IMG/VR virus record: IMGVR_UViG_3300031576_000001
Coordinates: 1-64,000 of that record
Length of the DNA: 64,000 nt
Reading direction: 5' to 3' (one strand)
In this document: positions 1 through 64,000 of the stretch, one piece after another
Numbering within the stretch: the first letter of the stretch is position 1
Layout: every line of letters begins with the position of its first letter
Made by a program: the position numbers and the translations under genes
Notes under the pieces: model-generated
Told to the model about the DNA's origin: nothing
The model's database searches: none
Seen by the model: only the letters and a program-made list of their open reading frames with translations

Positions 1-529
1 CTTTCTGACCTGGAGGATCTCTGGGTTCTGGCGTTGCAGGCTGAGAGGGGCGTGAGGGCAAGTCTTGACGCGCTGGACCCCAAGGTGAACCGGGCGATAA
101 CGGTCATGACCCCGGCGCTACCTAGAGGGGGTGGGGCTCGGCTCGCAAAGGCTTGGACGGGGCTTACTAAGGCACCCAAGAAGCTAGACGCTCCTTACCC
201 CTTGTTTCTACGGTCCTTTCGCGACGCCAAGAGTAAGGCGTGGGGCAACCTGGGGAGCACGGACCAGAACTTCCTGAATAAAATAGAGCACGAGATATAC
301 CAAGACCTCGGGGGGGCTCTCGGCGCGGCATCTAACCATTGGGGTACGCCAGCCCCTCCCCGAGGAACTTACCCGAGGGTCGCTGCCTGAGCCTTGGGGC
401 ACAATACGCGCTCGGTTCGTCGCCAGCTTGAAGACGCTGAAAACCACGGAGCCAGGCAAGCCTGACTTTACCACGGTCTTTCAGCGGGTCATCGAAGAGG
501 CTACGGAAAGCTACCTCTCCGTCCGATAA
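1..529 (+). CDS. Hypothetical protein, 5'-truncated by the window, with an apparent frameshift at a G7 run (310-316)
   Basis: Frame 1 is open from 1 to 390. Removing one G from the G7 run gives a protein-like continuation (GLSARHLTIGVRQPLPEELTRG...EEATESYLSVR*) ending near 529. Confidence 0.45.
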
Positions 530-1043
530 GTGTTGATAAATATCTTTTGGCTACTGTCATAAGTTCGCCCGCGCCCCTCCCCAACATGCCGGTCCCCGTG
601 GCTCAGTCCGGGCTAGGGACGTGCCCCGCTTGCTTCCGCCAGCGCAAGCTCCTGCCGGTAGACGGCGATGAGCTTGCCAGTGTAAATCATCGTTACGGTG
701 CGAACGATGACACTCCTGCCCACCATGTGGGAGTACGGTCCCTTGTGCTTCGTTTTCATGTGTACCTCACCTTCTGGACTCTCTTACCCCAGGAGAGCCC
801 AATAGTTCACGGATTTCTTTGTGTTTAGGCGCCAGGGTAATCCAGCGCCCGTGCCAGAACTTTCCAGCGACGATGGGCGTGCCAGCACCCCAAGAGACAC
901 CCCAGCGCCAACACTCCCATGTGAGGGGCGCTTGCACCTACGCCAGCGGCGGCGCACCCCCAGAAACCAGCGAAACAGAAGGCTCTTTGAAGAGCCGCTA
1001 CCCCAAAGTCCCACTGCAAGGTGTGCTTGTTCGGGGGCATGGC

Positions 1044-1553
1044 TCAAAAACCGTGGTGATGGTGCTGAGCCATCCTGGGGAGCCCCTTGGGGGAGGGGAG
1101 GCGAGTGCCCAAGTACTCCCAACCTAGCTTACTCCCTGGGCGGTAACCTATTGTGCTTGTCTTGTCTGCCCCGGAGACAAACAGCAATTGTAGGGCGGTG
1201 TCAGGCATAGCTTCCTCGGGGAGGTCTACCTCTACGGAGAGGTTTCGTTCCTGAAGCGCCTTGACCAGCGACTCCAGGTCAGACGCCTCTTGGGGGGCTT
1301 CGTCCTTGATGGCGGCAATAAGGGCGACCCTGCCGGCGCCTGCCTTGACCAGCTTCAGACGAGCCATGACGGTACCCGAGGTAAAGCGCCAGCCCCCTTT
1401 GGGTGTGTTCTCCCCGGCGAGCTTCAAGACCATCCTGGCTAGCCCCACGGGCGAGCGCACCGAGGAGACTTCCGGCTTGGAGCCAGGGTAAATGCGTAGA
1501 ACCTCTGCGCAGAGGTCCGAAGGGGTAACCGGGGGGTGCTTTCTCGTTGTCAT
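1044..1553 (-). CDS. Hypothetical protein
   Basis: 169-aa ORF; the GGTGTA promoter-like motif lies 11 nt upstream of the ATG. Confidence 0.65.
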   Translation of the reverse strand: MTTRKHPPVTPSDLCAEVLRIYPGSKPEVSSVRSPVGLARMVLKLAGENTPKGGWRFTSGTVMARLKLVKAGAGRVALIAAIKDEAPQEASDLESLVKALQERNLSVEVDLPEEAMPDTALQLLFVSGADKTSTIGYRPGSKLGWEYLGTRLPSPKGLPRMAQHHHHGF

Positions 1554-1600
1554 CCCCCCTAGTGTACACCGCTGGCTAGGCTAGCTGCCAGCCCCCTCCC

Positions 1601-2101
1601 TCACTCCGAGCAGTCCTCCAGGGAGTCGAGCCAACGCCCCCTCACGTCGTCGAGGAAACTCTTGTCATCGTTGAGCACCTGGAGAGTGTCCGCCAACAAT
1701 TCCACGTCGTCCCCCGACTCGTGAAAGGTCACCCACCCCCGGGTAACCCAGACGTGCTCGTCCGGGGTAGGACCGTCATCGCGAGGGTACTCTTGGGTAA
1801 CTTCAGCCTCGACCGTGAGGTCGAAGCCGTCGTAGTTGAACGTGAACTCGTGCTGGCTCTTGTAGGGCATGATGACTCCTCTTACGCTGAGAGGTCGCGG
1901 GGGTTCACGTAAAAAGCAGCAGTGACCCGCCACGTCCGCGACGAGCGCCCGGTCAGCGTTGAGCCGGGCGATCTCGTCGTCGCTCAGCTCTGTCTCGTCG
2001 TCGCGCCAGGCGTTGACAATCACGGTCTCCTCCACGGTGGGCGACGAGACCACCAGATAGAGACCGTTGTGCTTGAACGTGTACGTGAATGCGTGGGACA
2101 T
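1601..2101 (-). CDS. Two small acidic paralogous proteins joined in frame (second start about 1870)
   Basis: Both halves share a F.F...G..L.V ... EL..D....LN.D....DV.G pattern, and each has its own GTGAAC-N16-CGTAA promoter. Confidence 0.6.
   Translation of the reverse strand: MSHAFTYTFKHNGLYLVVSSPTVEETVIVNAWRDDETELSDDEIARLNADRALVADVAGHCCFLREPPRPLSVRGVIMPYKSQHEFTFNYDGFDLTVEAEVTQEYPRDDGPTPDEHVWVTRGWVTFHESGDDVELLADTLQVLNDDKSFLDDVRGRWLDSLEDCSE
1882..1908 (-). promoter_or_regulatory. ECF-sigma-type promoter, copy 1
   Basis: Minus strand reads GTGAAC-cccgcgacctctcag-type 16-nt spacer-CGTAAGAGG; the pattern is conserved in 4 copies. Confidence 0.7.
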
Positions 2102-2109
2102 AACCCCTC

Positions 2110-2136
2110 TTACGCTGAGAGGTTGGCAGGGTTCAC
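2110..2136 (-). promoter_or_regulatory. ECF-sigma-type promoter, copy 2
   Basis: GTGAAC-N16-CGTAAGAGGGGTT followed directly by ATG 2101. Confidence 0.7.
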
Positions 2137-2317
2137 GGTTTTCTGTCAGGGTCTCTTTGTACCCACTGAGCTTCCATACACTTTCACGGTTTCCGTGTTC
2201 TGCTCACCTGAGTCCCCCTCCAGGGGCTCAGTGATAAAAACATCGTAAATAGTGGCAGGGTCATCTTTGACCTGTATGGAAACGCTGTATAGGTTAGGTA
2301 GGACTACCAACCCCCCT

Positions 2318-2650
2318 CTAGGGGTCGAGGGTTACCTTCCAAGAGGTAGGACCGAGGGTGCGGGGCAGCGGGTTCTTGATGTTCCGCCAAGAGGGGGCAG
2401 CACCGACAGAGGCAATCTTGACCACCTGTGACCATACGCGACCATCGCATTGTACGGTGACCTCTTCGGCGCGGTAGACGCCCGCGACTTGCAAAGCCTC
2501 GGTTCTGCCCTTGCGCTTCCTTGTGAAGACCGCCGGGGGGAGGATGACACGCTCGCCTAGCCGTAGGCGCCCACAGACCCCGCTACGTGCGGTAAAGGGT
2601 TCCTTGAGGTCCGCGAACACAAAGAGGGTGAGAATGTCAACCATCGGCAA
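2318..2650 (-). CDS. Hypothetical protein
   Basis: 110-aa ORF overlapping the stop of the upstream gene. Confidence 0.5.
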   Translation of the reverse strand: MPMVDILTLFVFADLKEPFTARSGVCGRLRLGERVILPPAVFTRKRKGRTEALQVAGVYRAEEVTVQCDGRVWSQVVKIASVGAAPSWRNIKNPLPRTLGPTSWKVTLDP

Positions 2651-3230
2651 GCCAAGCCCCCCTCGTTAGCTCGGGCACTTCCACGGCGCGTGCCCAGGGG
2701 GCAGACTTGATCACGATGACCCCCTGTTGGTCTAGCCCCGTGAGTACCAGGGAGACCGCTGCCATGAAGTCGTCGGAGCACACCGTGGCTACCGTGACCG
2801 CTGGTGTCGTGCTCAGGCGTACACTCTTGGTGCGCCCCCCCAGGCAGACCGCCGACCTGTCTACCCCCAGGGCAGCCGCAACCACCTCAGTCGTGGTGCT
2901 AGTGAAAGGTAGGGAAGCCACCCACACGTAGGTAGGTATATCCTTCAAGGTGAAGCACGGTAGCCCCTCGGTTACTCGCTCGTCCCCAACGAGAACCTTT
3001 ATGTGTGCCACCAGCGACAGACAAGCCAGGGCCGCCAAGAGGTTCACCGCGTCTAGGTTGGCTGCCTCGGTCACGACTTCACAGGGTCCAAGCTGTACCC
3101 TGACCGTGTAGAACCAGTCCCCATTCGTGAGGTACTTACCGTAGAGGGACGCCCCCGTAACTTCGGGCACAAAGGGCTTTATTAGGTCGAGTGTGTCTCT
3201 AGGCATGTGGTCTTTTCCGTGGTGGGTCAT
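2637..3230 (-). CDS. Hypothetical protein, paralog family member 3
   Basis: Contains VVAAALGVDRSAV..G...VL..L...G.I, shared with the two upstream genes; ATG 3230 overlaps the upstream stop. Confidence 0.7.
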   Translation of the reverse strand: MTHHGKDHMPRDTLDLIKPFVPEVTGASLYGKYLTNGDWFYTVRVQLGPCEVVTEAANLDAVNLLAALACLSLVAHIKVLVGDERVTEGLPCFTLKDIPTYVWVASLPFTSTTTEVVAAALGVDRSAVCLGGRTKSVRLSTTPAVTVATVCSDDFMAAVSLVLTGLDQQGVIVIKSAPWARAVEVPELTRGAWLADG

Positions 3231-3808
3231 ATCCACCCCTGCTTGTATTTGAGGTTGAGGCTCAGAATACCCTGGGCCTCTAGCGCTTGTAGGACAGCGC
3301 AAGTCCCCGCGACGCGCTCACTGGCGTAGTAGTCCCCGACACCAAAAACTCGTACAGGGCTCGCTAGCGTCGGTAGGCTGACCATGGCAACCCTCCCCGG
3401 GAACACCGCAGAGCGATGCACCCCGCAAGCCGCCGCCATGACCCCCCCGTGGTCTGCCTCTCTTGGTACAGCCCTCACCCAAGACACGGTGGGTAGCAAA
3501 GAACCCCGGTTGACTGCCTCCTCGGGGGTCATGTCCCGCAAAGGCTTGCGCAAGCGCGCCTCGACCCGGTGGGTGCTCTCCAAGAGGTCTAGCAGCACCA
3601 GCAGCGCCGCTGCCTCCAGGTTGAGCGCCTCTTGCCCCCAGAACATCGAGCAAAGGCGCACGCCCACAATGTAACCCGGTTGCCCGTGCAAGTAGGTGTG
3701 AGTCTCGGTTACCTCTGTTACCGCAGGCTCAAAGAACCGGAAGAACGTGAGGAGCGACGAGGGCTCTCCTGCGGCAGCCCGACGAGCCAGGTATTCCGCC
3801 CGGGTCAC
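3227..3808 (-). CDS. Hypothetical protein, paralog family member 2
   Basis: Contains VMAAACGVHRSAVFPG...VLQALEAQGIL. Confidence 0.7.
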   Translation of the reverse strand: MTRAEYLARRAAAGEPSSLLTFFRFFEPAVTEVTETHTYLHGQPGYIVGVRLCSMFWGQEALNLEAAALLVLLDLLESTHRVEARLRKPLRDMTPEEAVNRGSLLPTVSWVRAVPREADHGGVMAAACGVHRSAVFPGRVAMVSLPTLASPVRVFGVGDYYASERVAGTCAVLQALEAQGILSLNLKYKQGWI

Positions 3809-4386
3809 CCCAAACCCCCAAGGGTGATGATGCCCCGCGAGGCGAGAACGCTGAGCACCGCGTAAATGGCGGACTCTGCCACGGTGCCTTCATTGCAAGG
3901 CACCCGGACCTCCAGGGAATTGCTGAGCATCACGCTCACAGAAGAACGTGAGCCGGGCAGCCCGCCCACCACAACCCCGCACAAGGGCACCCCCAGCGCC
4001 GCCGCGACCACCCCGCGCCACCCCTCCTCCGGGGTCACGTCCACTACCCAGTCGTGGGTCGGAATCAATCCACTGTTGCTGCCACCTTGACCTTCGCACC
4101 AAGAGGGGACGGGTGCTTTCGGACCCGTAATCTCTAGTAGCCCCGTGTACTCCATGACCCCCAGCGTGGCGAGCAGAAGCAAGCCCTCGGGGCTACGCGC
4201 CCTTGTACGCGACGAGAACTGCCCGCCCGACCGCGGGTTCATCCCGATGGCAACGGACTCCAACACGCCCCCTTCTAGCGCGGCCTGGCGGTAGCTCGCG
4301 ATGGTGGGGGCGAACCGCTGGACCACGGAGAGGTAGGTGGGGTCGGGCTCGGGGGCAGGGGACTCGGTAGCTGAGGGCGTTGTCAT
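3805..4386 (-). CDS. Hypothetical protein, paralog family member 1
   Basis: Contains VVAAALGVPLCGVVVGG...VLSVLASRGII. Start moved to ATG 4386 because GGTGTA lies 11 nt upstream. Confidence 0.7.
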   Translation of the reverse strand: MTTPSATESPAPEPDPTYLSVVQRFAPTIASYRQAALEGGVLESVAIGMNPRSGGQFSSRTRARSPEGLLLLATLGVMEYTGLLEITGPKAPVPSWCEGQGGSNSGLIPTHDWVVDVTPEEGWRGVVAAALGVPLCGVVVGGLPGSRSSVSVMLSNSLEVRVPCNEGTVAESAIYAVLSVLASRGIITLGGLG

Positions 4387-4935
4387 AGACCCCACTGTAC
4401 ACCACCCCCTCGCTTCTCGCCAAACACGCCTTGCGCAACTGGCACAGAGGGTGTACAACCCCCGAGCCGGTTGTGTTTCATCCGGTACGCCCCCGCTAAT
4501 CACGGGGTCACCGTGCTCCCCCAGGCTAGTCCTGGGAACCCCCTCTCGGTCTGTCGGGGGTAGGCTCTTTGACAAGATGGGTAAGCTAAGCTCGGCGGCA
4601 GAAGCCCCTGCCAGTCTCTACCAAGAGGCTGGGGCAGGGCTAACCGATGGGTCTACGGGGGACTTCGACCCCCGGTGACCTACGCCGAGAATCCAGCCCT
4701 CCACGCACCTCCCCGTGCTCTACGCCTTCGGGCACCTAGAGCTACGGGGTTGAAACGTAGCCTCTCAGGAGAGGCTACTGGCATCACGGTGGAGGTCTCC
4801 CCGGTCAGCACAGGGTTGCAGTTGGCACAACCGCTGCAAGTGCTTCGATCCGGGGTCTAGGAAGTCAGGGAAGGTACGGTGTAGGACGCATACTACACTT
4901 ACCTACACCCTCCATATCACCTCCTCGGTTTCGTA

Positions 4936-5293
4936 GGGGGGTAGGGGGGTTAACCTTAAACGGTCTGTACTAACAGTACAGACCTAATTTCCTAGAGGAT
5001 CTCTCTTCATAGAAACACAAACCCTTGTGTTTCTAAGTCTGAAGAGGATCTTAGAGCCCCAAACACTAAAGAAAACAGCAATGATAACGCAAATAGTCCA
5101 ACAATAAGTCCAAATAGTCCAGCAAAAGATACAGAAACAGAAACAAATACCGCAAATAGTCCAACAGAAACCGCAAATACAGCAAGTCCAAGTAGTTCAG
5201 CAAACCGTTCAAGTACCTCAGCAAGTGCAAACGCAGATACAGACGATACGAGCGATGATAGTAGAGCGAGTAAAGTTAACCCCCCTACCCCCC
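4936..5293. repeat. 19-bp perfect inverted repeat (GGGGGGTAGGGGGGTTAAC / GTTAACCCCCCTACCCCCC) enclosing an A-rich tract with CAAATAGTCCA repeats; candidate replication origin
   Basis: Arms at 4936-4954 and 5275-5293, internal hairpins, strong strand bias, located between divergent gene blocks. Confidence 0.6.
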
Positions 5294-5664
5294 ACGGTCA
5301 AAAAACACCCAGGGTCACTTGAGACCCACCCGGAGTAGGCTACGCCCTCTAGGTAAGAAGATACTCCCCCTACCCCCTCTTAGGTAAGAAGATACCCAGA
5401 GGAGGTTCTCAGAGAAAAACTGAGAAAAGCCCTTGCAAGTATCTCTTAGTTGAAGTAGAGAAGTACCGACAATTGCAGACTCCTTCTAAGTGAGAGATCA
5501 CCACGGGGCCGATCTGCGTCTAAAATACGGAAACCACGGAGAGAGACCGTGGAAAAGCGGGTCAGAGAGAGACTGACCACAAGTTAAAGCCCCAGTAAAC
5601 CCCCATATAAGGCTCCTACACGCTGTCTCACTAGAGAAGACGGGGCACAAGCTCGGATGGGGAA

Positions 5665-5701
5665 GCCAGCAGCGAAATTGATGCCTTCGGGCGTTGAGCA
5701 C
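5665..5701 (+). CRISPR. Solitary CRISPR repeat-like unit (I-B/Myxan-like)
   Basis: TGATGCCTTCGGGCGTTGAGCAC matches the repeat core at 52796-52831; flanked by near-identical ~20-nt direct repeats (5660-5680 and 5702-5721). Confidence 0.6.
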
Positions 5702-6352
5702 GGGAAGCCTCAGCGAAATTGCAGTAAAGAAGCACAGCAGCAAGGCAGAGAGAGACTGCCGTAGAAAAGCTCGAAAAGAGCACCCAGACCTCAGAGCGAG
5801 ACTGAGGACCAGCGAAGCTACTACAGAGCACACCTACCTACCTCTTAGGTGGAGGGCTCAAACACGTCTTGGAGCGAGACCAAGAAGCCAAAGCAGTAAA
5901 GGTTATCGCGGACTACCCTCTAAGCCGACCCCACTATGGGGGTCCACCGTGGGTAGGAGTACTCTCAAGTGTTCTCAGGTAAGAGTGTAAGCCTTGCCCT
6001 GAGAGTGCGAGAGAAAGACGGGATAGTAGTGTGAAGAGAGGGCTTCGCCCTCTAAGTAGAGAAGACTCCCCTGGTCAGGTGGAAATGTGGTCTAGTGTCA
6101 TCTACACTCTAGGTGAAGATGGCGAAACTAGACGCATGGTTCTACGCGATTCTCCTGGCGGTATTTCTGGCTTGGAGGGTCAAGGAGCACCTGAGACGGT
6201 AGTATTGCCTTCATGTGGGGTGGTAGCGCACTTCTGGTTATTCAGGGTGACATTGCCCTATCAAAGTGATTGAATTTCTTGCCAAGCTACGAAGAAGCGT
6301 GCAAGGTGGCGCACAGTCGATCTGGATCAGGGGTTCGACTGAGGAGGCGCAC

Positions 6353-7192
6353 ATGGCGAAGCAGTTGCGGGAGACGGCGATACCTAAAAACGACACGGAG
6401 CTAGTCAAGCTCTACGGGGAGGCTCTGGCATGTTTTGTGGGGCGCCTGGACAAGGGGCGCAAAGGGGGTGATGATCTTCTTCAGCACGTCTACCTCCAGG
6501 TCGTTCACCAGAAGGTGCTGGAGAAGTACCGGGCGAAGATCGCCTCTTTGCAAGAGGTGGTGACGATCCGCCGGTTCAAGCAAGAGATCACGGGGGCTGA
6601 GGCGGCAGCCTACCTGGGGGTCAAGTTCGTGGTCCTGCGGATCTGCTTCTGGCGTAGGGTCAACGGTGACCGTAGGTTCAAGAAGGGCGTCCCCCAGAGC
6701 TTCAAGGATGGGGTCAACGGCGTGCTCCCCATTGAGGAGTTCTGGCGCCAGCCCCCCCGGTGGATTCCTCCCCCTCTTCGCGGTATGCCCTGCTCCCCCA
6801 AGGCGGTCTACCGCACGGCAGACGTACTCACCTTCGACTCCCTCAAACCCTTTCGCACCCAAACCGACCGCGCCCCCCTCCCCGAAGAAGTCGTGACCGA
6901 CGTGAACGTGTCCCCCGAAGGTAAAGTGACCATGAGTTTCTGGTCCTACCTGGCGCGCGCCGTGCATAACATCTTCGCTAACTGGTGCCGGACGGCGTAC
7001 CGTAAGAACAAGGAGCGTTTTCTGGGGGAGTCGTGGGAGGAGACGTTCACGGGGGACGATGAGACCTTCTCTTGGTCGGAGCGGTTGTCGGACCCGTTCT
7101 CAGTTTCCCGAATTGAGGCTGGGGTGGAGCTACGCCAGGCGGGCCTTGAGGCGGTCAACGACGCAGCCAAGCGTGTCTTATCCCGCGTGTAG
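6353..7192 (+). CDS. ECF-sigma region-2-like protein with a large internal insertion
   Basis: LVKLYGEALACFV...DDLLQHVYL (regions 2.1-2.2) and SFWSYLARAVHNIFANWCR (2.3-2.4); RBS GAGGAGG before ATG 6353. Confidence 0.55.
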   Translation: MAKQLRETAIPKNDTELVKLYGEALACFVGRLDKGRKGGDDLLQHVYLQVVHQKVLEKYRAKIASLQEVVTIRRFKQEITGAEAAAYLGVKFVVLRICFWRRVNGDRRFKKGVPQSFKDGVNGVLPIEEFWRQPPRWIPPPLRGMPCSPKAVYRTADVLTFDSLKPFRTQTDRAPLPEEVVTDVNVSPEGKVTMSFWSYLARAVHNIFANWCRTAYRKNKERFLGESWEETFTGDDETFSWSERLSDPFSVSRIEAGVELRQAGLEAVNDAAKRVLSRV

Positions 7193-7200
7193 TGGGAAAG

Positions 7201-8319
7201 ATGACTCTAGCTCCGCTACGTCAAAAGTTTGCTGCGCTCTGCCGTGACCTGTACAGAGCGCGTCCCGTGGTTCAACGGTACGCCTCACTCATGACCCGGC
7301 TAGCGTTCAACACGGACTCTGCGAAGTCCTTGGGTCATGGAGTCTACCGCGTCCTTGTGGACATTGGAATCCAGGGGATGCCCGAGGTCCACGGCAAAGC
7401 CCCGACCCCGAGGCAAGCGTTGCCCTCCTCTTACGGAGCAGACTGGGGGCAGAAGGCGTTTCGCACTGTGCTGAAGTACACACGCAGCGAGGACGCCGCC
7501 GAGAACGTCTGCATGGACTTCTTGGTAGACTTCCTGTCCCATGGCAAGCAAAAGGTGGACCGTGACAAGACCGCTCCCCAGGTTTTGCAATGGGTGATGA
7601 CCTCTTTGGTGAGGGCGGCGATTGACGCTGGGCGTAGGAAGAATCGTGCGCCAGGGGAAGAGTCGATGACGGTGGAGGACGAGGGGGGTGGAGGCTTTAG
7701 TCAACGGGACGTGGTGATGCAGACGGACCTTGAGGGTGTGCTGGGCACGCTAGAGACGTTCAGCGAGGCGTGGCTCAATGCGCTCCTTGAGCGGGAGAAG
7801 CCAGCGCTGGACAAGATTCATCCGGACGCCTACGACTACCTGACCCTTCTCTTGGAGAGTGACATGACGGACCAAGAGATTCTTGGTTTTCGTCAGGGTA
7901 AGCCGGTGGGACCGCCCAAGACCCCGTACCTACGCAAGATATACCCGGGGGGCGCGCTCCCCTCCATGTGGTCCGCCTACAAGAAGAAGATTTTCCAGCA
8001 CTTGAAGAAGGTCATCGAGTCTGGGGCAGTACCCATGGGCGGTATGCTTGGCCTTGGCGCCGTCAACCGCCTCTTTGATCAGTATGAGAAGACCGAGAGG
8101 GAGGGTGGTGACGTGACCTTCCTCTTGGGTCGGCTAGAGAGTCTCTTGTCAGCCTCACCGCAAGCAACGGCGCCCCTGTCCCTGGTAAGGGACGCTCTTG
8201 ACGCAGCGCGTAACGCCCCGTCTGAACCGGACGAGCGTGAGTTTTATATGAGCCAGGCGCGTCAAGAGCTAAGCAAGATGCAAAGAACCTCTCCGTGGTT
8301 AGTGTACCTTCGCACATGA
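7201..8319 (+). CDS. Sigma-factor-like protein (region-2-like segment)
   Basis: AFRTVLKYTRSEDAAENVCMDFL...LQWVMTSLVRAAIDAGRRKNR resembles ECF sigma region 2. Confidence 0.5.
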   Translation: MTLAPLRQKFAALCRDLYRARPVVQRYASLMTRLAFNTDSAKSLGHGVYRVLVDIGIQGMPEVHGKAPTPRQALPSSYGADWGQKAFRTVLKYTRSEDAAENVCMDFLVDFLSHGKQKVDRDKTAPQVLQWVMTSLVRAAIDAGRRKNRAPGEESMTVEDEGGGGFSQRDVVMQTDLEGVLGTLETFSEAWLNALLEREKPALDKIHPDAYDYLTLLLESDMTDQEILGFRQGKPVGPPKTPYLRKIYPGGALPSMWSAYKKKIFQHLKKVIESGAVPMGGMLGLGAVNRLFDQYEKTEREGGDVTFLLGRLESLLSASPQATAPLSLVRDALDAARNAPSEPDEREFYMSQARQELSKMQRTSPWLVYLRT

Positions 8320-8582
8320 CGGACGTTGAGTTTACCGTGTTGGCGCGTGGCGTCCCTTACTGGGTCAAGGTCAGACTGGACATCACCCCGGAGAGGGGCG
8401 TGCCTCAACCTACGCTGGCGGGACCGAAGGTAAGGGAGACGTGCAAGGTGAGCGTGACCAGCATTGTTTGTGAGGGGGGTATCTTGTCGGAGAATGCCGC
8501 GCAGCTTTGGTTGCACCAGCACGGGGGTACCATGCTACGCCGGCTGGACGAGGTACGCCTGGCCAAGTGCAAGCCCAACTGA
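8316..8582 (+). CDS. Hypothetical protein
   Basis: Coupled to the upstream gene by an ATGA overlap. Confidence 0.5.
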   Translation: MTDVEFTVLARGVPYWVKVRLDITPERGVPQPTLAGPKVRETCKVSVTSIVCEGGILSENAAQLWLHQHGGTMLRRLDEVRLAKCKPN

Positions 8583-8685
8583 GAGGGGGGTGCCCCGTGG
8601 AAGACAACACTTGATGCAAGACGGCAGCTAGCCTGTAAATCACCGTGGACAGGACGAGCCTCTTGGGTGTATACCTCCCCGCAAG

Positions 8686-11600
8686 ATGCTGGTTCTCGAC
8701 GACACACGGGCGAAGGTCTATCAGGGCGACAGTGAGTTTGAGCTAGGAGAGCTAGCCAGCGAGTCTATAGACAGCATGGTGACCGACCCTCCCGCGGGAA
8801 TCGCTTTCATGCACGGTAAGACTTCCGGCTGGGATGCTCCCTCTACGTGGAAGTACCCTATCACCAGCCACGGCTTCAAGGATGACCCTGGTAAGTTCAG
8901 AAACCCGGCACCCTCGATAGGGCAGAGCACTCGAAACCCGGTGTGCCAGGTCTGTCACAAGCACAAGCGGGGTAAGAAGCGCTGTCAGTGTGAAGAGCCG
9001 GAGTTTGACGAGCGCGAACACGCCCGAAGCGACCGTGACATATTTATTGCCAAGATGACGGCAATCTTCAAGGAGTGCCTTCGAGTGCTCAAGCCAGGGG
9101 GTCACGCTGCGGTCTGGGCTATCCCTCGTACTGCACACTGGACCGCCATGGCGCTAGAGGAGGCGGGCTTTGAGGTGCGCGACTGTATATCGCACCTCAA
9201 AGACAACTCAGCCGAGCTAGCTAGCTTCTTTGAATCACTCTCGCCCTCTCAGCGTGAAATGTGGATGCGCGCCGAGCCTACCAACGGCTTGATGCTACAC
9301 GTCAACGGGAGCGGGTTTCCCAAGGGAAGAAATATCAGTAAAGAGATTGACGCGCAGTACGGGCGCATTCGATCCTCCGTGAAGCAAGTCAAGCAATCCC
9401 TGCGTGAGAAGTTTGACGCCAGTGGGAAGACCCGTACACAGATTGACAAGGAGTGCGGGTTTCGAGCCAGTAATTACCTCTCCGTAGAAGACGACACCAA
9501 GAGGGATGACCCTTGGTTTAACGTACTGCCCTCTCCTGAAAAATGGCTTGTCCTAAAAAAAGTGCTCGGGCTAGAGGACGAGACAGTCAGTGCCCAGCTA
9601 GACCAGTGGTTCAAGCAAGCCGAGCGTGAGCTTGTGGGTTGGAAAAAGACCGGTCCAGGGATACCCTTCTCTACAGCGGGTGGGCCTACGGAGCTACCTA
9701 TTACAGAGAGTCAGACGCCAGAAGGTAAGCAGTGGAAAGGGTGGAACGTAGCACTCAAGCCCTCTGTAGAGCACTGGCTACTCGTCCGTAAGCCTCTTTG
9801 TGAGGGTACCATTGTGGCTCAGGTTCTTGCCACCGGGACGGGGGCTCTCAACATTGACGCTTGCCGTGTCAAGGGTGGTGCGGGCTACGAAGAGGAAGTA
9901 GCCAAGAACATGGCTTCCTTCAAGAAGCTACATGAGAAGACTCCGGGCTGGAAAAACTCATCTGAGTTTGCCCCTGACGTGGACGGAGCCATGCTGGGTA
10001 GGTGGCCGTCTAACCTCCTCCTCAGTCACACGCAGAGGGTCATGTGTCAGCCCCGCCCTGACCTCTCCGCTGACGTGAAGGCTACGCTGTGGGCTTACTT
10101 TGAGTCGGAGCCCACCGAGGAGCTAGAGGTACGCCAGGAGGCAATCCCTCTTGGGTGGCGCCAGCTTTTCCTCCCTGTGCGTATCGAGGGTTGTAAGCAC
10201 GTAGGGACCAAGATTGTCCGTGCCCCGGTCATCAACCGGTTCGTGGACGGCATGAGGCCCTTCGGTGAGGGTGCGGGTCACAAGTACACTCAGACCGGGG
10301 GTGGTGTAGAGTCCCAAGCTGTTACAGACTGCAAACCCCCCTGCCCCGTGCCCGTGCTGGACAACCAAAGCGGTGACCGTAAGTCTCACGACACGGCTGA
10401 CACGGGTGGTTTTCGAGAGTCTATGCGAGACCCTTCCTGGCTAAAGAGTGGTACCCAACCCTCTTTGCCTCCCGGTCGGGGTGACACGGGCGGGGCTAGT
10501 CGGTTCTTTCCTGTGCTCTGTGCCCCTGAAACTCTAGACAACCAAAGCGGTGAGACCCGTAGTGCTTACCCTGGTAACCCCCAAGTGGCTTCAGCCTACA
10601 ACGCCAGGGACAAGTCAGACCAGAAGTCCCCCAAAGATGTCATCTTTGGGGGTAAAACCCCGGGGAAGGTCTACGGGGACACAGGGAGCGTCTCTCGGTA
10701 CTTCCCTGTCTTCTCTTGCGCGGCTGGCAGCCTGGATGACCAAAGCGGGGAGCGTCGTGGGGGTGGACCTGTTTACACAGCCAACCAAGGTAAGGGTTAC
10801 TGGGCAGGGGGTATGACTGGCGTGGCTACGCCTTTTAGCAGAGAGGCTGACGATGGGGGCGCCTCAAGGTTCTTTCCCACGTTTACTTGCGCGCCCGACA
10901 CCTTGGACAAGCAAACTGGGGAGAGAACCTCGACCCTCACCGGTAAAGCTGACCCCTCTCGCGCCCACACCAACCCAGGTCAAACGTCCAAGGAGTACCT
11001 CTGGGGTAACATCGGTCACGAAGCCTCAACCCATGTTTACGCTGACTCTGGTGGGGGCTCCCGGTTCTTCCCCACGTTTAGCCCGGATTGCGCTTTGCAT
11101 ATCCTCGATATGCAAAGCGGTGACCTCACACCCCACGCGCACAGAGAGGGTTACACTCCGAGGCTGGACACTGGCGTGTACAACCCTGGGCGCAAGGGTT
11201 CTCAAAGCGTGTGGGGTGGGGTTGCCCGGGGGGGCGCCTCTCAGTTTTACCCGTCATTTAGTCCCGAGTGTGCTTTGGAGGTTCAGAACCTCCAAAGCGG
11301 TGACTTGCGCGGAAACACTGGTGGTTCCGGGGGGGTAAGCTCAATCTTTGGTGGGCTCGACGCTTCAAAGACAACCTACAAGGCTTACGGCGACCACGGG
11401 GGTGCTGCTAGGTTCTTCCCCTCCTTTGAGCCCGAGTGCGTCCCGAGTCTCATTGATGCACAGAGCGGGGAGACGGTCTCTTCGCCTCGTACCGGTGACG
11501 ACGCGGGCACCGCCATGGATAAGACCCGTGAGGGCTGGCGGTTCAAGCGAGCTAACGGGGGGTTCTCCGACTCAGGGGGTGGCTCACGGTTCTTCCCCTC

Positions 11601-12114
11601 CTTTGAGCCCGATTGTCCTCTGAACGTCAATGACGTTCAGAGCGGGGTGTCTGTGTCTAGGGCGGGTGGCGTCGCAGGTGGTGAAATCTTCGGTAGTGCC
11701 ACAGGGTTTGTACCACGGAAGGGTCAGAATGACTCTGGTGGGGGGGGTCGCTTCTTCCCCTCGTTTGAGCCTGACCCTACCTTGCCTCCCTTCTACTACA
11801 CGCCCAAGGCGTCTACCGCGGATCGCATCTTGCCTGACGGGTCGAAATCACCTCACCCAACGGTCAAATCGCACGCCCTCATGTCGTGGCTCATCAAATT
11901 GGTCACACCGCCGGGTGGGGTAGTTCTTGACCCCTTCTCAGGTTCCGGGTCCACGCTAGTCTCGGCTGTCAAGCTGGGCTTTCGAGCCGTGGGTATAGAG
12001 CAGGACGAGACCTACATTGGGGTCATCCGTCAACGCCTGGCGGCAGCGCTGGCAGAGAGCACCGACAATGTAGCCAGTCGTGCTGCAATGGACCTAATGC
12101 ACGACATCGAGTGA
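8686..12114 (+). CDS. Beta-class N4/N6 DNA methyltransferase with 8 tandem variable cassettes
   Basis: N-terminal VTDPPAG (motif IV variant) and LRVLKPGG; C-terminal HPTVK...VLDPFSGSGST...GIEQD (motif I); eight LDxQSG...GGxSRFFP repeats. Confidence 0.9.
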   Translation: MLVLDDTRAKVYQGDSEFELGELASESIDSMVTDPPAGIAFMHGKTSGWDAPSTWKYPITSHGFKDDPGKFRNPAPSIGQSTRNPVCQVCHKHKRGKKRCQCEEPEFDEREHARSDRDIFIAKMTAIFKECLRVLKPGGHAAVWAIPRTAHWTAMALEEAGFEVRDCISHLKDNSAELASFFESLSPSQREMWMRAEPTNGLMLHVNGSGFPKGRNISKEIDAQYGRIRSSVKQVKQSLREKFDASGKTRTQIDKECGFRASNYLSVEDDTKRDDPWFNVLPSPEKWLVLKKVLGLEDETVSAQLDQWFKQAERELVGWKKTGPGIPFSTAGGPTELPITESQTPEGKQWKGWNVALKPSVEHWLLVRKPLCEGTIVAQVLATGTGALNIDACRVKGGAGYEEEVAKNMASFKKLHEKTPGWKNSSEFAPDVDGAMLGRWPSNLLLSHTQRVMCQPRPDLSADVKATLWAYFESEPTEELEVRQEAIPLGWRQLFLPVRIEGCKHVGTKIVRAPVINRFVDGMRPFGEGAGHKYTQTGGGVESQAVTDCKPPCPVPVLDNQSGDRKSHDTADTGGFRESMRDPSWLKSGTQPSLPPGRGDTGGASRFFPVLCAPETLDNQSGETRSAYPGNPQVASAYNARDKSDQKSPKDVIFGGKTPGKVYGDTGSVSRYFPVFSCAAGSLDDQSGERRGGGPVYTANQGKGYWAGGMTGVATPFSREADDGGASRFFPTFTCAPDTLDKQTGERTSTLTGKADPSRAHTNPGQTSKEYLWGNIGHEASTHVYADSGGGSRFFPTFSPDCALHILDMQSGDLTPHAHREGYTPRLDTGVYNPGRKGSQSVWGGVARGGASQFYPSFSPECALEVQNLQSGDLRGNTGGSGGVSSIFGGLDASKTTYKAYGDHGGAARFFPSFEPECVPSLIDAQSGETVSSPRTGDDAGTAMDKTREGWRFKRANGGFSDSGGGSRFFPSFEPDCPLNVNDVQSGVSVSRAGGVAGGEIFGSATGFVPRKGQNDSGGGGRFFPSFEPDPTLPPFYYTPKASTADRILPDGSKSPHPTVKSHALMSWLIKLVTPPGGVVLDPFSGSGSTLVSAVKLGFRAVGIEQDETYIGVIRQRLAAALAESTDNVASRAAMDLMHDIE
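10351..11775 (+). repeat. Eight coding tandem repeats (about 55-67 aa each) with conserved borders and variable cores
   Basis: Units start LDNQSG, LDNQSG, LDDQSG, LDKQTG, LDMQSG, QNLQSG, IDAQSG, NDVQSG and end in (D)xGxx(S/A/G)(R/Q)(F/Y)(F/Y)P. Confidence 0.9.
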
Positions 12115-12351
12115 CCCCAGGGACAGGGAACCACCTCTCAGTTCCAGAGGATGGGTGCCCCCTTCCGCGAGGCTACGGTTTCCCTTATGGTCACGTCGGA
12201 CACTGTGCATATCGCGTTGCAAAGACGCCCCACGCTACCAAAATGACACAGCCCCTTCATTTTGGTAACTGTGGTGTCATGCAGTGTATTTCAGGGTGTG
12301 GTAATAACATTTAGTAGGGTAATGAGGTGAAAGGTAGGTGTGATCTTTCTT

Positions 12352-12378
12352 GTGAAGCCCTTCAGCCTCTCAGCGTAA
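12352..12378 (+). promoter_or_regulatory. ECF-sigma-type promoter, copy 3
   Basis: GTGAAG-N16-CGTAAGAGGGATT followed by ATG 12387. Confidence 0.7.
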
Positions 12379-12386
12379 GAGGGATT

Positions 12387-12821
12387 ATGAACAAGCTGAG
12401 TAAGACGCAGTGCGGGGAGTTTGAGGCGGTCAACGTGGCGTTTCAGGGCGCCTGGCAGGACGCCTCTGAGGCGGTCGAGACGTACAACCTCAAGGAGACG
12501 ACCTGGAAAGAGCTGAAGGTCACCCTGGACGACCTGGAGTCCGCCAAGGACGCCGCGCACACCCTCATCACTGCTACCGTGGAGGCCATGCAGGAATACT
12601 ACGACTCGAAGAGCGAGAAGTGGCAGGAGGGGGACAAGGGTACGGCGTACTACGGCTGGATCGAGTCCTGGCAGGATATGGCAGACCGTTTGCAGGACAC
12701 CATGGTCAAGATGACGTGCGTTGCCGAGGTTGAGCAAGGCAACGTGCTCTTGGAAGACCTCATCACGGACACTCTGGAGGAAGACTGCCTCAACGAGTTG
12801 ACCACGGAGCCCGATGGTTGA
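12387..12821 (+). CDS. Acidic hypothetical protein
   Basis: Host-like GC3 codon bias; YYDSKSEKWQEGDKG segment; follows the ECF-type promoter. Confidence 0.75.
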   Translation: MNKLSKTQCGEFEAVNVAFQGAWQDASEAVETYNLKETTWKELKVTLDDLESAKDAAHTLITATVEAMQEYYDSKSEKWQEGDKGTAYYGWIESWQDMADRLQDTMVKMTCVAEVEQGNVLLEDLITDTLEEDCLNELTTEPDG

Positions 12822-12920
12822 CCGAGGACTGAGCCCCCCCAACGGAGCACGAAGCCCTGGTACGGGCGGGTACCAGGGCTTTCCTCTTTTACACCCCGCC
12901 TAGAGGTAGGAGCCCCTGTC

Positions 12921-13595
12921 ATGCACCCCGAGTATAAAATGCGCCTGGACATGGTTGCCAAGCTAGAAGACCTGGACCGGCAAGTTGAAATGACGGACCA
13001 CAACAACCGCGACTTGCAGCGTAAAGCCGCCATCCTGGCGCTACGGAAGGTCAAGGACGCCCGCAGCAAGCTGGTCTTCTCGGGCAACCGCCCCCCGGCG
13101 GGCATGAGCGGTGCCACGGTGGCGCTGGATAACACGGAGACCTTTATCGAGCGCTTTCTGGACCCTAAGTCGGGCTTGTCCTGGGCGGGCTACAAGGGGC
13201 AGCTAGACACGGTAACCAAGGCGCTAAAGGGCATGAAGCGTAGCCAGCCCGAGATTTACGCCTCTTGCGTGTCAGCGCTGGCGGGCTCGGAAATGCTGGC
13301 AACGCAGGGAGGGGTCAACGTCTACAAGTTCTCTTCGGAAATGTTGGAGCTACTGGACGACCTGCTTTTCCGAGCCCCCGGCACGGTGCCTTCCGAAGAG
13401 AAAGTCAAGGCGGGCTACAAGCCGCTTGACCCCGAGGTTGAGGGTGCCTTTGACGGTTTCCTTGTGGACCTTGAGGAAAGCCTAGAGCGTAACCCCGCCG
13501 ACGAGATCGACGAGCGCAAGTTCATCTACGGTCAGATGAAAAGCCTACTTCACCGTGCCCCCAAAGAGCAAATGAAGCTCGATTGGAATGCCTGA
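12921..13595 (+). CDS. Hypothetical protein
   Basis: 224-aa ORF with an upstream AGGAG. Confidence 0.7.
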   Translation: MHPEYKMRLDMVAKLEDLDRQVEMTDHNNRDLQRKAAILALRKVKDARSKLVFSGNRPPAGMSGATVALDNTETFIERFLDPKSGLSWAGYKGQLDTVTKALKGMKRSQPEIYASCVSALAGSEMLATQGGVNVYKFSSEMLELLDDLLFRAPGTVPSEEKVKAGYKPLDPEVEGAFDGFLVDLEESLERNPADEIDERKFIYGQMKSLLHRAPKEQMKLDWNA

Positions 13596-13653
13596 TCCTA
13601 TGGACCTACACCCAGGGTACTGACCTGAGCCCGCTCGGTGTACCCTCTCTGGC

Positions 13654-14004
13654 ATGATACGAGACGTTACGGGCTACAAGGGTCTGGTAGTTACCACCTG
13701 GGGTAGAGACCTCGACGGGAGCCTCTGGGTAGGCGAGAGTCGCCCTGTGACCACCACGATAACCTGCGGGTGCAACACGACCCTTACGCAGAGGGGGTTC
13801 TTCTCGGCGCTGGACCTGGCGAAGTCTGGGTGGGTAGAGGTAGGCGACACCAAGCCCCCTCGGTGGTGGTGTTCTTTCCGGTGTCTGGCGACTCTTGACC
13901 CTGACGGATGGTCCGCCCTAGTCAGAGAGGTACAAGGCAAACGAGACCGGCTAGACCGGCAGCTAGTCGGGCTGCTCGGTACTGCCAGGGTAAACGCAAC
14001 ATGA
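13654..14004 (+). CDS. Hypothetical Cys-containing protein
   Basis: GGTGTA motif 11 nt upstream; CGC...CSFRC. Confidence 0.6.
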   Translation: MIRDVTGYKGLVVTTWGRDLDGSLWVGESRPVTTTITCGCNTTLTQRGFFSALDLAKSGWVEVGDTKPPRWWCSFRCLATLDPDGWSALVREVQGKRDRLDRQLVGLLGTARVNAT

Positions 14005-14258
14005 ACCGACCTAAAACGATCCACGGAAGCGAGGGTGTCTACAAGGGGGAGCACTGCGGCATGTGTTACCGTAACGGTAATCTAGAGGACGCCACCCACA
14101 AGGTAGGCGAAGAGAGTACCCACACCAGACCGATAACCGGGCACAACCTGACCCAGTACCTCTGTTGTTCATGTTTCCGAGAGGTCATGGGTCTACGGTG
14201 CCCCGCACCAGGAGAGGACGACGATGGCACAGCAGACGAAGACAGTTTACGAGTGTGA
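14001..14258 (+). CDS. Small zinc-finger-like protein
   Basis: CGMC...CCSC; ATGA overlap with the upstream gene. Confidence 0.55.
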   Translation: MNRPKTIHGSEGVYKGEHCGMCYRNGNLEDATHKVGEESTHTRPITGHNLTQYLCCSCFREVMGLRCPAPGEDDDGTADEDSLRV

Positions 14259-14565
14259 CCTTTGCTGCACGGAGCTACCTCGGAAGCAACTGGTCACGCT
14301 CCCCCCCGGCGCGTTTATCGGAGAAGTCGAGCTACCCGAGGGACTCGAACCCACCATGCTTTGCGGTCACTGCCTGGCAGAGCGCCTGGGTACCCCTCTG
14401 AGGGTCAAGGTTGAGACGAGGGTGGATGAGCGTGTTGTCTACCGGGATACGTCATCTTCGTCCCGTTCGAGCTACGGAGGGTACAAGGGTCCAAGCGGGC
14501 GCCCTTTCGTGGTGGGGGGCTCTGCGAGAACAGCGCCCCTCTTCACCAACACGTCCTGGGTCTAA
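14224..14565 (+). CDS. Small zinc-finger-like protein
   Basis: YECDLC...LCGHC. Confidence 0.55.
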   Translation: MAQQTKTVYECDLCCTELPRKQLVTLPPGAFIGEVELPEGLEPTMLCGHCLAERLGTPLRVKVETRVDERVVYRDTSSSSRSSYGGYKGPSGRPFVVGGSARTAPLFTNTSWV

Positions 14566-14618
14566 AAGAACACCTCCAACCCTGGGCGCGCTGGCTAGCC
14601 CTTCGATTTGGTCGTCCT

Positions 14619-14981
14619 GTGTACCTTGTAGGGTCCGCCCTTACCTTGTCTCACCCAAGGGACGTTGACGTGCGGGTCGTGCTCACGGATGTTGAGTTTT
14701 CCGCACGGTACGGCGACCCTTCTAACTGGGCAGAGAGGCTCTGGACAGACCGGACCACCTTGGTGAGGTACGGGGCGGATCTATACAACCTCTCCCGCGA
14801 GGCGTCGCTGGCACTGTCGCTCAACCTGGACGTGATGGTGCAACCTGTCAGTGAAACCACGCCCCTCTTGGCAGAACCGAGGCTGCGCCTGGATGACCTC
14901 CCTGCCATCCTCTCTGTCCCTGGGCTAGAGCAAGATGAGTCTAGCCCGAAAGGTAGCCCAGAGGTACAAGAGAGCGTGTGA
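14619..14981 (+). CDS. Minimal nucleotidyltransferase-fold protein (start uncertain)
   Basis: VYLVGSAL...PRDVDVRVVL matches the hG[GS]x-DxD motif of the Pol-beta superfamily. Confidence 0.6.
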   Translation: MYLVGSALTLSHPRDVDVRVVLTDVEFSARYGDPSNWAERLWTDRTTLVRYGADLYNLSREASLALSLNLDVMVQPVSETTPLLAEPRLRLDDLPAILSVPGLEQDESSPKGSPEVQESV

Positions 14982-15399
14982 CGTTTGCGTGGCTTCTCGG
15001 GCGCTAGACGCAGGCGAGAAGGGCATACGTTCGCTGTGGGACTACTCCGATAACACAGTGTCTAACCTGGCGAACCTTGTACCGGGCAATGTGCGAACCA
15101 CTAACCTCCCTGTCATCTGGGTGCGAGTGCAAGGGACCAGCGCTGAGTTTTCTCCCGCCGTGTATCAAGTACGGAGAGAGGGTGAAGCCTGGCCGGAACG
15201 GTGGAACTTCTCGGCGGACTTGGCTGGCACCATGTCAGCTCTAGGCTTGGACTCTAAGTGGCAATATGTTTCTGATGCAGCAAAGACTTACGCTTACGGG
15301 GAGTCGGATACGGTACCCGTCAGGGATTTTGACCTTTCTAACTTTATCTGGCCAGAGGGCTACGTACCAAACACATGGTTAGTTCATCTGATGTGCTAA
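14935..15399 (+). CDS. Hypothetical protein
   Basis: 154-aa ORF with N-terminus MSLARKVAQRYKRA. Confidence 0.6.
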   Translation: MSLARKVAQRYKRACDVCVASRALDAGEKGIRSLWDYSDNTVSNLANLVPGNVRTTNLPVIWVRVQGTSAEFSPAVYQVRREGEAWPERWNFSADLAGTMSALGLDSKWQYVSDAAKTYAYGESDTVPVRDFDLSNFIWPEGYVPNTWLVHLMC

Positions 15400-15586
15400 G
15401 CCCCAACCGCTTGGGTGAGGAGGCGCCGTTGCCCATTCCTTCTGACTGTACGCCACCACCCAGAGGCACGTTGCGATGGACACTGTGCCTTGCACCCAGG
15501 AGCACCAGTGGTGGTACCAACAGTAGAGGACCAACGCTACCAGGGCATAAGCACAACCCCCTAGCAGAGACCACGCTAGTTTTGTC

Positions 15587-15865
15587 ATGCCCGCCACCGT
15601 AGCACCACCCTCTAAGCCTTGGTATCTATACATCCTGGGCAACGCGAAGGGGCTTCTCTACGTGGGGATCACGGTGGACCTTGCTCGGCGCATCGCTCAG
15701 CACAACGGGAAGACCAAGAAGGGCGCTCGGTTTACCCGGGGTCGTGGTCCATGGTATATCCTCTACGTGGAGCACATTGGACCGGGTGTTTCTCAGGCTT
15801 TGCGGAGAGAGCGCCAGGTCAAACGCTTTCACAAGCCACAGAAGCTAAGGCTTTGTGGGTACTGA
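15587..15865 (+). CDS. GIY-YIG nuclease (small, YhbQ/Slx1-like)
   Basis: WYLYIL...LYVGITVDLARRIAQHN...GARFTRGRGPW...ALRRERQVK. Confidence 0.9.
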   Translation: MPATVAPPSKPWYLYILGNAKGLLYVGITVDLARRIAQHNGKTKKGARFTRGRGPWYILYVEHIGPGVSQALRRERQVKRFHKPQKLRLCGY

Positions 15866-16817
15866 GGTAGCGCTCAACCACGGCTGCTGTCCTGGTCGCT
15901 GGGGTCATTACGTAGCTTTCTCCGTACTCTACATAGAGGGGCAACCCTTTCAGGTTGGGCTCTCGCGAGGTCAGGTTTTTCTGAGCAATGAGGTTAGCAA
16001 GTAGCTTCTTTCCCAGAGCAAGAGCTTCGACCTCATTACGCGCCACGGTGGCTCGGATGGCCCAGGCTTGCTTGCCGCGGTAGTAATTGAACTTCTGGCT
16101 CACCAGAGGGAGTACGGCTGGCTTGAGTACCTTCTCTGAGGCAATAAGCATGGGCGTCTCCCCTAGCTTCGCAGCTAGATTATTACTCTTGCTGACCTCT
16201 GGTGTGGGGGGGGTGACTGGCGTGTCAAAGAGGTCAAAACCGCCAGCTTTGTTCAGAGCTTCCTCGGCTTGGCTCGAAAAGAATAGAACCTCGTCGTAGT
16301 CATGGGTCGCTAGAGCCTCCTTGGCGTCGTCAAGCAAGCCTAGTGCCTTATGGTTGGGCTCTGTGCTCATGCCCTTCACGAAGTCTCTCCTGGCCTCGCC
16401 AGTCATTTCGTCTAGCGCGTACTCCGTGTTTACCATGGGTGCTACCACCATGACCACCTCAGCTTTCACCTCTTCGAGGGTCTTGGTAGCGAGGTTGATG
16501 GTACCTTGCACAACCTTACCTTGGTCAGGTGTAAACTTTGCACCATGCTTGAGGAGTGCCGCTTGAAGTGACCTGATTGCCAGGCTCACCGGGGCAGAGC
16601 CAGAGACGTGCCAGTAGTCGAAAGCCTCAAAACTGAGGGACACCTCACGTAGCGCCCGCCCTACAGGACTCTTGGCTACCGCGGGGTCCGCCTTCAAGCG
16701 GGACGCAATCAGCCTAACCAGGGTGTCTACCTGATTGTCTTTCAAGTCATCCAGCTTGTCTTTGATCCGTGGCAACACTTGCATATTTAGCTTTACAGTC
16801 TGAAATGCTTTGCTCAT
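15819..16817 (-). CDS. Hypothetical protein
   Basis: 332-aa ORF, adjacent to and co-oriented with the upstream gene. Confidence 0.7.
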   Translation of the reverse strand: MSKAFQTVKLNMQVLPRIKDKLDDLKDNQVDTLVRLIASRLKADPAVAKSPVGRALREVSLSFEAFDYWHVSGSAPVSLAIRSLQAALLKHGAKFTPDQGKVVQGTINLATKTLEEVKAEVVMVVAPMVNTEYALDEMTGEARRDFVKGMSTEPNHKALGLLDDAKEALATHDYDEVLFFSSQAEEALNKAGGFDLFDTPVTPPTPEVSKSNNLAAKLGETPMLIASEKVLKPAVLPLVSQKFNYYRGKQAWAIRATVARNEVEALALGKKLLANLIAQKNLTSREPNLKGLPLYVEYGESYVMTPATRTAAVVERYLSTHKALASVACESV

Positions 16818-16818
16818 G

Positions 16819-17463
16819 CTATGTTCCGCCTAACCAAGTAAAGTCACCCTCGGCTTTACGCATACGCAAACGAGCCAAGAGCATGGGTCCGTGGACCATC
16901 GTGGCGTACACCCCCCCTGCCCACCGTTTGCGGTCGTAGTCCGACAACCCCTGGTACGCCCTCTCCCTACGTACCGCTATGTTGTACGACGCCTCGCGCA
17001 GCATAGCCTCTTGGTGCTCACCCCAGAACGGAGCGTGACTCATCAACCACACAGAGGTATCAACGACCCCCTCGTCATAAAATGCGTCGCCCTGGGGGAA
17101 CCTGGCTACGGCGCCGTGCGTCATCTCGTGCGTCATTTTCTCCAGCAACCTCCCTGGGTTACCTTCGCACGACCGGCAAATCTCAATTTGCCCGGTGTCG
17201 AGGTCAAAGGAGGCGTTGGCCCCGCTCAGGTGCATAGCGTCCCCCAACGGCAGGATGAGGGGCAACGGCTCCTTCCCATAGGGTCCAAGGCAGGCTTGAA
17301 CGAACCGGTACGCCTTGGGAGCCCACCCCTCGATAAACCGGTCCCACTCAGAGCCACCCCCAAAGACCTTGCTCATGAACGTGGGCGCCAGCGATGCGGT
17401 ACGGCTCGACGCACGCTCACCGGCTTCTTTGAGGTAGCGCTGGGCTCTAAGGGGGAGGGTCAT
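16819..17463 (-). CDS. Putative zincin metallopeptidase
   Basis: THEMTHG (HExxH) followed by YDEG. Confidence 0.7.
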   Translation of the reverse strand: MTLPLRAQRYLKEAGERASSRTASLAPTFMSKVFGGGSEWDRFIEGWAPKAYRFVQACLGPYGKEPLPLILPLGDAMHLSGANASFDLDTGQIEICRSCEGNPGRLLEKMTHEMTHGAVARFPQGDAFYDEGVVDTSVWLMSHAPFWGEHQEAMLREASYNIAVRRERAYQGLSDYDRKRWAGGVYATMVHGPMLLARLRMRKAEGDFTWLGGT

Positions 17464-17465
17464 GC

Positions 17466-17903
17466 TTACCCCCTAGCTTGAGCACTAAGAGAAATGCGCA
17501 AGGCGTTCAGCCGCTCGTAAGCCTCACGATCAGCTTTCAGGGAGGTCATCCGACACCTACGCACTTCACTCATTCCCTCTTGGTGACGACGGTAGGACAC
17601 GAACCCCCAGAGAAGCCTCTTCGCGTCGTCGCTGGGTTGTAGCCACCCGGTCTCACCCTGTACCCAAGCCCAAGCCTCGCCAGGCTCAACGACCTTGATC
17701 TCCGGGGTTAGCACCCTCCCGTAGCGTGTCCAAAGGTACCACCGGCTGTCCTCCTCGTCCTCGGGTACGCCCCGGCGGTAAACTATCGTGCCGTAGCACC
17801 CCCTCTCGTGGTCACTGCAAGGGATGCCGTACCAACCCTCGCCTAGTTCGGCTATCTTCTGCCCAGCTTCTTCTTCGCTCGCTACCAGGGTCTCTTGGTG
17901 CAT
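17466..17903 (-). CDS. Hypothetical protein
   Basis: 145-aa ORF, first gene of a minus-strand unit. Confidence 0.6.
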   Translation of the reverse strand: MHQETLVASEEEAGQKIAELGEGWYGIPCSDHERGCYGTIVYRRGVPEDEEDSRWYLWTRYGRVLTPEIKVVEPGEAWAWVQGETGWLQPSDDAKRLLWGFVSYRRHQEGMSEVRRCRMTSLKADREAYERLNALRISLSAQARG

Positions 17904-17929
17904 GGTGACCTACCCTTACCATGTTTTCC

Positions 17930-17956
17930 GTGAACACTACAACCCGTCCAGCGTAA
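17930..17956 (+). promoter_or_regulatory. ECF-sigma-type promoter, copy 4
   Basis: GTGAAC-N16-CGTAAGAGGGTTT followed by ATG 17965. Confidence 0.7.
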
Positions 17957-17964
17957 GAGGGTTT

Positions 17965-18387
17965 ATGACCCCCACCGAAGTCAAGCCTGTTAACGTCATC
18001 CACCTCTACAAGGGTACTTACATCGAGTGCTTCCTCGTCCGCGAGGCTTACGCCCGCAGCGGCAACGCTCACAACCCCACCAAGGTTTACAGCTACGCTG
18101 TAAAGGACTGGGAGGGTGGCACGGTGTACATCACCAGCACGTTGCGTGCCGCTAAGGCTTTCATCGACGACGTTGTTTTACACATGACTCGACCTTACGT
18201 TGTCTTCTACGACCTGTTTTTTTCAGGTCCGTACAGCCTGACCGTCGAGGCTGACTCCAAAGAGCACGCCCTAGAGGTAGCCCGCGCTGAGGTAGCTCGG
18301 TCAGGCGTAGGCTACGGCGGGAACCTCAAAGAGGACTCTTTCAGGGTAGGTAAAAAGCTGCCCCCCAGGAAGCTCAAGAAACCATGA
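17965..18387 (+). CDS. Hypothetical protein
   Basis: Start reassigned to the ATG directly after the ECF-type promoter. Confidence 0.65.
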   Translation: MTPTEVKPVNVIHLYKGTYIECFLVREAYARSGNAHNPTKVYSYAVKDWEGGTVYITSTLRAAKAFIDDVVLHMTRPYVVFYDLFFSGPYSLTVEADSKEHALEVARAEVARSGVGYGGNLKEDSFRVGKKLPPRKLKKP

Positions 18388-18992
18388 CGCCCAAGACGAG
18401 AACCCTAGTCAAGCGGGCGCTCATCCGTGACGCCCTTACCCGTGCTCCCCCCGGGGAGCACTTCACCCTAGCCTCTGGGGTACAAACAGACACCTACTGC
18501 GACGTGAAGAAAGCCGCACTTCACAGCGAGACCATGCTGCACCTGGCAGCCCTCCTCGTTAAAGAGTTCCTCCCCGTGGTACCCGACTGTACGGCGCTGG
18601 CGGGCGTATCTCTAGGGGGGTGTCACCTGGCAAGCAGTACGGCAATGTATGCCAAGGTTCACTACGTGGGTGCCTTTGAAGTACTCTACATGCGCAAGGA
18701 AACTAAGGGCTACGGTACCAAGAGCCGGGTCGAGGCGCCGTGCTCCCTTCTTAAAGGAGGGAGGGTGGTTCTCCTAGAGGACGTGGTGACCACGGGGGAC
18801 TCTGTCCTGTCCGCGGCTGACGCCCTTACCCAAGAGGGCTTCAGCGTAAAACTCGTTCTCTCCGTGGTGGACCGGCGCCCCTGGTTTGAGCACTACCTCG
18901 GGGGTGGAAAGTACCCCTACCGGGCTCTTTTCGCGCTGGACGAGCTACTTGCGGACGATTTGTCAGGCAACGCCCCTCAAGAGGGTGTATAG
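18384..18992 (+). CDS. pyrE: Orotate phosphoribosyltransferase
   Basis: FTLASG...YCD, RKETKGYG, PRPP-binding loop VVLLEDVVTTGDS, VVDR. Confidence 0.9.
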   Translation: MTPKTRTLVKRALIRDALTRAPPGEHFTLASGVQTDTYCDVKKAALHSETMLHLAALLVKEFLPVVPDCTALAGVSLGGCHLASSTAMYAKVHYVGAFEVLYMRKETKGYGTKSRVEAPCSLLKGGRVVLLEDVVTTGDSVLSAADALTQEGFSVKLVLSVVDRRPWFEHYLGGGKYPYRALFALDELLADDLSGNAPQEGV

Positions 18993-19037
18993 GTCCGCAG
19001 TCGCCTTGGTGTTGCGGTCAGCGCCAGTGTGACCCAT

Positions 19038-19180
19038 GGGAAGGTAGCTCAGGTCAGAAGAGCACCGGAACGAAAGCACTCTCAAAAAAACATCCTCCCG
19101 GCTCGCGCTGGGACGGTCAAACTGAGGGTTACTTCACCATAAACCGTTGGTCGGTGGTGCAAATCCACCCCTTCCCACCC
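19038..19180 (+). ncRNA. tRNA(CAT)-Y-RNA hybrid 1 (bulged-helix module inserted in the anticodon loop)
   Basis: Acceptor GGGAAGG/CCTTCCC, D arm, T arm GGTGG-TGCAAAT-CCACC; insert CACTCTC..CATCCTCCC-loop-GGGACGGTCA..GAGGGTTACTTC placed before CATAA. Confidence 0.75.
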
Positions 19181-19207
19181 AACTTGACTTTCTCATCAGT
19201 ACACACG

Positions 19208-19285
19208 GGTTCCTTCATCTAAACGGACTAGGAGACCCTTGCTAACGCGAGGAGGATGTACGTTCAAATCGTACAGGAACCACTA
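19208..19285 (+). ncRNA. tRNA-like RNA with an extended anticodon stem closed by a TAAC tetraloop
   Basis: Acceptor GGTTCCT/AGGAACC, T arm GTACG-TTCAAAT-CGTAC; CTTGC-TAAC-GCGAG replaces the 7-nt loop. Confidence 0.65.
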
Positions 19286-19286
19286 A

Positions 19287-19356
19287 GGCGGGCAGTCAAC
19301 CGGCAAGGGTTACTTCACCACTAACGAAAAACACCTTTGCCACCACACCTCCCGCC
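19287..19356 (+). ncRNA. Minimal Y-RNA-like RNA
   Basis: GGCGGG-C-AG-TCA..GGCAAGGGTTACTTC..GAA..CCTTTGCC..CT-CCCGCC. Confidence 0.75.
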
Positions 19357-19363
19357 TACTTAT

Positions 19364-19494
19364 TGCAGTGTAGCTCGACGGTAGAGCACGCATGACGCCC
19401 TGAGCGTCAACCTCCCCAGCTAACGCCGGGGCAGTCATTGCATAGGGTTACTCCCATAAGCAGGACGAGGCGGGGCGTAGTCCCTCCACTGCAA
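19364..19494 (+). ncRNA. tRNA(CAT)-Y-RNA hybrid 2
   Basis: Acceptor TGCAGTG/CACTGCA, D arm TAGCTCGACGGTAGAGC; insert AACCTCCCC-loop-GGGGCAGTCA..TAGGGTTACTCC placed before CATAA; degenerate T loop. Confidence 0.7.
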
Positions 19495-19515
19495 CTTCTA
19501 CGACTTTCAGCCGCG

Positions 19516-19541
19516 AACCTCTCTCAACCAGGAGCAGTCAC
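19516..19541 (+). promoter_or_regulatory. Y-motif-like bulged hairpin covering the Shine-Dalgarno of the Ro60 gene
   Basis: AAC-CT-CTCT-caacca-GGAG-C-AG-TCA-C-ATG has the same geometry as the ncRNA motif. Confidence 0.5.
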
Positions 19542-21101
19542 ATGGGCCAATCCAAGTCGCACAAGAACTTCATGGCGGGCACGAGCTACACAGTCTCGCC
19601 CCTACTCACCCTTCGTATCGCAGCGGCGTCGTGCTTCTTCGGGGAGCCCACGTTCTACGGAGCCAAGGACAGCAAGCCGGTCGCGCCCTCCCAGCAACCC
19701 CAAGCGGTACAGAAGCACCTGAGTGTAACCCTCGGGGGTCTGGGGCAACCTGACTTCTCGGGGCTCACGCCCTCTCAGCGCATGGAGAAGGTCATTGACA
19801 ACGCGCTCGACGCGGACCCCGAGGCTACCCTCCAAGAGGCGGTTCTGCTCCGTAAGCAGGGTCACATTCGTACCACGCCCCAGGTCATCATGGTCCGGGC
19901 GGCGCGTCACCCCAAGGTGAGGGGCACGGGGCTCATCCGGCAGTACGCACCCAACATCCTGTCCAGGGGGGATGAGTCAGCGGTACAACTCAAGTACCTC
20001 AGCAACCTAACGGGCAAGGGGCCCATCCCCAACGCCCTCAAGAAGGCGTGGGCTGCTCACCTCTCGGGCATGAATGAGTACACGCTGGCCAAATACGCCA
20101 AGGACGGGCTGACCGACGTGGCGAACGTGTGTCACCCCGCAGGCAACCCTCTCTTGGAGAAGCTGGTCAAGGGCAAGCTCTCTCAGGGGGGCTCGACTTG
20201 GGAAGCCATCGTGAGCAAGGATGGCTCGACCAAGGAGGCATGGTCCAAGGCGGTCTCCGTCATGGGGCACATGGCGCTCCTACGCAACCTGCGCAACTTC
20301 CACGAGAAGGGCGTAGACCCCGCCGTCTACCTGGACAAGCTGGTGAACACCGCCAAGGACGGCAAGCAATTGCCGTTCCGCTACTGGTCCGCTTACAACG
20401 CCCTATCCGAGGGGAGCGCTACCACGCGGCAAGCCATCGAGGAGTGCTTGAAGAACTCGCTGGGTTTCCTGCCCTTCTTCAAGGGTAAGGTCGCGTCCCT
20501 CTGCGACAACTCAGGTTCCGCGGTGTCTGCCCGGGTGTCGTGCATGAGCGACGTGAACGTGGCGACCATTGCCAACCTCTCGGCGCTTCTCACGGGCTAC
20601 CAGTCGGACGAGGGCTGGGTCGGGCTCTTTGGGGACCGGCTTACGATGCGCCAGGTGGACCGCAGCAAGGCGCCCCTGGCTCAGCTTGCCGCTCTGAACG
20701 TGCTGGGTAAGCAGGTAGGCGGCTACACGGAGAACGGGATTTGGCTCTTCTGGGACGAGGCGATCCGCACCAAGAAGCACTGGGATCACGTTTTTGTCTA
20801 CAGCGACATGCAAGCCGGTCACGGTGACTTGTACGGCTCAGACCCGAGCCAATACAAGGCTTTCCAGTGGGTTCAGAACCCCAGCCACATTGACGTGGCT
20901 CGTCTCATCGGAGCCTACCGCGCCAGCGTGAACCCGAAGGTCAACGTGTTCCTGGTTCAGTGCGCGGGCTACGCAGACGCGATCCTGCCCGAGGAGTACT
21001 ACCGCACCAGCATCCTCGGCGGCTGGGGTGACGGTATCTTCCACTACGCGGACCAGATGACCCGTCTCTTTGACGGTCTGGACGCTTCGCAAGCAACTTG
21101 A
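19542..21101 (+). CDS. Ro60/Rsr-like TROVE-domain RNA-binding protein with a C-terminal vWA domain
   Basis: FFGEPTFY, YTLAKY, TWEAIVS, MGHMALLRNLRN, KQLPFRYWSAY, MIDAS-like DNSGS, VYSDMQ. Confidence 0.93.
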   Translation: MGQSKSHKNFMAGTSYTVSPLLTLRIAAASCFFGEPTFYGAKDSKPVAPSQQPQAVQKHLSVTLGGLGQPDFSGLTPSQRMEKVIDNALDADPEATLQEAVLLRKQGHIRTTPQVIMVRAARHPKVRGTGLIRQYAPNILSRGDESAVQLKYLSNLTGKGPIPNALKKAWAAHLSGMNEYTLAKYAKDGLTDVANVCHPAGNPLLEKLVKGKLSQGGSTWEAIVSKDGSTKEAWSKAVSVMGHMALLRNLRNFHEKGVDPAVYLDKLVNTAKDGKQLPFRYWSAYNALSEGSATTRQAIEECLKNSLGFLPFFKGKVASLCDNSGSAVSARVSCMSDVNVATIANLSALLTGYQSDEGWVGLFGDRLTMRQVDRSKAPLAQLAALNVLGKQVGGYTENGIWLFWDEAIRTKKHWDHVFVYSDMQAGHGDLYGSDPSQYKAFQWVQNPSHIDVARLIGAYRASVNPKVNVFLVQCAGYADAILPEEYYRTSILGGWGDGIFHYADQMTRLFDGLDASQAT

Positions 21102-21163
21102 CGCTTGCGTGTAGCTGCAACGACGGTCTGGACGCCCAGACCCCGTTACAAGATATCCCTCCC

Positions 21164-21209
21164 GTGCTACGTGTACCTCGCAGTCAGTTCAGGGTACACG
21201 TAGCACTTT
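21164..21209 (+). terminator. 14-bp perfect hairpin followed by TTT (terminator or processing stem)
   Basis: GTGCTACGTGTACC / GGTACACGTAGCAC. Confidence 0.5.
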
Positions 21210-21279
21210 CCCGGTTCGTTCAGTGGTAGGACAGGATGTTTTGGTTATCCTTACCGTGGTTCGATTCCACGACCGGGGG
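21209..21279 (+). tRNA. tRNA-Gln(TTG)
   Basis: Cloverleaf; anticodon loop TTTTGGT; TTCGATT T loop. Confidence 0.8.
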
Positions 21280-21280
21280 C

Positions 21281-21949
21281 TCATACAAACTGAGGCGTAG
21301 CAGACAGGGCTGAGGCTAACTTGCTCAGCCGCTTGTCGATGGCCTCGTATTCGCGCACCACGTTGCGTTCTGCGTAGGAGAGGTCAGACGAGGGGATCTG
21401 TTTCAGAACCTCCATGATGCCGGCCCTGTTACGCATAACGTCCCGGTTGGCGAAGAACTCTAGCTCGTCCGCCAGACCCTCAAACTTGCGTAGCGTGACC
21501 GCCAGACCGAGAAGGGTAGCCTTGACCGCTGCGATCTCCTTCTCAGCCGATCCGCCCAGCTTGTAGGTTATGTCGTCGAAAGCCTTCTGGGGAAAGTAGT
21601 TCCGAGGGTCTCTCAGTTGATCCAGGGTTTGGTTCTGAAAAGTTCCCCAGTAGACGCCTCCCGTGCCCTGCTCGACCTTGGCTGTGCCTCCAAAGGTACC
21701 AGGGACCGTCTGACCGCGAGACTGCACGTCCAACGCAAAGAAAAAGTTGGGTGTGTACTCACCCGGGGTGTCTAGCCACCAAGAGAAGTTAACCCCCATG
21801 ACGGTTTTGTGTCCACCTCGATACTCGCAGGCTAGCCCGCTCTTTTGCGTGAAGTAGGCAGCGTAAGCCTTACCAGCCCGCCCCATCAGGCGCCCCACGT
21901 CAGCGAGAGGGTTGGCGCCAGCCGCGCCACGGTCGTAATTGTAGGTCAT
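21281..21949 (-). CDS. Hypothetical protein
   Basis: Long ORF; likely start MTYNYDR at 21949. Confidence 0.7.
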   Translation of the reverse strand: MTYNYDRGAAGANPLADVGRLMGRAGKAYAAYFTQKSGLACEYRGGHKTVMGVNFSWWLDTPGEYTPNFFFALDVQSRGQTVPGTFGGTAKVEQGTGGVYWGTFQNQTLDQLRDPRNYFPQKAFDDITYKLGGSAEKEIAAVKATLLGLAVTLRKFEGLADELEFFANRDVMRNRAGIMEVLKQIPSSDLSYAERNVVREYEAIDKRLSKLASALSATPQFV

Positions 21950-22139
21950 GGTTTCCAAGAGCGACGGGGACAAGACCCTTACAGGGGCACGCGACACCCT
22001 CTCAGAGGTTTGCGAAGCATTGTGCGTCATCCATGGTGACGCGATGCGTCAAAGACCCGAAGGTGGGTGGGTGTGCTACCCATGTGAGGCAGAAGAAAAA
22101 CAAACCCGTCAGGAAGCCTGTACAAAACTTGTCTATCCC

Positions 22140-22248
22140 GGTGTAGCAAGATACAGTAGCCGAGAACCCGCCGGCAGTTGAGGTAGGGTCGGAGCTACAG
22201 ACCGAGCGAGGTTCCCTTAGATGGGAGCGTGGTTCCTTGACAACTGAA
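22140..22248 (+). promoter_or_regulatory. tRNA-array leader: GGTGTA promoter motif, hairpin, and boxA-like GTTCCTTGACAACTGAA
   Basis: 22232-22248 resembles the rrn-leader boxA (GTTCTTTGAAAACTGAA) and lies immediately before the first tRNA. Confidence 0.55.
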
Positions 22249-22255
22249 ACCTTTT

Positions 22256-22335
22256 CTAGCTCACGTAGCTGGTGCTACAGGCGGTCTGTAAAACCGCTGT
22301 CCATGACATGCGGGGTTCGATTCCCCGGGGCTAGG
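22256..22335 (+). tRNA. tRNA-Tyr(GTA)
   Basis: GCGGT-CTGTAAA-ACCGC; variable arm present. Confidence 0.8.
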
Positions 22336-22339
22336 CTGA

Positions 22340-22412
22340 CAAGCTGTAGGCGCAAGGAGTGCTACCAGCATGGAATGCTGGGGGTGTGTAGGTCATATCT
22401 ACACCGGCTTGT
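22340..22412 (+). tRNA. Atypical tRNA, anticodon GGA (Ser?), short variable arm
   Basis: CCAGC-ATGGAAT-GCTGG; degenerate T loop. Confidence 0.5.
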
Positions 22413-22415
22413 CAA

Positions 22416-22515
22416 TCGAGGAAGCCACAGGCGTGGCCTTTGGGGGTGATACCCTGAAGCGGGGTGTGCAGTGTGCATAACTGGGCACCAGCGGGTCCGA
22501 TTCCCACTCCTCGGG
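22416..22515 (+). ncRNA. Atypical tRNA-like RNA with a long extra arm
   Basis: CGAGGA/TCCTCG acceptor; GGG-TCCGATT-CCC T arm. Confidence 0.45.
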
Positions 22516-22555
22516 CTTGTACCGTGCTCACCGGGGCTATACGGTGAGGTTTTAT

Positions 22556-22628
22556 CCGCGCAAATCCTTGGTGGTCTAGGTACCTGTCTGATATACAGGC
22601 GATGGGAGTTCGACTCTTCCTGCGCGGA
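22556..22628 (+). tRNA. tRNA-Ile(GAT)
   Basis: CCTGT-CTGATAT-ACAGG. Confidence 0.8.
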
Positions 22629-22630
22629 CT

Positions 22631-22703
22631 GTGGCCGGTGGTTGCATGGTGCGACCGTCTAACTGTGAATTAGACTTCAGAGGGTTCGATTCCCTTCGGT
22701 CAC
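22631..22703 (+). tRNA. tRNA-His(GTG)
   Basis: TCTAA-CTGTGAA-TTAGA. Confidence 0.8.
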
Positions 22704-22929
22704 TCTGGCGTGCCTAGGGCACGTCTTACGCTTTCCGTTCCGGCTTGAAAGTCTTGGGCTGCGCGCGTACACCCAAGAGGAGTAGAGAGAGGGAGACTCT
22801 AACCAGATTGATCCTCTGGTGTACATCTGAAAAGAGGGGAGACCTGTGTGCGAGTCACAGGGAGGGCACTAGTCGAGAGCAGTGTTGAATGGTTCAGCGA
22901 GGGAGAGGATGCCCGACTGCCCGACGAAT

Positions 22930-23001
22930 TCCGAGGTTGTCAACGGTAGGGCGACCACACTGTTACTGTGGTGTTTGCAGGTCCGACTCCTGCCCTCGGA
23001 G
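22930..23001 (+). tRNA. tRNA-Asn(GTT)
   Basis: CCACA-CTGTTAC-TGTGG. Confidence 0.75.
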
Positions 23002-23303
23002 CCCGGTACGCGGAAGGGGTAAGCGATGCCTCTTCGTGCGTGCCTGAGATTACGTGCTCTAGTTCAACGCTAGAACAACGTCACTGGCTCGTCGTGGGCC
23101 GGCGTGTAGATGCAACGCACGGTGTGCTCCGCGCTAGCCTTTGGTTAGTTGCACAGACTACCCTTTGGTTTGACACCCAAAGGTGGCCCGTCTTGGACAA
23201 GACAGGGGTATCTCACCCCTCGGAGTCCCATGAGGATGACGAAATCAGAACCGGCGGAGGCTGTGTTTACACGGTCGAAGAAACCGGGGACGGAGAGAAC
23301 TAT

Positions 23304-23376
23304 GCCACCCAAGCACATCTGGTGATTGCAGTCCCCTGAAGAGGGAAACGGCCCGGTTCGATCCCGGGGGGTGGCA
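23304..23376 (+). tRNA. tRNA-Phe(GAA)
   Basis: TCCC-CTGAAGA-GGGA. Confidence 0.8.
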
Positions 23377-23449
23377 CTACGGGCGACAAGACTTGTGGTT
23401 CGAGTCCACACTGATTCTTCTGAGAGACGAAGGGTCGGGTAACGGATAA

Positions 23450-23523
23450 CAGCGTGAAGTCTTATGGCGAGACGCCAGTTCGGGGAACTGGAGATCGGAG
23501 GTTCAATTCCTCTCACGCTGACC
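23450..23523 (+). tRNA. tRNA-Pro(GGG)
   Basis: CCAGT-TCGGGGA-ACTGG. Confidence 0.75.
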
Positions 23524-23597
23524 GCGGAAGAGTGGCACGGTTCCATAGCTGGCTCATACCCAGAATACATTCAGTTCAACTCTGATTTCCGCCACCA
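23523..23597 (+). tRNA. tRNA-Met(CAT)
   Basis: CTGG-CTCATAC-CCAG; encoded CCA end. Confidence 0.75.
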
Positions 23598-23607
23598 GTG
23601 AAGACAT

Positions 23608-23684
23608 TGCGGCGTGGAGCAGCCTGGAAGCTCGCAAGGCTCATAACCTTGAGGTCGTCGGTTCAAATCCGACCGCTCGCGACA
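23608..23684 (+). tRNA. tRNA-fMet-like (CAT)
   Basis: GTGGAGCAGCCTGGAAGCTCG...CTCATAA...GGTCGTCGGTTCAAATCCG is close to bacterial initiator tRNA. Confidence 0.85.
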
Positions 23685-23685
23685 A

Positions 23686-23790
23686 AGAGTGTAGTCAAAG
23701 AAGAGGGTTACTTCCTCTAGTAAGAGAAACCTGACGGTTCGATTCCGTCCCGGCGTGGTCGCCATACACTCTCTTCGTTCATCTCACTCT
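23686..23790 (+). ncRNA. YrlA-like Y RNA with an internal T arm
   Basis: AGAGTG-T-AG-TCA..GAAGAGGGTTACTTC..GACGG-TTCGATT-CCGTC..CTCTCTTC..CT-CACTCT. Confidence 0.8.
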
Positions 23791-23793
23791 CTA

Positions 23794-23867
23794 TCCTCGG
23801 TAGCTCAAGTGAAGAGCACCTCCTGTTTACAGGGGTTGATGCTAGGTTCGATGCCTAGCCCTTGGGC
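23794..23867 (+). ncRNA. tRNA-like RNA with an expanded anticodon arm (CTG-TTTA-CAG)
   Basis: Canonical D and T arms; imperfect acceptor stem. Confidence 0.55.
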
Positions 23868-23917
23868 AATCCGTGATGGGGCAACTCGGGCAACAGGGTA
23901 CCCAGCACGGTCGTATT

Positions 23918-23986
23918 GTGCAAGAGTCAAGGCGACAACGTGGTTTCCAAATCCACGGAAGGTGGGTTCGATTCCTCCCTTGCACG
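23918..23986 (+). tRNA. tRNA-Trp(CCA)
   Basis: CGTGG(T)-TTCCAAA-(T)CCACG. Confidence 0.65.
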
Positions 23987-23988
23987 CT

Positions 23989-24088
23989 AGGTGTAGTCAA
24001 GCCCAGAGGTTCATCATACAATAGATGCTGGCTCCCTTGCGAGAGCCAGCACCCCGTACCAAACCACCTCTTGGTAACAATCTCACCT
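23989..24088 (+). ncRNA. Y-RNA-like RNA
   Basis: AGGTG-T-AG-TCA..AGAGGTTCATC..internal hairpin..ACCTCT..CT-CACCT. Confidence 0.7.
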
Positions 24089-24093
24089 TTTCT

Positions 24094-24113
24094 GGCGTCG
24101 TGGCTCAGTGGTT
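24094..24113 (+). pseudogene. 5' fragment of a tRNA disrupted by the HNH insertion
   Basis: GGCGTCGTGGCTCAGTGGTT ends at the HNH promoter. Confidence 0.55.
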
Positions 24114-24134
24114 GGGCCGGTGTATGCACATCTT

Positions 24135-24500
24135 ATGGCTGAATCAGAGCTTGTGACTTGTTGTGGTAAGACAATACAAAAGAGGCACCTCAAGACGCAC
24201 TTGAGGCTCAAGCACAAAGACTTCTCTCTCATACGTAGGGACTCAACACGGAGAGAGCGCCTTATTGTTGAGAGGGGGCATCGTTGTCAGGTGTGTGGCA
24301 TGTCTGAATGGATGGGCGTCAACATACCCATTGAGCTTGACCATACTGATGGCAATTGTGAAAACAATACGAGGGAGAACTTGAGGCTAATATGCCCCAA
24401 TTGCCATGCCCAAACTCCGACCTATCGGGGTAAGAATATGGGTAAAAGTGGGCATACCAAGCGAGCGACTATACTGAAGAAGTATGGTAGTTATCGTTGA
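24135..24500 (+). CDS. HNH homing endonuclease
   Basis: CQVC...ELDHTDGNCENNTRENLRLICPNCHAQT; lower GC; GGTGTA 10 nt upstream. Confidence 0.9.
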   Translation: MAESELVTCCGKTIQKRHLKTHLRLKHKDFSLIRRDSTRRERLIVERGHRCQVCGMSEWMGVNIPIELDHTDGNCENNTRENLRLICPNCHAQTPTYRGKNMGKSGHTKRATILKKYGSYR

Positions 24501-24503
24501 TTC

Positions 24504-24574
24504 GGTGCCGTAGCTTGAAGGTCAAGCCAGGAGCTTTTAACTCTTAGTTGAGGGTTCGATTCCCTCCGGCGCCA
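24504..24574 (+). tRNA. tRNA-Lys(TTT)
   Basis: AGGAG-CTTTTAA-CTCTT. Confidence 0.8.
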
Positions 24575-24632
24575 CGAGGCTCGGGATACTTTTTGCAGCC
24601 TGCAATAGTGTTCACAACCTGAGCCTTACTAG

Positions 24633-24706
24633 GGGAGTCTAGTTGGTCTGGTGACCGCGCTTGCTTCATAAGCAAGTTTAGAAGGGTTCGATCCCCTTGG
24701 CTCCTA
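24633..24706 (+). tRNA. tRNA-Met/Ile2(CAT)
   Basis: CTTGC-TTCATAA-GCAAG. Confidence 0.7.
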
Positions 24707-24834
24707 CGAGCTGAACCTGCGAGGGTCCGGCTAATTTGCCCTGGCGACGGGGTAGGGGTTGCCCCGAGAGTGTCTTGGTACACAACGGCGGCGTTGATGG
24801 TTCAGCCTCAGACTCGACCCATGGGGCATTACAA

Positions 24835-24905
24835 GGGGTTATCGTCCAAAGGCAGGACGGCAGATTTGCATTCTGCAAATTTCGGTTCGAGTCCGAATTA
24901 CTCCA
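24835..24905 (+). tRNA. tRNA-Cys(GCA)
   Basis: GCAGA-TTTGCAT-TCTGC arm. The loop can also be read with TGC central, so the anticodon call is tentative. Confidence 0.6.
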
Positions 24906-24913
24906 CGACAGAT

Positions 24914-24986
24914 CAGGGAGAAGCCCTATGGTGGGGCGCCAGTTTCGGGAACTGGAACTTCGCGAGTTCAATTCTCGCCTCCCTGA
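24914..24986 (+). tRNA. tRNA-Pro(CGG)
   Basis: CCAGT-TTCGGGA-ACTGG. Confidence 0.8.
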
Positions 24987-25063
24987 CTATGGGTGCGTCT
25001 CTTAGGACGCCAGGGTCGCCTGGTACCTTGACACACCCGTTACGTGACTTACCGTCACGTTTC

Positions 25064-25153
25064 GCCCTGGTAGCTCAACTACGAGAGCGCCCCTGTAGTG
25101 TCCCCAGGGACCAACAGGGGAGGTTGGAGGTGCAAATCCTTCCCCGGGCCCCA
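25064..25153 (+). ncRNA. tRNA-like RNA whose anticodon arm is replaced by a long hairpin; CCA end
   Basis: CCCCTGT..GTCCC-CA-GGGAC..ACAGGGG lies between normal D and T arms. Confidence 0.65.
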
Positions 25154-25158
25154 TGTTT

Positions 25159-25233
25159 GCCAACGTAGCCCAACTAGGTAGAGGCAACTGCCCGAGGCGC
25201 AGTACAGTGAGAGTCCGAATCTCTTCGTTGGTA
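25159..25233 (+). tRNA. tRNA-Leu(GAG), short variable arm
   Basis: ACTGC-CCGAGGC-GCAGT. Confidence 0.7.
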
Positions 25234-25243
25234 CTTGATAAAG

Positions 25244-25314
25244 CGTGCTGTTTCCCTTGGAGGGTGGGCGGTCTTCTAAACCGCTACGTGTGTGTTCAAT
25301 TCTCACCAGCACGA
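25244..25314 (+). tRNA. tRNA-Arg(TCT)
   Basis: GCGGT-CTTCTAA-ACCGC. Confidence 0.7.
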
Positions 25315-25317
25315 CAA

Positions 25318-25389
25318 TGCGTGGGCGTCCCGGGGACAACAGAGGCTTTGACCCTCTGGAAAAAGGTTCGACTCCTTTCTCGCGTACCA
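25318..25389 (+). tRNA. tRNA-Gln(TTG)
   Basis: AGAGG-CTTTGAC-CCTCT; CCA end. Confidence 0.75.
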
Positions 25390-25452
25390 AGGTGTAGTCA
25401 CTCAGAGGGTTACTTCGGCAAGAACAGGCACCCTCTAAACTCTATCTCACCT
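25390..25452 (+). ncRNA. Minimal Y-RNA-like RNA
   Basis: AGGTG-T-AG-TCA..AGAGGGTTACTTC-GGCAA-GAA..ACCCTCT..CT-CACCT. Confidence 0.75.
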
Positions 25453-25458
25453 TCCAAT

Positions 25459-25529
25459 GGAACCGTAGCTCTAAGGCAGAGCACGACGCTCTTAACGTCA
25501 GGGTCAGGGTTCGATTCCCTGTGGTTCCA
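25459..25529 (+). tRNA. tRNA-Lys(CTT)
   Basis: GACG-CTCTTAA-CGTC. Confidence 0.8.
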
Positions 25530-25612
25530 CGATAGGAGCAGTCACTTGAGTAGGCAGGTGAGAGCAGACGTGCTTAGGGTCGCCAGACGCAACCCTCTGT
25601 TTTTGCTTACAA

Positions 25613-25688
25613 CGCGCAAACGTCTCTGGTGGGGCAAACAGCCTGACGTGCTGTTCTTGGACGGGTTCGATTCCCTCTTGCGTGACCA
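25613..25688 (+). tRNA. tRNA-Val(GAC)
   Basis: ACAGC-CTGACGT-GCTGT; CCA end. Confidence 0.7.
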
Positions 25689-25724
25689 GCGTAAAGCCCT
25701 ATGGTGGGGCGCTTGCTTTGGGTA
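25687..25724 (+). pseudogene. 5' half of tRNA-Pro(TGG) truncated at the anticodon loop by the HNH insertion
   Basis: CAGCGTAAAGCCCTATGGTGGGGCGCTTGCTTTGGGT has the same D arm as tRNA-Pro(CGG) at 24914. Confidence 0.7.
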
Positions 25725-25761
25725 CGTGGCACGCTCCTGTGCGTTCAGTCATACTAACTGC

Positions 25762-26208
25762 GTGAGTACCAGCAAGTGCTTCAAGTGTAAGTTGACCCTA
25801 CCTACAAGCGAGTTTTCCATTCGCCCCAACGGGAAGCCTACGAGCTACTGTAAAACTTGCCAACGGAGTGCATCTAAAGCCCACTACCAAGCAAACAAGA
25901 CAGCGCACAATCAACGGCGTTGGGCAAGTATTATAAAGTATCGTGATAACGTGACTTCTCACGTTATAAAGATCAAAGAAGGTAGTCCGTGTGTGGACTG
26001 CCACGAGTACCACCCGTACTGGGCTATGGACTTTGACCACCGCGACCCCGCAAACAAAGAGTTCTGTATAGGGCAAGCGGTAAACTTTGGCTACTCACTT
26101 AGTCGTGTGGACGCAGAGATCGCAAAGTGCGACCTTGTTTGCGCGCTGTGCCACAGGTACAGAACTTACGGTCAGCGCAGAAACTTCCGGGTTGTAGCCA
26201 AAAGGTGA
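25762..26208 (+). CDS. HNH-family homing endonuclease
   Basis: CFKC..CKTC zinc finger; CVDC...MDFDHRDP..K...EIAKCDLVCALCHR. Confidence 0.85.
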   Translation: MSTSKCFKCKLTLPTSEFSIRPNGKPTSYCKTCQRSASKAHYQANKTAHNQRRWASIIKYRDNVTSHVIKIKEGSPCVDCHEYHPYWAMDFDHRDPANKEFCIGQAVNFGYSLSRVDAEIAKCDLVCALCHRYRTYGQRRNFRVVAKR

Positions 26209-26259
26209 GGCACCTGTTTTGGGAACAGGTTAATGGCAGTTCGAGTCTGCTCAACCCGA
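26188..26259 (+). tRNA. tRNA-Pro(TGG)
   Basis: CCTGT-TTTGGGA-ACAGG; overlaps the HNH stop codon. Confidence 0.8.
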
Positions 26260-26271
26260 CTTACTATAGTA

Positions 26272-26335
26272 CAGCGTGTGCTCATGGTTACGGGAGTACA
26301 GGAACCAGGGGGTCCGATTCCCTCTACGCTGACCA
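26272..26335 (+). ncRNA. 64-nt truncated tRNA-like RNA (acceptor and T arm, CCA end, single middle hairpin)
   Basis: CAGCGTG/TACGCTG-ACCA; GGGGG-TCCGATT-CCCTC. Confidence 0.55.
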
Positions 26336-26447
26336 GGGTGCCTTTGCTAGTGGAGTGACCTCCCCCAACTCCAACCTCTGCTAGTGACTGCGCGCCCTAT
26401 TCTATACACATTAGGCTGGAACCCATCATTTCAGTCTAATGAGCTAA

Positions 26448-26520
26448 CCCGTTGAAGTCCTCTGGTGGGGACACCACATTGTCAATGTGGCCTTGGCGAG
26501 TTCAATTCTCGTCAGCGGGA
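26448..26520 (+). tRNA. tRNA-Asp(GTC)
   Basis: CCACA-TTGTCAA-TGTGG. Confidence 0.75.
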
Positions 26521-26676
26521 CTACCTGTACCCAACAGTCTCTTCCTACACGCTACTCTACTTCCTGGTTCGATTCCAGGGCACTGCACCTCACGGACAGC
26601 AGAGCTAGCCTAACGGTAAAGGCATTCGTTTTACCAACGGACACTCAACGGAGAGGCAACTCGGGCACGGTAACAT

Positions 26677-26756
26677 GCAGACGTGGTGTAACGGTAGCCA
26701 CGGTGGTCTTAGAAGCCACTGCCTAAAGCGTAGGGGTTCGACTCCCCTCGTCTGCA
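26677..26756 (+). tRNA. tRNA-Leu(TAG)
   Basis: GTGGT-CTTAGAA-GCCAC; variable arm present. Confidence 0.85.
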
Positions 26757-26781
26757 CAAGCCATCGGTGTAAGGTATTCAC

Positions 26782-27210
26782 ATGCAAGCTCTAGCGCTCA
26801 TCGTTTCCGTAGTGGCAGCCTTGGTTGTCATGGCGTTCGTTTCTGAGTCGGGTTCGAGGCTCCGCACGTTTAGTTTGGGGTGCCTCATGGCTCTCGGGGG
26901 CGTTCTCTTCTACGCCCTGCTCACGGTGTACCCCTTCATGGTGGGGTGGAACTGGCTCATGCCGGGGGTCTTTGGGTTGAAGACTCTGGACTTCTGGCAA
27001 GCCTTGGTGCTCATCCTCCTGGCGGGTGTGTTGTTCCACTCTGGGGCTGTTAGCACCAAGAGCGACTTAGGGTTTGTTAGACACAACCCCCTCTTTGCAA
27101 AGAGGGAACACGCTAACGTATTCCAACGGCAGAGAAAGCGGCCTCAGATACCGCAAAGTGTGGGTTCGAGTCCCACCGTTAGCACTGTGAGTCTGTTGGA
27201 AGACTACTAG
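26782..27210 (+). CDS. Small membrane protein
   Basis: Three hydrophobic segments; WNWLMPGVFGLKTLDFWQAL; GGTGTA 10 nt upstream; 3' end runs over a tRNA. Confidence 0.65.
   Translation: MQALALIVSVVAALVVMAFVSESGSRLRTFSLGCLMALGGVLFYALLTVYPFMVGWNWLMPGVFGLKTLDFWQALVLILLAGVLFHSGAVSTKSDLGFVRHNPLFAKREHANVFQRQRKRPQIPQSVGSSPTVSTVSLLEDY
27112..27184 (+). tRNA. tRNA-Leu(CAG), short variable arm
   Basis: GCGG(C)-CTCAGAT-(A)CCGC. Confidence 0.75.
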
Positions 27211-27302
27211 AAAGCAAGACCATTTGGGGGCGTGTATCCCGCATGCTCCCCCCCTCAGATCAAAACCAAAGCAAGGTGGTCCCCGGATAGAGTTTTCCTT
27301 CT

Positions 27303-27378
27303 GCTCCCGTCGTCTAAAGGTAGGTACACTGGGTTCTCAACCCAGAAATGGCGAGTTCAATTCTCCCCGGGAGTACCA
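27303..27378 (+). tRNA. tRNA-Glu(CTC)
   Basis: CTGGG-TTCTCAA-CCCAG; CCA end. Confidence 0.85.
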
Positions 27379-27388
27379 CACACAACTT

Positions 27389-27463
27389 GTCTCCGATGCT
27401 CAATGGAAGGGCGCGTGTCTACGGAACACGTATTTGAGAGTTCGAGTCTCTCCGGGGATGCCA
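27389..27463 (+). tRNA. tRNA-Arg(ACG)
   Basis: CGTGT-CTACGGA-ACACG; CCA end. Confidence 0.85.
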
Positions 27464-27470
27464 GACACAA

Positions 27471-27542
27471 GCCCTTACGGTGCGATGGACGCACACGACC
27501 CTCCGAAGGTCGTCCGTGTCGGTTCGATTCCGACTAGGGGCT
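27471..27542 (+). tRNA. tRNA-Arg(CCG)
   Basis: CGACC-CTCCGAA-GGTCG. Confidence 0.8.
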
Positions 27543-27588
27543 CTCTGCGGTGTATGTCAGCATTGGTTGGCAATACTCTTTCAGTCTT

Positions 27589-27675
27589 GGAACTTGACGG
27601 CTCAATGGTGAGGCCACTAGTCTTGAAAACTAGCTACACCCGAGAGGGTGAGGGGTTCGATTCCTCCTGGTTCCT
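27589..27675 (+). tRNA. tRNA-Ser(TGA)
   Basis: CTAGT-CTTGAAA-ACTAG; long variable arm. Confidence 0.85.
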
Positions 27676-27684
27676 CTGTGTGTT

Positions 27685-27770
27685 GGAAGGCAGAGCCTCA
27701 TGGTGAGGCGCGAGCGTGCTAAGCTCGGTCTAGTCCTCTTGGGACTGTGGTTCGATTCCACTACCTTCCG
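27685..27770 (+). tRNA. tRNA-Ser(GCT)
   Basis: CGAGC-GTGCTAA-GCTCG; long variable arm. Confidence 0.8.
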
Positions 27771-27773
27771 CAA

Positions 27774-27857
27774 GTGCGTAGTCACGAGAGACGGTTACTT
27801 CAACAAAACTGGTGAAATTACCCCCGCAAGGGGGACCGTAGCTCAACAATCTCGCAT
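27774..27857 (+). ncRNA. Y-RNA-like RNA
   Basis: GTGCG-T-AG-TCA..GACGGTTACTTC..GAA..CCCC-GCAA-GGGG..ACCGT..CT-CGCAT. Confidence 0.75.
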
Positions 27858-27865
27858 GATTCTAC

Positions 27866-27941
27866 GCTAGCGTAGCCCAACTAGGCAGAGGCAGCGCACT
27901 CAAAACGCGCAAAGGTGAGGGTCCGAGTCCCTCGGCTAGCA
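27866..27941 (+). tRNA. tRNA-Leu(CAA), short variable arm
   Basis: GCGC(A)-CTCAAAA-(C)GCGC. Confidence 0.75.
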
Positions 27942-27989
27942 CTCAAGACCACAGAGAGGGTGTCTTGTAGACGTACTCGCTCTGGTTTA

Positions 27990-28061
27990 GCTCCCATCGA
28001 CTACTGGCTAGGTTATCGGTTTTTCACACCGAGGGACGGAGATCGATACTCCGTGGGAGCA
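27990..28061 (+). tRNA. tRNA-Glu(TTC)
   Basis: TCGGT-TTTTCAC-ACCGA. Confidence 0.8.
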
Positions 28062-28066
28062 CTTTT

Positions 28067-28139
28067 GCCACGCTAGTCCTCTGGGGAGGGCGCTTGCTTT
28101 ACACGCAAGATTAGCAGGGTTCGATCCCCTGGCGTGGTA
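28067..28139 (+). tRNA. tRNA-Val(TAC)
   Basis: CTTGC-TTTACAC-GCAAG. Confidence 0.8.
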
Positions 28140-28182
28140 CCGAGAGGGGGGCACGGTGTTCCTGTGTAACTCTCTCGACTCT

Positions 28183-28255
28183 GGGTTCTGAGCCGCAAAG
28201 TGTGGCAGTGTGACTGTTAATCCACCGAAGCTGGGCGCGATTCCCAGAGAGCCCT
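28183..28255 (+). tRNA. tRNA-Asn(GTT), divergent
   Basis: Anticodon loop CTGTTAA; GGGTTCT/AGAGCCC acceptor. Confidence 0.6.
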
Positions 28256-28264
28256 CTGGTTACT

Positions 28265-28359
28265 GGTCCTTAAGTTGTACCCCCCTTGGTAACCCAAGCG
28301 TGGGGAGGGGACGCTTGCTGTAGTAGGCAAGGCAGGTTCGACCCCTGCGGGACCAACCA
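28265..28359 (+). ncRNA. Atypical tRNA-like RNA with an elongated D region; CCA end
   Basis: TGGTCCT/GGGACCA-ACCA; GCAGG-TTCGACC-CCTGC. Confidence 0.55.
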
Positions 28360-28366
28360 CTTTCAA

Positions 28367-28431
28367 TCCCAGGTCGTCTAAGGGTAAGGCGATTGACTTT
28401 GACTCGATGTCCCTGTGGGTTCGAGTCCCTC
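28367..28431 (+). pseudogene. tRNA-Gln(TTG) lacking the 3' acceptor strand
   Basis: ATTGA-CTTTGAC-TCGAT and the T arm are present, but there is no CCTGGGA; it abuts the HNH. Confidence 0.6.
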
Positions 28432-29122
28432 TACTCCTACTCGTTCCCGGTTTGCTTCGTAAGTGCGAACCCATTGGCGTATACAGTTATCAGAGACGCC
28501 GTACTTGACCCCGACTGCCACGAAAGAGGACTCCTCTATGTCTTTTTTCAGTGTATCAAAAGTAGGTCTAACCACCTTGCGTCTATGGAATTGTGGCTCT
28601 CTATTAGTGAAGAAGCATTTTCTACCACAGTACTTCTTCCCTAGTGGTGCTTGGTTGAAACATCTTTTGCTGGCGCACTTGGACCTCCTACGTTTACCGC
28701 AATGGGTGGGGAGCGTAGCGTTACAATTTGGGCATACAATGCGTAGGTTCTCCAACCTGTGGTCATTACGCACCCCATTGATCTGATCCAAGATTAGGGC
28801 CATTTTACATCCATTCCAAATCTCGCCTTGACCACAAAGCTCACACTCTCGTCTTTAGGCCCTCCTTGTACAACCTCTCCTTAATGTGTGTTGTGGTGTA
28901 CTTGCTCCCTTCTACAAGTATTTGTTCTATGGGGGCCGCAACAGGAATACAATTTCTCGTCCCGAAGTGAGACGTGTCTGCTCCTAGAGATTCGTAGTGT
29001 TCACGGACTTTCACTCTTGTCTTCATGCAACCCCTAGCAAATCCTAGCCGGTACATAACGTCTGAGAGAGACGAAGCAGCAGCTACTACTTTCAACAAGT
29101 CCTCGTCTGTGTATCGTGCCAT
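28378..29122 (-). pseudogene. Degenerate HNH homing endonuclease (frameshift near 28845; catalytic His apparently replaced by Gln)
   Basis: LKTRV* continues in another frame as ECELCGQGEIWNG...LILDQING..NDHRLENLRIVCPNC. Confidence 0.75.
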
Positions 29123-29136
29123 GTGTGCAGTATTAG

Positions 29137-29207
29137 TCCCGGTTCGTCTAACGGCAAGACAATTCGCTCTGAACGAAAGAACAGTGGTTCGATTCCATTA
29201 CCGGGAA
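29137..29207 (+). tRNA. tRNA-Gln(CTG)
   Basis: TTCG-CTCTGAA-CGAA. Confidence 0.85.
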
Positions 29208-29284
29208 CCGAGACCAGACCTCTCCTTCTACGAGGGGTCGGTGAGCTTTGGTGGCGCGTCACAGTGGCTTGCCAGGTCTCTCTT

Positions 29285-29355
29285 GGGGTTGTAAGTCAAC
29301 GGGAGACTGGTGCCCTTGCAAGGCACAAATGAGGGTTCGATTCCCTCCGACTCCA
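29285..29355 (+). tRNA. tRNA-Ala(TGC)
   Basis: GTGCC-CTTGCAA-GGCAC; G3-U70 pair. Confidence 0.85.
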
Positions 29356-29362
29356 CTAGTGC

Positions 29363-29433
29363 GCTGTGCTCGTCTAACGGTAAGCCGCCACATTGGTATT
29401 GTGGGAATTCGGGTTCAACTCCCGGGCACAGCT
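29363..29433 (+). tRNA. tRNA-Thr(GGT)
   Basis: CCACA-TTGGTAT-TGTGG. Confidence 0.85.
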
Positions 29434-29439
29434 CTCTTT

Positions 29440-29511
29440 GCGACATTGAGCCAAAGGCTGGTTACGACCTTGCCAAGGTCGGTTATGGGGGTTCGAGTCC
29501 CCCATGTCGCT
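29440..29511 (+). tRNA. tRNA-Gly(GCC)
   Basis: CGACC-TTGCCAA-GGTCG. Confidence 0.8.
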
Positions 29512-29512
29512 C

Positions 29513-29629
29513 AGGTCTCTGGCAGAAGCCAAGACACGCCAGGATTCTAGACACTTCTGGCGTGTCTCCGGTGGAAATTGCGCCCCCGTAGCTACGGGGT
29601 GTATACTGGTTCAAATCCAGTGGGGCCTA
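29513..29629 (+). ncRNA. tRNA-like RNA with two long non-canonical arms
   Basis: GGTCTC/GGGGCC acceptor; AGACACGCCAG/CTGGCGTGTCT stem; ACTGG-TTCAAAT-CCAGT T arm. Confidence 0.6.
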
Positions 29630-29634
29630 CTAAT

Positions 29635-29705
29635 GCGGCTCTCGTTCAAAGGCAGGATGAGAGTTTTCCAAACTCATGATCAGGGTTCGATTCCCTGGAG
29701 CCGCA
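29635..29705 (+). tRNA. tRNA-Gly(TCC)
   Basis: GAGT-TTTCCAA-ACTC. Confidence 0.8.
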
Positions 29706-29841
29706 CTCCATGAAACGTGCTCTCTTTTCATCGTGCAAAGGCCCTGCAAACCACAGCAACAAGGCTTGTGTCTGTGGGGCGCACTCTCGCAAGGCGCGTG
29801 ATAAGCGTCTACGGTGGTCCAGGGCGCGGGTTGTATCTGAA

Positions 29842-29913
29842 GGGGTTGTAGTCCAACGGAAAGACGCAGCGTCGGCAACGCTGAAATAGCGGGTTCGATT
29901 CCCCTCTACTCCA
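29842..29913 (+). tRNA. tRNA-Ala(GGC)
   Basis: CAGCG-TCGGCAA-CGCTG; G3-U70 pair. Confidence 0.75.
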
Positions 29914-30099
29914 CAACACAGGCGCACCAAAGTACACGGGGCGTGTGTGCAGTCCGTAAAGGCAGTAGGTAGGAGACTACTCATGTTCCTGCCCTGACGC
30001 GTTGGTACTCCGTACCTAACCAGGGTGTTGGCCCGTTCAATTCGGGTCTAGGGGGAGCGTGGACGTGTGGTGTAGGGCAGCACAGTACGGGCGAGTTTT

Positions 30100-30172
30100 T
30101 GACGTGGCGTCAAGGCTGACACAGCCGTCTGCAAAACGGCTTGACTATGGGGTTCGAGTCCCCTCTACGTCT
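30100..30172 (+). tRNA. tRNA-Cys(GCA)
   Basis: GCCGT-CTGCAAA-ACGGC. Confidence 0.75.
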
Positions 30173-30176
30173 CTCT

Positions 30177-30254
30177 GGGCATGGTCAGCGATTACTCAAA
30201 GTAAGGGAAGTCCTAAATCGCGTGGAGAGGGTGCGACTCCCTCCTTGTCCACCA
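30177..30254 (+). ncRNA. Atypical tRNA-like RNA with a CCA end
   Basis: GAGGG-TGCGACT-CCCTC T arm; ACCA end; no canonical anticodon arm. Confidence 0.5.
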
Positions 30255-30255
30255 C

Positions 30256-30633
30256 GGGGATGAATTGGCTTCGATCAGGGCTAAGCATTCTCACTCGCAG
30301 GCGCGCTTTTCCTGGCCGTAGCGCTAAAAGAAGCTGGGGACCGACAACTGCCAACGACAACGTTGAAGCTGCTCCTCTCGCCCTCGCGGCGTTAGGTGGT
30401 TGGGGTGGGCTAGATACCCTTAGTAACCCCCTCGACTCAAAAGTGACCAAGGGTGCGCTGCCCGACGACGCGCTGTAAGAGTAGGGTGGCTAAGAGCGAG
30501 TTTACAGACATGGCCAGGCGTGACCTTGGAAACCCACCTCTCAGGGGAGACTGTAGAGAGGAAAGCCTGTAAACATAGAGAGTGGGCGATCTTTACTCTG
30601 AGACCGCGGGATCGAACCCGCGCATCTCCACCA
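30256..30633 (+). ncRNA. ssrA: tmRNA
   Basis: GGGGATG..GGCTTCGA 5' end, CATCTCC-ACCA 3' end with G3-U70, T arm, and tag frame ANDNVEAAPLALAA from 30350. Confidence 0.95.
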
Positions 30634-30729
30634 ACTGTTTCGTAATTATGCGAAACGCCCCGTCACCTAGAGACCTTGTTTGGCAGTCGGTACCCGCGTT
30701 CCGACTCTCTTGGTGGCGGGTACCCTTTT

Positions 30730-30800
30730 GCCCCTGTAGCTCAATAGAAGAGCAGTAGCCTTGTAACCTACCGACGACGGTGCAATCCCGTCCTGGGGCT
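30730..30800 (+). tRNA. tRNA-Thr(TGT)
   Basis: GTAG(C)-CTTGTAA-(C)CTAC. Confidence 0.8.
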
Positions 30801-30808
30801 CTCAGAAT

Positions 30809-30880
30809 GGACTGCGACGGTCTGGTTGACCTGCGACAGCTTATATCTGTTTTGTCAGGGTTCAATTCCCTGGCAGTCCA
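30809..30880 (+). tRNA. tRNA-Ile(TAT)
   Basis: ACAG-CTTATAT-CTGT. Confidence 0.75.
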
Positions 30881-31182
30881 CTGTGCTCGTTTGGTTGTGA
30901 GGTCACGGTTGAAAGCACCGGAGTAGCTACCGGTTGAGTAAGCCGTGCCAGTAACAACCTGACTGTCGTGAACGTGACGATGGTTTAGTTGCCCCTCTTC
31001 GATGGGAGGTGTGCGGATCGAAGACGAGCACTTTTCTCGCTGTGCTAGTTCAAAAAGAAGAACTGCGGTCCCGTACCCCGCTAATGACAGTGCAAGTCTG
31101 TCGCACAGCTCCAAGGGTGAGCGTATCGACAATCACCTACAGGTACACCCCGCGAAGATCGCGTAGTGTGTGCGGTAAAGAA

Positions 31183-31255
31183 GCCCCTGTAGTCTAGTGG
31201 AACAGGCTACCGTTTCCTATACGGTCTTACGTAGGTTCGATTCCTACCAGGGGCG
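31183..31255 (+). tRNA. tRNA-Arg(CCT)
   Basis: ACCGT-TTCCTAT-ACGGT. Confidence 0.8.
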
Positions 31256-31476
31256 CACCAAAAAAGGTTTCAGTTGTTAAGTAGAGGTAGGAGGGTCATT
31301 GTGTTTATTCGGCGCGTTGAGTGGTTCTTGCAAACGGTTGACCCTGACGACCGCCTCAAATGGGTCTGCACGCTTGCTTACGTTAGCGTGTGGGTCATTG
31401 TGCTTGTGGCCCTATCCGCAGTACGTCTCATTGCGGACGCTTCTGACCGTCTCTCTGTCTGTCCCCGTGACTAGGG

Positions 31477-31719
31477 GTGATGCCTCGTCGCGCACGTACA
31501 CGACAGCCTGGGTCAAAGACCCTCAAGACAAGCAAGCTAGACGCGAAAACAGAGAGGTTGTCCGACAAGACAGCCCGATCCACCGAGGTAGCTAGGGTGC
31601 GTACCTTTCATCACAAGCTGGCAGACCTCTGGACTGAGATTGACCCGGATCTCATGCAGGCAACTTACGGACCTGACTGGCAATCCATTGTCCAAGAGGC
31701 TTTTCGCGCCGCTGAGTAG
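31477..31719 (+). CDS. Hypothetical protein
   Basis: 80-aa ORF. Confidence 0.45.
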   Translation: MMPRRARTRQPGSKTLKTSKLDAKTERLSDKTARSTEVARVRTFHHKLADLWTEIDPDLMQATYGPDWQSIVQEAFRAAE

Positions 31720-31751
31720 TGCGCCCGACCGTTCAGGTGTACCCTCTTTGC

Positions 31752-32051
31752 ATGGCTGAATACAAGTACAATAAACTCCACAGGCTTGAAAAGGTGCGTC
31801 GTGAGGCGAACCTGCCTCATGAGGGTAACCTGGGAAACAATGTGGCGCGTGCAGTGCTCTCGTGGGAGCGCCAAGATCGAAAGGGTCTAGGGCGCAAAGT
31901 CGTCTTCGTAGCCACCCTGGAGTGCGGTCATTTCGCCTTTCGGTCGAATGTACCTACAGAGGCACAACGTCTGGCTATGTGGTGCAGTAAGTGTCCCCCA
32001 TGCTCACCGCCAGTCGAGGGTGCTCTCAACCCGGACGTGGGTGATAAATGA
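31752..32051 (+). CDS. Hypothetical protein (LECGH..WCSKC zinc ribbon)
   Basis: GGTGTA 10 nt upstream of ATG 31752. Confidence 0.6.
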   Translation: MAEYKYNKLHRLEKVRREANLPHEGNLGNNVARAVLSWERQDRKGLGRKVVFVATLECGHFAFRSNVPTEAQRLAMWCSKCPPCSPPVEGALNPDVGDK

Positions 32052-32624
32052 GGGCACCTTGACCTTGTTGACGAGATTGATACCCATAGCCTCTTGGGAG
32101 GTAAGGAACCAATCGGAGCGCCCCCGTAGTTGGCTCTCATTCCACAGAAATCCCCGCTGGCAGCCTATGTTGCGCTCCATGATGCCCCACAGCTTTCTGT
32201 TGAGGCGTAGCACCTCGCGGGTAGCCAGACCCATCTCTTCAGCCTTACCCTCGGTAAAGCTGGCCACGTCGTGTAGCATGAGGGTGGCGTTGGGCGCTGC
32301 AAACCGGTAGCCCTCGCTACCGCACGAGAAGAGCACTGCCCCGCACGACATTGCCTTGCCCTCGACCACGGTGGCTATCTTCACCTTGGTTGACTTCAAG
32401 GCGTCAAGCATGGTCAGCAAGGCGTACACGTCCCCCCCGAAGGAGTTGATGACCACGGGGATGAGGGTTTGCTTTGCGGCTAGCGCCAGGTTCAAGTCCT
32501 CGATAAACCTCTTGGCGGCAAGCTCAGAGAAGCGCCTGACGTGGATAACCCTGGGGCGATTCAGGAAAAGCTCATTGGGGTCGCGAATGCGTATCTGTCT
32601 GTCTACCTGAAAGCGCTCAATCAT
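32004..32624 (-). CDS. clpP: ClpP-like protease
   Basis: INSFGG, AMSCG (Ser), LMLHD (His), SDWFLTSQEA (Asp). Confidence 0.9.
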   Translation of the reverse strand: MIERFQVDRQIRIRDPNELFLNRPRVIHVRRFSELAAKRFIEDLNLALAAKQTLIPVVINSFGGDVYALLTMLDALKSTKVKIATVVEGKAMSCGAVLFSCGSEGYRFAAPNATLMLHDVASFTEGKAEEMGLATREVLRLNRKLWGIMERNIGCQRGFLWNESQLRGRSDWFLTSQEAMGINLVNKVKVPSFITHVRVESTLDWR

Positions 32625-33799
32625 CGGGCCATTCCCTGGTAGACTGCTCTAGACCCCCCACGGAAGCCATCCTCGATGCGTGAGGGTTGCTCAACCTCAA
32701 AGTAGCTGCGGTACTTGAGGTTGAAGTCTCGCATGGTGCCGTCCTCCGTGAGCCCCCAGGAGAGCACAAGCCCACCGATGGCGGGCGCTCCTCCGAGAGA
32801 CTTAGAGAAGGCACTGCCGCCCCCTTGGAAGGTGGGGCAGGCGATACCGTGGACTCCCCGCTCCATGACGTGACAGAAGACGTGCCAGTGCCCGCAGAGT
32901 AGAACGTGGGGCTTCTCCCCAGACGAGTAAGTCTCAATGATGCGCTGGACCTTGTAACTCTTGGCATACCCATTGCCAGACCGAGGGTGCCACAGGTGAA
33001 AGACCGCGCCCCTGAGACGGACGAAAGCCGAGCGGTCCCCGTAGAACTTGAGGTCCGTGCGACCATTTTCCACGAAGAATCGCGAGAGATACGCCCCCAC
33101 GTCAATCCCGGCGCTGTCCGTGAACGTGTAGTCGTGGTTGCCCGTGATCCCGTGGTACGTGAGCCCTGGTAGCTGGGGGAGGGTCTCTAGCAAGTCGCGG
33201 GCTTGCTCTTCCAACCCCATGTGGGTCATCTCAAACTTGGCGTGCCGGTAGTCCCCGTCTACCACGTCGCCAGGGTGAAGGATCTCCCTCACCCCCTCTG
33301 CGTAGGCATGGTGAATGAAGTCCTTTAGCTGCGCCCGTAGACAGAACCGGCTTCCCAGGTGGGTGTCCGATATAACCCCCACCTTGTGCTCCCCGCCGAC
33401 GACAGGTTTGACTCCGGCGTCCTGCACCCGGTCCTCGACCGTATTGTTCTTGCGCCCGACCGAGCCACCCTCGTCCATCTGGACGCTCATTCCGCGGGCC
33501 TGAGCCTCCTCGATGAGTTTCTCTAGCTTCCTGGGGGAAATGTCGAGGGTGTTGCACAGGTCCACGGAGCTATGTGGCTTGCGGGTCAGGGTGGCTAGGC
33601 GCTGGACGAGGGGGGCGGGGCTCCCCTGGCAGAAGTCCTTGGGGCTGCCCTGCCCTCTGTGCGAGAATGCACGCCTTACGCTGTCCGTGGTGGTGCCCAG
33701 CTCCTCCGCGCACTTCTTCAGGGCGTCGCCGTAAGCCTCGGGGCGGTATCTTTTCAGGATTTTCTCGGCTTGTGCGTAGACTTCCGGTGTCCAATTCAT
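32621..33799 (-). CDS. Calcineurin-like metallophosphoesterase with an N-terminal HTH-like region
   Basis: ISDTHLG, GDVVDG, TGNHD, CGHWH. Confidence 0.9.
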   Translation of the reverse strand: MNWTPEVYAQAEKILKRYRPEAYGDALKKCAEELGTTTDSVRRAFSHRGQGSPKDFCQGSPAPLVQRLATLTRKPHSSVDLCNTLDISPRKLEKLIEEAQARGMSVQMDEGGSVGRKNNTVEDRVQDAGVKPVVGGEHKVGVISDTHLGSRFCLRAQLKDFIHHAYAEGVREILHPGDVVDGDYRHAKFEMTHMGLEEQARDLLETLPQLPGLTYHGITGNHDYTFTDSAGIDVGAYLSRFFVENGRTDLKFYGDRSAFVRLRGAVFHLWHPRSGNGYAKSYKVQRIIETYSSGEKPHVLLCGHWHVFCHVMERGVHGIACPTFQGGGSAFSKSLGGAPAIGGLVLSWGLTEDGTMRDFNLKYRSYFEVEQPSRIEDGFRGGSRAVYQGMAR

Positions 33800-34324
33800 G
33801 GGTGCCTCACCTTTTCGCTCAGGAAAACAAGGTGTCCCTGAGAGGGTAAAAAATGACCGACGCTCTAGATAAGCTCAGAACCCTGGTACTTACCCCGGCA
33901 TACACCCCGCAAAGGGTGGTAGCGTGGCAAGAGGCGGTGTGTCTCTTGGTGACTGAGAAGGTCGAGGTGGTTGAGTCGTACCCTGCCACGATTTCGTCGC
34001 CTTCGATCACTCTACAGGTACCCGCGGTGGTGCGCCACACCAAGGGGTTTCACATTCCCAGGCGCGCTCAGCGGTTTTCCCGTAGGGGGGTGCTGGTTCG
34101 CGACCGGTACCGCTGTCAATACTGCGGGTGTCAGGGGACCAGCGCCACGCTGAACTATGACCACGTAATCCCGCGCAAACTTGGGGGGCGTACTGTATGG
34201 GAGAACATCGTGACGTGCTGTTACCCTTGCAACAGCCGGAAGGGCGGGCGCACCCCGGCGCAAGCTGGGATGGCTCTACTCAGTATGCCCACTCGACCCA
34301 CAGTCTACGCCCACCTCTTCGTGC

Positions 34325-36306
<1,982 letters not shown>

Positions 36307-36323
36307 TCCCCCTGGGTTAGGGT

Positions 36324-36716
36324 ATGGACGCCAGGATGAACCTCGTCGGGGGGCGTAGGTTCTCCCCGCTCACTGCGGTAGACCTCCCCCGTGTAGCAGA
36401 AGCCTTGACCGGGTTTCTACACGGGGCGGTCAACCTCTTGGTGACCTACCATGGAAACCTCTCAGGGGTGACCCTCTGGCGAGGCCAGTTCACGGTCACG
36501 GTGCGTCAGGACGATTGGGCTAAGATAGCGCCTCACACCATGGGGGAGTGGTCTCGTCTCAATAACCCTTACGCACGTCCCTTCCTGAGCCCACCCAGAG
36601 GCACGCTGAGCTTTCGCGACCTTGACCCTACGCTCTACCAGCGTATCCTTACCACGCTACAGGGTCTTTTACCGTTACCAAGGTGTCATCGTGAACGAAC
36701 AGCAACCGCCCCCTGA
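36324..36716 (+). CDS. Hypothetical protein
   Basis: 130-aa ORF within the operon. Confidence 0.55.
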   Translation: MDARMNLVGGRRFSPLTAVDLPRVAEALTGFLHGAVNLLVTYHGNLSGVTLWRGQFTVTVRQDDWAKIAPHTMGEWSRLNNPYARPFLSPPRGTLSFRDLDPTLYQRILTTLQGLLPLPRCHRERTATAP

Positions 36717-37290
36717 CGAGTCCGCCCCCCCGCCCCCCCGCGCCCCTAACTACAAGGTGGTCGCCGTGCGTTGTCGCAAAGAGGGTTGCGGGTCCAACAA
36801 GGCGCGAAACATTGCCATCCCCAGCAACACCCCAGGGTCATACATTTACCAGTGTGAGGGGTGCGGGCACACCTGGACCGTCCAACTGGGCGGTCATATC
36901 AACCTCTTAGCGGAGACCCCTGTGCCAGGCGACTGCCCCCTATGCAATGGTCAGACCGGACGCGCCGGGGTGGCGGCGAACGTAGTGGAGTGCATCGCCT
37001 GCGGTGAGCGTTTCCAGATCAAGGTAACGGTGTACATGGAACACCTACCCCGGCATGACGCTCTCCCGCCTCCTCGGTCAACCCAGAGCCCCCCCCTACT
37101 TGAGGGCGTGGGCTCTGGGGAGCCTAGTACGACCCCTCCTCCTTTACGGTCCCGAGGGTGTAGGCAAGCGAAGCGCCACCTTCTTCGCGACCCAAGAGGC
37201 TTTCTGCGGCAAAGCCCCACCTTGTGCGTGCTTTCACTGCCAGACATTGGCGGTCATGTCTCACCCGGACGTGACGTACCTCCCGCCTGA
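36622..37290 (+). CDS. Zinc-ribbon protein(s); boundaries uncertain
   Basis: CRKEGC..CEGC and CPLC..CIAC. Confidence 0.5.
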   Translation: MTLRSTSVSLPRYRVFYRYQGVIVNEQQPPPDESAPPPPRAPNYKVVAVRCRKEGCGSNKARNIAIPSNTPGSYIYQCEGCGHTWTVQLGGHINLLAETPVPGDCPLCNGQTGRAGVAANVVECIACGERFQIKVTVYMEHLPRHDALPPPRSTQSPPLLEGVGSGEPSTTPPPLRSRGCRQAKRHLLRDPRGFLRQSPTLCVLSLPDIGGHVSPGRDVPPA

Positions 37291-37933
37291 GACCAAGGTT
37301 GAGGACGTGCGAGAGGCGCTGGCCATGGCGCACACCCCGCCTGGGTACGCACCTTTCCGTCTCTTGGTTATCGACGGGGCAGAGGGGCTACACGGGGCGT
37401 CCGCCAACGCCCTCCTTAAGAGGGTAGAGGAACCGCCCGATGACTGGCGCGTGGTTCTACTCGCTACCTGTAAGAAGCGGGTCATACCTGCCCTACAGGG
37501 TCGCTGCATACCCGTGCCCTTCCTACCCCTCTCTGTAGACACCCTGTCTACACTGCTCGCCCCCCTGGAGAAGAGCACGCCCCGTGTCAAGGAAATTGCT
37601 GCGCAAGCGGGTGGGTCCATGGCAACGGCGATCCGACTCTGGAAAGAAGCCTCGCAGGGGCATAAGCAAGCGCTGGCGCTACTGGAGGCGGTGAGCAAAG
37701 GGGACGTGTCCTTGACCTTGGCGCTCGCTCAAGATGCACAAGAGAAAGGATGGGTGTCACAACTCACCTACGCCCTACGCGATCTGCTTATGGTGCCATC
37801 TAAGGTCCATGTTGGCTCTCGGTCGCAAGAACAGTGGCGCGCTCTCTTGGTGTCGGTGTCTCGTCTGTCAACATTGCCAGAGACGAGTCGCGGTGTAGGT
37901 CTCAAGGCTGCACTTTTGGACGCCATGCTATGA
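37055..37933 (+). CDS. holB: DNA polymerase III delta' subunit-like
   Basis: LLLYGPEGVGK, zinc module, HPD, ANALLKRVEEPP, LQGRC. Confidence 0.85.
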   Translation: MTLSRLLGQPRAPPYLRAWALGSLVRPLLLYGPEGVGKRSATFFATQEAFCGKAPPCACFHCQTLAVMSHPDVTYLPPETKVEDVREALAMAHTPPGYAPFRLLVIDGAEGLHGASANALLKRVEEPPDDWRVVLLATCKKRVIPALQGRCIPVPFLPLSVDTLSTLLAPLEKSTPRVKEIAAQAGGSMATAIRLWKEASQGHKQALALLEAVSKGDVSLTLALAQDAQEKGWVSQLTYALRDLLMVPSKVHVGSRSQEQWRALLVSVSRLSTLPETSRGVGLKAALLDAML

Positions 37934-39003
37934 GCACCACTACGCCAGAGTCGGGGCACCTTCTTATCGCCTTTGGGGGCGAAGCGTACCTCTTGGACGA
38001 GGTAGCTTCTCGGTCAGCCCAGCCTAGCAAGGCGCACCGTGTTGTGACGCTCTCTGGGGAGGGTGGCGTCGAGCCCGTGCTTGCTGCGTTGGAGCAACGG
38101 GGTGTAGACGACCTCCCCGTGGTGGTCGTGGTGGACGACGCTCAGATTATCAAGGCGTCCCCCGACCTGAAGGCATGGTCAGACCGCACGCAGACACGCG
38201 CCTCTTTGGTGGCGGTCTGTCGCTCAGAGACCCTCCCTGCGTTCTGGGCGTCACTCAAGACCGCCAAGCGCATCGAGCGCCCCAAGTTCAAGCCGTTCTC
38301 AAAAGACTTGCCAAGGTGGGTCGCTGAGCAAGCCAAGAAACGCAAGGTCAAGCTCTCTGAGAAGCAAGTCGCCGCTCTGGTAGAGAACCTGGGGCACGAC
38401 CTACGCATCCTCTCCGGTGAGCTAACCAAGCTGGCGCTCGTGGTCTCCCCGGACTGCGAAGTGTCCCCAGAGAATTTTGCCCGGTACGTGGTGGGCTGCA
38501 ACGAGGTCACGCCGTACAACGTGGCAGAGAACGTAGCGGAACGTAGCCCCGCGCCCGCGCTCAAGGCACTCTCCCGGCTGGTGGATCGAGAGGGTGAGGC
38601 TTGCCTTGTCCCCGTGGTTGTCAGCACCACCAAGCTCCTTGAGAAGCTCTTGCTGGCGTCCGCCTTGCAGAGCAAGAAGACACCCCCAGATGAAATCGCT
38701 GCCAGGGTGGACGTTCACCCTTGGCGGTACAAGACCTGGCTAGTACCCTTGGCGTTGAAAAGAAGCGCTGGCGAGTATCGCAGCGCGTTCCGGGTGCTAG
38801 CTGACCTAGATGTAGACGTGAAGACCCTTCCGAGGTCCAGACTGTCCAGGGTGGAATCCGCTCTGGTTGAACTGTCTCTCTTAGAGGGGTGCTCCGTGAC
38901 TGTTTTCGTTAGCAGTCAGACCGCCATGCCTTTTCTGGAAAACCACAACCCTCTTACGGAACCGAAACACCCATGGTCTCGTCCTCTACCTCTTTGCGCC
39001 TGA
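37930..39003 (+). CDS. holA: DNA polymerase III delta subunit-like
   Basis: GGEAYLLDE, LPRWVAEQAK, LVENLGHDLRILSGELTKLAL. Confidence 0.8.
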   Translation: MSTTTPESGHLLIAFGGEAYLLDEVASRSAQPSKAHRVVTLSGEGGVEPVLAALEQRGVDDLPVVVVVDDAQIIKASPDLKAWSDRTQTRASLVAVCRSETLPAFWASLKTAKRIERPKFKPFSKDLPRWVAEQAKKRKVKLSEKQVAALVENLGHDLRILSGELTKLALVVSPDCEVSPENFARYVVGCNEVTPYNVAENVAERSPAPALKALSRLVDREGEACLVPVVVSTTKLLEKLLLASALQSKKTPPDEIAARVDVHPWRYKTWLVPLALKRSAGEYRSAFRVLADLDVDVKTLPRSRLSRVESALVELSLLEGCSVTVFVSSQTAMPFLENHNPLTEPKHPWSRPLPLCA

Positions 39004-41855
39004 GCCCTGATTTCCTACGCCCCTACCGTATCAAGGGAGACTGCTTTGAGAGTCTCTTGGCAAGGTCCACGTATCTCACGAAATACTGCCGTGGTACTGA
39101 GACGTGGACTGATACAATTCGCCGTGTTGTCGAGGGCAATTGCTCTATGGTCCCTGGGGTTAGCATGGGGGAGGCTGAGGCTCTGTTTGAACTGTTCTGG
39201 ACGATGCGGTGCCTTCCTCCAGGTCGTGCTCTTTGGATTGGTGGTGTCTCTGGGGTTCCGGGTGATTCTGTATTCAACTGCTACAGCACAACGATCCGTA
39301 CACCCGAGGACTGGTGCTGGGGTATGAATCAGCTCATGCTAGGAGGGGGTGTTGGTTTTTCCCTCTTGGCTGTTGACGGTCTGCCCTTTGTGAAGAAATC
39401 AGACTCGGCGGCACTACGAATACTCTGCGACCCCGGGCACGCTAATGCTGAAGAAGTGCAACCCGACAAGGTACGAGGGCAAGGGGTCTTTTATGAGGTA
39501 GCTGACAGCCGGGAGGGTTGGGTAGAGGCACTCAGGCGTGTTCTACTAGCGGCGTACAACGGGTTCAACCTCAACTTGGACCTTACTAAGGTGCGGAGCC
39601 GTGGTTCCCCTCTGAAGACCTTTGGTGGGGCGGCTTGTGGGCCTGGACCTTTGGCTAGCTTGTTGCGAATGGTTTGGGGTGTTGTGCGTGGTGCCTCGGG
39701 GCGCCGGCTGTCCAGTGTCGAATGCCTGGATATCGTGAACTTGATTGCTTTTTGCATCAAGAGTGGGAATATCCGCAGGTCTGCAACGTGCGTGCTGGGT
39801 AATCCTTATGATCGTGAGTTCCGCGACGCTAAGAAAGATTGGGAGAAGGTTGCAGCCTACAGGCACACAAGCAACAATTCAATTGTATTTCGCACCAGGG
39901 AGGAAATCGCTAGCTTTGATTGGAAACAGCTTGTTATGGACAACGTGAAGTATGGCGAACCTGGCGTCCTCAATCTCTATAAAGTGTGGCAAACTGACCC
40001 AGGTGCTACCGGCATAAATCCTTGTCAACCAGCATGGGCTCCCGTACTGACGCCTGACGGGATACGCAGGCTAGGCGAGATCCAAGTGGGTGACACCGTT
40101 TGGGGTGGCAAGGCGTGGACCAAAGTGGTGAGCAAGTGGAGTACAGGTGTCAAGCCTATTTTCCGTTACCGTACCACGGCTGGCACCTTTGTAGGGACGG
40201 CTAACCACAAGGTCTTTCAACAGGGAGAGCGTGTAGAGGTCAAGGACGCAGGAGCTATTGACCTGAGCCTCGGTGCCCCGGACGTTGACGTGCCGCATGA
40301 CCCTCAGACTGTGATGGATGGTCTGCTTGTGGGTGATGGTTACGTCAAGCCCTGCAAAGCCGTGGAGTACCCTTTGCTCATTGTGGGAGCTAAAGATCAA
40401 GATTACTTCACAAGCGAGGTGAGTCACCTCTTGAATCGTGTAGCGTTCGACAGACTACAGCACCGTGCGGTCACCAGCCTGCGGCGCGTTGACCTGGCAA
40501 AGCTACCTGAGAGGGTGGTGCCTGCGCAGTATTACCACGGCAGCACCAATACCGTGCGGTCTTTCCTCCGGGGTTTGTACTCGGCTAATGGTTCCGTGGT
40601 GGCGAACCGTGTCATGCTCAAGTCTACCTCAAAGAGACTGGTGGAGCAGGTACAGCACATGCTGTCCGCTCTAGGAATACCGTCTTACGTCACCACGAAC
40701 AAGGCTACTCAGGTGACATTCGCAAACGGAGCCTATATCTGCAAAGAGAGTTACGACATAAACATCACCACGGGGCGTCGTGAGTTTCAGCGCCAGATTG
40801 GCTTTCTACAAGGCTACAAGCAAGACAAGCTCAAGCAAGCCTGTACTGTAGCTGCCACCACCAAGCCCATTAAAACCACCTACGACGTGGTAGCTGTGGA
40901 ACCTCTTGGTGAAGAGGAAGTTTTTGACATCACAGTAGAGTCAGACGAACATGCTTACTGGACAGGGGGTTTGCTGGTTTCTAACTGTTTTGAGATCCCG
41001 CTGCACGACCGAGAGGCTTGCAACCTGTCAGAGGCTTTTCCTTCCAGGTTCACAACGCCTGCTAGTCAAGTCTTCAACTTGCTAGCCAGGTACACCTTGC
41101 GGCAAAAGCTGCATGTTCTCACGGACACTGAGAGCGATATGGTAAATCGCAATAACATGCGAATCGGTGTAGGTCTTGGGGGTCTGTGCGACTTCGATTG
41201 GACCTCCGACACCTTGCAATCTTGGTACTCTGTAGTGCGAATCGAGTCTACACGTTATGCTAAAGAGCTAGGGGTGCCAGACCCGATCACTGTATCGTGC
41301 ATCAAACCCAGTGGGACAATCAGTCTTCTCTGTGGGTCGTCGCCTGGCATACACGCGCCCTACGCCCCGTATTACCTGCGGCGCACCCGTATCGCCAAGA
41401 ACGACCGGATGGCTTCTGCTATGATGCGTGCAGGCGTGCCCTTTGCGGACTGCATTTACGACAAGACCGGGCACACCTGGGTCTTCTCGTTTCCCACCAA
41501 AGCCAAGCACACCCGGCTCACGGTACAAACGGAGAGCATCCGTGACCAGTTTGAACGCCAGGTCGCCGTCCAAGAGAACTGGGCAGACAACGCGGTTTCG
41601 GCTACGCTCACGTTCAACCAAGACACAGAGAGGGGTGAGCTAGAGCGCTGCCTCAAAGAGTACGTGCCCAGGCTCAAGGCAACCTCCTTCCTACCCAAGG
41701 CGCACGGTTACGCTCAGCCCCCCTACGAAGAGATTACCGAGTCCGTCTACAACGACCTCATGAAACAGATCGACCACACGTCTACCCTCCAAGAGGGCTG
41801 GGGCGGTGACATGGAAGTCGAGGAATGTCAGGGTGGCGCGTGCCCCGTCCGTTGA
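38973..41855 (+). CDS. nrdJ: Class II (B12-dependent) ribonucleotide reductase with an intein
   Basis: PPGRALW, NCY, GNIRRSA, SNNS, GEPG, GINP|C.EI, IKPSGTISLL, C-terminal CQGGACPVR. Confidence 0.93.
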   Translation: MVSSSTSLRLSPDFLRPYRIKGDCFESLLARSTYLTKYCRGTETWTDTIRRVVEGNCSMVPGVSMGEAEALFELFWTMRCLPPGRALWIGGVSGVPGDSVFNCYSTTIRTPEDWCWGMNQLMLGGGVGFSLLAVDGLPFVKKSDSAALRILCDPGHANAEEVQPDKVRGQGVFYEVADSREGWVEALRRVLLAAYNGFNLNLDLTKVRSRGSPLKTFGGAACGPGPLASLLRMVWGVVRGASGRRLSSVECLDIVNLIAFCIKSGNIRRSATCVLGNPYDREFRDAKKDWEKVAAYRHTSNNSIVFRTREEIASFDWKQLVMDNVKYGEPGVLNLYKVWQTDPGATGINPCQPAWAPVLTPDGIRRLGEIQVGDTVWGGKAWTKVVSKWSTGVKPIFRYRTTAGTFVGTANHKVFQQGERVEVKDAGAIDLSLGAPDVDVPHDPQTVMDGLLVGDGYVKPCKAVEYPLLIVGAKDQDYFTSEVSHLLNRVAFDRLQHRAVTSLRRVDLAKLPERVVPAQYYHGSTNTVRSFLRGLYSANGSVVANRVMLKSTSKRLVEQVQHMLSALGIPSYVTTNKATQVTFANGAYICKESYDINITTGRREFQRQIGFLQGYKQDKLKQACTVAATTKPIKTTYDVVAVEPLGEEEVFDITVESDEHAYWTGGLLVSNCFEIPLHDREACNLSEAFPSRFTTPASQVFNLLARYTLRQKLHVLTDTESDMVNRNNMRIGVGLGGLCDFDWTSDTLQSWYSVVRIESTRYAKELGVPDPITVSCIKPSGTISLLCGSSPGIHAPYAPYYLRRTRIAKNDRMASAMMRAGVPFADCIYDKTGHTWVFSFPTKAKHTRLTVQTESIRDQFERQVAVQENWADNAVSATLTFNQDTERGELERCLKEYVPRLKATSFLPKAHGYAQPPYEEITESVYNDLMKQIDHTSTLQEGWGGDMEVEECQGGACPVR
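40023..40985 (+). mobile_element. Intein with a LAGLIDADG homing endonuclease (321 aa)
   Basis: Begins CQPAWAPVLTPDG; GTANHKV block B; GLLVGDG and FLRGLYSANGS; ends VFDITV...LVSN before Cys. Confidence 0.9.
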
Positions 41856-41936
41856 AGTGCTCACTGCCCTGTGCGCCAAACCATTCTCTCTCGCCGGTAG
41901 CCTCTGCCCTCTCCCGGTGTTACCCTGACCGTCAAC

Positions 41937-42158
41937 ATGAGCGAGCAAGACTACGGCTACCTCGTTGAGGGTACAGTGGAAGAGAACCCAGCCACGGGGG
42001 CGCTGACCATCCGTACCGAAAAGGATGGGTGCGCCTTCAACTTCAACCCGTTGGACGCCCTACGGGCTTACCAGGGGCAAGAGGTCCGGCTGACGCTGGT
42101 GTCTCACGCCACCATGGCTCACTTGCAGAAGCTACTAGAGGAAGCACAGCGCAAGTGA
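41937..42158 (+). CDS. Hypothetical protein
   Basis: 73-aa ORF coupled to the recD-like gene. Confidence 0.65.
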   Translation: MSEQDYGYLVEGTVEENPATGALTIRTEKDGCAFNFNPLDALRAYQGQEVRLTLVSHATMAHLQKLLEEAQRK

Positions 42159-44341
42159 GTCATGAGACCCTCCGGGGCTTTGTTGGGCGCATCATCTTCA
42201 ACTCGGGGGACTTCTTCGTCTTCCTGTTTGAGCTTGATAGGGACAGCCGTACCGTGGTCGAGACGGTGCTAGCGCGCTCCGTAGCGCACTACAAGGTACG
42301 GGGGGACTTTCCAGGGCTGGACCGGCTCAAGGAGGGCGTGCCCCTAGAGCTAACCGGGGTCATAGACGATACCTTTCACTGCGCGTACTGGGCTCCCTGG
42401 GTAGACAGCGCTAACCGCCTCTACGCCTTTCTCACCCTGGCGGTGCCCTCGTTCTATGAGCGTGACTGGACGAGACTGATGGTCAACGCCTTCCCGGCGG
42501 ACCTCCCTCAAAGGCTGTCCAACAATGACCACGAGCTAGCCGAGTGGGCAGCTTCCCGGTACCCTTGCCCCCTCCCTGACGTAGAGACCCGAGGGACGCG
42601 GCATCTTGCGAAGTGTATAGCCTCTTGGAAGGCATTGTGTGCTCGGGCTGAGATGACAGAGATTCTCACCCGTCTAGGGCAGAAGACTACCCTGACTGCA
42701 AAGGTCTTTGAGACCCTCGGGGAGTCCGCTGCCGCCGTCATAAGAGAAGACCCCTACCAGCTAGCCAGACTGGGGTTGCCCCTCGGCACGCTTGATCAAG
42801 TCGCCCAACGGTACGGCGTCGCACCTGATGACGCCAGGCGCTACAGGGGGCTCTGTCTCGCCGTGCTCTACCAGAGACTTCATGAGGGGCACACCGTAAC
42901 CCCCCGCGCAAACCTCCCCCGTCTCTTGGGAGACCTCAAGGGCGTCAAGCTAGGCGTCGTGGTCCCTTCAGCGCTGGCACAAGCCGTGGATACCATGGCC
43001 AAAGAGGGTTGGGTACACATTGACCCTGTAACTCAGCAAGTGTCCTTGCCTGACCCTCACCTGTGGGAGTCTGAGAGCGCCGCTCTGCTTCACAAGCTAC
43101 TCGCCTCCCCGGTACAAGACCCCTCGCCGGTCAACTTTGAGGCTTTTGAGCAAGAGTCTGGGCTCACCTTGACCAAGGACCAACGCCAGGCTGTAACGCT
43201 GGCGCAAACCCAGCGTGCCTTTGTGCTGACTGGGTACCCAGGGACGGGCAAGACCAGTACGGTTCGCGCGATTGTCCGGCTGTGGCAGCTACAAGGCAAG
43301 CGCTTGGCGCTCTTGGCGCCCACGGGAATTGCAGCCAAGAGGCTAGAGACCCTCACGGGGCACATGGCGAGCACGATTCACCGGGCGCTAGGTTATGACG
43401 GTACCGAGTGGCAGCGCTCCCTGGGTAACGTGGACGCCGTGGTCGTGGACGAGGTAGGGATGCTGGACGCGGAAGTCTTCTACCGTGTCCTAGACGCCCT
43501 CCCTGCTCGGGCACAGGTGGTTTTTGTGGGCGACCCGGACCAACTGTACCCCGTGGGCGTGGGCGCAGGCGCCGTGCTGGTAGACCTCTTGGAGAGCAAC
43601 GCTGTCCCTGTAGTCAGGCTTACCAAGGTCTTCCGTGCCTCCGAGCAAGGCGCCGTGGTCAAGTACGCTAACGACCTCCGGGCTGGCGTCCCTGTAAAAC
43701 CCTCTTCGCTGAACCGGGGTAAAGAGTTTCGGTTTGTTGCAGCCCTGGATGGGATGGGTCTGGACCTCATCGTAAAGCTAGCCAAAGCCCTTGAGGCTCA
43801 GGGGCGGCAGCAACAGGTTCTTGCCGCTCACCACAAGGGCACGCTGGGCTGTACCAACCTCAACGCTCACCTACAGGAAGTACTCAACCCCCCCTCTGAG
43901 AGCAAGACCGAGGTACAGCCCAAGGAGACCCTCTACCGCCAAGGGGACCGGGTTATCGTGGTCGAGAATGACTACAAGCTCAAGGTCTTCAATGGCGACC
44001 GGGGTACCTTGGTCTTCATTGGTCCCTCTTACGACGTGCTTCTTGAGGACGGGCGCAAGGTGGGCGTGCCCGCCAAGATCGCCCACGAGATCCTGGCTTT
44101 GGGCTACTGCGTCACGGTGCATCGAAGCCAAGGGCAAGAGTGGAACACGGTCATCCTGGCCATGCCCCCCAGCAAGTTTCTCACCAAGCCCCTCGTCTAC
44201 ACGGCGGTCACGCGCGCTAAGCAGGCAGTCTGGATCGTGGGCGCAGAGTCCGCTTGGACCTATGCCACCCAGACCGAGCAACCTCTTCGCCAAACCGGAC
44301 TGAGAGAGCTTCTCTCACGCGGGGTACGGAGTAAGGCATGA
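42155..44341 (+). CDS. RecD2-like SF1B helicase
   Basis: GYPGTGKT, LAPTGIAAKRL, VVDE, VGDPDQL, VHRSQGQE, YTAVTRAK. Confidence 0.92.
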   Translation: MSHETLRGFVGRIIFNSGDFFVFLFELDRDSRTVVETVLARSVAHYKVRGDFPGLDRLKEGVPLELTGVIDDTFHCAYWAPWVDSANRLYAFLTLAVPSFYERDWTRLMVNAFPADLPQRLSNNDHELAEWAASRYPCPLPDVETRGTRHLAKCIASWKALCARAEMTEILTRLGQKTTLTAKVFETLGESAAAVIREDPYQLARLGLPLGTLDQVAQRYGVAPDDARRYRGLCLAVLYQRLHEGHTVTPRANLPRLLGDLKGVKLGVVVPSALAQAVDTMAKEGWVHIDPVTQQVSLPDPHLWESESAALLHKLLASPVQDPSPVNFEAFEQESGLTLTKDQRQAVTLAQTQRAFVLTGYPGTGKTSTVRAIVRLWQLQGKRLALLAPTGIAAKRLETLTGHMASTIHRALGYDGTEWQRSLGNVDAVVVDEVGMLDAEVFYRVLDALPARAQVVFVGDPDQLYPVGVGAGAVLVDLLESNAVPVVRLTKVFRASEQGAVVKYANDLRAGVPVKPSSLNRGKEFRFVAALDGMGLDLIVKLAKALEAQGRQQQVLAAHHKGTLGCTNLNAHLQEVLNPPSESKTEVQPKETLYRQGDRVIVVENDYKLKVFNGDRGTLVFIGPSYDVLLEDGRKVGVPAKIAHEILALGYCVTVHRSQGQEWNTVILAMPPSKFLTKPLVYTAVTRAKQAVWIVGAESAWTYATQTEQPLRQTGLRELLSRGVRSKA

Positions 44342-44922
44342 CGCCGGAACGCTCTGCGATCATCTTTGACCTCCTACCCACCTTGGTGCTGTCACTCCCC
44401 CAGCGGAGCGCCGACCTTGGCCCTGCTTTTCTGTTGGAACTGATTGGCAAGTGCCGTGCCAACCTCAACCACGTCACCTTGTTGCTCCACGAGATTCAAG
44501 AGGAACGCACCGGGCTAGAGTCTGACCTCCACGGCAAAGAGGCTGACTTCGAGATGCAACACGACACCCTCTTGGCGGAAGACCCCGCGATACGCCTCTT
44601 GCCCAACATCGCAGACCGTGAGGCTACCGTGAGGGTCTTCCTGCGCGTTGCGAAGGGGGCTATCTCGACCCTCAAGAAAACCCTGCAAACCCTCTCCGGG
44701 GTCGAGAAGGCGGTCAAGCTCGCCTACACGGAGTTGAAGGGTACCATGCAGGACATTCGCCGTCAGCAACAACTCCTCCACGATGACATCAAACTCAAGA
44801 CCTTCTACGGGTCAGAGGAGACCCCCCACCCCACGGGCGACGTGCCCCCTGTTAACGGAGAGGGGGGGCTTTTTGAGCAGCTTGAGAGGGACTTGAGCGA
44901 CCTTGACAGTTCCGGTGTATAG
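44338..44922 (+). CDS. Coiled-coil protein (possible recombination mediator)
   Basis: Helical 194-aa ORF between recD and the putative SSB; function inferred from context only. Confidence 0.6.
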   Translation: MTPERSAIIFDLLPTLVLSLPQRSADLGPAFLLELIGKCRANLNHVTLLLHEIQEERTGLESDLHGKEADFEMQHDTLLAEDPAIRLLPNIADREATVRVFLRVAKGAISTLKKTLQTLSGVEKAVKLAYTELKGTMQDIRRQQQLLHDDIKLKTFYGSEETPHPTGDVPPVNGEGGLFEQLERDLSDLDSSGV

Positions 44923-45062
44923 TCCTGCCAGGTCAAACAAAGACCTAGCGCTATCGCCGGCATCATGCTTAGATAGGCGAGCGAACCAGTGACCTGACCC
45001 GCGGCTCTACCCCAGTCAACTCAACGTATCCGCGGGTTGTCCCAATTGTTCGGAGAAAAACC

Positions 45063-45932
45063 ATGGGCTTGCTAGAAGACATCGAGAGTGACATTGACCT
45101 GGGTGGTGAGGACGCTTCGCGCGTCATGTCCAACAAGGTGGACAATTTCAAGGGCGAGAAGGGGGTCACACACCGTGTGGCCATCGTGAGCTTCCGCTCG
45201 GTCATCAACGAGACGATCCGCCAGGAGAAGGTGAAGAACCCCGCCTTGACCGAGGAGGAGGCGGGGCGGCTGGCGGCGAAGGTGCGCGCTGCGGTGGCGC
45301 GCAAGAACGGGGTGAAGGAGTCCGATCTGTGCGACGAGGACTTGCTGGACCAGACGCGGCTCTCGTTCAAGCTGGCGGACGTTCACTACGACGAGCGCCC
45401 CGGGATCGGGTTCGTGCAGTCGCGGGTGGGCAAGGACGGTCCCGAGGCAGATCGTGTGTGGGCGCACCTCCCCCCCGCCGAGCAGACGATCTCGTGCCTC
45501 CTCCTCCTCTACCCCACCGACCGCAACGGGGAGATCCTTGAGGGGCGGCTCTCCAAGGGGTGGAAGATCCAGCCGTGGAAGTTCAAGGAGGGCAAGTACC
45601 GCGATCTGATGAAGATGGCGGGCGGGCTGACCAAGAACCGGCTGAGCCTGGCTTCTCAGGATTTCACCATCGAATGCACGGACGGCACGTACCAGAACTT
45701 CAAGTTCGAGGCGGCGGGTCCGTGTCGGTGGAAGGATGACCCTGCGGTCATCAAGGCGGTTCTCAAGCGCGCCGTCACCCTCGCGGACAAGATGGTGATC
45801 GGCAAGACGCTGAGCACGGACGAGCTACGCCAGAAGCTCGGGCTGCCCGCGACCAAGGCGCCGTGCTCGGCCACCAGCGCCACGATCAACACGCCCACCG
45901 ACGCCGACGACTTGATCAACCAGGGCGTCTGA
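45063..45932 (+). CDS. Putative phage single-stranded DNA-binding protein
   Basis: Strong GC3 bias, acidic tail, position in the recombination block, followed by a terminator. Confidence 0.55.
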   Translation: MGLLEDIESDIDLGGEDASRVMSNKVDNFKGEKGVTHRVAIVSFRSVINETIRQEKVKNPALTEEEAGRLAAKVRAAVARKNGVKESDLCDEDLLDQTRLSFKLADVHYDERPGIGFVQSRVGKDGPEADRVWAHLPPAEQTISCLLLLYPTDRNGEILEGRLSKGWKIQPWKFKEGKYRDLMKMAGGLTKNRLSLASQDFTIECTDGTYQNFKFEAAGPCRWKDDPAVIKAVLKRAVTLADKMVIGKTLSTDELRQKLGLPATKAPCSATSATINTPTDADDLINQGV

Positions 45933-45953
45933 CCCGTCACGGTGTAAAGCCTA

Positions 45954-46006
45954 CGCACGAGCGCTCCTTGAGCCTCGGTTTACAAAGGAGCGCTCGTGCG
46001 CGTTTT
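45954..46006 (+). terminator. Intrinsic terminator
   Basis: GCACGAGCGCTCCTT/AAGGAGCGCTCGTGC followed by TTTT. Confidence 0.7.
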
Positions 46007-46038
46007 GGGCTTTGATCCCAGTTTGTGTGGGTACACGT

Positions 46039-46440
46039 ATGTGTGATTGGCCCACCATTGCAGGGCTTTATCGGCTCTGGCTCTCTCCTACCCACTATTA
46101 CATAGGGAGAACTTGTAACTGTAGGGTGCGATGGTTGAGGCACCTGGCTAGTCTCCGTCGAGGAAATCACCCCAACTCACACATGCAGAGAGTATATAAC
46201 ATATATGGTACTTTCACCGCGGAAGTCCTTGTTGAGTTTACCGCCGAAACAAATATAACAAAAGCGGGGCTTGAAAATCCTTCAGGTGGGGTGCGGAAGC
46301 ACTCGGAAGAGACCCGCAAGAAAATATCAAAGGCCCTAACTGGAAAGCCTCAGTCTGAAGAGGTAGTAGCGCGAAGGTCTGTGGCACTCAAAGCAGCGTG
46401 GGCTAAACGCAAGCTCTCTAACTCGAAGGTGCCTGTATGA
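46039..46440 (+). CDS. GIY-YIG/NUMOD3 homing endonuclease
   Basis: GLYRL..YYIG..RVRW..H...HPNSHMQ; KHSEETRKKIS (NUMOD3); lower GC. Confidence 0.85.
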   Translation: MCDWPTIAGLYRLWLSPTHYYIGRTCNCRVRWLRHLASLRRGNHPNSHMQRVYNIYGTFTAEVLVEFTAETNITKAGLENPSGGVRKHSEETRKKISKALTGKPQSEEVVARRSVALKAAWAKRKLSNSKVPV

Positions 46441-47078
46441 TAACTCTTGGCTGCGATCCGAGTTTGCGTGGGTTTGGATGGTGTCTACACGACAGCGAGG
46501 GTACCACCCCTGCAACCCGTGTTCTTGCGCGGGGCAAGTGGAAGACCACGCCGCGTGAGCCCTTCGTCTCTCGGTACATGACGATGCGAGCCAACGTGGC
46601 GGGTCTCCTTACCCCCGAGGTTGAGGCGGTGGGCGTAGAGTCCCCTCCCTTCGGAGAGCTGTGGTCAGAGGGCTTGTACGGCTTGTTTCTCTACGTCAAC
46701 GAGGCGTTGTACCTTGCCAAGAAGGACGTGGTGTTCTTTGACCCGTTGACAGTCAAGATGCTGGTCAAAGTCGACCCCTCTGTGCGCAAGGGTACCCTGG
46801 GTAAATCTGATATGGTTGAGGCTGCCAAGCAGGACTCAGGGGTCAAGAAGTGGGATCACAATGGGGCGGACGCTTATCACATTGCGCGGTTCGCGGCGCG
46901 GTTCTGGCAGCTAGAGAAGGGCGTGCTCACCAAGGAAGACCTGACCCCCTCGGAAAATAAGGCTTTCTTGGGTGAGCACACCTACCTTCGGGGTAAGAAG
47001 GCAGGCACGACCGAGCACACCGGGGCGCTTTTTAAAGAAGACGCTCGCTTCATCCGTTACAGCGAAAGGCTAGGCTAG
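46437..47078 (+). CDS. RuvC-like Holliday junction resolvase
   Basis: ITLGCDPSLRGFGW, GVESP, HNGADAYHIA. Confidence 0.8.
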   Translation: MITLGCDPSLRGFGWCLHDSEGTTPATRVLARGKWKTTPREPFVSRYMTMRANVAGLLTPEVEAVGVESPPFGELWSEGLYGLFLYVNEALYLAKKDVVFFDPLTVKMLVKVDPSVRKGTLGKSDMVEAAKQDSGVKKWDHNGADAYHIARFAARFWQLEKGVLTKEDLTPSENKAFLGEHTYLRGKKAGTTEHTGALFKEDARFIRYSERLG

Positions 47079-47081
47079 TAG

Positions 47082-48359
47082 ATGGCACAACGACGTAAAA
47101 AAGACGAGTCTGTCGCAAGCGCAGTAGGGGGCGGCGGGGCAGCTACGCCCTCCCCGCTCATGTCGAAGTTCAGCAACGCCGTGGAGAAGATCGTCAAGGT
47201 CAAGGCGGTCTCCAAGTTTCAGAAGCACTTTGACGCTGTGTCTACGGGCTCCTTCATCGTGGACCAGACCATCGGGGGGGTTCACGCGAGCGATGGACAC
47301 CCTGCGTGCCTGGGCTTCCCCCGGAGGCGTATCTCAGAGGTTGCGGGCGCCGAGGGTTCCGGCAAGACGACCCTCCTCTTGGCAGCGCTAGCCAAGCTGG
47401 CACGCGAGGGTGGCACGGGGGTCTTCCTCGACTTCGAGCAAGCCATGTCGCATGAGTACGCCTATTCATGCGGTGCGGACTTCAGCTTGCCCAGCATCAA
47501 GCTCTACCAGCCGGCGAACCTGGAGGAGGGTCTCAAGATTCTGGGGCTGGCGATCAAGCTCGGGGTGGACCTTGTGGCGGTGGACAGCCTCTCTGCCATG
47601 GTCCCGCAGAAGGAAATGGAGAAGCAGCTAGACGCCCCTGCCAAGGTGGGCGCGCTAGCGGCGAGCATGAGCACGCAAATGCCCAAGCTGGCTACCTTCC
47701 TGAACCAGTGGAACCCAGAGGGGCGGGGTACCGCCTTGGTATTCCTCAACCAAAAGCGCGCACTGATCTCCACCACCCCCTCTTACGGTGGACCCTCGGA
47801 GACAACCTCGGGCGGCAAGGCTCCGAAGTTCTACTTCAGCCTACGCCTCGACCTGGCGCGTATCCAAACCGAGTCGGTCGAGGTTGTGGACCCCCTCTCT
47901 GGCAAGAAGAAGAAGCGCTCGGTGGGGAACGTGGTGGGAGCGCGCCTGGTCAAGACCAAGCTGGCGGCGAACCTCAACACGTCGGGCAACTTCTTCATCC
48001 GGTACGGTCAGGGTGTAGACGACGCCTTCTCCCTCATGGCAACGGCTGAGGTTCACGGTATCGTTGAGCGCAAGGGGGCGACCTACACGTACAACGGAGA
48101 GAGTGTGGCGGGTAAGGAGAGCTTTCGCAAGCACCTCTGCGAGCACCCCGAGTTGATGAACACCCTGCGCGAGGCGGTCACCAAAGCCATTCTGGAAACG
48201 GCTCCCCGCGCCATGACCGAGGAGGATGCTGAGCTTGAAGACCTGACCTCTTCGGTGTCTATCTTCTCGGGCGGTGAGGACGGTGAGGAGGCTGACCCCG
48301 ACGCCCCGGCGGATCTGGACCTAGAGGACGAGGCTACCCCAGGGGATGATGCAGAGTGA
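47082..48359 (+). CDS. recA: RecA recombinase
   Basis: STGS..D, GFPRRRISEVAGAEGSGKTT, VAVDSLSAM, FLNQ, TTSGGKA.KFY.S.RL. Confidence 0.95.
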   Translation: MAQRRKKDESVASAVGGGGAATPSPLMSKFSNAVEKIVKVKAVSKFQKHFDAVSTGSFIVDQTIGGVHASDGHPACLGFPRRRISEVAGAEGSGKTTLLLAALAKLAREGGTGVFLDFEQAMSHEYAYSCGADFSLPSIKLYQPANLEEGLKILGLAIKLGVDLVAVDSLSAMVPQKEMEKQLDAPAKVGALAASMSTQMPKLATFLNQWNPEGRGTALVFLNQKRALISTTPSYGGPSETTSGGKAPKFYFSLRLDLARIQTESVEVVDPLSGKKKKRSVGNVVGARLVKTKLAANLNTSGNFFIRYGQGVDDAFSLMATAEVHGIVERKGATYTYNGESVAGKESFRKHLCEHPELMNTLREAVTKAILETAPRAMTEEDAELEDLTSSVSIFSGGEDGEEADPDAPADLDLEDEATPGDDAE

Positions 48360-49492
48360 GCGTCGAGGTTGAGGTCAAGGGCTTTCAAAGCATAGAGCAC
48401 GTCAAGGTCACCCTTGACGGTCTGACGGTGCTTGTGGGTCGCTCGAATCTTGGCAAGAGTGCTTTGGTGAGAGCGGTCTCCGCTCTCCTCACCAATCCTA
48501 CGGGCTCTGACTTCGTAAGGCACACCCCCGCGTGTCACAGGGCGACCGGGGGTAAGACGTGCAAGTGCTTCGCTCAGGTCACCCTACGCCTCTCAGGTCA
48601 CGAGATCACTTGGCAGAAGGGTGACAGTACCCACCGGTACACGGTAGACGGTGGTCTGTACGACAAGGTGGAGCGAGGCGCACCCTCCTTCCTACAGCCT
48701 CTCGGCTTGCACCCTTTTGCCTTTGGGGACGATGAGGCACACCTACAGGTAGCAGACCAGTGGCAGCCCTTGTGCCTTCTGGACCGTAAAGGAAGCGAGG
48801 TCGCTGAGGCTGTCTCAGGCTTGGGCAACCTGGACCGTATCCATGACGCGCTGCGTCGCTCCGAGTCAGACAAGAAACAAGCTGCGTCAACGCGCAAGGT
48901 AAGGGAGTCTGACCTTATTGCCTCGACCCAGGCGCTTACCCTCTTTGATGGGTTTGACGCTGCGCTGTCCCTGGTAAGCCAAGCAGAGCAAGCCCGGCGC
49001 GCTTACCAGACCACGCAAAAGAAGCTAGAACAGGTACAAGCCTACCTGGCACGCCAGGAGGTCTTGCAAGGCGTCGTAGACAGAACCCGCGAGCTAGCGA
49101 GCCTAACCCTGCCCGTGCCACCCCCCCCTTCGCTGGCTCAACTGCGAGGTTACTCCGGGCGCTATCAGAGCACGCTGACAGCGCAAGACGCTACCGCCCG
49201 GCTTACCCGTGCGTTGACGGTTGACCCCCCCGCCGCCCCTGGCGCCTTGGTCTTGGTTCGCAAGCTAAGGCGTGCTGGGTTGGACAGACCTGTCCCTCCT
49301 AGCTTTACTTTGGAACCCCCTTCCTCTCCTCGGTTGCTACCCGCTGGGTGGGCTGCCCAGGTCGCTCGACTGGTCAAGCAAGCCAGGGAGCGCAAAGAAG
49401 CCCTGACCCGGCTAGAGTCGGAGAGTACCACCTTGGAAAGTACGCTTGCCACGTTTGCGTTGTGTCAAGAGTGCGGGAGACCGGTACCGTGA
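48356..49492 (+). CDS. SbcC/Rad50 N-terminal half (Walker A, coiled coil, zinc hook)
   Basis: KGFQS..LTVLVGRSNLGKSA; ends LCQECGRP. Confidence 0.85.
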   Translation: MSVEVEVKGFQSIEHVKVTLDGLTVLVGRSNLGKSALVRAVSALLTNPTGSDFVRHTPACHRATGGKTCKCFAQVTLRLSGHEITWQKGDSTHRYTVDGGLYDKVERGAPSFLQPLGLHPFAFGDDEAHLQVADQWQPLCLLDRKGSEVAEAVSGLGNLDRIHDALRRSESDKKQAASTRKVRESDLIASTQALTLFDGFDAALSLVSQAEQARRAYQTTQKKLEQVQAYLARQEVLQGVVDRTRELASLTLPVPPPPSLAQLRGYSGRYQSTLTAQDATARLTRALTVDPPAAPGALVLVRKLRRAGLDRPVPPSFTLEPPSSPRLLPAGWAAQVARLVKQARERKEALTRLESESTTLESTLATFALCQECGRPVP

Positions 49493-50481
49493 GAGGGGAG
49501 CTACGTTTCCTGTTTCGCACGGACGTGCATAGCGCGGACAAGAACCCTGCCTCTTGGAAAGCCAACTACGCCCAAGAGATTGACAGCAGCTTGCGCCAGG
49601 TGGGTCGGTGGGCGATAGAGCGCTCTGTTCACGCGGTTCTTGACGGGGGAGACTTCTTTCACGTCAAGAACCCAGCGCGCAATAGCCACGGGCTGGTGCG
49701 CAGGATGGTGGACCTTCACCGGGAAGCCTACCGAAGTACGCCCGTCTACATCGTGGAGGGTAACCACGACATTACCAACCAAAACCTGGGCTCGGTACAG
49801 GATCAACCTCTAGGGGTCATGTTGGCGTCGGGCACCTTTCGCCCGCTACGCGAAGAGGTGTTCAGGGCGGGCGCGCTACAGGTTCGCGTGGTTGGCTTGC
49901 CTTACGTGCCCGACCGTACCAGGGAGAGCATCCAAGTACGAAAGCAGCCCGGGGACACACACCTCATTCTGATCGTTCACGCCCTCGCGGGAGAGAAGCC
50001 CCCTGCGACCGTGGAAGACTTCTTTGGTGAGCCTGTCTTTCAGTACGACGAGTTCGCCCAGGTCTTCGATGGCCCAGATGCCATATTTTTCGGGCACTGG
50101 CACAAGGACCAAGGCATTACCACCCTCGACACGCCCTCTGGGGTGTGTCACTTTGTAAACCTCGGGGCGCTATCGCGTGGCAGCTTGGTTCACGAGAACC
50201 TGACCAGAACCCCCAAGGCGGCCTTCTTCACGGTAACGGAGAGGGGCATCACCATAGAAGAACTACCCCTCTCCGTAGCCCCCCCGTCCGACGTGTTTGA
50301 CCTGGAAAAGAAAGAGCAGAGAGATAAAGAGCGTGAGGAGATCACGGCTTTTGTGGAGCGGTTGCAGTCAGATTTGCAAAGCCTACAGGCTCCTGACCTC
50401 GTTGCTGCCCTGAGAGGCGTAGGGGGCTTTGCGGTGGACGTGGTGAACGAAGCGGTCAGGTACCTAGAGGAGGTTGGCTAG
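49489..50481 (+). CDS. SbcD/Mre11-like nuclease
   Basis: TDVH, GGDFFH, EGNHD, FGHWH, NLGALSR. Confidence 0.9.
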   Translation: MRGELRFLFRTDVHSADKNPASWKANYAQEIDSSLRQVGRWAIERSVHAVLDGGDFFHVKNPARNSHGLVRRMVDLHREAYRSTPVYIVEGNHDITNQNLGSVQDQPLGVMLASGTFRPLREEVFRAGALQVRVVGLPYVPDRTRESIQVRKQPGDTHLILIVHALAGEKPPATVEDFFGEPVFQYDEFAQVFDGPDAIFFGHWHKDQGITTLDTPSGVCHFVNLGALSRGSLVHENLTRTPKAAFFTVTERGITIEELPLSVAPPSDVFDLEKKEQRDKEREEITAFVERLQSDLQSLQAPDLVAALRGVGGFAVDVVNEAVRYLEEVG

Positions 50482-51305
50482 TGGACCTATCCTATACAGC
50501 CTTTGCTCAACTTTTGGAGTGTCCGCGCGCATACGCTCACCGGTACGTGACCCCCAGGGAGCACGGTAAGCGCAACGCTCCCATACCCCCCCAAGCCGCT
50601 GTGGGTGTCCTTGTCGAGCGCCTGGTGCAACGCTTCTACCGTGACAAGCTCTGGCTAGAGACAACCTGGGAAGCCCACCTCACCTTGCAGGGCGCACTCC
50701 CCGAGGTAGCGCGCGAAGTGTACCAGGAGTCCTCGGGGGTACTCTCAGGCGCGCTAGAGGAGGACGTGTCGGATCTCCTACCCAGGGTCGTCTTGCTCAT
50801 CCACCGAGAGGGTCTGGGGCAGGAAGGCAAAACCGAGGTCACGTACCGCCACCCTCCCCTCATGGGTCGAGCTGACATAGTGCTGGCAGACACGACCCTC
50901 TTGGACGGCAAGGTCGTGAGAGACCCCTCCCGGGTCAGTCCGTTGCAGCTTCACTGGTACCGGATGGTCGCCGGTCTCTGTGGTGTACCCGTCTTGCGCA
51001 CTGGCTTTGCTTTCTGGCGCCAGTCCAAGGTGGTGTGGCACGAGCCAGAGGAGGCGAGCGTAAAACAGCTAGAACGACAAGCCTCTCTCGTGGTAAAGTC
51101 ACTTACAGGTCGGGCACCTACCGCGGGCTACCTCCCCAACCCTGGGGGGCATTGTCAGAAGTGCCCTTGGCTCGCAGGGTGCCCGGAAGGGAAAGCAGAG
51201 AATGCAGCACACACACAACGAAGACCCAATTTTGCGCTACCAGGACTACAAGTCACGGTACGAGAAGGTTCAACAGCACAAGGCGGAAGCCAAGGGTGCC
51301 TTTGA
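50481..51305 (+). CDS. PD-(D/E)XK nuclease, RecB/Cas4-like
   Basis: LSYT..CP, GRADIV..LDGK..QLHWY, HCQKCPWLAGC. Confidence 0.8.
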   Translation: MDLSYTAFAQLLECPRAYAHRYVTPREHGKRNAPIPPQAAVGVLVERLVQRFYRDKLWLETTWEAHLTLQGALPEVAREVYQESSGVLSGALEEDVSDLLPRVVLLIHREGLGQEGKTEVTYRHPPLMGRADIVLADTTLLDGKVVRDPSRVSPLQLHWYRMVAGLCGVPVLRTGFAFWRQSKVVWHEPEEASVKQLERQASLVVKSLTGRAPTAGYLPNPGGHCQKCPWLAGCPEGKAENAAHTQRRPNFALPGLQVTVREGSTAQGGSQGCL

Positions 51306-51504
51306 GTCCTCCCGCGTACAGCTTGCGGAGCTAGCCGAGGAAATCCGTAACGCGGGGTTTGACCCTAGTAAGCTCAAGGAAGAAGAGGCTCGTCTGGTCA
51401 AAGAGGCGCACGAGAAGCTCGACGCTTACGAGAAGCTACTTGTAGAAGCCGAGACCGCTATCGCGGTGTACTCACAGAAAACGGCTGTCACCGTGAAACG
51501 ATAA
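51202..51504 (+). CDS. Small coiled-coil protein
   Basis: 99-100-aa heptad-rich ORF. Confidence 0.7.
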   Translation: MQHTHNEDPILRYQDYKSRYEKVQQHKAEAKGAFESSRVQLAELAEEIRNAGFDPSKLKEEEARLVKEAHEKLDAYEKLLVEAETAIAVYSQKTAVTVKR

Positions 51505-51509
51505 AACCC

Positions 51510-52718
51510 ATGAAGATCAAATTTACCACGTCTGCCTTGCAGTCAGCGCTGGCACTAGCCGGCGTAGTCCCTCCGAAGTCTGCCATACCGACCCAGCCCG
51601 CGGCGTACCTTTTCATGCCCACGGGGTCGGGGACCGGGGTGCAGATACACTCGCGCGACGGGTTGCAAGAGGCTCGGGCTGAAGTGCCTTGTGAAGCAGA
51701 GGACTTTGACGCCCCGTTCCTCTTTGCGGCGACCTACGCTGACGCGCTGTCTTTTTCGGGGGAGTACGTCACCTTCGAGACCAAAGAGGAACAAGGGACA
51801 ACCCTGCTTGGTTACGTGGGGGAGCGTGGTAACCGTAGTGACCGCCCCCTCTTGGACGCGGCCTTGGTGCTCCCCATAACCACGCCGCTCGACGATGACG
51901 CTCAGGTTTTCAACGTGAGCACGTTGTTGGACGCCCTCAACCAAGCAAAAGCCTTCCTCCCCAAGCTCAACGACCCCACGGTGGAAGAACCCTACAAGAC
52001 GGTCATGCTGGTGGACAGCGCTAGCACGGGCAAGAAGATTGGTACGGGGCACCTCTACGTGAGCGACAGTTACCGCGCGTTTTACTGCCACACCCCGGAC
52101 TTTGAGGGTAAGGCGTTCAACCTTCACGGCACGTACCTCCCCACCGTGACCAGCTTCCTAGCCAAGCTGGGCGACTCCACGGTCAAGGTACTCTCCACCC
52201 CTCGCAAACTGTGGCTCATGGGGAGTACCGCCGTCCTTGCCGTGCCTGGCGCTACCAAAGTTCACGAGCGGGTCACTTTGTACACCAAGGACACCGTGAC
52301 GCTGCAAGTCCCCCGTGAGCTTTTGGTGGCAGCGTTGAAGTACCTGCGGGGTGACATGGAGAGCAAGCTGGTCAAGGTCAAGGTGCTGTATGAGCCTGAC
52401 CCTGGCACGTTGGCTTTTGTGGCAGTCAACGGTTCTACCAAGAGCCAGAGCTTCCCGGTACCTGCCAAAATCAAAGAGGGCACCGAGGCATCCACGGACA
52501 GTAAGACCTTCCAGGTCAACATTGACCACCTCTTGTCACTGGTAGCGTCGTGCCGGGGTCAAGTGGTCGAGGTACGGTTCAACTACCAGAGCCGGGACGG
52601 TCAAGACATGGTGCTCCTACGTACCGTGGACGAGTACCACCTCTCCGAAGAGGGTAAGGTGGTCGCCACAGGCGGTGCGCTTTGCAAAGCCACACGTTAC
52701 GTGGGGTCCATGGGCTAA
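51510..52718 (+). CDS. Putative DNA polymerase III beta sliding clamp
   Basis: MKIKFTTSALQSALALA, SDSYRA, FQVNIDHLLSLV; ~400 aa; clamp-loader genes nearby. Confidence 0.7.
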   Translation: MKIKFTTSALQSALALAGVVPPKSAIPTQPAAYLFMPTGSGTGVQIHSRDGLQEARAEVPCEAEDFDAPFLFAATYADALSFSGEYVTFETKEEQGTTLLGYVGERGNRSDRPLLDAALVLPITTPLDDDAQVFNVSTLLDALNQAKAFLPKLNDPTVEEPYKTVMLVDSASTGKKIGTGHLYVSDSYRAFYCHTPDFEGKAFNLHGTYLPTVTSFLAKLGDSTVKVLSTPRKLWLMGSTAVLAVPGATKVHERVTLYTKDTVTLQVPRELLVAALKYLRGDMESKLVKVKVLYEPDPGTLAFVAVNGSTKSQSFPVPAKIKEGTEASTDSKTFQVNIDHLLSLVASCRGQVVEVRFNYQSRDGQDMVLLRTVDEYHLSEEGKVVATGGALCKATRYVGSMG

Positions 52719-52723
52719 GCATG

Positions 52724-52831
52724 GTGTACCCCTCTGTGTAAGCCTTCGGGCGTTGAGCACACGCCAAGGGTCAGCAGATCGCCGTGGCCTGGGACGTGAT
52801 CTCGACAGTGATGCCTTCGGGCGTTGAGCAG
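52724..52831 (+). CRISPR. Mini CRISPR array: 2 repeats (37 and 36 nt) and 1 spacer (35 nt); no cas genes in the window
   Basis: R1 GTGTACCCCTCTGTGTAAGCCTTCGGGCGTTGAGCAC; spacer 52761-52795; R2 GTGATCTCGACAGTGATGCCTTCGGGCGTTGAGCAG. Confidence 0.75.
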
Positions 52832-52845
52832 AGTAGGTACCCACC

Positions 52846-53472
52846 TTGACTTACGACCGGATGACACAGCTAAAGCAAGCGAGTCTTCTCCTACAAGCCA
52901 GGCGAGACGCCCTGACCGAGGAGAAGGCTCGCTTGACCGCTGAGCTTTCGCGCCTAGATGTCCGGGTCATGCTGCTAGCCAAGGTGGGGGAACTGTACCG
53001 TCACCTTCTGGACTCCTTGGTACTCCACCAAGCCCAGGGCATGAGTCAGATTGCCACGGAGGGTCTAAAGGCAGTACTACACGACCAAGACCTTGCCGTG
53101 GTGCCTGACATGGGGCAACGGGCGGGGCGCGTGACCTTGCAGTTTCTCTTGCAACAAGGCGGTGAGGGTGGACCGAAGGGGCTACCGCAGTCCTCTTTCG
53201 GGGGTGGTCCTACGTCGCTTACCTCGCTCATCTTGCGTGTGCTTTTGCTGCTACGCACCGGTAGAGCCAAGTTCTTGATTCTGGACGAGACCCTTGGACC
53301 TTTGAGTGACCAGTACATCGAGCCGGCGGGTAAGTTTCTGGCTCAACTGTCCAGGTCAACGGGGGTGCCCATCCTCTTGGTGACTCACAAGAGCCAGTTT
53401 CTCGAAGAGGCTACCCAGAGGCTCCTGGCTACCGAGGGCGCTGGACCCCAGTTGGTGCTAAAGCGCGTCTAA
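52846..53472 (+). CDS. SbcC/Rad50 C-terminal ATPase half
   Basis: Signature SFGGG, Walker B FLILDE, H-loop LVTH. Confidence 0.85.
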   Translation: MTYDRMTQLKQASLLLQARRDALTEEKARLTAELSRLDVRVMLLAKVGELYRHLLDSLVLHQAQGMSQIATEGLKAVLHDQDLAVVPDMGQRAGRVTLQFLLQQGGEGGPKGLPQSSFGGGPTSLTSLILRVLLLLRTGRAKFLILDETLGPLSDQYIEPAGKFLAQLSRSTGVPILLVTHKSQFLEEATQRLLATEGAGPQLVLKRV

Positions 53473-53476
53473 CCGG

Positions 53477-54265
53477 ATGCAACCCACGGACGAGATCAAA
53501 GCCCGACTAAGGCGAGCCCTGGTCAACGAGATAGAGGCTCGCTGGCAGCACTCCGAGTCTCGCCTCCCTCAGCATTGCCTGCATAACCACAGGGAACGGC
53601 TCGACACACGCAAGGCACTCCCTGACGGCGAGCCTAACCCCCAGTGGAACACAAGAGCCCCCGACGAGACGTACCACCTTCCGGTCATTGGGCTCTGCCT
53701 CTACGGCGTAGACGACCCCGAAAACTGGCAAGGTACGATCTGTGATGAGCCCGCCACGAGCGCCGCGTGCCCCCTCTTCAAGACCACGCAAAGCAAGGCT
53801 GACCTTCTAGCTCGCTTTCAAGCCGACCTGACTAACCCCCTCTGGGTAGAAAAGAACCTACCTGAAGTAGCCGCGCTGGCTTGGGTTCTAGGTAACCCGC
53901 CTCTGGCGCTGCCGTGGTGGTGTAGGCTCTTCAACAAGCTGCGCCCCTGGCACGTCGCACCTGTAACCCCTTCGGAGTATTATGGACTGGACGAGCTTGT
54001 TCCCCGTCTCCCCGCTGCCTCAGCCGTCGCCGGTCATGATGGAGCTATTCGCGCCCCAGGCGCCACCGAGCAAGCCGATCCGTTACCTCGTCACCTCGTC
54101 CCTCTCAGGGTGGCTCTGCCCGAAGAAGGTTCAGCCTGGGATTGTCACCTTCGGGGTACAAAGAGACCCCACCTTGCCGGTTCTCCTGTCCGCGCTGGCG
54201 AACAAGCTGCGCGAAGAGCCGGATCTGGGTCAAACCGCACCCACGCTAACCAAGGCCCCCCTTAA
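53477..54265 (+). CDS. Hypothetical protein (3' end uncertain)
   Basis: Cys/His-containing N-terminal part; C-terminal part overlaps the next ORF. Confidence 0.55.
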   Translation: MQPTDEIKARLRRALVNEIEARWQHSESRLPQHCLHNHRERLDTRKALPDGEPNPQWNTRAPDETYHLPVIGLCLYGVDDPENWQGTICDEPATSAACPLFKTTQSKADLLARFQADLTNPLWVEKNLPEVAALAWVLGNPPLALPWWCRLFNKLRPWHVAPVTPSEYYGLDELVPRLPAASAVAGHDGAIRAPGATEQADPLPRHLVPLRVALPEEGSAWDCHLRGTKRPHLAGSPVRAGEQAARRAGSGSNRTHANQGPP

Positions 54266-54497
54266 TAAGGAGTACACGGTGGGTACGTTCCCCCTAGACA
54301 CTGCGGAGGCGTACACTGGGGCAGAGTATACCCCAGAGGGTATCAAGGTAGGTTCCCTCTTGGTGTACGGGGTACCCGGGCTGACGGGGATGCTTCTTTG
54401 GAAGCCCGCCAAGCGTCGGGGGGTATGGCTAGGGGGCGGTCATGTGGGGGCGATGCTGGACCTAACCGAGGTTTTGCATGTCAACAGATTGGGTTGA
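53982..54497 (+). CDS. Hypothetical protein
   Basis: 171-aa ORF preceded by GGAG. Confidence 0.55.
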   Translation: MDWTSLFPVSPLPQPSPVMMELFAPQAPPSKPIRYLVTSSLSGWLCPKKVQPGIVTFGVQRDPTLPVLLSALANKLREEPDLGQTAPTLTKAPLNKEYTVGTFPLDTAEAYTGAEYTPEGIKVGSLLVYGVPGLTGMLLWKPAKRRGVWLGGGHVGAMLDLTEVLHVNRLG

Positions 54498-55161
54498 GGC
54501 GTTCTGTGCGTTCTGCCAGGGCAACTTGACGGATGAGGTAAAGGAGACCTACCATGGGCGAGGTGTCTCTGAGGCTCAGCTAACCAGCTACCGACTGGGG
54601 TACCTGTCTGCCCCCCCGCCAGACTTTCCGGTTGTGTATCAGTGGGCGACGGAGAAGAGGTTGTCAGACGCCTTGGTACTCCCGCTCACCACGTTTGGTG
54701 GGCGTATCAGGGGGTTTCAGTTTCGCACCCGAGAGTACAAGCGCTATCTGGACCTCAAGGTTATACCCTGGGGACCGGACCTCTTTGGTGCTCACCAAGC
54801 GGCGCCGTTGGCTTATGACACGGCTACCCTTTTTTTGGTCGAGGGTGTCTTTGACCTGTTCCCGCTTGCCAGGCTCTACCCCAACGCAGTAGCTACGCTG
54901 ACCGCCCGCGTCTCTCAGAACCTTGTTCGCACCGTGTCTCGGTTCTGCACACGTATTGTCATCCTGTATGACAAGGACGAGACAGGGCAACGCGCTACCC
55001 AAGAGGCGGTACGGCGCTGGGGGCGCACCTTGACAGTGGACAGTGTAACGCTGCCACAGGTAGCTTATGAGGGCGCGCGGTGGGTCAAAGACCTTGGGGA
55101 GCTATGGGAGGTCTGGGGTGACACCAGGCTCCACGAGTACCTACAGCCCCGGTGTACTTAG
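54478..55161 (+). CDS. DNA primase catalytic/TOPRIM domain protein
   Basis: RGV...LGY, GFQFR, LVEGVFD, LYDKDETG, KDLGE. Confidence 0.88.
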   Translation: MSTDWVEAFCAFCQGNLTDEVKETYHGRGVSEAQLTSYRLGYLSAPPPDFPVVYQWATEKRLSDALVLPLTTFGGRIRGFQFRTREYKRYLDLKVIPWGPDLFGAHQAAPLAYDTATLFLVEGVFDLFPLARLYPNAVATLTARVSQNLVRTVSRFCTRIVILYDKDETGQRATQEAVRRWGRTLTVDSVTLPQVAYEGARWVKDLGELWEVWGDTRLHEYLQPRCT

Positions 55162-55195
55162 TAGGACGGTAACGTAGCAACCAGAGACAGAAAAC

Positions 55196-55669
55196 ATGCC
55201 AAACACATTCAGTGGGGCGGAAGCGGTACAGCTTCTCGCCAACTCCCTCATCGCTCAGTTTCACCCTCACCTGGCCACGGCTCGTGTCCGGTACGTCTAC
55301 CGTGAGAAGGCAGCCAAGCGGGGCTCTCGGCTCGTCCCCGGTGCCGTTCGCAAGCTGGGGGGTGCGCTGGAGTACCTCCTTGAGGCGGACTTCCTGGTTG
55401 AGGTTGCCCTGGACGTGTGGAACACGCAGGACGAGAACCAGCGCCGCGCCATCATCGACCACCTCCTCTCTCAGTGCAAGGGCGAAGAGGACGAGAAGAC
55501 CGGCGATATGAAGTGGGGCAAGCGGCACCCCGACGTGCAAGAGTACGCCGAGGTTCTTCACCGCAACGGAGCCTGGCACCCGGACCTCGCCAACTTTGTC
55601 GAGGTTGCCAAGGGGGTAGATGCCCCCGCCCCGACAGCCCCGGACGTGGGCACCCAGGACTTCAACTAA
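55196..55669 (+). CDS. Putative phage metallopeptidase-like protein
   Basis: DFLVEV...AIIDHLLSQC..HPDVQEYAEVLHRNG (degenerate HExxH). Confidence 0.7.
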   Translation: MPNTFSGAEAVQLLANSLIAQFHPHLATARVRYVYREKAAKRGSRLVPGAVRKLGGALEYLLEADFLVEVALDVWNTQDENQRRAIIDHLLSQCKGEEDEKTGDMKWGKRHPDVQEYAEVLHRNGAWHPDLANFVEVAKGVDAPAPTAPDVGTQDFN

Positions 55670-55684
55670 GGTACCCTAACAGGT

Positions 55685-57082
55685 ATGACCTCTTCGTGGG
55701 CAACCAAGTACCGACCTCACACGTTTGCTGAGGTTCTCGGGCAAAGCCACGTCAGCGACGTACTCAAGGCACGCCTACGGGGGGGTACCGGACTACAGAC
55801 CTCCTACCTCCTTGCTGGACCCTCGGGGCATGGCAAGACCACGCTGGGTAGGATCTTCGGGCGAGCCTTGATCTGCCAGAGTCTCTCACCCGACACCCTT
55901 GAGCCTTGCAATCAGTGTGAGAACTGTTTGGCGTCGCTAGCTGACCAACCGTGCGCCCTGGTAGAGATTGACGCGGCTACCGGGGGCACGGTGGACGCCA
56001 TACGCTCCATTCTGGAGTCCATCCAGTACCCCCCACTAGGCGCTAAGAAGTGGGTCTACCTCATCGACGAGACGCACCGGCTGAGCAAGGCGGGTCAAGA
56101 CGCCCTGCTCAAGCCTATCGAAGAGGGTTACCTTGTTTGCCTGTTCTGCACCACGGAGCCCGAAGCCGTAAGGGACGCCATCCAAGGACGGTGCGAGCGC
56201 CACCACCTACGCAAGGTCAACCAAGAGGCCCTGGTTGCCTACCTCTCAGGGATTCTCACCCGAGAGAACGTGACCTTTGATGCTGACGCGGTGCGTCAAG
56301 TTATCGGTCACCATCGGGGTCAAGTCCGGGATATTCTGACTACACTGGAAACCCTGGCCACGCTGTCCGGGGGGGTTTCTCTTGCGGCGACTGCCGAAGT
56401 TTTGCACCTTGGTTTGCGCTCCAAGGTGCTCCCGGTGTGGCTTGCGTTGGCTCAGGGTCCAAGCGCGCTCTGTACTTCGCTGGCGCCCCTGGTGGAGGAG
56501 GCTACCCCCGAGGATATTCTTGAGGCGTTGACCGAGGCAGCCATGACCGCCTACAAGGTCACGCTGGGTGTAGCTACGCCTTCTTTGCTGGAGAGGGACA
56601 AGCCTGTAGCGGTAAAGGTAGGGAGCCTCTTCAAGGACCACCTACCACGGTGGACCAAGGAAATGAGCAAGGCGAGCGTGTCTACGCTTTCTGACCTGGA
56701 GGCTTTGCTGTTGTCTCTCACGGTCAGCGCTGCCACACAGGAAAGACCGTGCGTTGTCACCCCTGCGTCCTCTCAGGTGGACACCCCCCCACCCTCCAAG
56801 CCGGGAACCCTACCGGCGTATGACCCTTACGTGGCGGCAAAGCCAGCCCCCCCAAGAGTACCCCTGGCTAAACCTACCCCGGTTAGGCTAGACTCCCCCA
56901 CGAATGGCAACACGGGAGAGAAATCCAAGGAATCCGACCTTTCTTACCGGGGGAAGGGCAGGACGCCAATACCCCCCGAAGCCTGGCGCGAAGCCCTCAA
57001 AAGTGCGGCGCGTGACACTTCCGTCCAATCTTTCCTACTCCGATTTGGACTTGGGGGGGTCGAAGGGGTGGGTCGTTCTTGA
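55685..57082 (+). CDS. dnaX: DNA polymerase III gamma/tau subunit
   Basis: KYRPHTFAEVLGQ, GPSGHGKTT, PCNQCENC, EIDAA, IDETHRLS..ALLKPIEE. Confidence 0.93.
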   Translation: MTSSWATKYRPHTFAEVLGQSHVSDVLKARLRGGTGLQTSYLLAGPSGHGKTTLGRIFGRALICQSLSPDTLEPCNQCENCLASLADQPCALVEIDAATGGTVDAIRSILESIQYPPLGAKKWVYLIDETHRLSKAGQDALLKPIEEGYLVCLFCTTEPEAVRDAIQGRCERHHLRKVNQEALVAYLSGILTRENVTFDADAVRQVIGHHRGQVRDILTTLETLATLSGGVSLAATAEVLHLGLRSKVLPVWLALAQGPSALCTSLAPLVEEATPEDILEALTEAAMTAYKVTLGVATPSLLERDKPVAVKVGSLFKDHLPRWTKEMSKASVSTLSDLEALLLSLTVSAATQERPCVVTPASSQVDTPPPSKPGTLPAYDPYVAAKPAPPRVPLAKPTPVRLDSPTNGNTGEKSKESDLSYRGKGRTPIPPEAWREALKSAARDTSVQSFLLRFGLGGVEGVGRS

Positions 57083-58751
57083 GCTAACCCCCAAGAGTGA
57101 AGACCTCTCCCCTGGTGACCTTGAGCGAGCGCTCAAGGGGGCTTTGCGTTCGCAAACCGCTGTAGTCTTCCTCCCCGTCAAGGTCACGGTGCAAAACGGG
57201 GTGTACACCACGCACAGCTTGGTAGGGGGTTACGCCTTTGTGCGCCAGGACAACCACAGGGCGTCATTCTACACTCGCCTCTCAGGGACGAAGTACGTAG
57301 AGTCCGTTCTCACGCGCCACGTCAACACAAACCGTGTCCTGGCTACCGTGAGCGGAGAGGAAGTTCGCCGTCTGCACACCCTGGTTAAACTAGAGTCAGA
57401 CCCGTCCATCCGTGAGGGTGACAAGGTGAAGATAATCTCTGGTACCTACCGGGACGTAGACGCTGAGGTCATGTGTGACCTCCCTGAGACCCATGAGGTA
57501 CAGGTCCGGGTCAAGATGAGGTCACTGGACACCCTTGTCGTGCTACCTAGAGGCTTCCTGACGTTGCTCTCTCGGGGGGAAGAGGATACCACGGTCTCGT
57601 TTGCTATTTTCGACCGGCTCGATGAGAGCCTGTCGTGGGTACGCACCTGGCTCAAGGGGTGGCGTGGGGCACAATCGCTGCCCGACCCTCAGCTTTCCGT
57701 GAACTCTGACGCACAAAATGCGAAAGAGTGTATGATAACCACGCTTGCCAAGGTGCGGACCCTTCGCCAAGAGGGCGCCGCGCTCTGGGGCTACCTGAGC
57801 ACGACTACACTACCCGCACCCCCACCGCCACCCCCTCAGCTCCCTCTCGTACAGGGGTGGCTTACCAAACTGCACAAAGCACTAGACACCATGGGTAAAC
57901 AGATCGCCCTCTTTGAGACCCCCCCGCAACACTTGGTTCTGGACGGTCACTACTTTGCGCACAGGGCACACCACGCCCTACCTGACCTCCGTTCCGCCAA
58001 AGGGGAGCCTACCGGGATCTTGGTGGGTTTTTTGAAAACCCTTGCCAGCTACCACCGTGAGTACCCTGACCACCAAATCACCGTGGTCTTTGACGGTAAG
58101 CCGGTCTGGCGCCTTGCCCTGTGTCCAACCTACAAGGCAAACCGCCCCCAGCGCGAAGAGGGCGTGCGGCACACTCAGATTGACACCCTGAAAGAGCTAC
58201 TCCCCCTCTTGGGGGTCAGGGTGTGTTTCAACCCAGAGGAAGAGGCGGACGATGTTATCGCTACCCTGACCAGGGAGCACGACAAGAGAGGGGAGAGCAC
58301 ACTTGTCTTTACGTCTGACCAGGATCTCCTACAGCTATGCTCCGTTTACACCCGAGTCCACCTTGTTAACAACAAGACCACCTTCAGCCCCGACGACGTG
58401 GTGAAGGAGTACGGCGTTACACCCTCTATGCTACCCACCCTCCGCGCGCTACTGGGCGATACGTCTGACAACCTCCCCGGGGTTGAGCGTGTAGCCACGG
58501 CTTTCCTTACCCGAGTGCTCCTGGCGCACAAGGGCGACCTACGCAGCCTCTACAATAGCAACTTCTCAGGGTTCACCAAGATACAGCACCGCAAGCTCCT
58601 AGAGGCTCAGGACCGCGTGTACCTCAACGAAAAGCTCATGCCTCTCCGTGACGTGAGTTATCAGACGCTTAGCTCAGAGATAGACATGCCAGCCGTGGAA
58701 CGTCTCTTGGCTGAGTACACCATTCAACCCCAAATTGTGAAAGGTTGGTGA
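57012..58751 (+). CDS. Fusion of NusG-like (NGN + KOW) and 5'-3' exonuclease/flap endonuclease domains
   Basis: WVVLEL..VFLP..LVGGYAFV; IREGDKVKIISGTY (KOW); LVLDG..AHRAHHA, VVFDG, YKANR, EADDVIATL, SDQDLLQL, LGDTSDNLPGV. Confidence 0.88.
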   Translation: MTLPSNLSYSDLDLGGSKGWVVLELTPKSEDLSPGDLERALKGALRSQTAVVFLPVKVTVQNGVYTTHSLVGGYAFVRQDNHRASFYTRLSGTKYVESVLTRHVNTNRVLATVSGEEVRRLHTLVKLESDPSIREGDKVKIISGTYRDVDAEVMCDLPETHEVQVRVKMRSLDTLVVLPRGFLTLLSRGEEDTTVSFAIFDRLDESLSWVRTWLKGWRGAQSLPDPQLSVNSDAQNAKECMITTLAKVRTLRQEGAALWGYLSTTTLPAPPPPPPQLPLVQGWLTKLHKALDTMGKQIALFETPPQHLVLDGHYFAHRAHHALPDLRSAKGEPTGILVGFLKTLASYHREYPDHQITVVFDGKPVWRLALCPTYKANRPQREEGVRHTQIDTLKELLPLLGVRVCFNPEEEADDVIATLTREHDKRGESTLVFTSDQDLLQLCSVYTRVHLVNNKTTFSPDDVVKEYGVTPSMLPTLRALLGDTSDNLPGVERVATAFLTRVLLAHKGDLRSLYNSNFSGFTKIQHRKLLEAQDRVYLNEKLMPLRDVSYQTLSSEIDMPAVERLLAEYTIQPQIVKGW

Positions 58752-58755
58752 CGCA

Positions 58756-59403
58756 TTGTCTGCTTATGTCTTCCCTGTGAATCCCCTGGACCTGGCGAAT
58801 AAGCTAGTTTTTGACCCCAACGAAGAGGAACTAGCGGACCTCAGTACAGAGGATGCTCTTACGCCCACGATCTCACCGGATGACCTTGAGCCTTACTTGC
58901 AGCATCTTCCTGACAGGGAGGCTGACATTATTGAGCTTTACTTTTGCCGCAGGAAACGACAGTCTGACATTGCCGATATGTTTGGGATTACGCAAGCCGC
59001 GGTGAGCTACCGGATTGACCGTAGCTGCAAGCGTTTGAAGTTCATTCTCTCATTGCCGCAGATTTCAGACGACGAAATGCTGAGAGACTTGGCGAGACAC
59101 TTTGACGCTGTGGATACACAGGTTCTCTTTCAAATGTGGAAAACTACCTGCCAGAGCAAGGTGAGTAAGATACTCAAGATGTCCTCTGGACGTGTGCGTA
59201 ATCGGTTCTTCCGCTCGGTAGAACGGCTGTCCACGCTCGCTGAATCTGATCCGACCATGGCGCCGTACAACAAGATATTCCAAGAAGTGAGTACCGCGGG
59301 CAGCATTCGCATCGCCGTGGAATTGCCGCAGTGGGCCGATAGGGGTATGTCTAAGTGCTTACCTTCGCTTACCTTTTACCACCTATTAGCGAGCAAAGAT
59401 TAG
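58756..59403 (+). CDS. Sigma-70 region-4 HTH protein (two HTH-like units)
   Basis: LQHLPDREADIIELYF..KRQSDIADMFGITQAAVSYRI; second unit CQSKVSKILKMSSGRVRNRF. Confidence 0.8.
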   Translation: MSAYVFPVNPLDLANKLVFDPNEEELADLSTEDALTPTISPDDLEPYLQHLPDREADIIELYFCRRKRQSDIADMFGITQAAVSYRIDRSCKRLKFILSLPQISDDEMLRDLARHFDAVDTQVLFQMWKTTCQSKVSKILKMSSGRVRNRFFRSVERLSTLAESDPTMAPYNKIFQEVSTAGSIRIAVELPQWADRGMSKCLPSLTFYHLLASKD

Positions 59404-59452
59404 CGCCCGGTGTAAGCTACGCCTGACGCAGCCCGGAAAGGTTCAACGCAAC

Positions 59453-60499
59453 ATGGTTAGTCCTGGTATTTACAAGCTCAGGTGGGAGGTCATCTCGACC
59501 TTTGGCGGGCGCTCCTACGGTTCAGAGTCAACCTGCGTGGTGGTGCTCGACGAACCCACCCCTGAGCCTGGTAAGGTCTCGGTGGTGGTTCTTGTGGACA
59601 AGACTTGCGGGGACGCGAGCGCCCGCTTCGACATGGTACCCGAGGCTACCATTGCCCGAGATTGGGTGCTCTCCCTCGGGGGTAGCCTCAGCCGCGTCTT
59701 GAGCGACGCCTTCGACGGGCTTCTTGCTGATCGCAAGGCGAAAGCAGCAGCCCTGGCGGCTCTGCCTATCACTCCCTCGCCTGGTACCGCCCACCTGAAG
59801 GCGTCGGGCGTCCCGCTGACGGCTGCTTTGGTTCCGTTCGCTACCCCCTACGGTCTACGCCCGGGTCAATCCTTGAGGTCGAAGCCTCTGATTGGGGGCA
59901 CGTTCACCTTCGTTGACAGTGCTACACGGTTTGTGATCCTCAGTGAGAGCCGTACCGAGATTCGGTTCATGAGGCTCTACCTGCAACCCGGGGGCGTAGG
60001 GGCGTACAAGGTGTGTATCGTGGATGCCCAGAGGTTCTACGAGGCTTGTGCGCCTGCCAAGGAGCCTCTGTCCGTCGAGAGCCGAAACCTCTTGGTGAAG
60101 CACCTCGAAAGTGCCTCCGTCCGCCCGTCACCCCAAGAGGTGCCCCCCGCTCCTACCGTCGAGCTACCCCCCGCGCCCCCCGCCACGACCGAAAGGTGGG
60201 TCACGGTGGAATACGTGGGTGCTCATGACCGCATCACCGATACGTACCGGCTCAACTACCACAACCACCACCAAAAGACGGTGATGCTCAAGACGGGGCT
60301 AACCAGGCTGGACCACAAGATACGACGCGAATTTACGGACCTCAGAAGCGCAGACTACAACCTCTTGGCGTCGGAGGGGCTCTGCGTGGGTACCACCCTC
60401 GTGCTGACTCTGGAGGTAAGCGAGCCTCTAGCACCCCCTCGACTCGTTGCCTGGGCTGCGTGGGACGGGGCTAATCCTTTCCAGGGTGCGGAGTCTTAG
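59453..60499 (+). CDS. Hypothetical protein
   Basis: 348-aa ORF with GGTGTA upstream. Confidence 0.7.
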   Translation: MVSPGIYKLRWEVISTFGGRSYGSESTCVVVLDEPTPEPGKVSVVVLVDKTCGDASARFDMVPEATIARDWVLSLGGSLSRVLSDAFDGLLADRKAKAAALAALPITPSPGTAHLKASGVPLTAALVPFATPYGLRPGQSLRSKPLIGGTFTFVDSATRFVILSESRTEIRFMRLYLQPGGVGAYKVCIVDAQRFYEACAPAKEPLSVESRNLLVKHLESASVRPSPQEVPPAPTVELPPAPPATTERWVTVEYVGAHDRITDTYRLNYHNHHQKTVMLKTGLTRLDHKIRREFTDLRSADYNLLASEGLCVGTTLVLTLEVSEPLAPPRLVAWAAWDGANPFQGAES

Positions 60500-60522
60500 C
60501 CTTTCTGGTGTACTCTCCTGGC

Positions 60523-61104
60523 ATGAGGATCGTGACAGCCAAGAAGTTTTTCGCCGTAAGCAAGGCAAACGTGGTGGTTCTGAGGGGGCTACCGGGCTCA
60601 GGCAAGAGCACAGCGGTGCAAGCGTTGACCGTGGCGGTCAACGAGGGGGGTTGCCGTGAGGTCAAGACTTTCTCGTCGGACAAGTTCTTTACGGACCCTG
60701 CAACGGGGGAGTACAAGTTTGACCCGCTGAAGCTCAACATGGCTCACGGTCGGTGCCTCCGTGACTACGACAGTACACTTTTCAACGGGCAGTCAAGCTC
60801 CCTGCTCATCGTGGACAACACCAACCTCTCCGCGGTAGAGGCTGCTCCGTACCTGGCGCTGGCAAACGCCTTTGGGCGGTGCCCCGCGGTGCTGACCTTG
60901 AGGGTCAACCCTTACGAAGCGTTCAAGCGGTGCGTGCATGGGGTGCCTGGCGACAAGTTTGCTGGGATGGTCGAGGTCTTTCGAGAGGCTATGCTCCCCC
61001 CGTGGTGGAAGCACTACAGCGTGGACGAGCGCGACGACTCGCTCTGGGACGAGCGCACGTTCAAGGAAGTGCTGGGCAGTGCCCCGGAACCCAAAGAGGG
61101 TTAG
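60523..61104 (+). CDS. P-loop kinase (polynucleotide kinase/N4BP2-like)
   Basis: LRGLPGSGKST, SSDKFF, IVDNTN, RCVHGVP. Confidence 0.85.
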   Translation: MRIVTAKKFFAVSKANVVVLRGLPGSGKSTAVQALTVAVNEGGCREVKTFSSDKFFTDPATGEYKFDPLKLNMAHGRCLRDYDSTLFNGQSSSLLIVDNTNLSAVEAAPYLALANAFGRCPAVLTLRVNPYEAFKRCVHGVPGDKFAGMVEVFREAMLPPWWKHYSVDERDDSLWDERTFKEVLGSAPEPKEG

Positions 61105-61152
61105 CCTGACGCTGCCTTGGGTGGGTGTTCTCACTAATCCCCCCTCTCCGGT

Positions 61153-62052
61153 GTGACTGTCGGGCGCCTCCAACACAATGACTACACGTTTCAGCACGTA
61201 ACCCCCCGGGGGGAGTGGCGCTGGACAACCCGGCTCGACGTATCGGGCTCCGTGCCGTCGTTTTCAATAAGGGACATTTTCAGCCCCTACGGCTTGCTAA
61301 GAGACTCCATCCCCCTACCGGGCGAAGTCGTGGAGTCCATGGCGGGGTCAATAACAACCCTCATGACAGCATTTGCTCCGGCGATGCTGATTGGACCCCC
61401 TGTTACATTGACCTTCACGGTAGACGAGGGGGCGGGGTACAGCGCCAGTCAGGATCTTGTGCTGACGAACACGGGGGCGTTTGGTTCGCTGCTACAGGCG
61501 ACACTAACGCCCTCTGCGGCTTTCATCCGGGTAGCCCCGAGCACGGTGGGGGGCTTGCTACAAGGGGAGACAAGCACGGCGGGCATACAAGTGAACGCCA
61601 CCACGCTAACGGCGGCGCTCTCCCCTTACGCTGGGGCTGTCACGGCAGTATCCCCCAGTGCAACCAACACTCCCCAGGTGTTGCCCCTGGTTATCATTGT
61701 GCGACCCAAGGCGACGATTGCCGTGTTGCCCCTCACGCTGACCTTCTCTGTAGTGAAGCCTATAACGGGACCGTTTCCAGCAATAGCGCCCCAGGGATTT
61801 GCTTTGCAAAACACGGGACCGATAGCCTCTCTGCTAGCCTACGGCATACAGAAGATTACCGGGCTGTCCCCTTGGCTCACGTCAATCCTACCCTCTTCGG
61901 GTAGCGTACCTGGGGGTACGTTTCAGTCGGTCACGGTCACGGTGGTGCCCCCGGATACACTTCTCCCCGGCACGTACACAGAAACCCTGCGTATTTCGGG
62001 GTACTCAACCAACTTCTTCGTGGACTTGCCCGTAACCTTGGTGGTAACATGA
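61153..62052 (+). CDS. Ig-like/BACON-type beta-sandwich protein (possibly structural)
   Basis: Two P.TLTF...Q..L.NTG...W/F...P..G repeats; Thr/Val-rich. Confidence 0.65.
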   Translation: MTVGRLQHNDYTFQHVTPRGEWRWTTRLDVSGSVPSFSIRDIFSPYGLLRDSIPLPGEVVESMAGSITTLMTAFAPAMLIGPPVTLTFTVDEGAGYSASQDLVLTNTGAFGSLLQATLTPSAAFIRVAPSTVGGLLQGETSTAGIQVNATTLTAALSPYAGAVTAVSPSATNTPQVLPLVIIVRPKATIAVLPLTLTFSVVKPITGPFPAIAPQGFALQNTGPIASLLAYGIQKITGLSPWLTSILPSSGSVPGGTFQSVTVTVVPPDTLLPGTYTETLRISGYSTNFFVDLPVTLVVT

Positions 62053-62399
62053 CAACCAACACCTTCAGCATTGATTACGCCGCGCTAGAAAAGTCTGTGG
62101 CCGGTTCTCCCTCTGACTTTGACCTGTCCACCATGGAGGTTGCCTCCTCCTCGGGTACGGATGCTTTTCTGGGGCGCCGTACCCCCAAGACTGCCTCGTC
62201 GCACAGGCTACGTGTTGCTTCTATAGATCAACTCAAGGGGTTTATGCGGCTGTCACAGGAGTCTTTGGTACACATGAGCACGCAAGACCTTTGGTTTGCT
62301 CGCCGCGAGGGTGACGAGCTTGTACTAGAGCGCCTCTTTGATGACAACGGTAGCCCCTTGAAGGTTTTACCCCGTGAGACAGCGAACCGCCAGAGCTGA
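62049..62399 (+). CDS. Hypothetical protein
   Basis: 116-aa ORF; LVHMSTQDLW...LERLFDDNGSPLK. Confidence 0.7.
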   Translation: MTTNTFSIDYAALEKSVAGSPSDFDLSTMEVASSSGTDAFLGRRTPKTASSHRLRVASIDQLKGFMRLSQESLVHMSTQDLWFARREGDELVLERLFDDNGSPLKVLPRETANRQS

Positions 62400-64000
62400 G
62401 AGCTTTCTACCCGCCCCGCCCCAAGAGGAGGGGGCAGGTTTTGGTGCGCCCGTCTCTGCGGGTGAGCGCAAGATACCGAAGAACTTCCCGTTTGACCCCA
62501 AGGCATTGCAGCCTCTAGCCAGGACCGTGTGGGCGTCGTCGGTAGCCTTGGGTCATGCTCTCACGGCGTACCGCAACTTCAACAGGGTAAAATCCTCTTC
62601 GGTGTCCCCGGACGGCTTGCTAGGCGGGCGTGGTTACGTGCTCAAGGTCACGGACCTACGCACTCGACTCTTTCGAGCCTGTGAGGAGCTATCGTCGGTG
62701 ATTGACACGTTGCACGACGAGATAAATGCGCCTCACTGGCAGCCCAAGCTAGCGGACCTGGACGCTAACTCGGCTGAGGACATCCTTCATCTTCTCGACG
62801 AAGCCGATTCAACCATGAAAGACCCCGAGGAGGAAGCCGATGAGAAGATCGACGACCTGGAGTCTGAAAATGACGGTCCTGGGGGCACGTCTACCAAGGA
62901 GCGCTTTGGTGATAAGGAGACCCCTGGCTCGGATCTGCCCAAGGGGGGCAACGCTGACGAGCTAACCAAGACGCCGGGTAGCTCACGCAACAAGCTAGCC
63001 TCTTGGGACTATCAGCCCGCGACCAACCCCAAGGACACCTGGACGAACATCCCCGGTGGACCCCGTGTGCCTTCTCTGGACAGGAATCTGATTGAAAACT
63101 CCCCTGGGGGCTCGGCTAACGTGGGCGAACCCTCTTCGGAGCGCAACAGGGAGCGCACCCGCGAAGAGACCGACGAGAACAAAGGTATCAAGTTTTACGC
63201 TGCCGTAGCCTACTCGGTACTACCAGACGGCTCCCTTGAGCCCCAAAACACGGTAGACGACTTCGGGCTTGGGTACGGCGCCAAGGGTCCAAACTACAAC
63301 CCCCCTCAGTCTGACGGCAAGGGTATTACCGGACCCACAAGCGGTCTACCCGCTGGACCCCCGGCAAGCAAGGTCAGTCCTTGGGATTCGGACTCGACCC
63401 TGGTAACGGAGCGCCAGGTAAATGACACCACGCGCCACGGACAGTCCAAGCTGCCCCAGCCCCCGCTGAACGTGTCCCCTGTCGCCAGGTCTGACTATTA
63501 CGAGGACAAGGGGCTCCAACCCCTTACCGCAGAGAGCACCCTACCCCAACCCCAGGACGCCATGACGCCAACCGATACCGATCTTCCTGGGGCGAGTGCC
63601 ATGTTTGACCCGCGCGATACCGGCTACCGTAGGTGGGACGTTATACCCGTGGTCAAGCCCGACCCCCTTACCAGTCGAAAGTTACCCATGGGTGATCTAG
63701 GAAATCTTGCAGACTTTTTCGAGGAAACCGCTGGACCCGTGGATCATGAGTGGCTTGCGGTAGACCCCTCCGAGTACGGAGCGTCAGAGGCGCTCCCCCA
63801 GCAAAACCTGGACATGGTTCCTGACCTGAAGGCGCTGTGGAGTCATGCCGACCGTGACCCTTCGGTCTACGCGGTGCCTAACCGGGGGATGCTAGAGAAC
63901 TTCGGGGACGCCAGCCTACGCCATGCAGAGCCCCCTGCGTCACTTACCAAGGAGGCGATGACTCGCGCGGCTCGCCAGATTCTCTTGGTGAACCAGGAAC
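62374..64000 (+). CDS. Large hypothetical protein running off the window end (absent from the ORF track)
   Basis: Read manually; the frame is stop-free from GTG 62374 to 64000. Confidence 0.75.
   Translation, partial: MRQRTARAESFLPAPPQEEGAGFGAPVSAGERKIPKNFPFDPKALQPLARTVWASSVALGHALTAYRNFNRVKSSSVSPDGLLGGRGYVLKVTDLRTRLFRACEELSSVIDTLHDEINAPHWQPKLADLDANSAEDILHLLDEADSTMKDPEEEADEKIDDLESENDGPGGTSTKERFGDKETPGSDLPKGGNADELTKTPGSSRNKLASWDYQPATNPKDTWTNIPGGPRVPSLDRNLIENSPGGSANVGEPSSERNRERTREETDENKGIKFYAAVAYSVLPDGSLEPQNTVDDFGLGYGAKGPNYNPPQSDGKGITGPTSGLPAGPPASKVSPWDSDSTLVTERQVNDTTRHGQSKLPQPPLNVSPVARSDYYEDKGLQPLTAESTLPQPQDAMTPTDTDLPGASAMFDPRDTGYRRWDVIPVVKPDPLTSRKLPMGDLGNLADFFEETAGPVDHEWLAVDPSEYGASEALPQQNLDMVPDLKALWSHADRDPSVYAVPNRGMLENFGDASLRHAEPPASLTKEAMTRAARQILLVNQE

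What the first reader, a model, noticed from the sequence alone, without database searches (positions are those of the whole stretch)
5660..5721. Solitary CRISPR repeat framed by a ~20-nt duplication: candidate RNA anti-CRISPR (Racr)
Seen: TGATGCCTTCGGGCGTTGAGCAC (5679-5701) matches the mini-array repeat core 47 kb away. It occurs once in the large non-coding region, between GGGAAGCCAGCAGCGAAATTG and GGGAAGCCTCAGCGAAATTG. Established: solitary repeat units in phages can act as crRNA mimics that sequester Cas6/Cas7. Inference: the phage may both inhibit and exploit the same host I-B system; the duplication may be an insertion scar.
Basis: partly seen in the sequence, partly recalled or inferred. 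Interest (0 to 1): 0.7.

Follow-up and report, generated by a model that had tools for sequence, protein, structure and literature searches.

The report
Phage-borne solitary CRISPR repeat mimic
A very large phage from a cave metagenome carries lone copies of the conserved hairpin-plus-handle part of a type I-B CRISPR repeat, most likely as RNA mimics that engage host Cas proteins, and the one studied here sits next to a PAM-flanked partial copy of its own would-be guide.

Summary
The 23 nt at 5679-5701 are an exact copy of the conserved 3' module (short hairpin plus 8-nt handle) of a 36-nt CRISPR repeat. That repeat forms true arrays beside type I-B (Cas8b, Cas7, Cas5, Cas4-Cas1, Cas2, Cmx6-type Cas6) operons in Gemmataceae, Myxococcota and Acidobacteria.

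The window is the first 64 kb of a 322,633-bp phage record with no Cas6 or Cas7 homologue. The module occurs in:
- the solitary unit studied here;
- a repeat-spacer-repeat mini-array at 52.7 kb;
- a second solitary unit at 184,001 of the record;
- a degenerate inverted unit at 4715-4736.

All point the same way as the genes downstream.

The flanking duplication is real. Two unrelated viral contigs show the same arrangement around solitary repeats of this family. The upstream copy is preceded by ATG, which other data support as this family's PAM.

My best reading is an RNA mimic of the Racr/crRNA-like class, cut by host Cas6. Its guide-like 3' product partly matches a PAM-flanked site at its own 5' border. 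Expression, Cas6 binding and inhibition are untested: no RNA run was listed and no relatives were found. I rate it a new variant of a known kind, of moderate interest.

The parts
5679..5701 (+). Solitary repeat module (SRU1): hairpin GATGCC-TTCG-GGCGTT at 5680-5695 plus the handle-equivalent TTGAGCAC at 5694-5701
   Evidence: Exact 23-nt match to the mini-array repeats and to host array repeats. The hairpin is kept in the centroid fold of the 500-nt context. Weak Rfam CRISPR-DR33 hit at 5668-5701 (18.1 bits, gathering score 39).
5660..5680 (+). Upstream copy X of the flanking duplication; abuts the module and is preceded by ATG at 5657-5659
   Evidence: It is the only one of 27 GGGAAGCC sites in the record that is preceded by ATG.
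5702..5721 (+). Downstream copy X'. It starts directly after the repeat end, where a crRNA guide would start
4715..4736 (-). Degenerate inverted repeat-like unit (other tetraloop, two substitutions), co-oriented with the leftward genes. Its first 6 downstream bases resemble X'
   Evidence: (inverted pair I2).
52724..52760 (+). Mini-array repeat 1: degenerate 5' part and a weakened stem
52761..52795 (+). Mini-array spacer, 35 nt; target unknown
   Evidence: No protospacer was found in IMG/VR or metagenome contigs.
52796..52831 (+). Mini-array repeat 2, full 36 nt starting GTGA. It is 33/36 identical to a Polyangiaceae MAG repeat (L012) and 30/36 to Gemmata repeats
4576..6352 (.). Divergent non-coding region that holds SRU1. 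Genes run leftward on the - strand before it and rightward on the + strand after it. The + strand is A-rich, and cumulative GC skew is lowest here
5408..5885 (+). Cluster of six hairpins with variable 5-6 bp stems and a conserved purine loop (AGNGAGA or AGAAAAA) that surrounds SRU1. Starts: 5408, 5534, 5560, 5744, 5789, 5867
   Evidence: the five with the AGNGAGA loop occur on the + strand only and nowhere else in the 322 kb. The sixth, at 5408 (loop AGAAAAA), comes (family D4). Folded (z = -2.34).

Best explanation
SRU1 is a phage-borne mimic of the functional core of a host type I-B (Myxan-type) CRISPR repeat, and it acts as RNA. I infer that it is transcribed on the + strand as part of the long structured leader of the rightward early operon. 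The host's Cmx6-type Cas6 would bind the GAUGCC-UUCG-GGCGUU hairpin and cut 8 nt before the repeat end. This gives two products: an upstream RNA ending in the Cas6-bound hairpin (the Racr-like part) and a downstream RNA that begins with a correct 5' handle followed by X' (a crRNA-like part). Both take Cas6, Cas7, Cas5 and Cas8b away from phage-targeting crRNAs. The second solitary unit, the inverted unit and the mini-array would add to this load. The crRNA-like product also has one PAM-flanked partial match in the phage: X, directly upstream of the unit (ATG, then 8 contiguous nt, then 11 more after a one-base bulge). That is too short for cleavage but is the layout of CRISPR-like regulatory RNAs. 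X is therefore either a Cascade docking site giving feedback on the unit's own transcript, or what is left of a protospacer trimmed until the match was harmless. Shown here: the identity with host repeats, the I-B cas context, solitariness, the hairpin, the duplication with its recurrence and the ATG, and co-orientation with genes. Inferred: transcription, Cas6 cleavage, Cascade loading and inhibition.
For: The 23 nt are an exact match to repeats of true arrays with a period of 70-73 nt, against a chance expectation of 0.00. In those arrays the 5' 14 nt differ widely between taxa, and the phage units keep only the shared 3' module. Host arrays lie beside Cas8b, Cas7, Cas5, Cas4-Cas1 and Cas2, and Cas6 PF09559 is found in 3 of 3 Gemmataceae genomes tested. 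The phage record has no Cas6 or Cas7 homologue, so any activity depends on host proteins. The flanks of the phage copies are unrelated to each other, so the module itself is what is conserved. All units point the same way as the downstream genes. The hairpin survives folding in its 500-nt context. Strand-specific motif clusters around SRU1 argue that the + strand acts as RNA. The [X][repeat][X'] layout recurs in viral contigs L150 (19 nt) and L181 (14 nt with 1 mismatch) with unrelated X sequences, and in none of the host units. ATG precedes X here and in L150. ATG also precedes three other partial matches: overlapping spacers in L069, an internal repeat within one spacer in L043, and the target of a mini-array resembling known host regulatory crRNA-like RNAs (CreR/CreA) in L071. 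ATG is the published PAM of type I-B1 systems (PMC9881144). Racr and Cracr mechanisms are established for other subtypes (PMC10651486; bioRxiv 10.1101/2024.10.29.618823).
Against: There is no evidence of transcription; no RNA run was listed. No sigma-70-like promoter lies in 4500-6400 and no phage promoter motif could be derived. The unit covers only 64% of the repeat, so it fails the published SRU criterion, and it scores below the Rfam gathering threshold. No relatives of the phage were found, so conservation or an empty site cannot be tested. No sampled host spacer matches the phage, so it is not shown that this phage is under attack by this system, and the host is unidentified. X and X' pair contiguously over only 8 nt, below the 9 PAM-proximal base pairs used to define Cracrs. 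The conserved core in the host comparison is partly set by the exact-match search pattern.
Confidence: 0.5

Rival explanations
1. Non-functional relic. The solitary units are decayed remains of mini-arrays, or scars of recombination between a phage protospacer and the matching spacer in a host array. X / repeat / X' would then be what remains after the PAM-flanked copy was truncated to escape self-targeting. The unit has no present role.
For: Only the 3' 23 nt of the repeat are present. Mini-array repeat 1 is visibly decaying. The duplication abuts the repeat on both sides as an insertion or recombination product would, and the ATG is explained if X was once a protospacer chosen by host adaptation. 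A tandem repeat-plus-spacer duplication exists in a viral contig (L161). No promoter was found.
Against: Two solitary units are 23/23 identical although their flanks share nothing, and what they keep is exactly the hairpin plus handle. A neutral relic would not keep the core perfect while its flanks randomised. All four loci are co-oriented with the downstream genes. The recombination model needs an illegitimate join that falls exactly at the repeat border in L150.
Confidence: 0.25
2. Cracr-type regulator aimed at the host. The RNA made from SRU1 (or from the mini-array or the second solitary unit) guides host Cascade to the promoter of the host cas operon or of a CRISPR-guarded toxin, and silences it.
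For: This repeat family has host-encoded regulatory mini-arrays. Fimbriiglobus locus L071 carries a degenerate repeat / spacer / repeat unit whose first 11 guide nt match an ATG-flanked site 130 nt away. Viral Cracrs are documented, including for I-B. The handle part of the repeat, needed for Cascade loading but dispensable for RacrIF1 activity, is perfectly kept.
Against: No PAM-proximal match of 9 nt or more links any of the four phage guides to sampled host cas loci, including the regions upstream of cas6 in three Gemmataceae genomes. An 11-nt match of the second unit's guide lies inside the conserved cas1 coding sequence at chance level and without ATG. SRU1 has no second repeat.
Confidence: 0.1
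3. DNA-level role. The repeat copies act as DNA, for example as decoy integration sites for the host Cas4-Cas1-Cas2 integrase (which could also have created the mini-array) or as short homology for recombination with host arrays.
For: The mini-array has the product structure expected from spacer integration at a phage-borne repeat. Earlier work suggested that SRUs might enable integration into CRISPR arrays (PMC10651486).
Against: The solitary units lack the 5' part of the repeat, so one repeat border that the integrase attacks during spacer insertion (my knowledge of Cas1-Cas2 integration, not tested here) is missing. The strict co-orientation with transcription is not needed for a DNA role. 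23 nt is very short for homologous recombination.
Confidence: 0.07

Closest known systems
Racr / solitary repeat units (RacrIF1; Camara-Wilpert et al. 2023, PMC10651486)
   Same: A solitary, intergenic CRISPR-repeat mimic in a phage with no cas genes. It keeps the Cas6 hairpin, and the matching system is encoded by candidate hosts. I-B SRUs are listed in that paper's supplement.
   Different: Only 64% of the repeat is present. No promoter was detected. Several units plus a mini-array sit in one genome. The unit is flanked by a PAM-preceded partial copy of its own downstream sequence. It belongs to the Myxan-type I-B repeat family of Planctomycetota and Myxococcota. Nothing has been tested experimentally.
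Cracr / viral crRNA-like regulatory RNAs (bioRxiv 10.1101/2024.10.29.618823) and host CreR/CreA
   Same: A repeat-derived RNA with a correct handle whose guide has only partial, PAM-proximal complementarity to a PAM-flanked DNA site. That is the design for binding without cleavage.
   Different: The only matched site is in the phage itself, directly upstream of the unit, not a host cas or creT promoter. There is one repeat rather than two degenerate repeats. The contiguous match is 8 nt, against at least 9 in the published definition.
Viral mini-CRISPR arrays (inter-viral conflict; cited in PMC10651486 and PMC11656645)
   Same: The unit at 52.7 kb is repeat / 35-nt spacer / repeat with host-type repeats and no cas genes.
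   Different: No target was found for the spacer. SRU1 itself has no second repeat.

Membership tests
Type I-B (Myxan-type) CRISPR repeat family | Sequence identity to repeats of true arrays next to I-B cas genes | tested here: met
   23/23 identity to the 3' module of repeats in arrays with a period of 70-73 nt. Cas8b, Cas7, Cas5, Cas4-Cas1 and Cas2 lie beside such arrays, and Cas6 PF09559 is on the same contigs.
Type I-B (Myxan-type) CRISPR repeat family | Full-length 36-nt repeat | tested here: not met
   The 5' 13-14 nt of SRU1 match no repeat better than chance (4-5 of 14). The Rfam CRISPR-DR33 score of 18.1 is below the gathering score of 39.
SRU / Racr | Solitary: no other repeat within 100 bp | tested here: met
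   No further copy with up to 6 mismatches lies near 5679-5701.
SRU / Racr | Intergenic position | tested here: met
   No family hits were found for the two local ORFs tested (4337-4678 and 6031-6273). Stop-free frames are no longer than in shuffles.
SRU / Racr | At least 90% identity over at least 90% of a known repeat (SRUFinder full match) | tested here: not met
   Identity is 100%, but only over 23 of 36 nt (64%) of the repeats in hand. Criteria taken from PMC10651486.
SRU / Racr | Promoter within 250 bp upstream; expressed as a small RNA | tested here: inconclusive
   No sigma-70-like site lies in 4500-6400. The host's promoter consensus is unknown, and no RNA run was listed.
SRU / Racr | Bound and cut by the cognate Cas6; forms aberrant Cas complexes; lowers interference | not testable with these tools
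   Needs biochemistry and infection or plasmid-interference assays.
SRU / Racr | Host encodes the matching CRISPR-Cas subtype | tested here: inconclusive
   Candidate host lineages do. The actual host is unidentified, and no sampled spacer hits the phage.
Cracr / crlRNA | Two (degenerate) repeats flanking a pseudo-spacer | tested here: not met
   SRU1 has one repeat module only. The 52.7-kb mini-array does have two.
Cracr / crlRNA | [quoted passage not shown] | tested here: not met
   No ATG-flanked anchored match was found in about 150 host and viral loci or upstream of cas6 in three Gemmataceae genomes. The true host was not sampled.
Cracr / crlRNA | Partial, PAM-flanked complementarity of the guide to a DNA site | tested here: met
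   X at 5660-5680 is preceded by ATG and matches X' over 8 + 11 nt. The ATG PAM is supported and PMC9881144.

The most novel reading that the evidence does not exclude
The [ATG-X][repeat][X'] layout, seen here and in two unrelated viral contigs, is a distinct one-repeat device. The phage RNA is cut by host Cas6, loads into host Cascade and brings it back to a partial target at its own 5' border. Host CRISPR activity is thereby turned into a repressor or sensor acting on the phage's own early leader: a self-limiting decoy, or a switch that reads out whether Cascade is present.
Probability: 0.15. Interest if true: 0.8.

Novelty: new variant of a known kind. Interest (0 to 1): 0.55.

Why it matters
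RNA anti-CRISPRs and viral crRNA-like regulators are recent discoveries, studied mostly in Proteobacteria and Firmicutes. This case would extend them to the Myxan-type I-B systems of Planctomycetota and Myxococcota and to a very large phage. It also suggests that a 23-nt hairpin-plus-handle module can stand in for the whole repeat. Such truncated mimics would be missed by current SRU finders, which demand near-full coverage. The recurring PAM-flanked self-match gives a concrete, testable hint that these RNAs really are loaded into Cascade. It also yields an ATG PAM prediction for this repeat family.

Tried and rejected
- **Chance match:** rejected.
- **Assembly artefact:** rejected; an independent Logan contig is identical.
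- **Hidden gene over the unit:** the 111-aa - strand frame and the 102-aa + strand frame are no longer than in shuffles.
- **Phage-encoded Cas6 or Cas7:** none found by family search or by tblastn with host ORFs. The record is only about 68% complete.
- **Relatives for an empty-site comparison:** none found by megablast against phage records, by an exact-core scan of IMG/VR, with three flanking proteins in IMG/VR, or with one protein against the 5.8-billion-protein set, which returned only itself.
- **Host spacers against the phage:** only chance-level partial hits among 1316 spacers.
- **Target of the mini-array spacer:** none in the phage, IMG/VR or metagenome contigs. The 28 metagenome hits other than the phage's own record match only the searched pattern, at most 29 of 35 nt.
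- **Protospacers for direct PAM inference among the loci in hand:** none.
- **Flanking duplications at the other three copies:** none.
- **Similarity of X to the sequence before a repeat in MAG contig L037:** that sequence is the 5' end of a cas6 gene. I judged the likeness borderline after multiple looks and did not use it.
- **Sigma-70-type promoters before L150 and L181:** my by-eye candidates fail the scan's threshold.
- **Promoter motif discovery across the phage:** gave only ribosome-binding-site-like words.
- **RNA evidence:** no run was listed.
- **Racr paper supplements:** neither this record nor the core sequence is in the text held, but one file is cut.

Full report
**What is in the sequence**

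The 23-mer reported at 5679-5701 is there. Within the window it recurs only in the two repeats at 52.7 kb, and none are expected by chance. The window is the first 64 kb of a 322,633-bp IMG/VR virus record, estimated about 68% complete. It carries 37 tRNA genes and a tmRNA hit, so this is a very large phage.

In the whole record the core occurs four times, all on the + strand:
- SRU1, the unit in the finding;
- the two mini-array repeats;
- a second exact solitary copy at 184001-184023.

A looser structural pattern adds a fifth, degenerate unit on the - strand at 4715-4736, with 0.002 expected by chance.

The flanking duplication is real. It aligns 8 + 11 nt around a one-base bulge, and only 4 of 3000 null window pairs score as high. 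It is specific to SRU1. An independent Logan assembly of the same cave-metagenome sample gives the identical sequence at both loci.

**It is a true CRISPR repeat derivative**

An exact scan of one genome per prokaryotic species found the 18-nt core in 109 stretches. Many are arrays with a period of 70-73 nt in several lineages:
- Gemmata, Fimbriiglobus and Zavarzinella;
- Kofleriaceae, Polyangiaceae and Sandaracinaceae;
- Acidobacteria and others.

The repeat is 36 nt. Given a match in the core, the 5' 14 nt differ widely between taxa across 36 distinct consensus repeats. The invariance of the core in that set is partly fixed by the search pattern.

Beside the arrays in Gemmata (L068) and Fimbriiglobus (L017) lie Cas8b (N- and C-terminal domains), Cas7 (DevR), Cas5, a Cas4-Cas1 fusion and Cas2. 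All three Gemmataceae genomes tested carry a PF09559 Cas6 on the array contig.

The array repeats point the same way as the cas genes. That fixes the RNA sense as ...GAUGCC-UUCG-GGCGUU-GAGCAC, a short hairpin followed by the part that becomes the 8-nt 5' handle.

**Anatomy of the phage copies**

The mini-array is repeat 1 (52724-52760, 5' part and stem degenerate), a 35-nt spacer (52761-52795) and repeat 2 (52796-52831). Repeat 2 is a full 36-nt repeat starting GTGA. It is 33/36 identical to a Polyangiaceae MAG repeat and 30/36 to Gemmata repeats. The mini-array lies between a sliding-clamp-like gene and an ATPase gene.

SRU1 and the unit at 184 kb keep only the 3' 23 nt. Their upstream 13-14 nt match no repeat better than chance, and the flanks of the four exact or near-exact + strand copies are unrelated to each other.

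Every unit points the same way as the genes downstream of it, including the inverted unit at 4715-4736, which faces the leftward operon. The unit at 184 kb follows a 55-codon gene and is followed by a 15-bp hairpin before the next gene.

The phage record has no Cas6 or Cas7 homologue. Any activity must therefore use host proteins.

**Surroundings of SRU1**

SRU1 lies in a non-coding stretch of about 1.75 kb, between leftward genes (ending at 4575) and rightward genes (first credible start near 6353). The stretch has a strongly A-rich + strand, and cumulative GC skew is lowest here. Open frames are no longer than composition predicts.

The region holds three sets of repeated elements, the first two confined to the + strand:
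- Six hairpins with variable stems and a conserved purine loop. The five with the AGNGAGA loop are found nowhere else in the 322 kb; the sixth, at 5408, has the loop AGAAAAA.
- Six to seven CTCT(T)A(A/G)G motifs, against 0.1-0.2 expected.
- 21-nt periodic units at 5084-5225.

Strand-specific, stem-covarying elements argue that the + strand works as RNA here. This is the best indirect support that SRU1 is transcribed in the sense orientation. In a 500-nt fold the SRU1 hairpin is kept in the centroid structure. No sigma-70-like promoter was detected, and no RNA run was listed.

**The duplication**

A scan of IMG/VR that allowed any tetraloop found 40 viral contigs with solitary or mini-array units of the same repeat family. 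I tested 101 solitary or mini units from host and viral loci. The test asked whether the sequence starting right after the repeat recurs within 80 nt upstream. Apart from one tandem duplication (L161), three units stood out, and all three are viral:
- L150: 19 nt, exact;
- L181: 14 nt, one mismatch;
- SRU1.

In L150 and L181 the upstream copy ends exactly where the full repeat starts. In SRU1 it ends where the 23-nt module starts. The three X sequences are unrelated.

The three bases before X are ATG here and in L150, and TTA in L181. ATG also precedes:
- the site matched by the first 11 guide nt of a mini-array in Fimbriiglobus (L071) that resembles known host regulatory crRNA-like RNAs (CreR/CreA);
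- a 16-nt overlap between two spacers of one array (L069);
- an 11-nt match inside a single spacer of the L043 array.

ATG is the published PAM of type I-B1 systems (PMC9881144). Of the 27 GGGAAGCC sites in the phage, only X is preceded by ATG.

So X looks like a PAM-flanked partial target, or a former protospacer, of the guide-like RNA that would start at X'. It does not look like a transposon-type target duplication.

**How it most likely works**

By analogy with RacrIF1, host Cas6 binds and cuts the hairpin, and the stem-loop is essential (PMC10651486). Unlike RacrIF1, the handle is perfectly kept in every copy. The downstream product should therefore also load Cas5, Cas8b and Cas7 like a crRNA.

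Both products compete with phage-targeting crRNAs. In the I-F system even a non-targeting crRNA lowered interference.

The self-match admits two readings:
- X is a docking site for Cascade loaded with the unit's own RNA. This would feed back on the leader transcript, following the logic of CreR/CreA and viral Cracrs.
- X is the trimmed remnant of a protospacer. A full-length PAM-flanked copy next to a unit producing the matching guide would be suicidal, so only copies shortened to 17-21 nt would survive.

Either reading implies that the RNA is, or once was, used by Cascade. None of these steps has been observed.

**Rivals**

- *Neutral relic.* It explains the truncation and the missing promoter. 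It does not explain two 23/23-identical cores in unrelated flanks, or the co-orientation with genes.
- *Host-directed Cracr.* It found no support in the sampled hosts. An 11-nt match of the 184-kb unit's guide lies in the conserved cas1 coding sequence at chance level and without ATG. The true host is unknown.
- *DNA-level roles.* These fit poorly with a unit that lacks one repeat border.

**Comparison and novelty**

SRUs, Racrs, Cracrs and viral mini-arrays are all known. I-B SRUs are listed in the Racr study, but this record and its core are not in the supplement text held, and one file is cut.

What differs here:
- the repeat family and the host phyla;
- the reduction to a 23-nt module, which fails the 90% coverage filter of the published finder;
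- several units plus a mini-array in one very large phage;
- the recurrent PAM-flanked self-match.

I rate it a new variant of a known kind, of moderate interest, with all functional claims still to be tested.

Noticed in passing
window 5408-5885 (+): Six hairpins with covarying 5-6 bp stems and a conserved purine loop, often followed by (A)AAGC. The five with the AGNGAGA loop lie on the + strand only and are unique in the 322-kb record; the sixth, at 5408, has the loop AGAAAAA. They resemble boxB-type protein-binding RNA hairpins.
   Followed up: partly
window 5346, 5377, 5443, 5842, 5917, 6049 (+): A CTCT(T)A(A/G)G motif is clustered 30- to 60-fold over expectation, on the + strand only. It resembles boxA (CGCTCTTA) of nut or rrn antitermination sites. 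Together with the hairpins this may be an antitermination leader.
   Followed up: partly
window 5084-5225: A/C-rich units with a 21-nt period (CAAATAGTCCA...), next to long palindromes at 4962-4984 and 5010-5035 and 31-nt inverted arms at 4936-4966 / 5263-5293. They sit where cumulative GC skew is lowest and gene orientation switches, so this may be a replication origin.
   Followed up: no
G000:C1:184001-184023 (locus L004 1497-1519): A second exact solitary repeat module lies directly after a 55-codon gene of unknown function (a possible anti-CRISPR-type small gene). A 15-bp hairpin follows about 60 nt further on. A HAD_SAK_2 (RNA-repair-type) gene is divergent upstream.
   Followed up: partly
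window 22256-31256: A block of 37 tRNA genes (ARAGORN) plus an Rfam tmRNA hit at 30256-30633, all on the + strand. This is typical of very large phages.
   Followed up: no
locus L071 (Fimbriiglobus MAG), - strand 5058-4933: A host mini-array with two degenerate repeats. The first 11 nt of its pseudo-spacer match an ATG-flanked site 130 nt upstream on the other strand, making it a candidate CreR/CreA-type regulatory RNA for this I-B family. The neighbouring large ORFs have no Pfam hits.
   Followed up: partly
locus L037 1534-1733 (Planctomycetota MAG): A cas6 (PF09559) reading frame stops after 59 codons exactly where a solitary repeat core begins. This is either a disrupted cas6 or a chimeric short contig.
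   Followed up: partly
loci L148, L162, L178, L182 and L161, L169/L170 (IMG/VR contigs): Other viral contigs carry two or three units of the same repeat family with near-identical 'spacers', some holding their own hairpin. They look like tandem crRNA-like units rather than adaptive arrays.
   Followed up: no
window 8686-12114 (+): A 1142-aa protein with a C-terminal N6/N4 DNA methylase domain lies early in the rightward operon. It may be an anti-restriction function.
   Followed up: no

Follow-up and report, generated by a model that had tools for sequence, protein, structure and literature searches.

Introduction

Multispecific DNA methyltransferases are known only among the cytosine-C5 enzymes of a few Bacillus phages, with SPR, phi3T, rho11s and H2, alongside M.BssHII, as examples (Trautner and colleagues, cited in PMC7544214 and PMC4081073). 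In these enzymes one catalytic domain is combined with several short (about 40 aa) variable modules in tandem in the variable region, where the target-recognition domains (TRDs) abut one another without long conserved borders, and independent specificity of each TRD is proven. They are phage-borne and presumed to counter restriction, yet how several recognition modules share one active site has never been solved structurally. In the unrelated beta-class amino-methyltransferases the motif order is IV-TRD-I (PMC7544214), and solved N6-adenine members include CcrM, M.BceJIV and M1.HpyAVI. In CcrM, Loop-6E (residues 172-194) contacts the target adenine and the phosphates (PMC6787082).

Here we analysed a stretch of 64 kb (hereafter the window) of a 322-kb contig of a giant phage. 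A preliminary description, made from the sequence alone, had claimed a methyltransferase with eight tandem cassettes of conserved borders and unrelated cores between motif IV and the SAM-binding motif, and had proposed that the cassettes are collected and shuffled by recombination at the borders, letting one enzyme protect against several restriction systems.

Results

The eight-unit array described beforehand is genuine. A single open reading frame of 1142 aa without internal stop carries, between motif IV and motif I, eight tandem units of 56-67 codons, each consisting of D-x-Q-S-G, a core of 28-42 aa, and D-x-G-G-x-S-R-F-F-P-x-F, with one Cys per junction. The units are found at aa 559-611, 618-676, 684-733, 741-798, 808-858, 868-914, 924-973 and 983-1027 (nt 10360-11766), with a start-to-start spacing of 162-201 nt that is always a multiple of 3. 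The features are as follows (no strand is assigned to palindromes and hairpin; P followed by four digits denotes a relative).

8686-12114, + strand: whole gene, 1142-aa beta-class amino-DNA methyltransferase, apparently orphan, with no nuclease partner detected nearby
8785-8799, + strand: motif IV, D-P-P-A-G, the catalytic loop, with Ala where the canonical motif has Tyr/Phe/Trp
8944-8991, + strand: Cys-rich insertion (C-x2-C ... C-x-C), zinc-finger-like as read from the sequence, also present in mycobacteriophage relatives; AlphaFold2 pLDDT below 50
9835-10014, + strand: family-conserved middle region, from GTGALNIDACRV to GRWPSN, with nearly invariant columns G384, G386, N389, R394, G438, R439, P441 and N443 in a family alignment (A1)
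10189-10359, + strand: beta-hairpin with a first variable loop ('loop A', INRFxDGxxPFGxGAGHxY), followed by D-C-x3-C-P-V-x-V-L leading into unit 1; AlphaFold2 strands 504-512, 515-519, 534-538 and 541-548 and helix 554-561; the same loop motif recurs in P0007 and as a core in P0023
10360-10518, + strand: unit 1 (core 10375-10482), only a borderline homologue (P0290)
10537-10713, + strand: unit 2 (core 10552-10677), 'RRSAYPGNP' core class shared with single-unit P0145 and P0089
10735-10884, + strand: unit 3 (core 10750-10848), orphan core
10906-11079, + strand: unit 4 (core 10921-11043), 'RPSTLTGRADP...H.NPG...VYAD' class, the commonest in the family
11107-11259, + strand: unit 5 (core 11122-11223), orphan core, weakly similar to unit 4
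11287-11427, + strand: unit 6 (core 11302-11391), orphan or borderline core
11455-11604, + strand: unit 7 (core 11470-11568), 'EGWRF(K/R)R' class
11632-11766, + strand: unit 8 (core 11647-11730), 'QSGVSVSRAGG...PR.GHND' class
10628-10652: perfect palindrome (12-bp arms, 1-nt centre) inside the core of unit 2
11091-11119: perfect palindrome (13-bp arms, 3-nt centre) at junction 4/5, encoding C-A-L-H-I-L-D-M-Q-S
11272-11298: perfect palindrome (13-bp arms, 1-nt centre) at junction 5/6
11618-11642: perfect palindrome (12-bp arms, 1-nt centre) at junction 7/8
10864-10933: imperfect long hairpin at junction 3/4 (26-nt arms, 81% complementary), pairing the RFFP codons with the QTGER codons
11791-11955, + strand: FYYTPKAS (aligned to CcrM beta6), HPTVKS (motif X / Loop-6E equivalent) and DPFSGSGST (motif I, SAM binding; 11929-11955); AlphaFold2 pLDDT above 90 from aa 1040

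The assignment to the beta-class amino-methyltransferases rests on a profile match to Pfam N6_N4_Mtase (PF01555; 80.6 bits against a cut-off of 26.7), the only Pfam family matched, with no C5 family recovered, and PHROG DNA methyltransferase families and PADLOC (MTase_II/oMTase) agree. Congruent with the class-beta order, DPPAG at aa 34-38 is followed by the variable region, HPTVKS at 1057-1062 and DPFSGSGST at 1082-1090, the latter conforming to F-x-G-x-G, with G1086 and G1088 invariant in 129 sequences. The fourth residue of motif IV is however Ala, thus lacking the aromatic side chain that stacks on the target base; the same variant is found in 46 of 193 relatives, with DPPS/DPPC in 7 more, as a conserved subfamily (DPP[ASC]GI.FMGK.WD), and the sequence alone leaves it undecided whether the enzyme is active. 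Searches of PDB sequences returned M1.HpyAVI, CcrM, M.BceJIV and an N4C MTase over aa 1042-1123. Window residues 1040-1128 align to CcrM 169-257, so the array ends just before beta6/Loop-6E, in the target-recognition slot.

We next assessed the borders, which the preliminary description had considered conserved at the DNA level. Rather, they are conserved mainly at the protein level: over 17 border codons pN is 0.21 and pS 0.70, a ratio of about 0.12, indicating that all eight borders are under purifying selection, so the copies are old and maintained. The longest identical DNA run shared by two junctions is 25 nt, and otherwise at most 17 nt. The uniform AGC codon for the Ser of QSG was initially taken as a DNA-level constraint, a reading we rejected as relatives also use AGY, the uniformity being ancestral. 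The preliminary description had also overlooked that each junction carries exactly one conserved Cys, with no other Cys in the array. Tandem Repeats Finder reported nothing, because the copies are too diverged at the DNA level, a divergence that also argues against an assembly artefact.

By local alignment the cores are mutually unrelated, with scores of 13-32 matching the shuffled null (mean 19.5, 99th percentile 31), except for units 4/5, which score 40. Comparison of each core with single-unit enzymes had been put forward in advance as a check, with cores that are disordered linkers without homologues counting against the idea. The cores of units 2, 4, 7 and 8 match the core of single-unit enzymes elsewhere: unit 2 with scores of 71 and 65 against a null maximum of 46-54; unit 4 with 109 matching cores and a best score of 96 against a null maximum of 47, and with 12 invariant columns across 48 sequences of the class; unit 7 with 19 matching cores and scores up to 91; and unit 8 with 4 matching cores (55, 53, 51 and 47) against a null maximum of 45. 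On the other hand, units 3, 5 and 6 have no detectable homologues (best score for unit 6 of 48 against a null maximum of 49-50). Pfam on the array alone, and a profile of the unit-4 class against PDB sequences, gave nothing meaningful, with only weak Fer4-like hits to the C-x3-C-P-V border of P0081.

Unit number and order in relatives, likewise named beforehand as informative, were then compared. As the preliminary description had supposed, relatives mostly carry one unit: this was the case for Mycobacterium phage MooMoo gp65, Dorothy gp75 and an ORF of uncultured phage LR745208, and for 249 of 324 collected relatives, of which about 60 carry 2-4 and none carries more. The borders are the near-invariant motifs of this large family, with D, Q, G and D.GGASRFF conserved in at least 90% of 129 and of 88 relatives. 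The same core class sits at different positions in different arrays, and adjacent units are of different classes in 34 of 44 cases. Among single-unit pairs at least 90% identical over 70 backbone residues only 18% share a core class, and the unit-4 class occurs on both DPPY and DPPA backbones. In three close relatives one core has been replaced precisely between conserved borders: P0004 differs from P0002/P0003 by a clean replacement of about 110 nt covering only the unit-2 core, inside flanks that are 85-95% identical. Scans of viral and metagenome contigs for close relatives returned only the source contig, so unit number in sister phages could not be compared, and megablast of 12 kb against phage records found no match. 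Amplification has recurred, as the 2-4 units of relatives have different repeat boundaries, including a module of about 145 aa repeated four times in P0081 and P0196.

Structure prediction, also suggested at the outset, gave no confident fold for the array (AlphaFold2 pLDDT about 25-35), nor for the core of a single-unit relative (below 50). A Foldseek search with the single-unit model returned only generic beta-class methyltransferases over about 100 residues, which says nothing about the unit. The array is rich in Gly/Ser/Thr/Pro and poor in hydrophobic residues, as in a disordered linker, and the net charge of the cores is only 0 to +3. Beta-class TRDs are however typically disordered without DNA (PMC7544214), compatible with the low pLDDT.

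The four perfect palindromes of 25-29 bp, three of them at cassette junctions, were missed in the preliminary description, and we have no explanation for them. They are local features, as sliding-window folding energy shows that the array is not globally more structured than the rest of the window (mean z -0.25), and a terminator and promoter scan shows that they are not terminator-like. A search of the genes of seven relatives found no palindromes at junctions.

We also considered systems that diversify cassettes by dedicated machinery. No second copy of any core is found in the 64-kb window by blastn or tblastn, and the flanking ORFs have no Pfam or PADLOC hits, arguing against a diversity-generating retroelement target or a store of silent cassettes, although the rest of the 322-kb contig was not examined. 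Similarly, the arrangement does not correspond to the phase-variable shufflons of Type I hsdS inversion systems, as the units are direct repeats, the palindromes have centres of 1-3 nt and do not flank segments, and no recombinase lies next to the gene.

Discussion

Aggregated, we favor, with moderate confidence, that the gene encodes a phage beta-class amino-DNA methyltransferase, probably N6-adenine, in which the hypervariable module of the family has been amplified to eight tandem copies with different cores. The module normally occurs once, immediately before strand beta6 in the target-recognition slot, and consists of a helix ending in L-D-x-Q-S-G, a variable core of 28-45 aa, and D-x-G-G-A-S-R-F-F. 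Our data establish that the copies are old, that every copy keeps the family-invariant border residues under purifying selection, that half of the cores belong to conserved classes serving as the only core of other enzymes, and that cores are swapped in relatives as cassettes between conserved borders. What we infer beyond this is that each core is an alternative DNA-contact (specificity) loop served by the single catalytic domain, so that the enzyme would methylate several motifs, or a broadened set, and protect the 322-kb genome from several restriction systems; that the borders, with one Cys each, dock a given cassette next to the active site; and that new cassettes arise by tandem duplication followed by core replacement. 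The preference for N6-adenine is likewise by inference only, from the leading Asp in motif IV and the nearest named families, which are adenine-specific.

The interpretation offered in the preliminary description is thus supported only in part. The placement in the TRD slot, the single unit of relatives and the exchangeable behavior of cores in relatives are supported, whereas frequent shuffling by recombination at DNA-identical borders in this gene is not, as synonymous sites are saturated and shared runs are at most 25 nt. Multispecificity is plausible but untested: methylation was not assayed, nor was it measured whether each module confers its own target sequence and can be deleted independently, and no evidence here shows that the cores contact DNA or set specificity. 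Other parts of the protein, the helical insertion at about aa 215-340 and loop A at 515-534, could set specificity instead, and by what means eight cassettes could each reach one active site is not known.

Among the alternatives, the one that survives best, although we consider it unlikely, is that the array is a flexible, largely disordered DNA-tethering or spacer region, adding non-specific DNA affinity or reach, for example processivity along a very large genome, while sequence specificity, if any, is set elsewhere, in the helical insertion or loop A. The enzyme might then be single-specific, or non-specific like M.EcoGII, and non-specific beta-class phage enzymes are known (PMC7544214). 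The low AlphaFold2 confidence, the Gly/Ser-rich and slightly basic composition and the absence of a Pfam or PDB match for the unit are congruent with this view. A spacer would however not keep distinct, strongly conserved core classes across distant enzymes, nor near-invariant borders in all eight copies, and precise core-for-core replacement between close relatives fits a specificity element better.

Less likely still, the module may be a surface under diversifying selection for another reason, such as a site recognised by a host inhibitor, protease or defence sensor, or a partner-binding loop, with the extra copies acting as decoys or alternative binding sites. The hypervariability of the core relative to the backbone, the swapping of cassettes and the independently recurring amplification also fit an arms-race surface. 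Yet no partner or inhibitor is known, the neighbouring genes give no hint, and the position next to Loop-6E is explained more simply by DNA recognition.

A neutral or selfish expansion, where hairpin-stimulated replication slippage multiplied a tolerant loop into functionless copies, appears improbable. Palindromes and short direct repeats at junctions are classic substrates for slippage, and the loop evidently tolerates very different sequences, but the 1.4-kb frame is open, four cores belong to conserved classes, and border residues are kept despite saturated synonymous sites, so every copy has been under long-term protein-level selection. Finally, pseudo-substrate or auto-regulatory loops, with the invariant Gln of D-x-Q-S-G entering the (D/N)PPY-type pocket as the GGQ glutamine does in HemK-type enzymes, gating or being methylated by the enzyme, are very unlikely, as only the invariance of the Gln and the established methylation of glutamine amides by (D/N)PPY enzymes (PMC7544214) speak for them, without structural or sequence support, in a family with every hallmark of DNA methyltransferases and annotated as such in the phage records.

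A more far-reaching possibility, which we regard as doubtful on present evidence, is that this would be the first multispecific amino-(N6/N4) DNA methyltransferase, with one catalytic domain served by eight exchangeable recognition loops docking in turn through their conserved borders and single Cys, and with the coding array punctuated by perfect DNA hairpins that would promote in-frame gain, loss or replacement of cassettes, in effect an evolvable, modular library of specificities inside one gene. Literature searches found no description of tandem recognition modules in amino-methyltransferases, which, given incomplete coverage, is weak evidence of novelty. An eight-module array of this kind in an unrelated, beta-class enzyme would show that phages reached the same solution independently of the C5 enzymes. 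It would also offer a natural series (1, 2, 3, 4 and 8 modules) for dissecting the mechanism, a map from core classes to DNA motifs that could be used to predict or engineer specificity, and a partial explanation of how very large phages cope with many restriction systems. The junction palindromes raise the separate question of how coding repeats are built and maintained.

Compared with the closest systems, the single-unit phage enzymes (MooMoo gp65, Dorothy gp75 and the LR745208 ORF) share the domain order and the conserved blocks DPP(Y/A)G..FMGK.WD, SGFPKS, GTGALNIDACR, GRWPxN, LDxQ(S/T)G, GGASRFF, (F/Y)xAKA, HPTVKP and DPFxGSGT, but carry one variable module rather than eight, and the window protein has extra insertions at aa 450-500. 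The multi-unit relatives from metagenomes, P0002/P0003/P0004 (3 units), P0007, P0116 and P0230 (up to 4) and P0081/P0196, show tandem amplification of the same region with different core classes in one protein, and the unit-4 class of the window is unit 3 in P0002-P0004; they have however at most 4 units, their repeat boundaries differ, none has junction palindromes, and none of these proteins has been characterised. The resemblance to the C5 enzymes of the SPR/phi3T type, drawn already in the preliminary description, is an analogy of architecture, with several short modules in tandem in the variable region, and does not imply membership, as fold order and chemistry differ (C5 with a PC motif, against an amino-methyltransferase with DPPx) and there is no sequence relationship. 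With CcrM, M.BceJIV and M1.HpyAVI the C-terminal SAM-binding half aligns, and the array sits just before the equivalent of beta6/Loop-6E, whereas these enzymes have no repeated module and recognise DNA through loops 2B and 45 and a C-terminal domain.

Genomic context and identity of the methyltransferase

The window constitutes the first 64 kb of a 322,633-bp viral contig, IMGVR_UViG_3300031576_000001, which has the look of a huge phage. Congruent with this, 38 tRNA genes and a tmRNA were detected, as well as an SbcD-like nuclease, GroEL, a ribonucleotide reductase and a RecD/Dda-like helicase, which are hallmarks of a huge phage, and the following features were recorded in the window:

4757-4778, 4962-4984 and 5010-5035: three perfect hairpins clustered in an apparently non-coding stretch with lower GC (0.56) and strong AT skew (0.21), possibly a regulatory or origin-like region
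8686-12114 (+): the methyltransferase ORF
12851-12882: a 12-13 bp stem followed by a T-rich tail, just after ORF 12327-12821, resembling an intrinsic terminator
19542-21101: a 519-aa ORF with a TROVE (Ro60-like) domain, immediately upstream of the tRNA array
21209-31256 (+): the dense array of 38 tRNA genes, with the tmRNA at 30256-30633 (+)
32621-33799 (-): SbcD-like nuclease
34708-36306: GroEL
38973-41855: ribonucleotide reductase large subunit, possibly with an insertion, since the match is in two stretches
42029-44341: RecD/Dda-like helicase

The methyltransferase ORF is uninterrupted, without any internal stop, and encodes 1142 aa. Pfam places the protein in N6_N4_Mtase (80.6 bits against a cut-off of 26.7), with motif IV (DPPAG) at aa 34-38 and motif X (HPTVKS) and motif I (DPFSGSGST) at aa 1057-1090. 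Sequence hits in the PDB, to M1.HpyAVI, CcrM, M.BceJIV and an N4C enzyme, cover only aa 1042-1123, and no restriction partner or defence gene was detected among the neighbours.

An old and selected array of eight units

We then assessed the array itself, and the observation in the preliminary description, eight constant-border, variable-core cassettes within the reading frame, holds. Eight units occupy aa 559-1027 (nt 10360-11766), each consisting of D-x-Q-(S/T)-G, a core of 28-42 residues, D-x-G-G-x-S-R-F-F-P-x-F and a 6-9 residue linker, with periods of 162-201 nt that are all in frame. Each junction carries exactly one Cys (aa 612, 678, 735, 802, 862, 918 and 977 of the ORF, nt about 10519-11616), and there is no other Cys in the array. 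In relatives this border reads W-x-C-x3-C-P-V, which yields weak Fer4-like Pfam hits in P0081 (P numbers denote collected relatives). This may be a metal-binding or docking element. Core-to-core local alignment scores (13-32) sit on the shuffled null, with the exception of units 4/5, which score 40.

The copies are old, as over 17 border codons pairwise pS is 0.70 (saturated) and pN is 0.21, a ratio of about 0.12. Thus, the array is not an assembly artefact, and every copy has been kept by protein-level selection. The same data indicate that the conservation of the borders at the DNA level, as claimed initially, is mostly a by-product of amino-acid conservation: the longest identical run shared by two junctions is 25 nt, and otherwise at most 17 nt.

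The unit belongs to a large phage and metagenome family

The borders are not peculiar to this gene, but represent the most conserved motifs of a large phage and metagenome family. Its consensus runs GRWPAN...C..GCPV..LD.QSG, a variable segment, and then Y.D.GGASRFF......F.Y.AKAS..ER...HPTVKP...DPF.GSGTT, with D, Q, G and D.GGASRFF present in at least 90% of members. Mycobacteriophage MooMoo gp65 and Dorothy gp75, and an ORF of uncultured phage LR745208, each carry one unit. Some family members, Dorothy gp75 (1471-4152 of its locus, L001) and also P0013, P0028, P0072 and P0182, are interrupted after the W-L-Y-G motif by an intein-like insertion, with a Cys-start insert and LAGLIDADG_3 Pfam hits in several of them.

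A comparison of unit number in relatives had been proposed at the outset, and we exploited two word-indexed searches and one exhaustive HMMER search of 1.84 billion representatives to this end. In the exhaustive search no protein matched the array better than 81 bits.

Table. Units per protein among the 324 relatives collected.
Units per protein: number of proteins
0: 15
1: 249
2: 44
3: 10
4: 5
8: 1 (the window protein)

Amplification has happened several times, with different repeat boundaries: about 60 aa in the window, about 70 aa, including W-E-C-x-P-x-C-P, in P0002-P0004, about 100 aa, including RWPANV, in P0008 and P0010, and about 145 aa in P0081 and P0196. In the latter two the larger module is repeated four times, running from GRWPSN through a beta-hairpin, loop A, C-P-V-K-A-L-D-D-Q-S-G and the core to GGASRFF. 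P0081 (locus L014, 5001-7979) lies on a 407-kb contig, an independent amplification of the same region on another very large contig, while P0196 also has a long low-complexity insertion splitting motif X from motif I. Loop A of the window protein (10228-10287, aa 515-534, INRFxDGxxPFGxGAGHxY) lies upstream of unit 1 and recurs in P0007 at the same place, as well as in P0023 as the core of a regular unit. Thus, the two variable loops can hold the same sequence class.

Next, we positioned the array relative to known folds. Window aa 1040-1128 align to CcrM 169-257, and FYYTPKAS therefore corresponds to strand beta6 and HPTVKS to the end of Loop-6E, which in CcrM contacts the target adenine and flanking phosphates (PMC6787082). 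The array ends about ten residues before this point, in the segment between motifs IV-VIII and X/I where class-beta enzymes carry their target-recognition domain (PMC7544214).

The cores behave as cassettes

Whether the individual cores match those of single-unit enzymes had been singled out in advance as a test of the cassette view, and we therefore compared the eight window cores with 360 cores from other proteins, using shuffled-core nulls. Unit 4 has 109 matches, with a best score of 96 against a null maximum of 47, unit 7 has 19 matches with scores up to 91, unit 8 has 4 and unit 2 has 2, whereas unit 1 has one borderline match and units 3, 5 and 6 have none. Most matching proteins carry that core as their only one. 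The unit-4 class (R-P-S-T-L-T-G-R-A-D-P...H..P-G...V-Y-A-D) has 12 invariant columns in 48 sequences, a degree of conservation that is not how a passive linker behaves. In the genes of P0002 (locus L010, 3281-3298) and P0003 (locus L005, 8083-8098), the conserved R-P-S-T-L-T-G segment of this class is encoded by a perfect 16-18 bp palindrome (CCGTCAACGTTGACGG), while unit 4 of the window is not palindromic.

Clustering gave about 100 classes among 223 cores. Arrays usually combine different classes (34 of 44 adjacent pairs), and the same class appears at different positions in different arrays. Moreover, among single-unit pairs at least 90% identical over 70 backbone residues only 18% share a core class, and the unit-4 class occurs on both DPPY and DPPA backbones. 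The most direct evidence comes from the genes for P0002, P0003 and P0004, which are 85-95% identical at the DNA level over about 1.1 kb, except for about 110 nt where P0004 is 20-40% identical to the other two. This block is exactly the core of unit 2, with breakpoints in Q-S-G-E-L-x-S-G and in S-G-G-A-S-R-F-F. Core replacement between conserved borders therefore happens in nature, although it could not be shown for the window gene itself.

Structure prediction

Structure prediction had likewise been suggested beforehand, and AlphaFold2 was used with family alignments. For the single-unit relative P0087 (mean pLDDT 75) we recovered a confident catalytic core and a helix over C-P-V-x-x-L-D-E-Q, but pLDDT below 50 for the variable core and about 45-55 for GGASRFF. 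For the window protein the N- and C-terminal halves are confident, with pLDDT about 25-35 across aa 565-1036. The array is Gly/Ser/Thr/Pro-rich and the cores have a net charge of 0 to +3, which fits a disordered region, but also fits the statement that beta-class TRDs are disordered without DNA (PMC7544214). The alignment is also shallow for any single core class, and Foldseek, Pfam and PDB profile searches recognise nothing in the unit. Disordered cores lacking homologs had been named as an outcome that would speak against recognition cassettes: the predictions are of low confidence throughout the array, while homologous cores were found for units 2, 4, 7 and 8.

Palindromes in the coding array

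Unexpectedly, and not noticed in the preliminary description, the array is also rich in palindromes. The whole 64-kb window contains only eight perfect hairpins with arms of at least 10 bp and a loop of at most 6 nt, and four of them, 25-29 bp in length, lie in this 1.4-kb array:

10628-10652: inside the core of unit 2
11091-11119: at junction 4/5
11272-11298: at junction 5/6
11618-11642: at junction 7/8

The three junction palindromes are each found at the same place in the unit (C-x-L-x-x-x-x-x-Q-S). Their outer arms are similar, but the inner arms differ and remain perfectly complementary. In shuffles that keep the protein and permute synonymous codons, 959 of 1000 gave none and none gave three or more. 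Junction 3/4 has a longer imperfect hairpin, and at junctions 2/3 and 6/7 the RFFP codons pair with the SGE codons.

In each perfect palindrome the downstream arm encodes the consensus residues and the upstream arm non-consensus ones, and in unit 2 the upstream arm coincides with a 3-residue insertion relative to the homologues P0145 and P0089. The upstream arm therefore appears to have been rewritten as the complement of the downstream arm, which could result from template switching (snap-back synthesis) or from selection for a hairpin. The genes of seven relatives have no junction palindromes, and those of the window are not terminator-like. Their role is unexplained. It is possible that they are slippage or recombination hotspots that favour in-frame gain or loss of cassettes, or they may be mutational scars.

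Mechanistic interpretation and relation to known enzymes

Aggregated, what the evidence demonstrates is a selected, eight-fold amplification of the hypervariable TRD-slot module of the family, with cores drawn from distinct conserved classes. Beyond this we infer, with about even confidence, that each core is an alternative DNA-contact loop, and that the enzyme therefore methylates several motifs and protects the phage from several restriction systems. The interpretation put forward in the preliminary description is supported in part, and multispecificity itself is plausible but untested. How eight modules would reach one active site is not known, but the conserved borders and the single Cys per junction are candidate docking elements, and beta-class enzymes also work as dimers with division of labour (PMC7544214). 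A caveat concerns activity, as motif IV reads DPPA and lacks the usual aromatic residue, although 46 of 193 relatives share this variant.

Among the alternatives, a flexible, non-specific DNA tether or spacer is the one that survives best, yet we consider it unlikely. An arms-race surface unrelated to specificity is less probable still. Neutral slippage expansion, which the pN/pS result contradicts, is improbable, and a pseudo-substrate glutamine is very improbable.

The protein is a member of a known enzyme class with a family-typical module, while the eight-fold array, the evidence for cassette classes and core swapping, and the junction palindromes appear undescribed in the literature that we were able to search. 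If the inferred mechanism is correct, the enzyme would be an architectural analogue of the SPR/phi3T C5 enzymes, rather than a member of that family.

Follow-up and report, generated by a model that had tools for sequence, protein, structure and literature searches.

Probable Y-RNA-like small RNAs sharing one module beside a TROVE/Ro60-like gene and within a tRNA array of a jumbo phage

Results

The locus and its TROVE protein

The DNA analysed here, called the window, is a stretch of 64,000 nucleotides from a jumbo phage that encodes a Ro60-type ring protein and seven small RNAs (E1 to E7). The features are as follows.

19038..19179, plus strand: E1, tRNA-framed Y-like RNA with acceptor, D and T arms (MFE fold, permuted parse)
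19287..19356, plus strand: E2, minimal open form (YrlB-like) with a short A-rich loop (R1 37.7 bits, E 4e-7; MFE z = -5.2; in seed)
19365..19494, plus strand: E3, second tRNA-framed permuted form (MFE fold, permuted parse)
19542..21101, plus strand: TROVE/Ro60-like gene, 519 aa, HEAT-repeat ring and vWA domain with DxSxS MIDAS (Pfam, profile, AF2)
21209..31256, plus strand: 38 tRNA genes and a tmRNA (30256-30633), the array holding E4-E7 (ARAGORN; Rfam tRNA, tmRNA)
23686..23791, plus strand: E4, open form starting 4 nt past tRNA-Met (R1 35.5 bits, E 1.4e-6; MFE z = -4.0)
23988..24090, plus strand: E5, open form with a degenerate box UUCAUC and long-hairpin cargo (R1 15.8 bits; MFE z = -3.8)
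25389..25454, plus strand: E6, minimal open form (R1 40.0 bits, E 1e-7; in seed)
27773..27859, plus strand: E7, open form with GNRA-capped hairpin cargo (R1 25.7 bits, E 4e-4; MFE fold)

As the original prediction stated, three copies (E1-E3) lie upstream of the TROVE gene, ending less than 500 nt before it; E4-E7 are 2.6-6.7 kb downstream. E6 sits exactly between tRNA-Gln (end 25389) and tRNA-Lys (start 25459), and E7 between tRNA-Ser (end 27771) and tRNA-Leu (start 27866), as located by ARAGORN. The gaps of 0-6 nt to flanking tRNAs fit the earlier proposal that the elements are co-transcribed with the tRNAs. A weak tRNA-like segment precedes E5.

The 519-aa ORF contains the TROVE HEAT-repeat domain (Pfam PF05731, E 2e-10, above the curated cut-off), and D322, S324 and S326 of its MIDAS motif are invariant across the alignment of this TROVE clade. 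The profile made from that alignment matched the solved structures of phiLo Ro60 (9KOP, E 3e-32), human Ro60 (4e-4) and Xenopus Ro (7e-3); with D. radiodurans Rsr it gave no match, the likeness being one of fold only. The AF2 model (pLDDT 78.7, pTM 0.80) matched every solved Ro60, D. radiodurans Rsr included, over the full length with TM 0.55-0.72 (Foldseek). In this predicted model a vWA domain closes the ring, as indicated by the DxSxS motif, the alpha/beta C-terminal half and the Foldseek matches. Thus, a Ro60 fold is predicted for the product of 19542..21101, and its nearest solved relative is the Ro60 of Thermus phage phiLo.

One module in seven RNAs

All seven elements of the original prediction were found where it had placed them, on the plus strand and with one architecture. 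The module opens with a terminal helix, P1, which is followed by a single bulged base and a 2-bp step; then come an internal loop starting with UCA, a helix P2 ending in GG, and a UUACUUC box. The outer helices pair as had been listed. The 2-bp step is AG/CU, or GG/CC in one of the seven; the internal loop is asymmetric, its 5' side being UCA in the window and UGA or CGG(A) in relatives. The box lies 12-14 nt past the AG in the window elements. In the wider family, 125 of 161 elements have a spacing of 12 nt, and 98% fall within 11-13 nt. The bulge, described earlier as a pyrimidine, is one throughout the window, but in the wider family it is A in about half of the members.

The pattern GTCA-N(2-25)-GGTTMMTY matches the window elements at 19116, 19295, 19434, 23694, 23996, 25397 and 27781. 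With one unrelated minus-strand site there are eight matches, against 1.2 expected, and none of 100 shuffles reached eight. Exact GGTTACTTC occurs five times, always on the plus strand and inside 19127-27801 (about 0.5 expected per 128 kb); with one mismatch permitted, this 9-mer by itself is not enriched (18 vs 13.5). The tRNA-like piece at 19186-19285, with GGUUCCUUC, has no P1 and was rejected as a member.

MFE folds of E2, E4, E5 and E7 give the outer helix, 1-nt bulge, 2 bp, internal loop and inner helix. In E6 the outer and inner helices are present and the AG is paired elsewhere; its 2-bp step is recovered by the covariance model R1, which was seeded with relatives, E2 and E6, leaving E4 and E7 outside the seed. 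In a search of the 64 kb, R1 found E6, E2, E4 and E7 strongly (E 1e-7 to 4e-4) and E5 weakly (E 0.03 in 16 kb with filters off). E1 and E3, being permuted, do not fit an open model. Rfam families, YrlA included, gave no match to any window element even at E <= 10.

Outside the module the RNAs differ in cargo, as had been claimed. The folds show either no cargo, a hairpin (GNRA-capped or long), a T-arm or a tRNA frame. The cargo of E4 comprises a small hairpin, a T-arm (GACGG UUCGAUU CCGUC) and a further hairpin. The RNA ends lie inside P1 in five copies. E1 and E3 are circularly permuted: the partner strands (UCCC.., CCCC) lie upstream, P1 is loop-capped, the RNA ends form a tRNA acceptor stem, and the module occupies the place of the anticodon arm. 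In E1 the module is at 19078-19135, and its P1 is capped by a UCGC loop. Its permuted parse scores 34, a value reached by none of 5000 shuffles; its match to the open-form R1 is partial and non-significant. ARAGORN calls E1 a tRNA after in silico replacement of the 88-nt insert by a generic anticodon arm; in native form neither E1 nor E3 is called as tRNA by ARAGORN or Rfam tRNA. E3 has an acceptor and a D arm without a proper T arm, its module is at 19397-19454, and its box reads UUACUCC. Its parse score of 25 was reached by 157 of 5000 shuffles, which makes it the weaker of the two permuted copies. E3 and E5 are the statistically weak members of the seven.

Linkage to TROVE genes

In a forward search, R1 had 116 matches in 81 phage TROVE loci and 54 in 80 bacterial ones, all 170 on the TROVE strand. 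A separate parser found 145 elements on the TROVE strand and 2 on the opposite one, 100 of the 145 within 500 nt of the gene. In the reverse direction, the RNA pattern alone was searched over IMG/VR, blind to proteins, and yielded 48 new loci. A same-strand TROVE gene was present in 26 of them. Among the remaining 22, 17 have no model match and are therefore chance pattern matches; the other five are model-positive, four of these being cut at the locus end. Thus, 26 of the 27 testable true elements adjoin a TROVE gene, and the co-occurrence expected by the original prediction is borne out in both directions. Across more than 100 loci of phages and bacteria, the RNA family is locked to TROVE genes in both strand and position.

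Covariation was assessed on 49 distinct sequences from pattern-derived loci. Both module helices covary: 92.4% of cells are paired, whereas shuffles gave 64.9% and sliding the partners about 50%. Double changes occur in 14 of 15 pairs, and the 2-bp step, also said to covary, has changed from A-U to G-C three times.

Copies flush with tRNAs also occur in the nearest relative (L083) and in three other loci (L033, L045 and L080), and cultured Bacillus phage G has seven copies. Neither PNPase, RtcB nor any other partner gene is conserved beside TROVE in about 160 loci, where the commonest neighbour family is thioredoxin (17 loci).

Comparison with known Y RNAs

Rfam YrlA (RF02553) scores 38-43 bits on tRNA-like members beside TROVE of Acetatifactor muris, Deinococcus xinjiangensis and a Chthonomonadaceae MAG, and aligns P1 and P2 of these relatives onto its own Rsr-binding stem. 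No relative reaches the gathering score of 69 bits. The suggested comparison with YrlA thus gave sub-threshold matches for bacterial relatives and none for the window elements. Like YrlA (Chen et al. 2014, PMC4201824; structure, bioRxiv 10.1101/312249), the present RNAs lie beside a Ro60/TROVE gene on the same strand; in both, the terminal stem holds an internal loop, a second helix follows, and the distal domain resembles a tRNA. The UA that is conserved in YrlA past its second helix corresponds to the UA of UUACUUC. They differ in the 5'-strand motif, which is N-AG-UCA/UGA/CGG instead of GNCGAA, and in the UUACUUC box, which the YrlA model lacks. The literal motif GNCGAAN0-1G is absent, the window copies showing G-Y-AG-UCA there; the Rfam alignment of relative L155 places ..CGAUGCG.. 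at this site. The YrlA order (T arm, closed acceptor stem-loop, D arm) is found in no window copy, and is present in relatives L003, L091 and L155. E4 has a T arm and a hairpin without a D arm, and E1 has D then T with open acceptor ends, the ordinary tRNA order.

The Ro60 of phage phiLo binds two upstream Y-like RNAs, as shown by EMSA and cryo-EM (PMC12135203; PDB 9KOP, 9L5Y). Binding is through a stem-bulge-stem with a CGAA motif at nt 10-13, and a ternary complex with PNPase forms in vitro (PMC12135203). The likeness lies in a phage Ro60 (protein E 3e-32, TM 0.65-0.72) with Y-like RNAs (Yrl1/Yrl2) directly upstream, and in the nt 10-13 motif, which stands at the position of the 5' internal loop of the present family; RNA homology is suggested by these positions only. 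The phiLo system has two RNAs instead of seven, and tRNA-array copies and permuted forms are undescribed there. E2 and E6 are barely more than the binding stem, like S. Typhimurium YrlB, and in the YrlB and D. radiodurans Yrn1 systems, too, one Ro60 has several Y RNAs, although sequence similarity to these bacterial Y RNAs, which are short or not tRNA-like, is not detectable.

Metazoan Y RNAs (RF00019) have the same layout as the present RNAs: the ends pair in a stem, which is followed by one bulged pyrimidine, a 2-bp step and an internal loop, and an upper stem then leads to a distal loop that varies and to which other proteins bind. They differ in their conserved GGUCCGA/UUGACC, and Rfam gave no match. 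Metazoan Y RNAs are Pol III transcripts and are bound by La.

Discussion

Ro60 and Y RNAs are conserved from bacteria to humans, and human Ro60 is an autoantigen in lupus and Sjogren syndrome. In the window, a TROVE gene has same-strand neighbours in which a covarying bulged stem, loop-capped in E1 and E3, is joined to a variable distal module. Given the shared module, the TROVE linkage, the covariation and the predicted Ro60 fold, the seven elements very probably serve the phage Ro60 as its Y RNAs, and each probably offers this ring protein the same docking site, about 45 nt long. That Ro60 binds them we infer by analogy with phiLo Ro60-Yrl2. The earlier idea of one Ro scaffold with many adaptors fits the invariant module and the variable cargo.

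The RNAs might instead be genetically tied to TROVE but dock a different protein, for instance a host tRNA enzyme or a nuclease on the UUACUUC box or the tRNA-like parts, in which case Ro would not bind through the conserved module. Nothing in the metazoan Ro60-binding helix corresponds to the UUACUUC box, which is an insertion relative to the Rfam YrlA model; no conserved neighbour protein indicates a specific partner. However, TROVE is the sole gene that consistently co-occurs with the module, the bulged helix, 2-bp step and internal loop match the layout of the known Ro60 site, and the fixed 12-nt spacing joins the box and that site into a single rigid unit. We consider this alternative quite unlikely. 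It is likewise improbable that the module is cis-regulatory, with the upstream copies forming a TROVE 5' leader for autoregulation and the array copies being by-products of duplication. The position of E1-E3, with no terminator-like site before the TROVE gene, and of most family members, mainly upstream and less than 500 nt from TROVE, would suit such a role. In many loci, however, elements are found downstream of TROVE, or among tRNAs at a distance of several kb, some bacterial copies end with a terminator-like U run as free-standing genes do, and the tRNA-ordered forms of some bacterial relatives end with an encoded CCA, which speaks for stand-alone RNAs. Cis-regulatory and Y RNA roles are mutually compatible, and the three upstream copies may in addition affect the TROVE mRNA in cis.

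Four of the copies adjoin tRNAs and several contain T-arm or D-arm pieces, as expected of tRNA genes in decay, or of structured spacers whose only role is to direct the processing of the tRNA array, in either case unrelated to TROVE. This explanation is extremely unlikely and is already contradicted by the linkage data: the module adjoins TROVE in tRNA-less loci (L002, L003 and L021) and in bacterial chromosomes, TROVE was recovered in nearly all testable cases of the reverse search, and the conserved parts are not tRNA-like.

If the elements are Y RNAs, they would be part of the long transcripts that also yield the TROVE mRNA and the tRNAs, and the array copies would be freed by the enzymes that trim the flanking tRNAs, that is, RNase P and 3' processing. 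Each RNA would dock on the Ro ring through the module, and its distal part may gate the ring or tether a partner, such as an exonuclease like PNPase, or tRNA-handling enzymes in the case of the tRNA-like forms. The RNPs so formed would serve RNA surveillance or counter-defence in infection; tRNA protection, repair or decoying, the purposes suggested originally, may also be considered.

The present set is of a known kind, that of YrlA/YrlB and phiLo Yrl1/2, and is an enlarged and partly rearranged Ro60/Y-RNA partnership. New are a sub-family missed by Rfam YrlA, the high copy number, the tRNA-flush copies and the tRNA-ordered permuted forms. Chen et al. 2014 took a location within 4 kb of a Ro60 gene as the criterion for bacterial and phage Y RNAs and removed matches overlapping tandem tRNA genes (PMC4201824). 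Loci of Y-like RNAs in tRNA arrays were therefore discarded by design in that survey (PMC4201824). The array copies suggest that Y-like RNAs can mature as members of a tRNA array. The tRNA-ordered forms are the converse of the picture of YrlA as a 'circularly permuted tRNA', and make it conceivable that some Y RNAs are treated like tRNAs. One ring protein and seven RNAs with the same docking module, whose cargo is graded from none to a full tRNA frame, form a natural series with which the hypothesis of the Y RNA as an interchangeable adaptor is directly testable. This study defines a large TROVE-linked RNA sub-family unrecognisable by Rfam, whose rigid and well-covarying module suits structural work, and Bacillus phage G offers a laboratory system for it.

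Vault RNAs of vertebrates are bound by the TROVE protein TEP1 and depend on it. In human vtRNA1-1, 1-2 and 1-3, GGUUACUUCG stands right 3' of a helix strand ending in GG and precedes a variable part and a box B that resembles a T-arm (PMC10087102). Vault RNA (RF00006) thus resembles the present family in this box and in a partner protein with a TROVE domain. The likeness covers about 11 nt only (6.4 bits, about 2 of 3000 shuffles), the 3' half is unmatched, the spacing from AG to the box is 8 nt as against 12, and Rfam Vault gave no match at E <= 5-10. Of the vault RNA features, which include a box A/box B Pol III promoter layout, the GGUUACUUCG box is the only one shared. The GGUUA of both may be a relic of the tRNA D-loop. 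It is doubtful that the UUACUUC box after a GG-ending strand is an ancient recognition element of TROVE domains and that vault RNAs and Y-like RNAs are homologous; if they were, the contact between TEP1 and vault RNA could be read from the bacterial system.

The putative Ro-docking module in the window

The putative Ro-docking module is composed of a helix (P1), one bulged base, an AG/CU 2-bp step, an internal loop, a second helix (P2) and a UUACUUC box, and it carries a variable distal part, the cargo. In the open form the RNA ends lie in P1, and in the permuted form P1 is capped by a loop and the RNA ends are those of a tRNA acceptor stem. The seven Y-RNA-like elements named in the original prediction are all present on the + strand: the composite pattern GTCA, 2-25 nt, GGTTMMTY matched all seven and one unrelated site in the window, and these 8 matches (1.2 expected) were reached by no shuffle. 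Exact GGTTACTTC is present five times, always on the + strand and inside 19127-27801. The elements and the TROVE ORF are given below with scores of R1, a covariance model of the open form built from relatives together with E2 and E6.

19038-19179, + strand: E1, permuted form
19287-19356, + strand: E2, R1 37.7 bits, in seed
19365-19494, + strand: E3, permuted form
19542-21101, + strand: TROVE ORF, 519 aa, Pfam TROVE domain
23686-23791, + strand: E4, R1 35.5 bits, not in seed; begins 4 nt past tRNA-Met
23988-24090, + strand: E5, R1 15.8 bits (E 0.03, filters off), degenerate box
25389-25454, + strand: E6, R1 40.0 bits, in seed; tRNA-Gln ends at 25389, tRNA-Lys starts at 25459
27773-27859, + strand: E7, R1 25.7 bits, not in seed; tRNA-Ser ends at 27771, tRNA-Leu starts at 27866

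The claim of one shared architecture holds, with two of the seven copies permuted. Thermodynamic folds of E2, E4, E5 and E7 gave it unaided, and E2, E4 and E5 each folded better than 200 of 200 shuffles; the E6 fold has both helices with the AG paired differently. R1 recovered E6, E2, E4 and E7 and, weakly, E5. E1 and E3 fail the open model because they are circular permutations. E1 reads AAAGC, the P2 3' strand, the 3' loop, CC, the P1 3' strand and a UCGC loop, followed by the P1 5' strand, a bulged C, GG, UCAAAC, the P2 5' strand and UUACUUC. In its MFE fold a tRNA frame, comprising acceptor, D and T arms, surrounds this block, and ARAGORN called E1 a tRNA after the insert was swapped in silico for a generic anticodon arm. 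E3 follows this layout, has a P1 of 4 bp and a D arm, and lacks a true T arm. The permuted forms were assessed by a shuffle test; MAFFT alignments for a covariance model had the helices out of register. The E1 parse score was reached by 0 of 5000 shuffles, and the E3 parse is weaker (p about 0.03).

A consensus was drawn from 161 distinct parsed copies. P1 has 4-12 bp, the single bulged base is A (85), C (52) or U (23), and the AG paired with CU is invariant. The 5' loop starts with UGA or CGG, or with UCA in the window phage and its nearest relative. P2 ends in GG and is followed by the box (U/A)UACUUC and the cargo, after which come, often, AAAC-A, then the P2 3' strand, a 3' loop ending in (A/U/G)UU, CU and the P1 3' strand. 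In 78% of copies AG and the box are spaced by 12 nt, and in 98% by 11-13 nt; this near-fixed spacing indicates that the module is one rigid unit. A possible third mini-helix was considered: the UUC of the box pairs with a downstream GAA in the MFE folds of E1 and E2, and in an extended form in E7. Family-wide, GAA occurs in only 117 of 159 A-rich loops versus about 60 for control triplets. Among three UCC-box variants, GGA was seen by eye at the matching place in two (E3 and the copy at 17381 of the related locus L004) and is absent from the one at 9429 of L005.

Between E1 and E2 (19186-19285) lies a tRNA-like piece with a T-arm-like hairpin and GGUUCCUUC. It was rejected as a module member, having no P1, the wrong spacing and no model match, and may be a decayed module copy.

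The TROVE protein and its linkage to the module

The window makes up the initial 64 kb of an IMG/VR jumbo-phage contig 322.6 kb long, and a blastn search with the locus found no match in 50,697 phage records. The DxSxS MIDAS motif is invariant in an alignment of six TROVE homologues, and a profile from these matched the Ro60 of Thermus phage phiLo (E 3e-32) and, at a weak level, the Ro60 proteins of human and Xenopus. The AlphaFold model (pLDDT 78.7, pTM 0.80) matched all solved Ro60 structures, D. radiodurans Rsr among them, over the full length (TM 0.55-0.72), and the structure search returned no non-Ro60 match at E <= 0.001. The ORF product is thus predicted to adopt the Ro60 fold, and Bacillus phage G gp540 (41.5% identity) belongs to its clade.

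From 81 viral and 80 bacterial contigs, TROVE homologues of 38-55% identity were gathered, and nearly all of these contigs have one to seven module copies beside TROVE. Since the R1 seed was picked with a pairing-based parser, covariation statistics of the seed are circular; three independent controls remove this worry. R1 was run on 1.46 Mb of viral and 0.64 Mb of bacterial loci, both strands included (E <= 1e-3); all 170 matches (116 viral, 54 bacterial) lay on the TROVE strand, and most were no more than a few hundred nt from TROVE. The parser recovered 145 complete architectures from the TROVE strand versus 2 from the opposite one, 100 of the 145 at most 500 nt from TROVE, while the bare 7-mer is equally frequent on either strand (626 versus 592).

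In a reverse test, a 20-base RNA pattern blind to proteins was run over all IMG/VR and gave 48 new loci. TROVE is adjacent on the same strand in 26, in some cases encoding a protein just 25-32% identical to the query. Of the remaining 22, 17 had no R1 match and are chance pattern matches, and four of the 5 model-positive loci end just where the gene would be. The predicted co-occurrence with TROVE was found in both directions. Covariation was evaluated in 49 distinct sequences from these pattern-derived loci: 92.4% of cells were paired, versus 65% after shuffling and about 50% after sliding, and 14 of 15 pairs had compensatory changes. In the 2-bp step, the A-U changed to G-C three times, confirming the covariation (AG/CU versus GG/CC) that had been noted in the window.

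In one related locus (L006:3034-4678) the TROVE gene contains no open frame that reaches 300 aa, owing to a frameshift or an assembly error, and four modules lie upstream.

The closest relative of the window TROVE (55% identity), in the locus L083, shares the AG-UCA loop variant. This contig, binned as a Lysinibacter sp. MAG, has 17 tRNA genes following TROVE; it resembles a related jumbo phage or prophage and hints that the host is actinobacterial. In cultured Bacillus phage G (NC_023719; locus L007), seven copies surround gp540; none is annotated in that record and none was matched by Rfam (L007 positions):

3720-3875: one copy
5192-5886: five tandem copies, upstream of gp540
11299-11369: one copy

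Permuted copies upstream of TROVE were also found in L083 and in bacterial MAGs (Polyangiales, Bradymonadia, Anaerolineae). The Polyangiales and Bradymonadia copies, just upstream of TROVE, are tRNA-shaped with the module replacing the anticodon arm; two Polyangiales copies (L086, L098) have an encoded CCA 3' end, and a third copy ends in GCC. The positions of these tRNA-shaped copies are:

L086, 3790-3925
L098, 3800-3935
L096, 3655-3790
L085, 3130-3275

Relation to known RNAs

Y RNAs beside Ro60 are known from 254 bacteria and 22 phages (PMC4201824), and phiLo Ro60 binds two upstream Y-like RNAs and joins host PNPase in a ternary complex (PMC12135203). No element of the window or of phage G had a Y_RNA, YrlA or Vault match in Rfam, whether by gathering score or by E-value, so the proposed YrlA comparison yielded nothing in the window itself. 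Among relatives, tRNA-like members (Acetatifactor muris, Deinococcus xinjiangensis, a Chthonomonadaceae MAG) scored 38-43 bits with YrlA, under the threshold of 69. The YrlA model lays its own Rsr-binding stem on P1/P2 and handles UUACUUC as an insertion. The conserved UA of YrlA, which forms the kink seen crystallographically (bioRxiv 10.1101/312249), has its counterpart in the UA of the box. From these sub-threshold matches and the stem alignment, the family is a divergent branch of the YrlA/YrlB world and not a new kind of thing.

A different kinship was raised by a literature string search with the box sequence, which returned human vault RNAs. Human vtRNA1-1, 1-2 and 1-3 read ..AGCUCAGCGGUUACUUCG.. 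(PMC10087102), and the box GGUUACUUCG (window 19127-19135 and family-wide) equals their segment just past box A (PMC10087102); TEP1, the vault RNA protein partner, has a TROVE domain. In a vault RNA profile test, however, the likeness was confined to the box (about 11 nt, 6.4 bits, reached by about 2 in 3000 shuffles); the vault RNA 3' half has no match, and the spacing is 8 nt versus 12 in the module. The GGUUA may be a D-loop relic in both RNAs alike, and real kinship with vault RNAs is improbable.

What is new within the YrlA/YrlB branch is fourfold: the definition of the module, the number of copies (seven in the window, equal to phage G), the putative maturation inside tRNA arrays and the tRNA-ordered forms. 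The last, with free, CCA-bearing acceptor ends, are the converse of the 'circularly permuted tRNA' layout of YrlA. The 2014 survey explicitly removed any hit that overlapped tandem tRNA genes, and within 4 kb it retained only the best one (PMC4201824).

The tRNA array and a possible role of the RNAs

An array of 38 tRNA genes and a tmRNA lies downstream of TROVE (ARAGORN, Rfam). In related loci, a copy follows tRNA-Trp flush (L083), and the order tRNA-Val, element, element, tRNA-Asn is found in L033 and L080. In L045 a complete tRNA-Pro(UGG)-like sequence, called a tRNA by ARAGORN, lies within one module (15925-16075), and another module surrounds D, anticodon and T arms without an acceptor stem (15400-15540); therefore, the module can flank whole tRNAs. 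Such flush copies in L083, L033, L080 and L045 indicate that dispersal among tRNAs is a conserved habit, not an accident of one genome.

The data are best read as a single Ro ring served by several adaptor RNAs. Array copies would be released by tRNA-processing enzymes, and the invariant module would dock the Ro protein. Minimal cargo (E2, E6) would merely gate the ring, tRNA-like cargo may tether it to tRNA-handling enzymes, and the remaining kinds of cargo might link it to PNPase, as in RYPER. No protein partner conserved beside TROVE was found among neighbour genes, so any partners are probably host proteins; no RNA-repair gene was present among the window ORFs scanned. The system might serve to check the quality of the phage's 38 tRNAs, to deal with cleaved tRNAs or to blunt host RNA decay.

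The tmRNA gene (30256-30633), inside the array, scored 52.8 bits with Rfam and has no ARAGORN call; a tmRNA near TROVE was also seen in L004, L005 and phage G. Rfam alone detected tRNA or tRNA-like segments at 30730-30800 (strong, 54.3 bits) and at 23918-23985 and 28371-28439 (both weak), and thus the array exceeds the 38 ARAGORN calls. Two ORFs without a Pfam match lie within it (24108-24500, 25693-26208); an HNH endonuclease is found at a similar place beside TROVE in some related loci (e.g., L056). Further along, the ribonucleotide reductase gene (38973-41855) is split by an intein-like LAGLIDADG homing-endonuclease insert, and GroEL (34708-36306), ClpP (32004-32624), a RecD-like helicase and RecA are encoded nearby.
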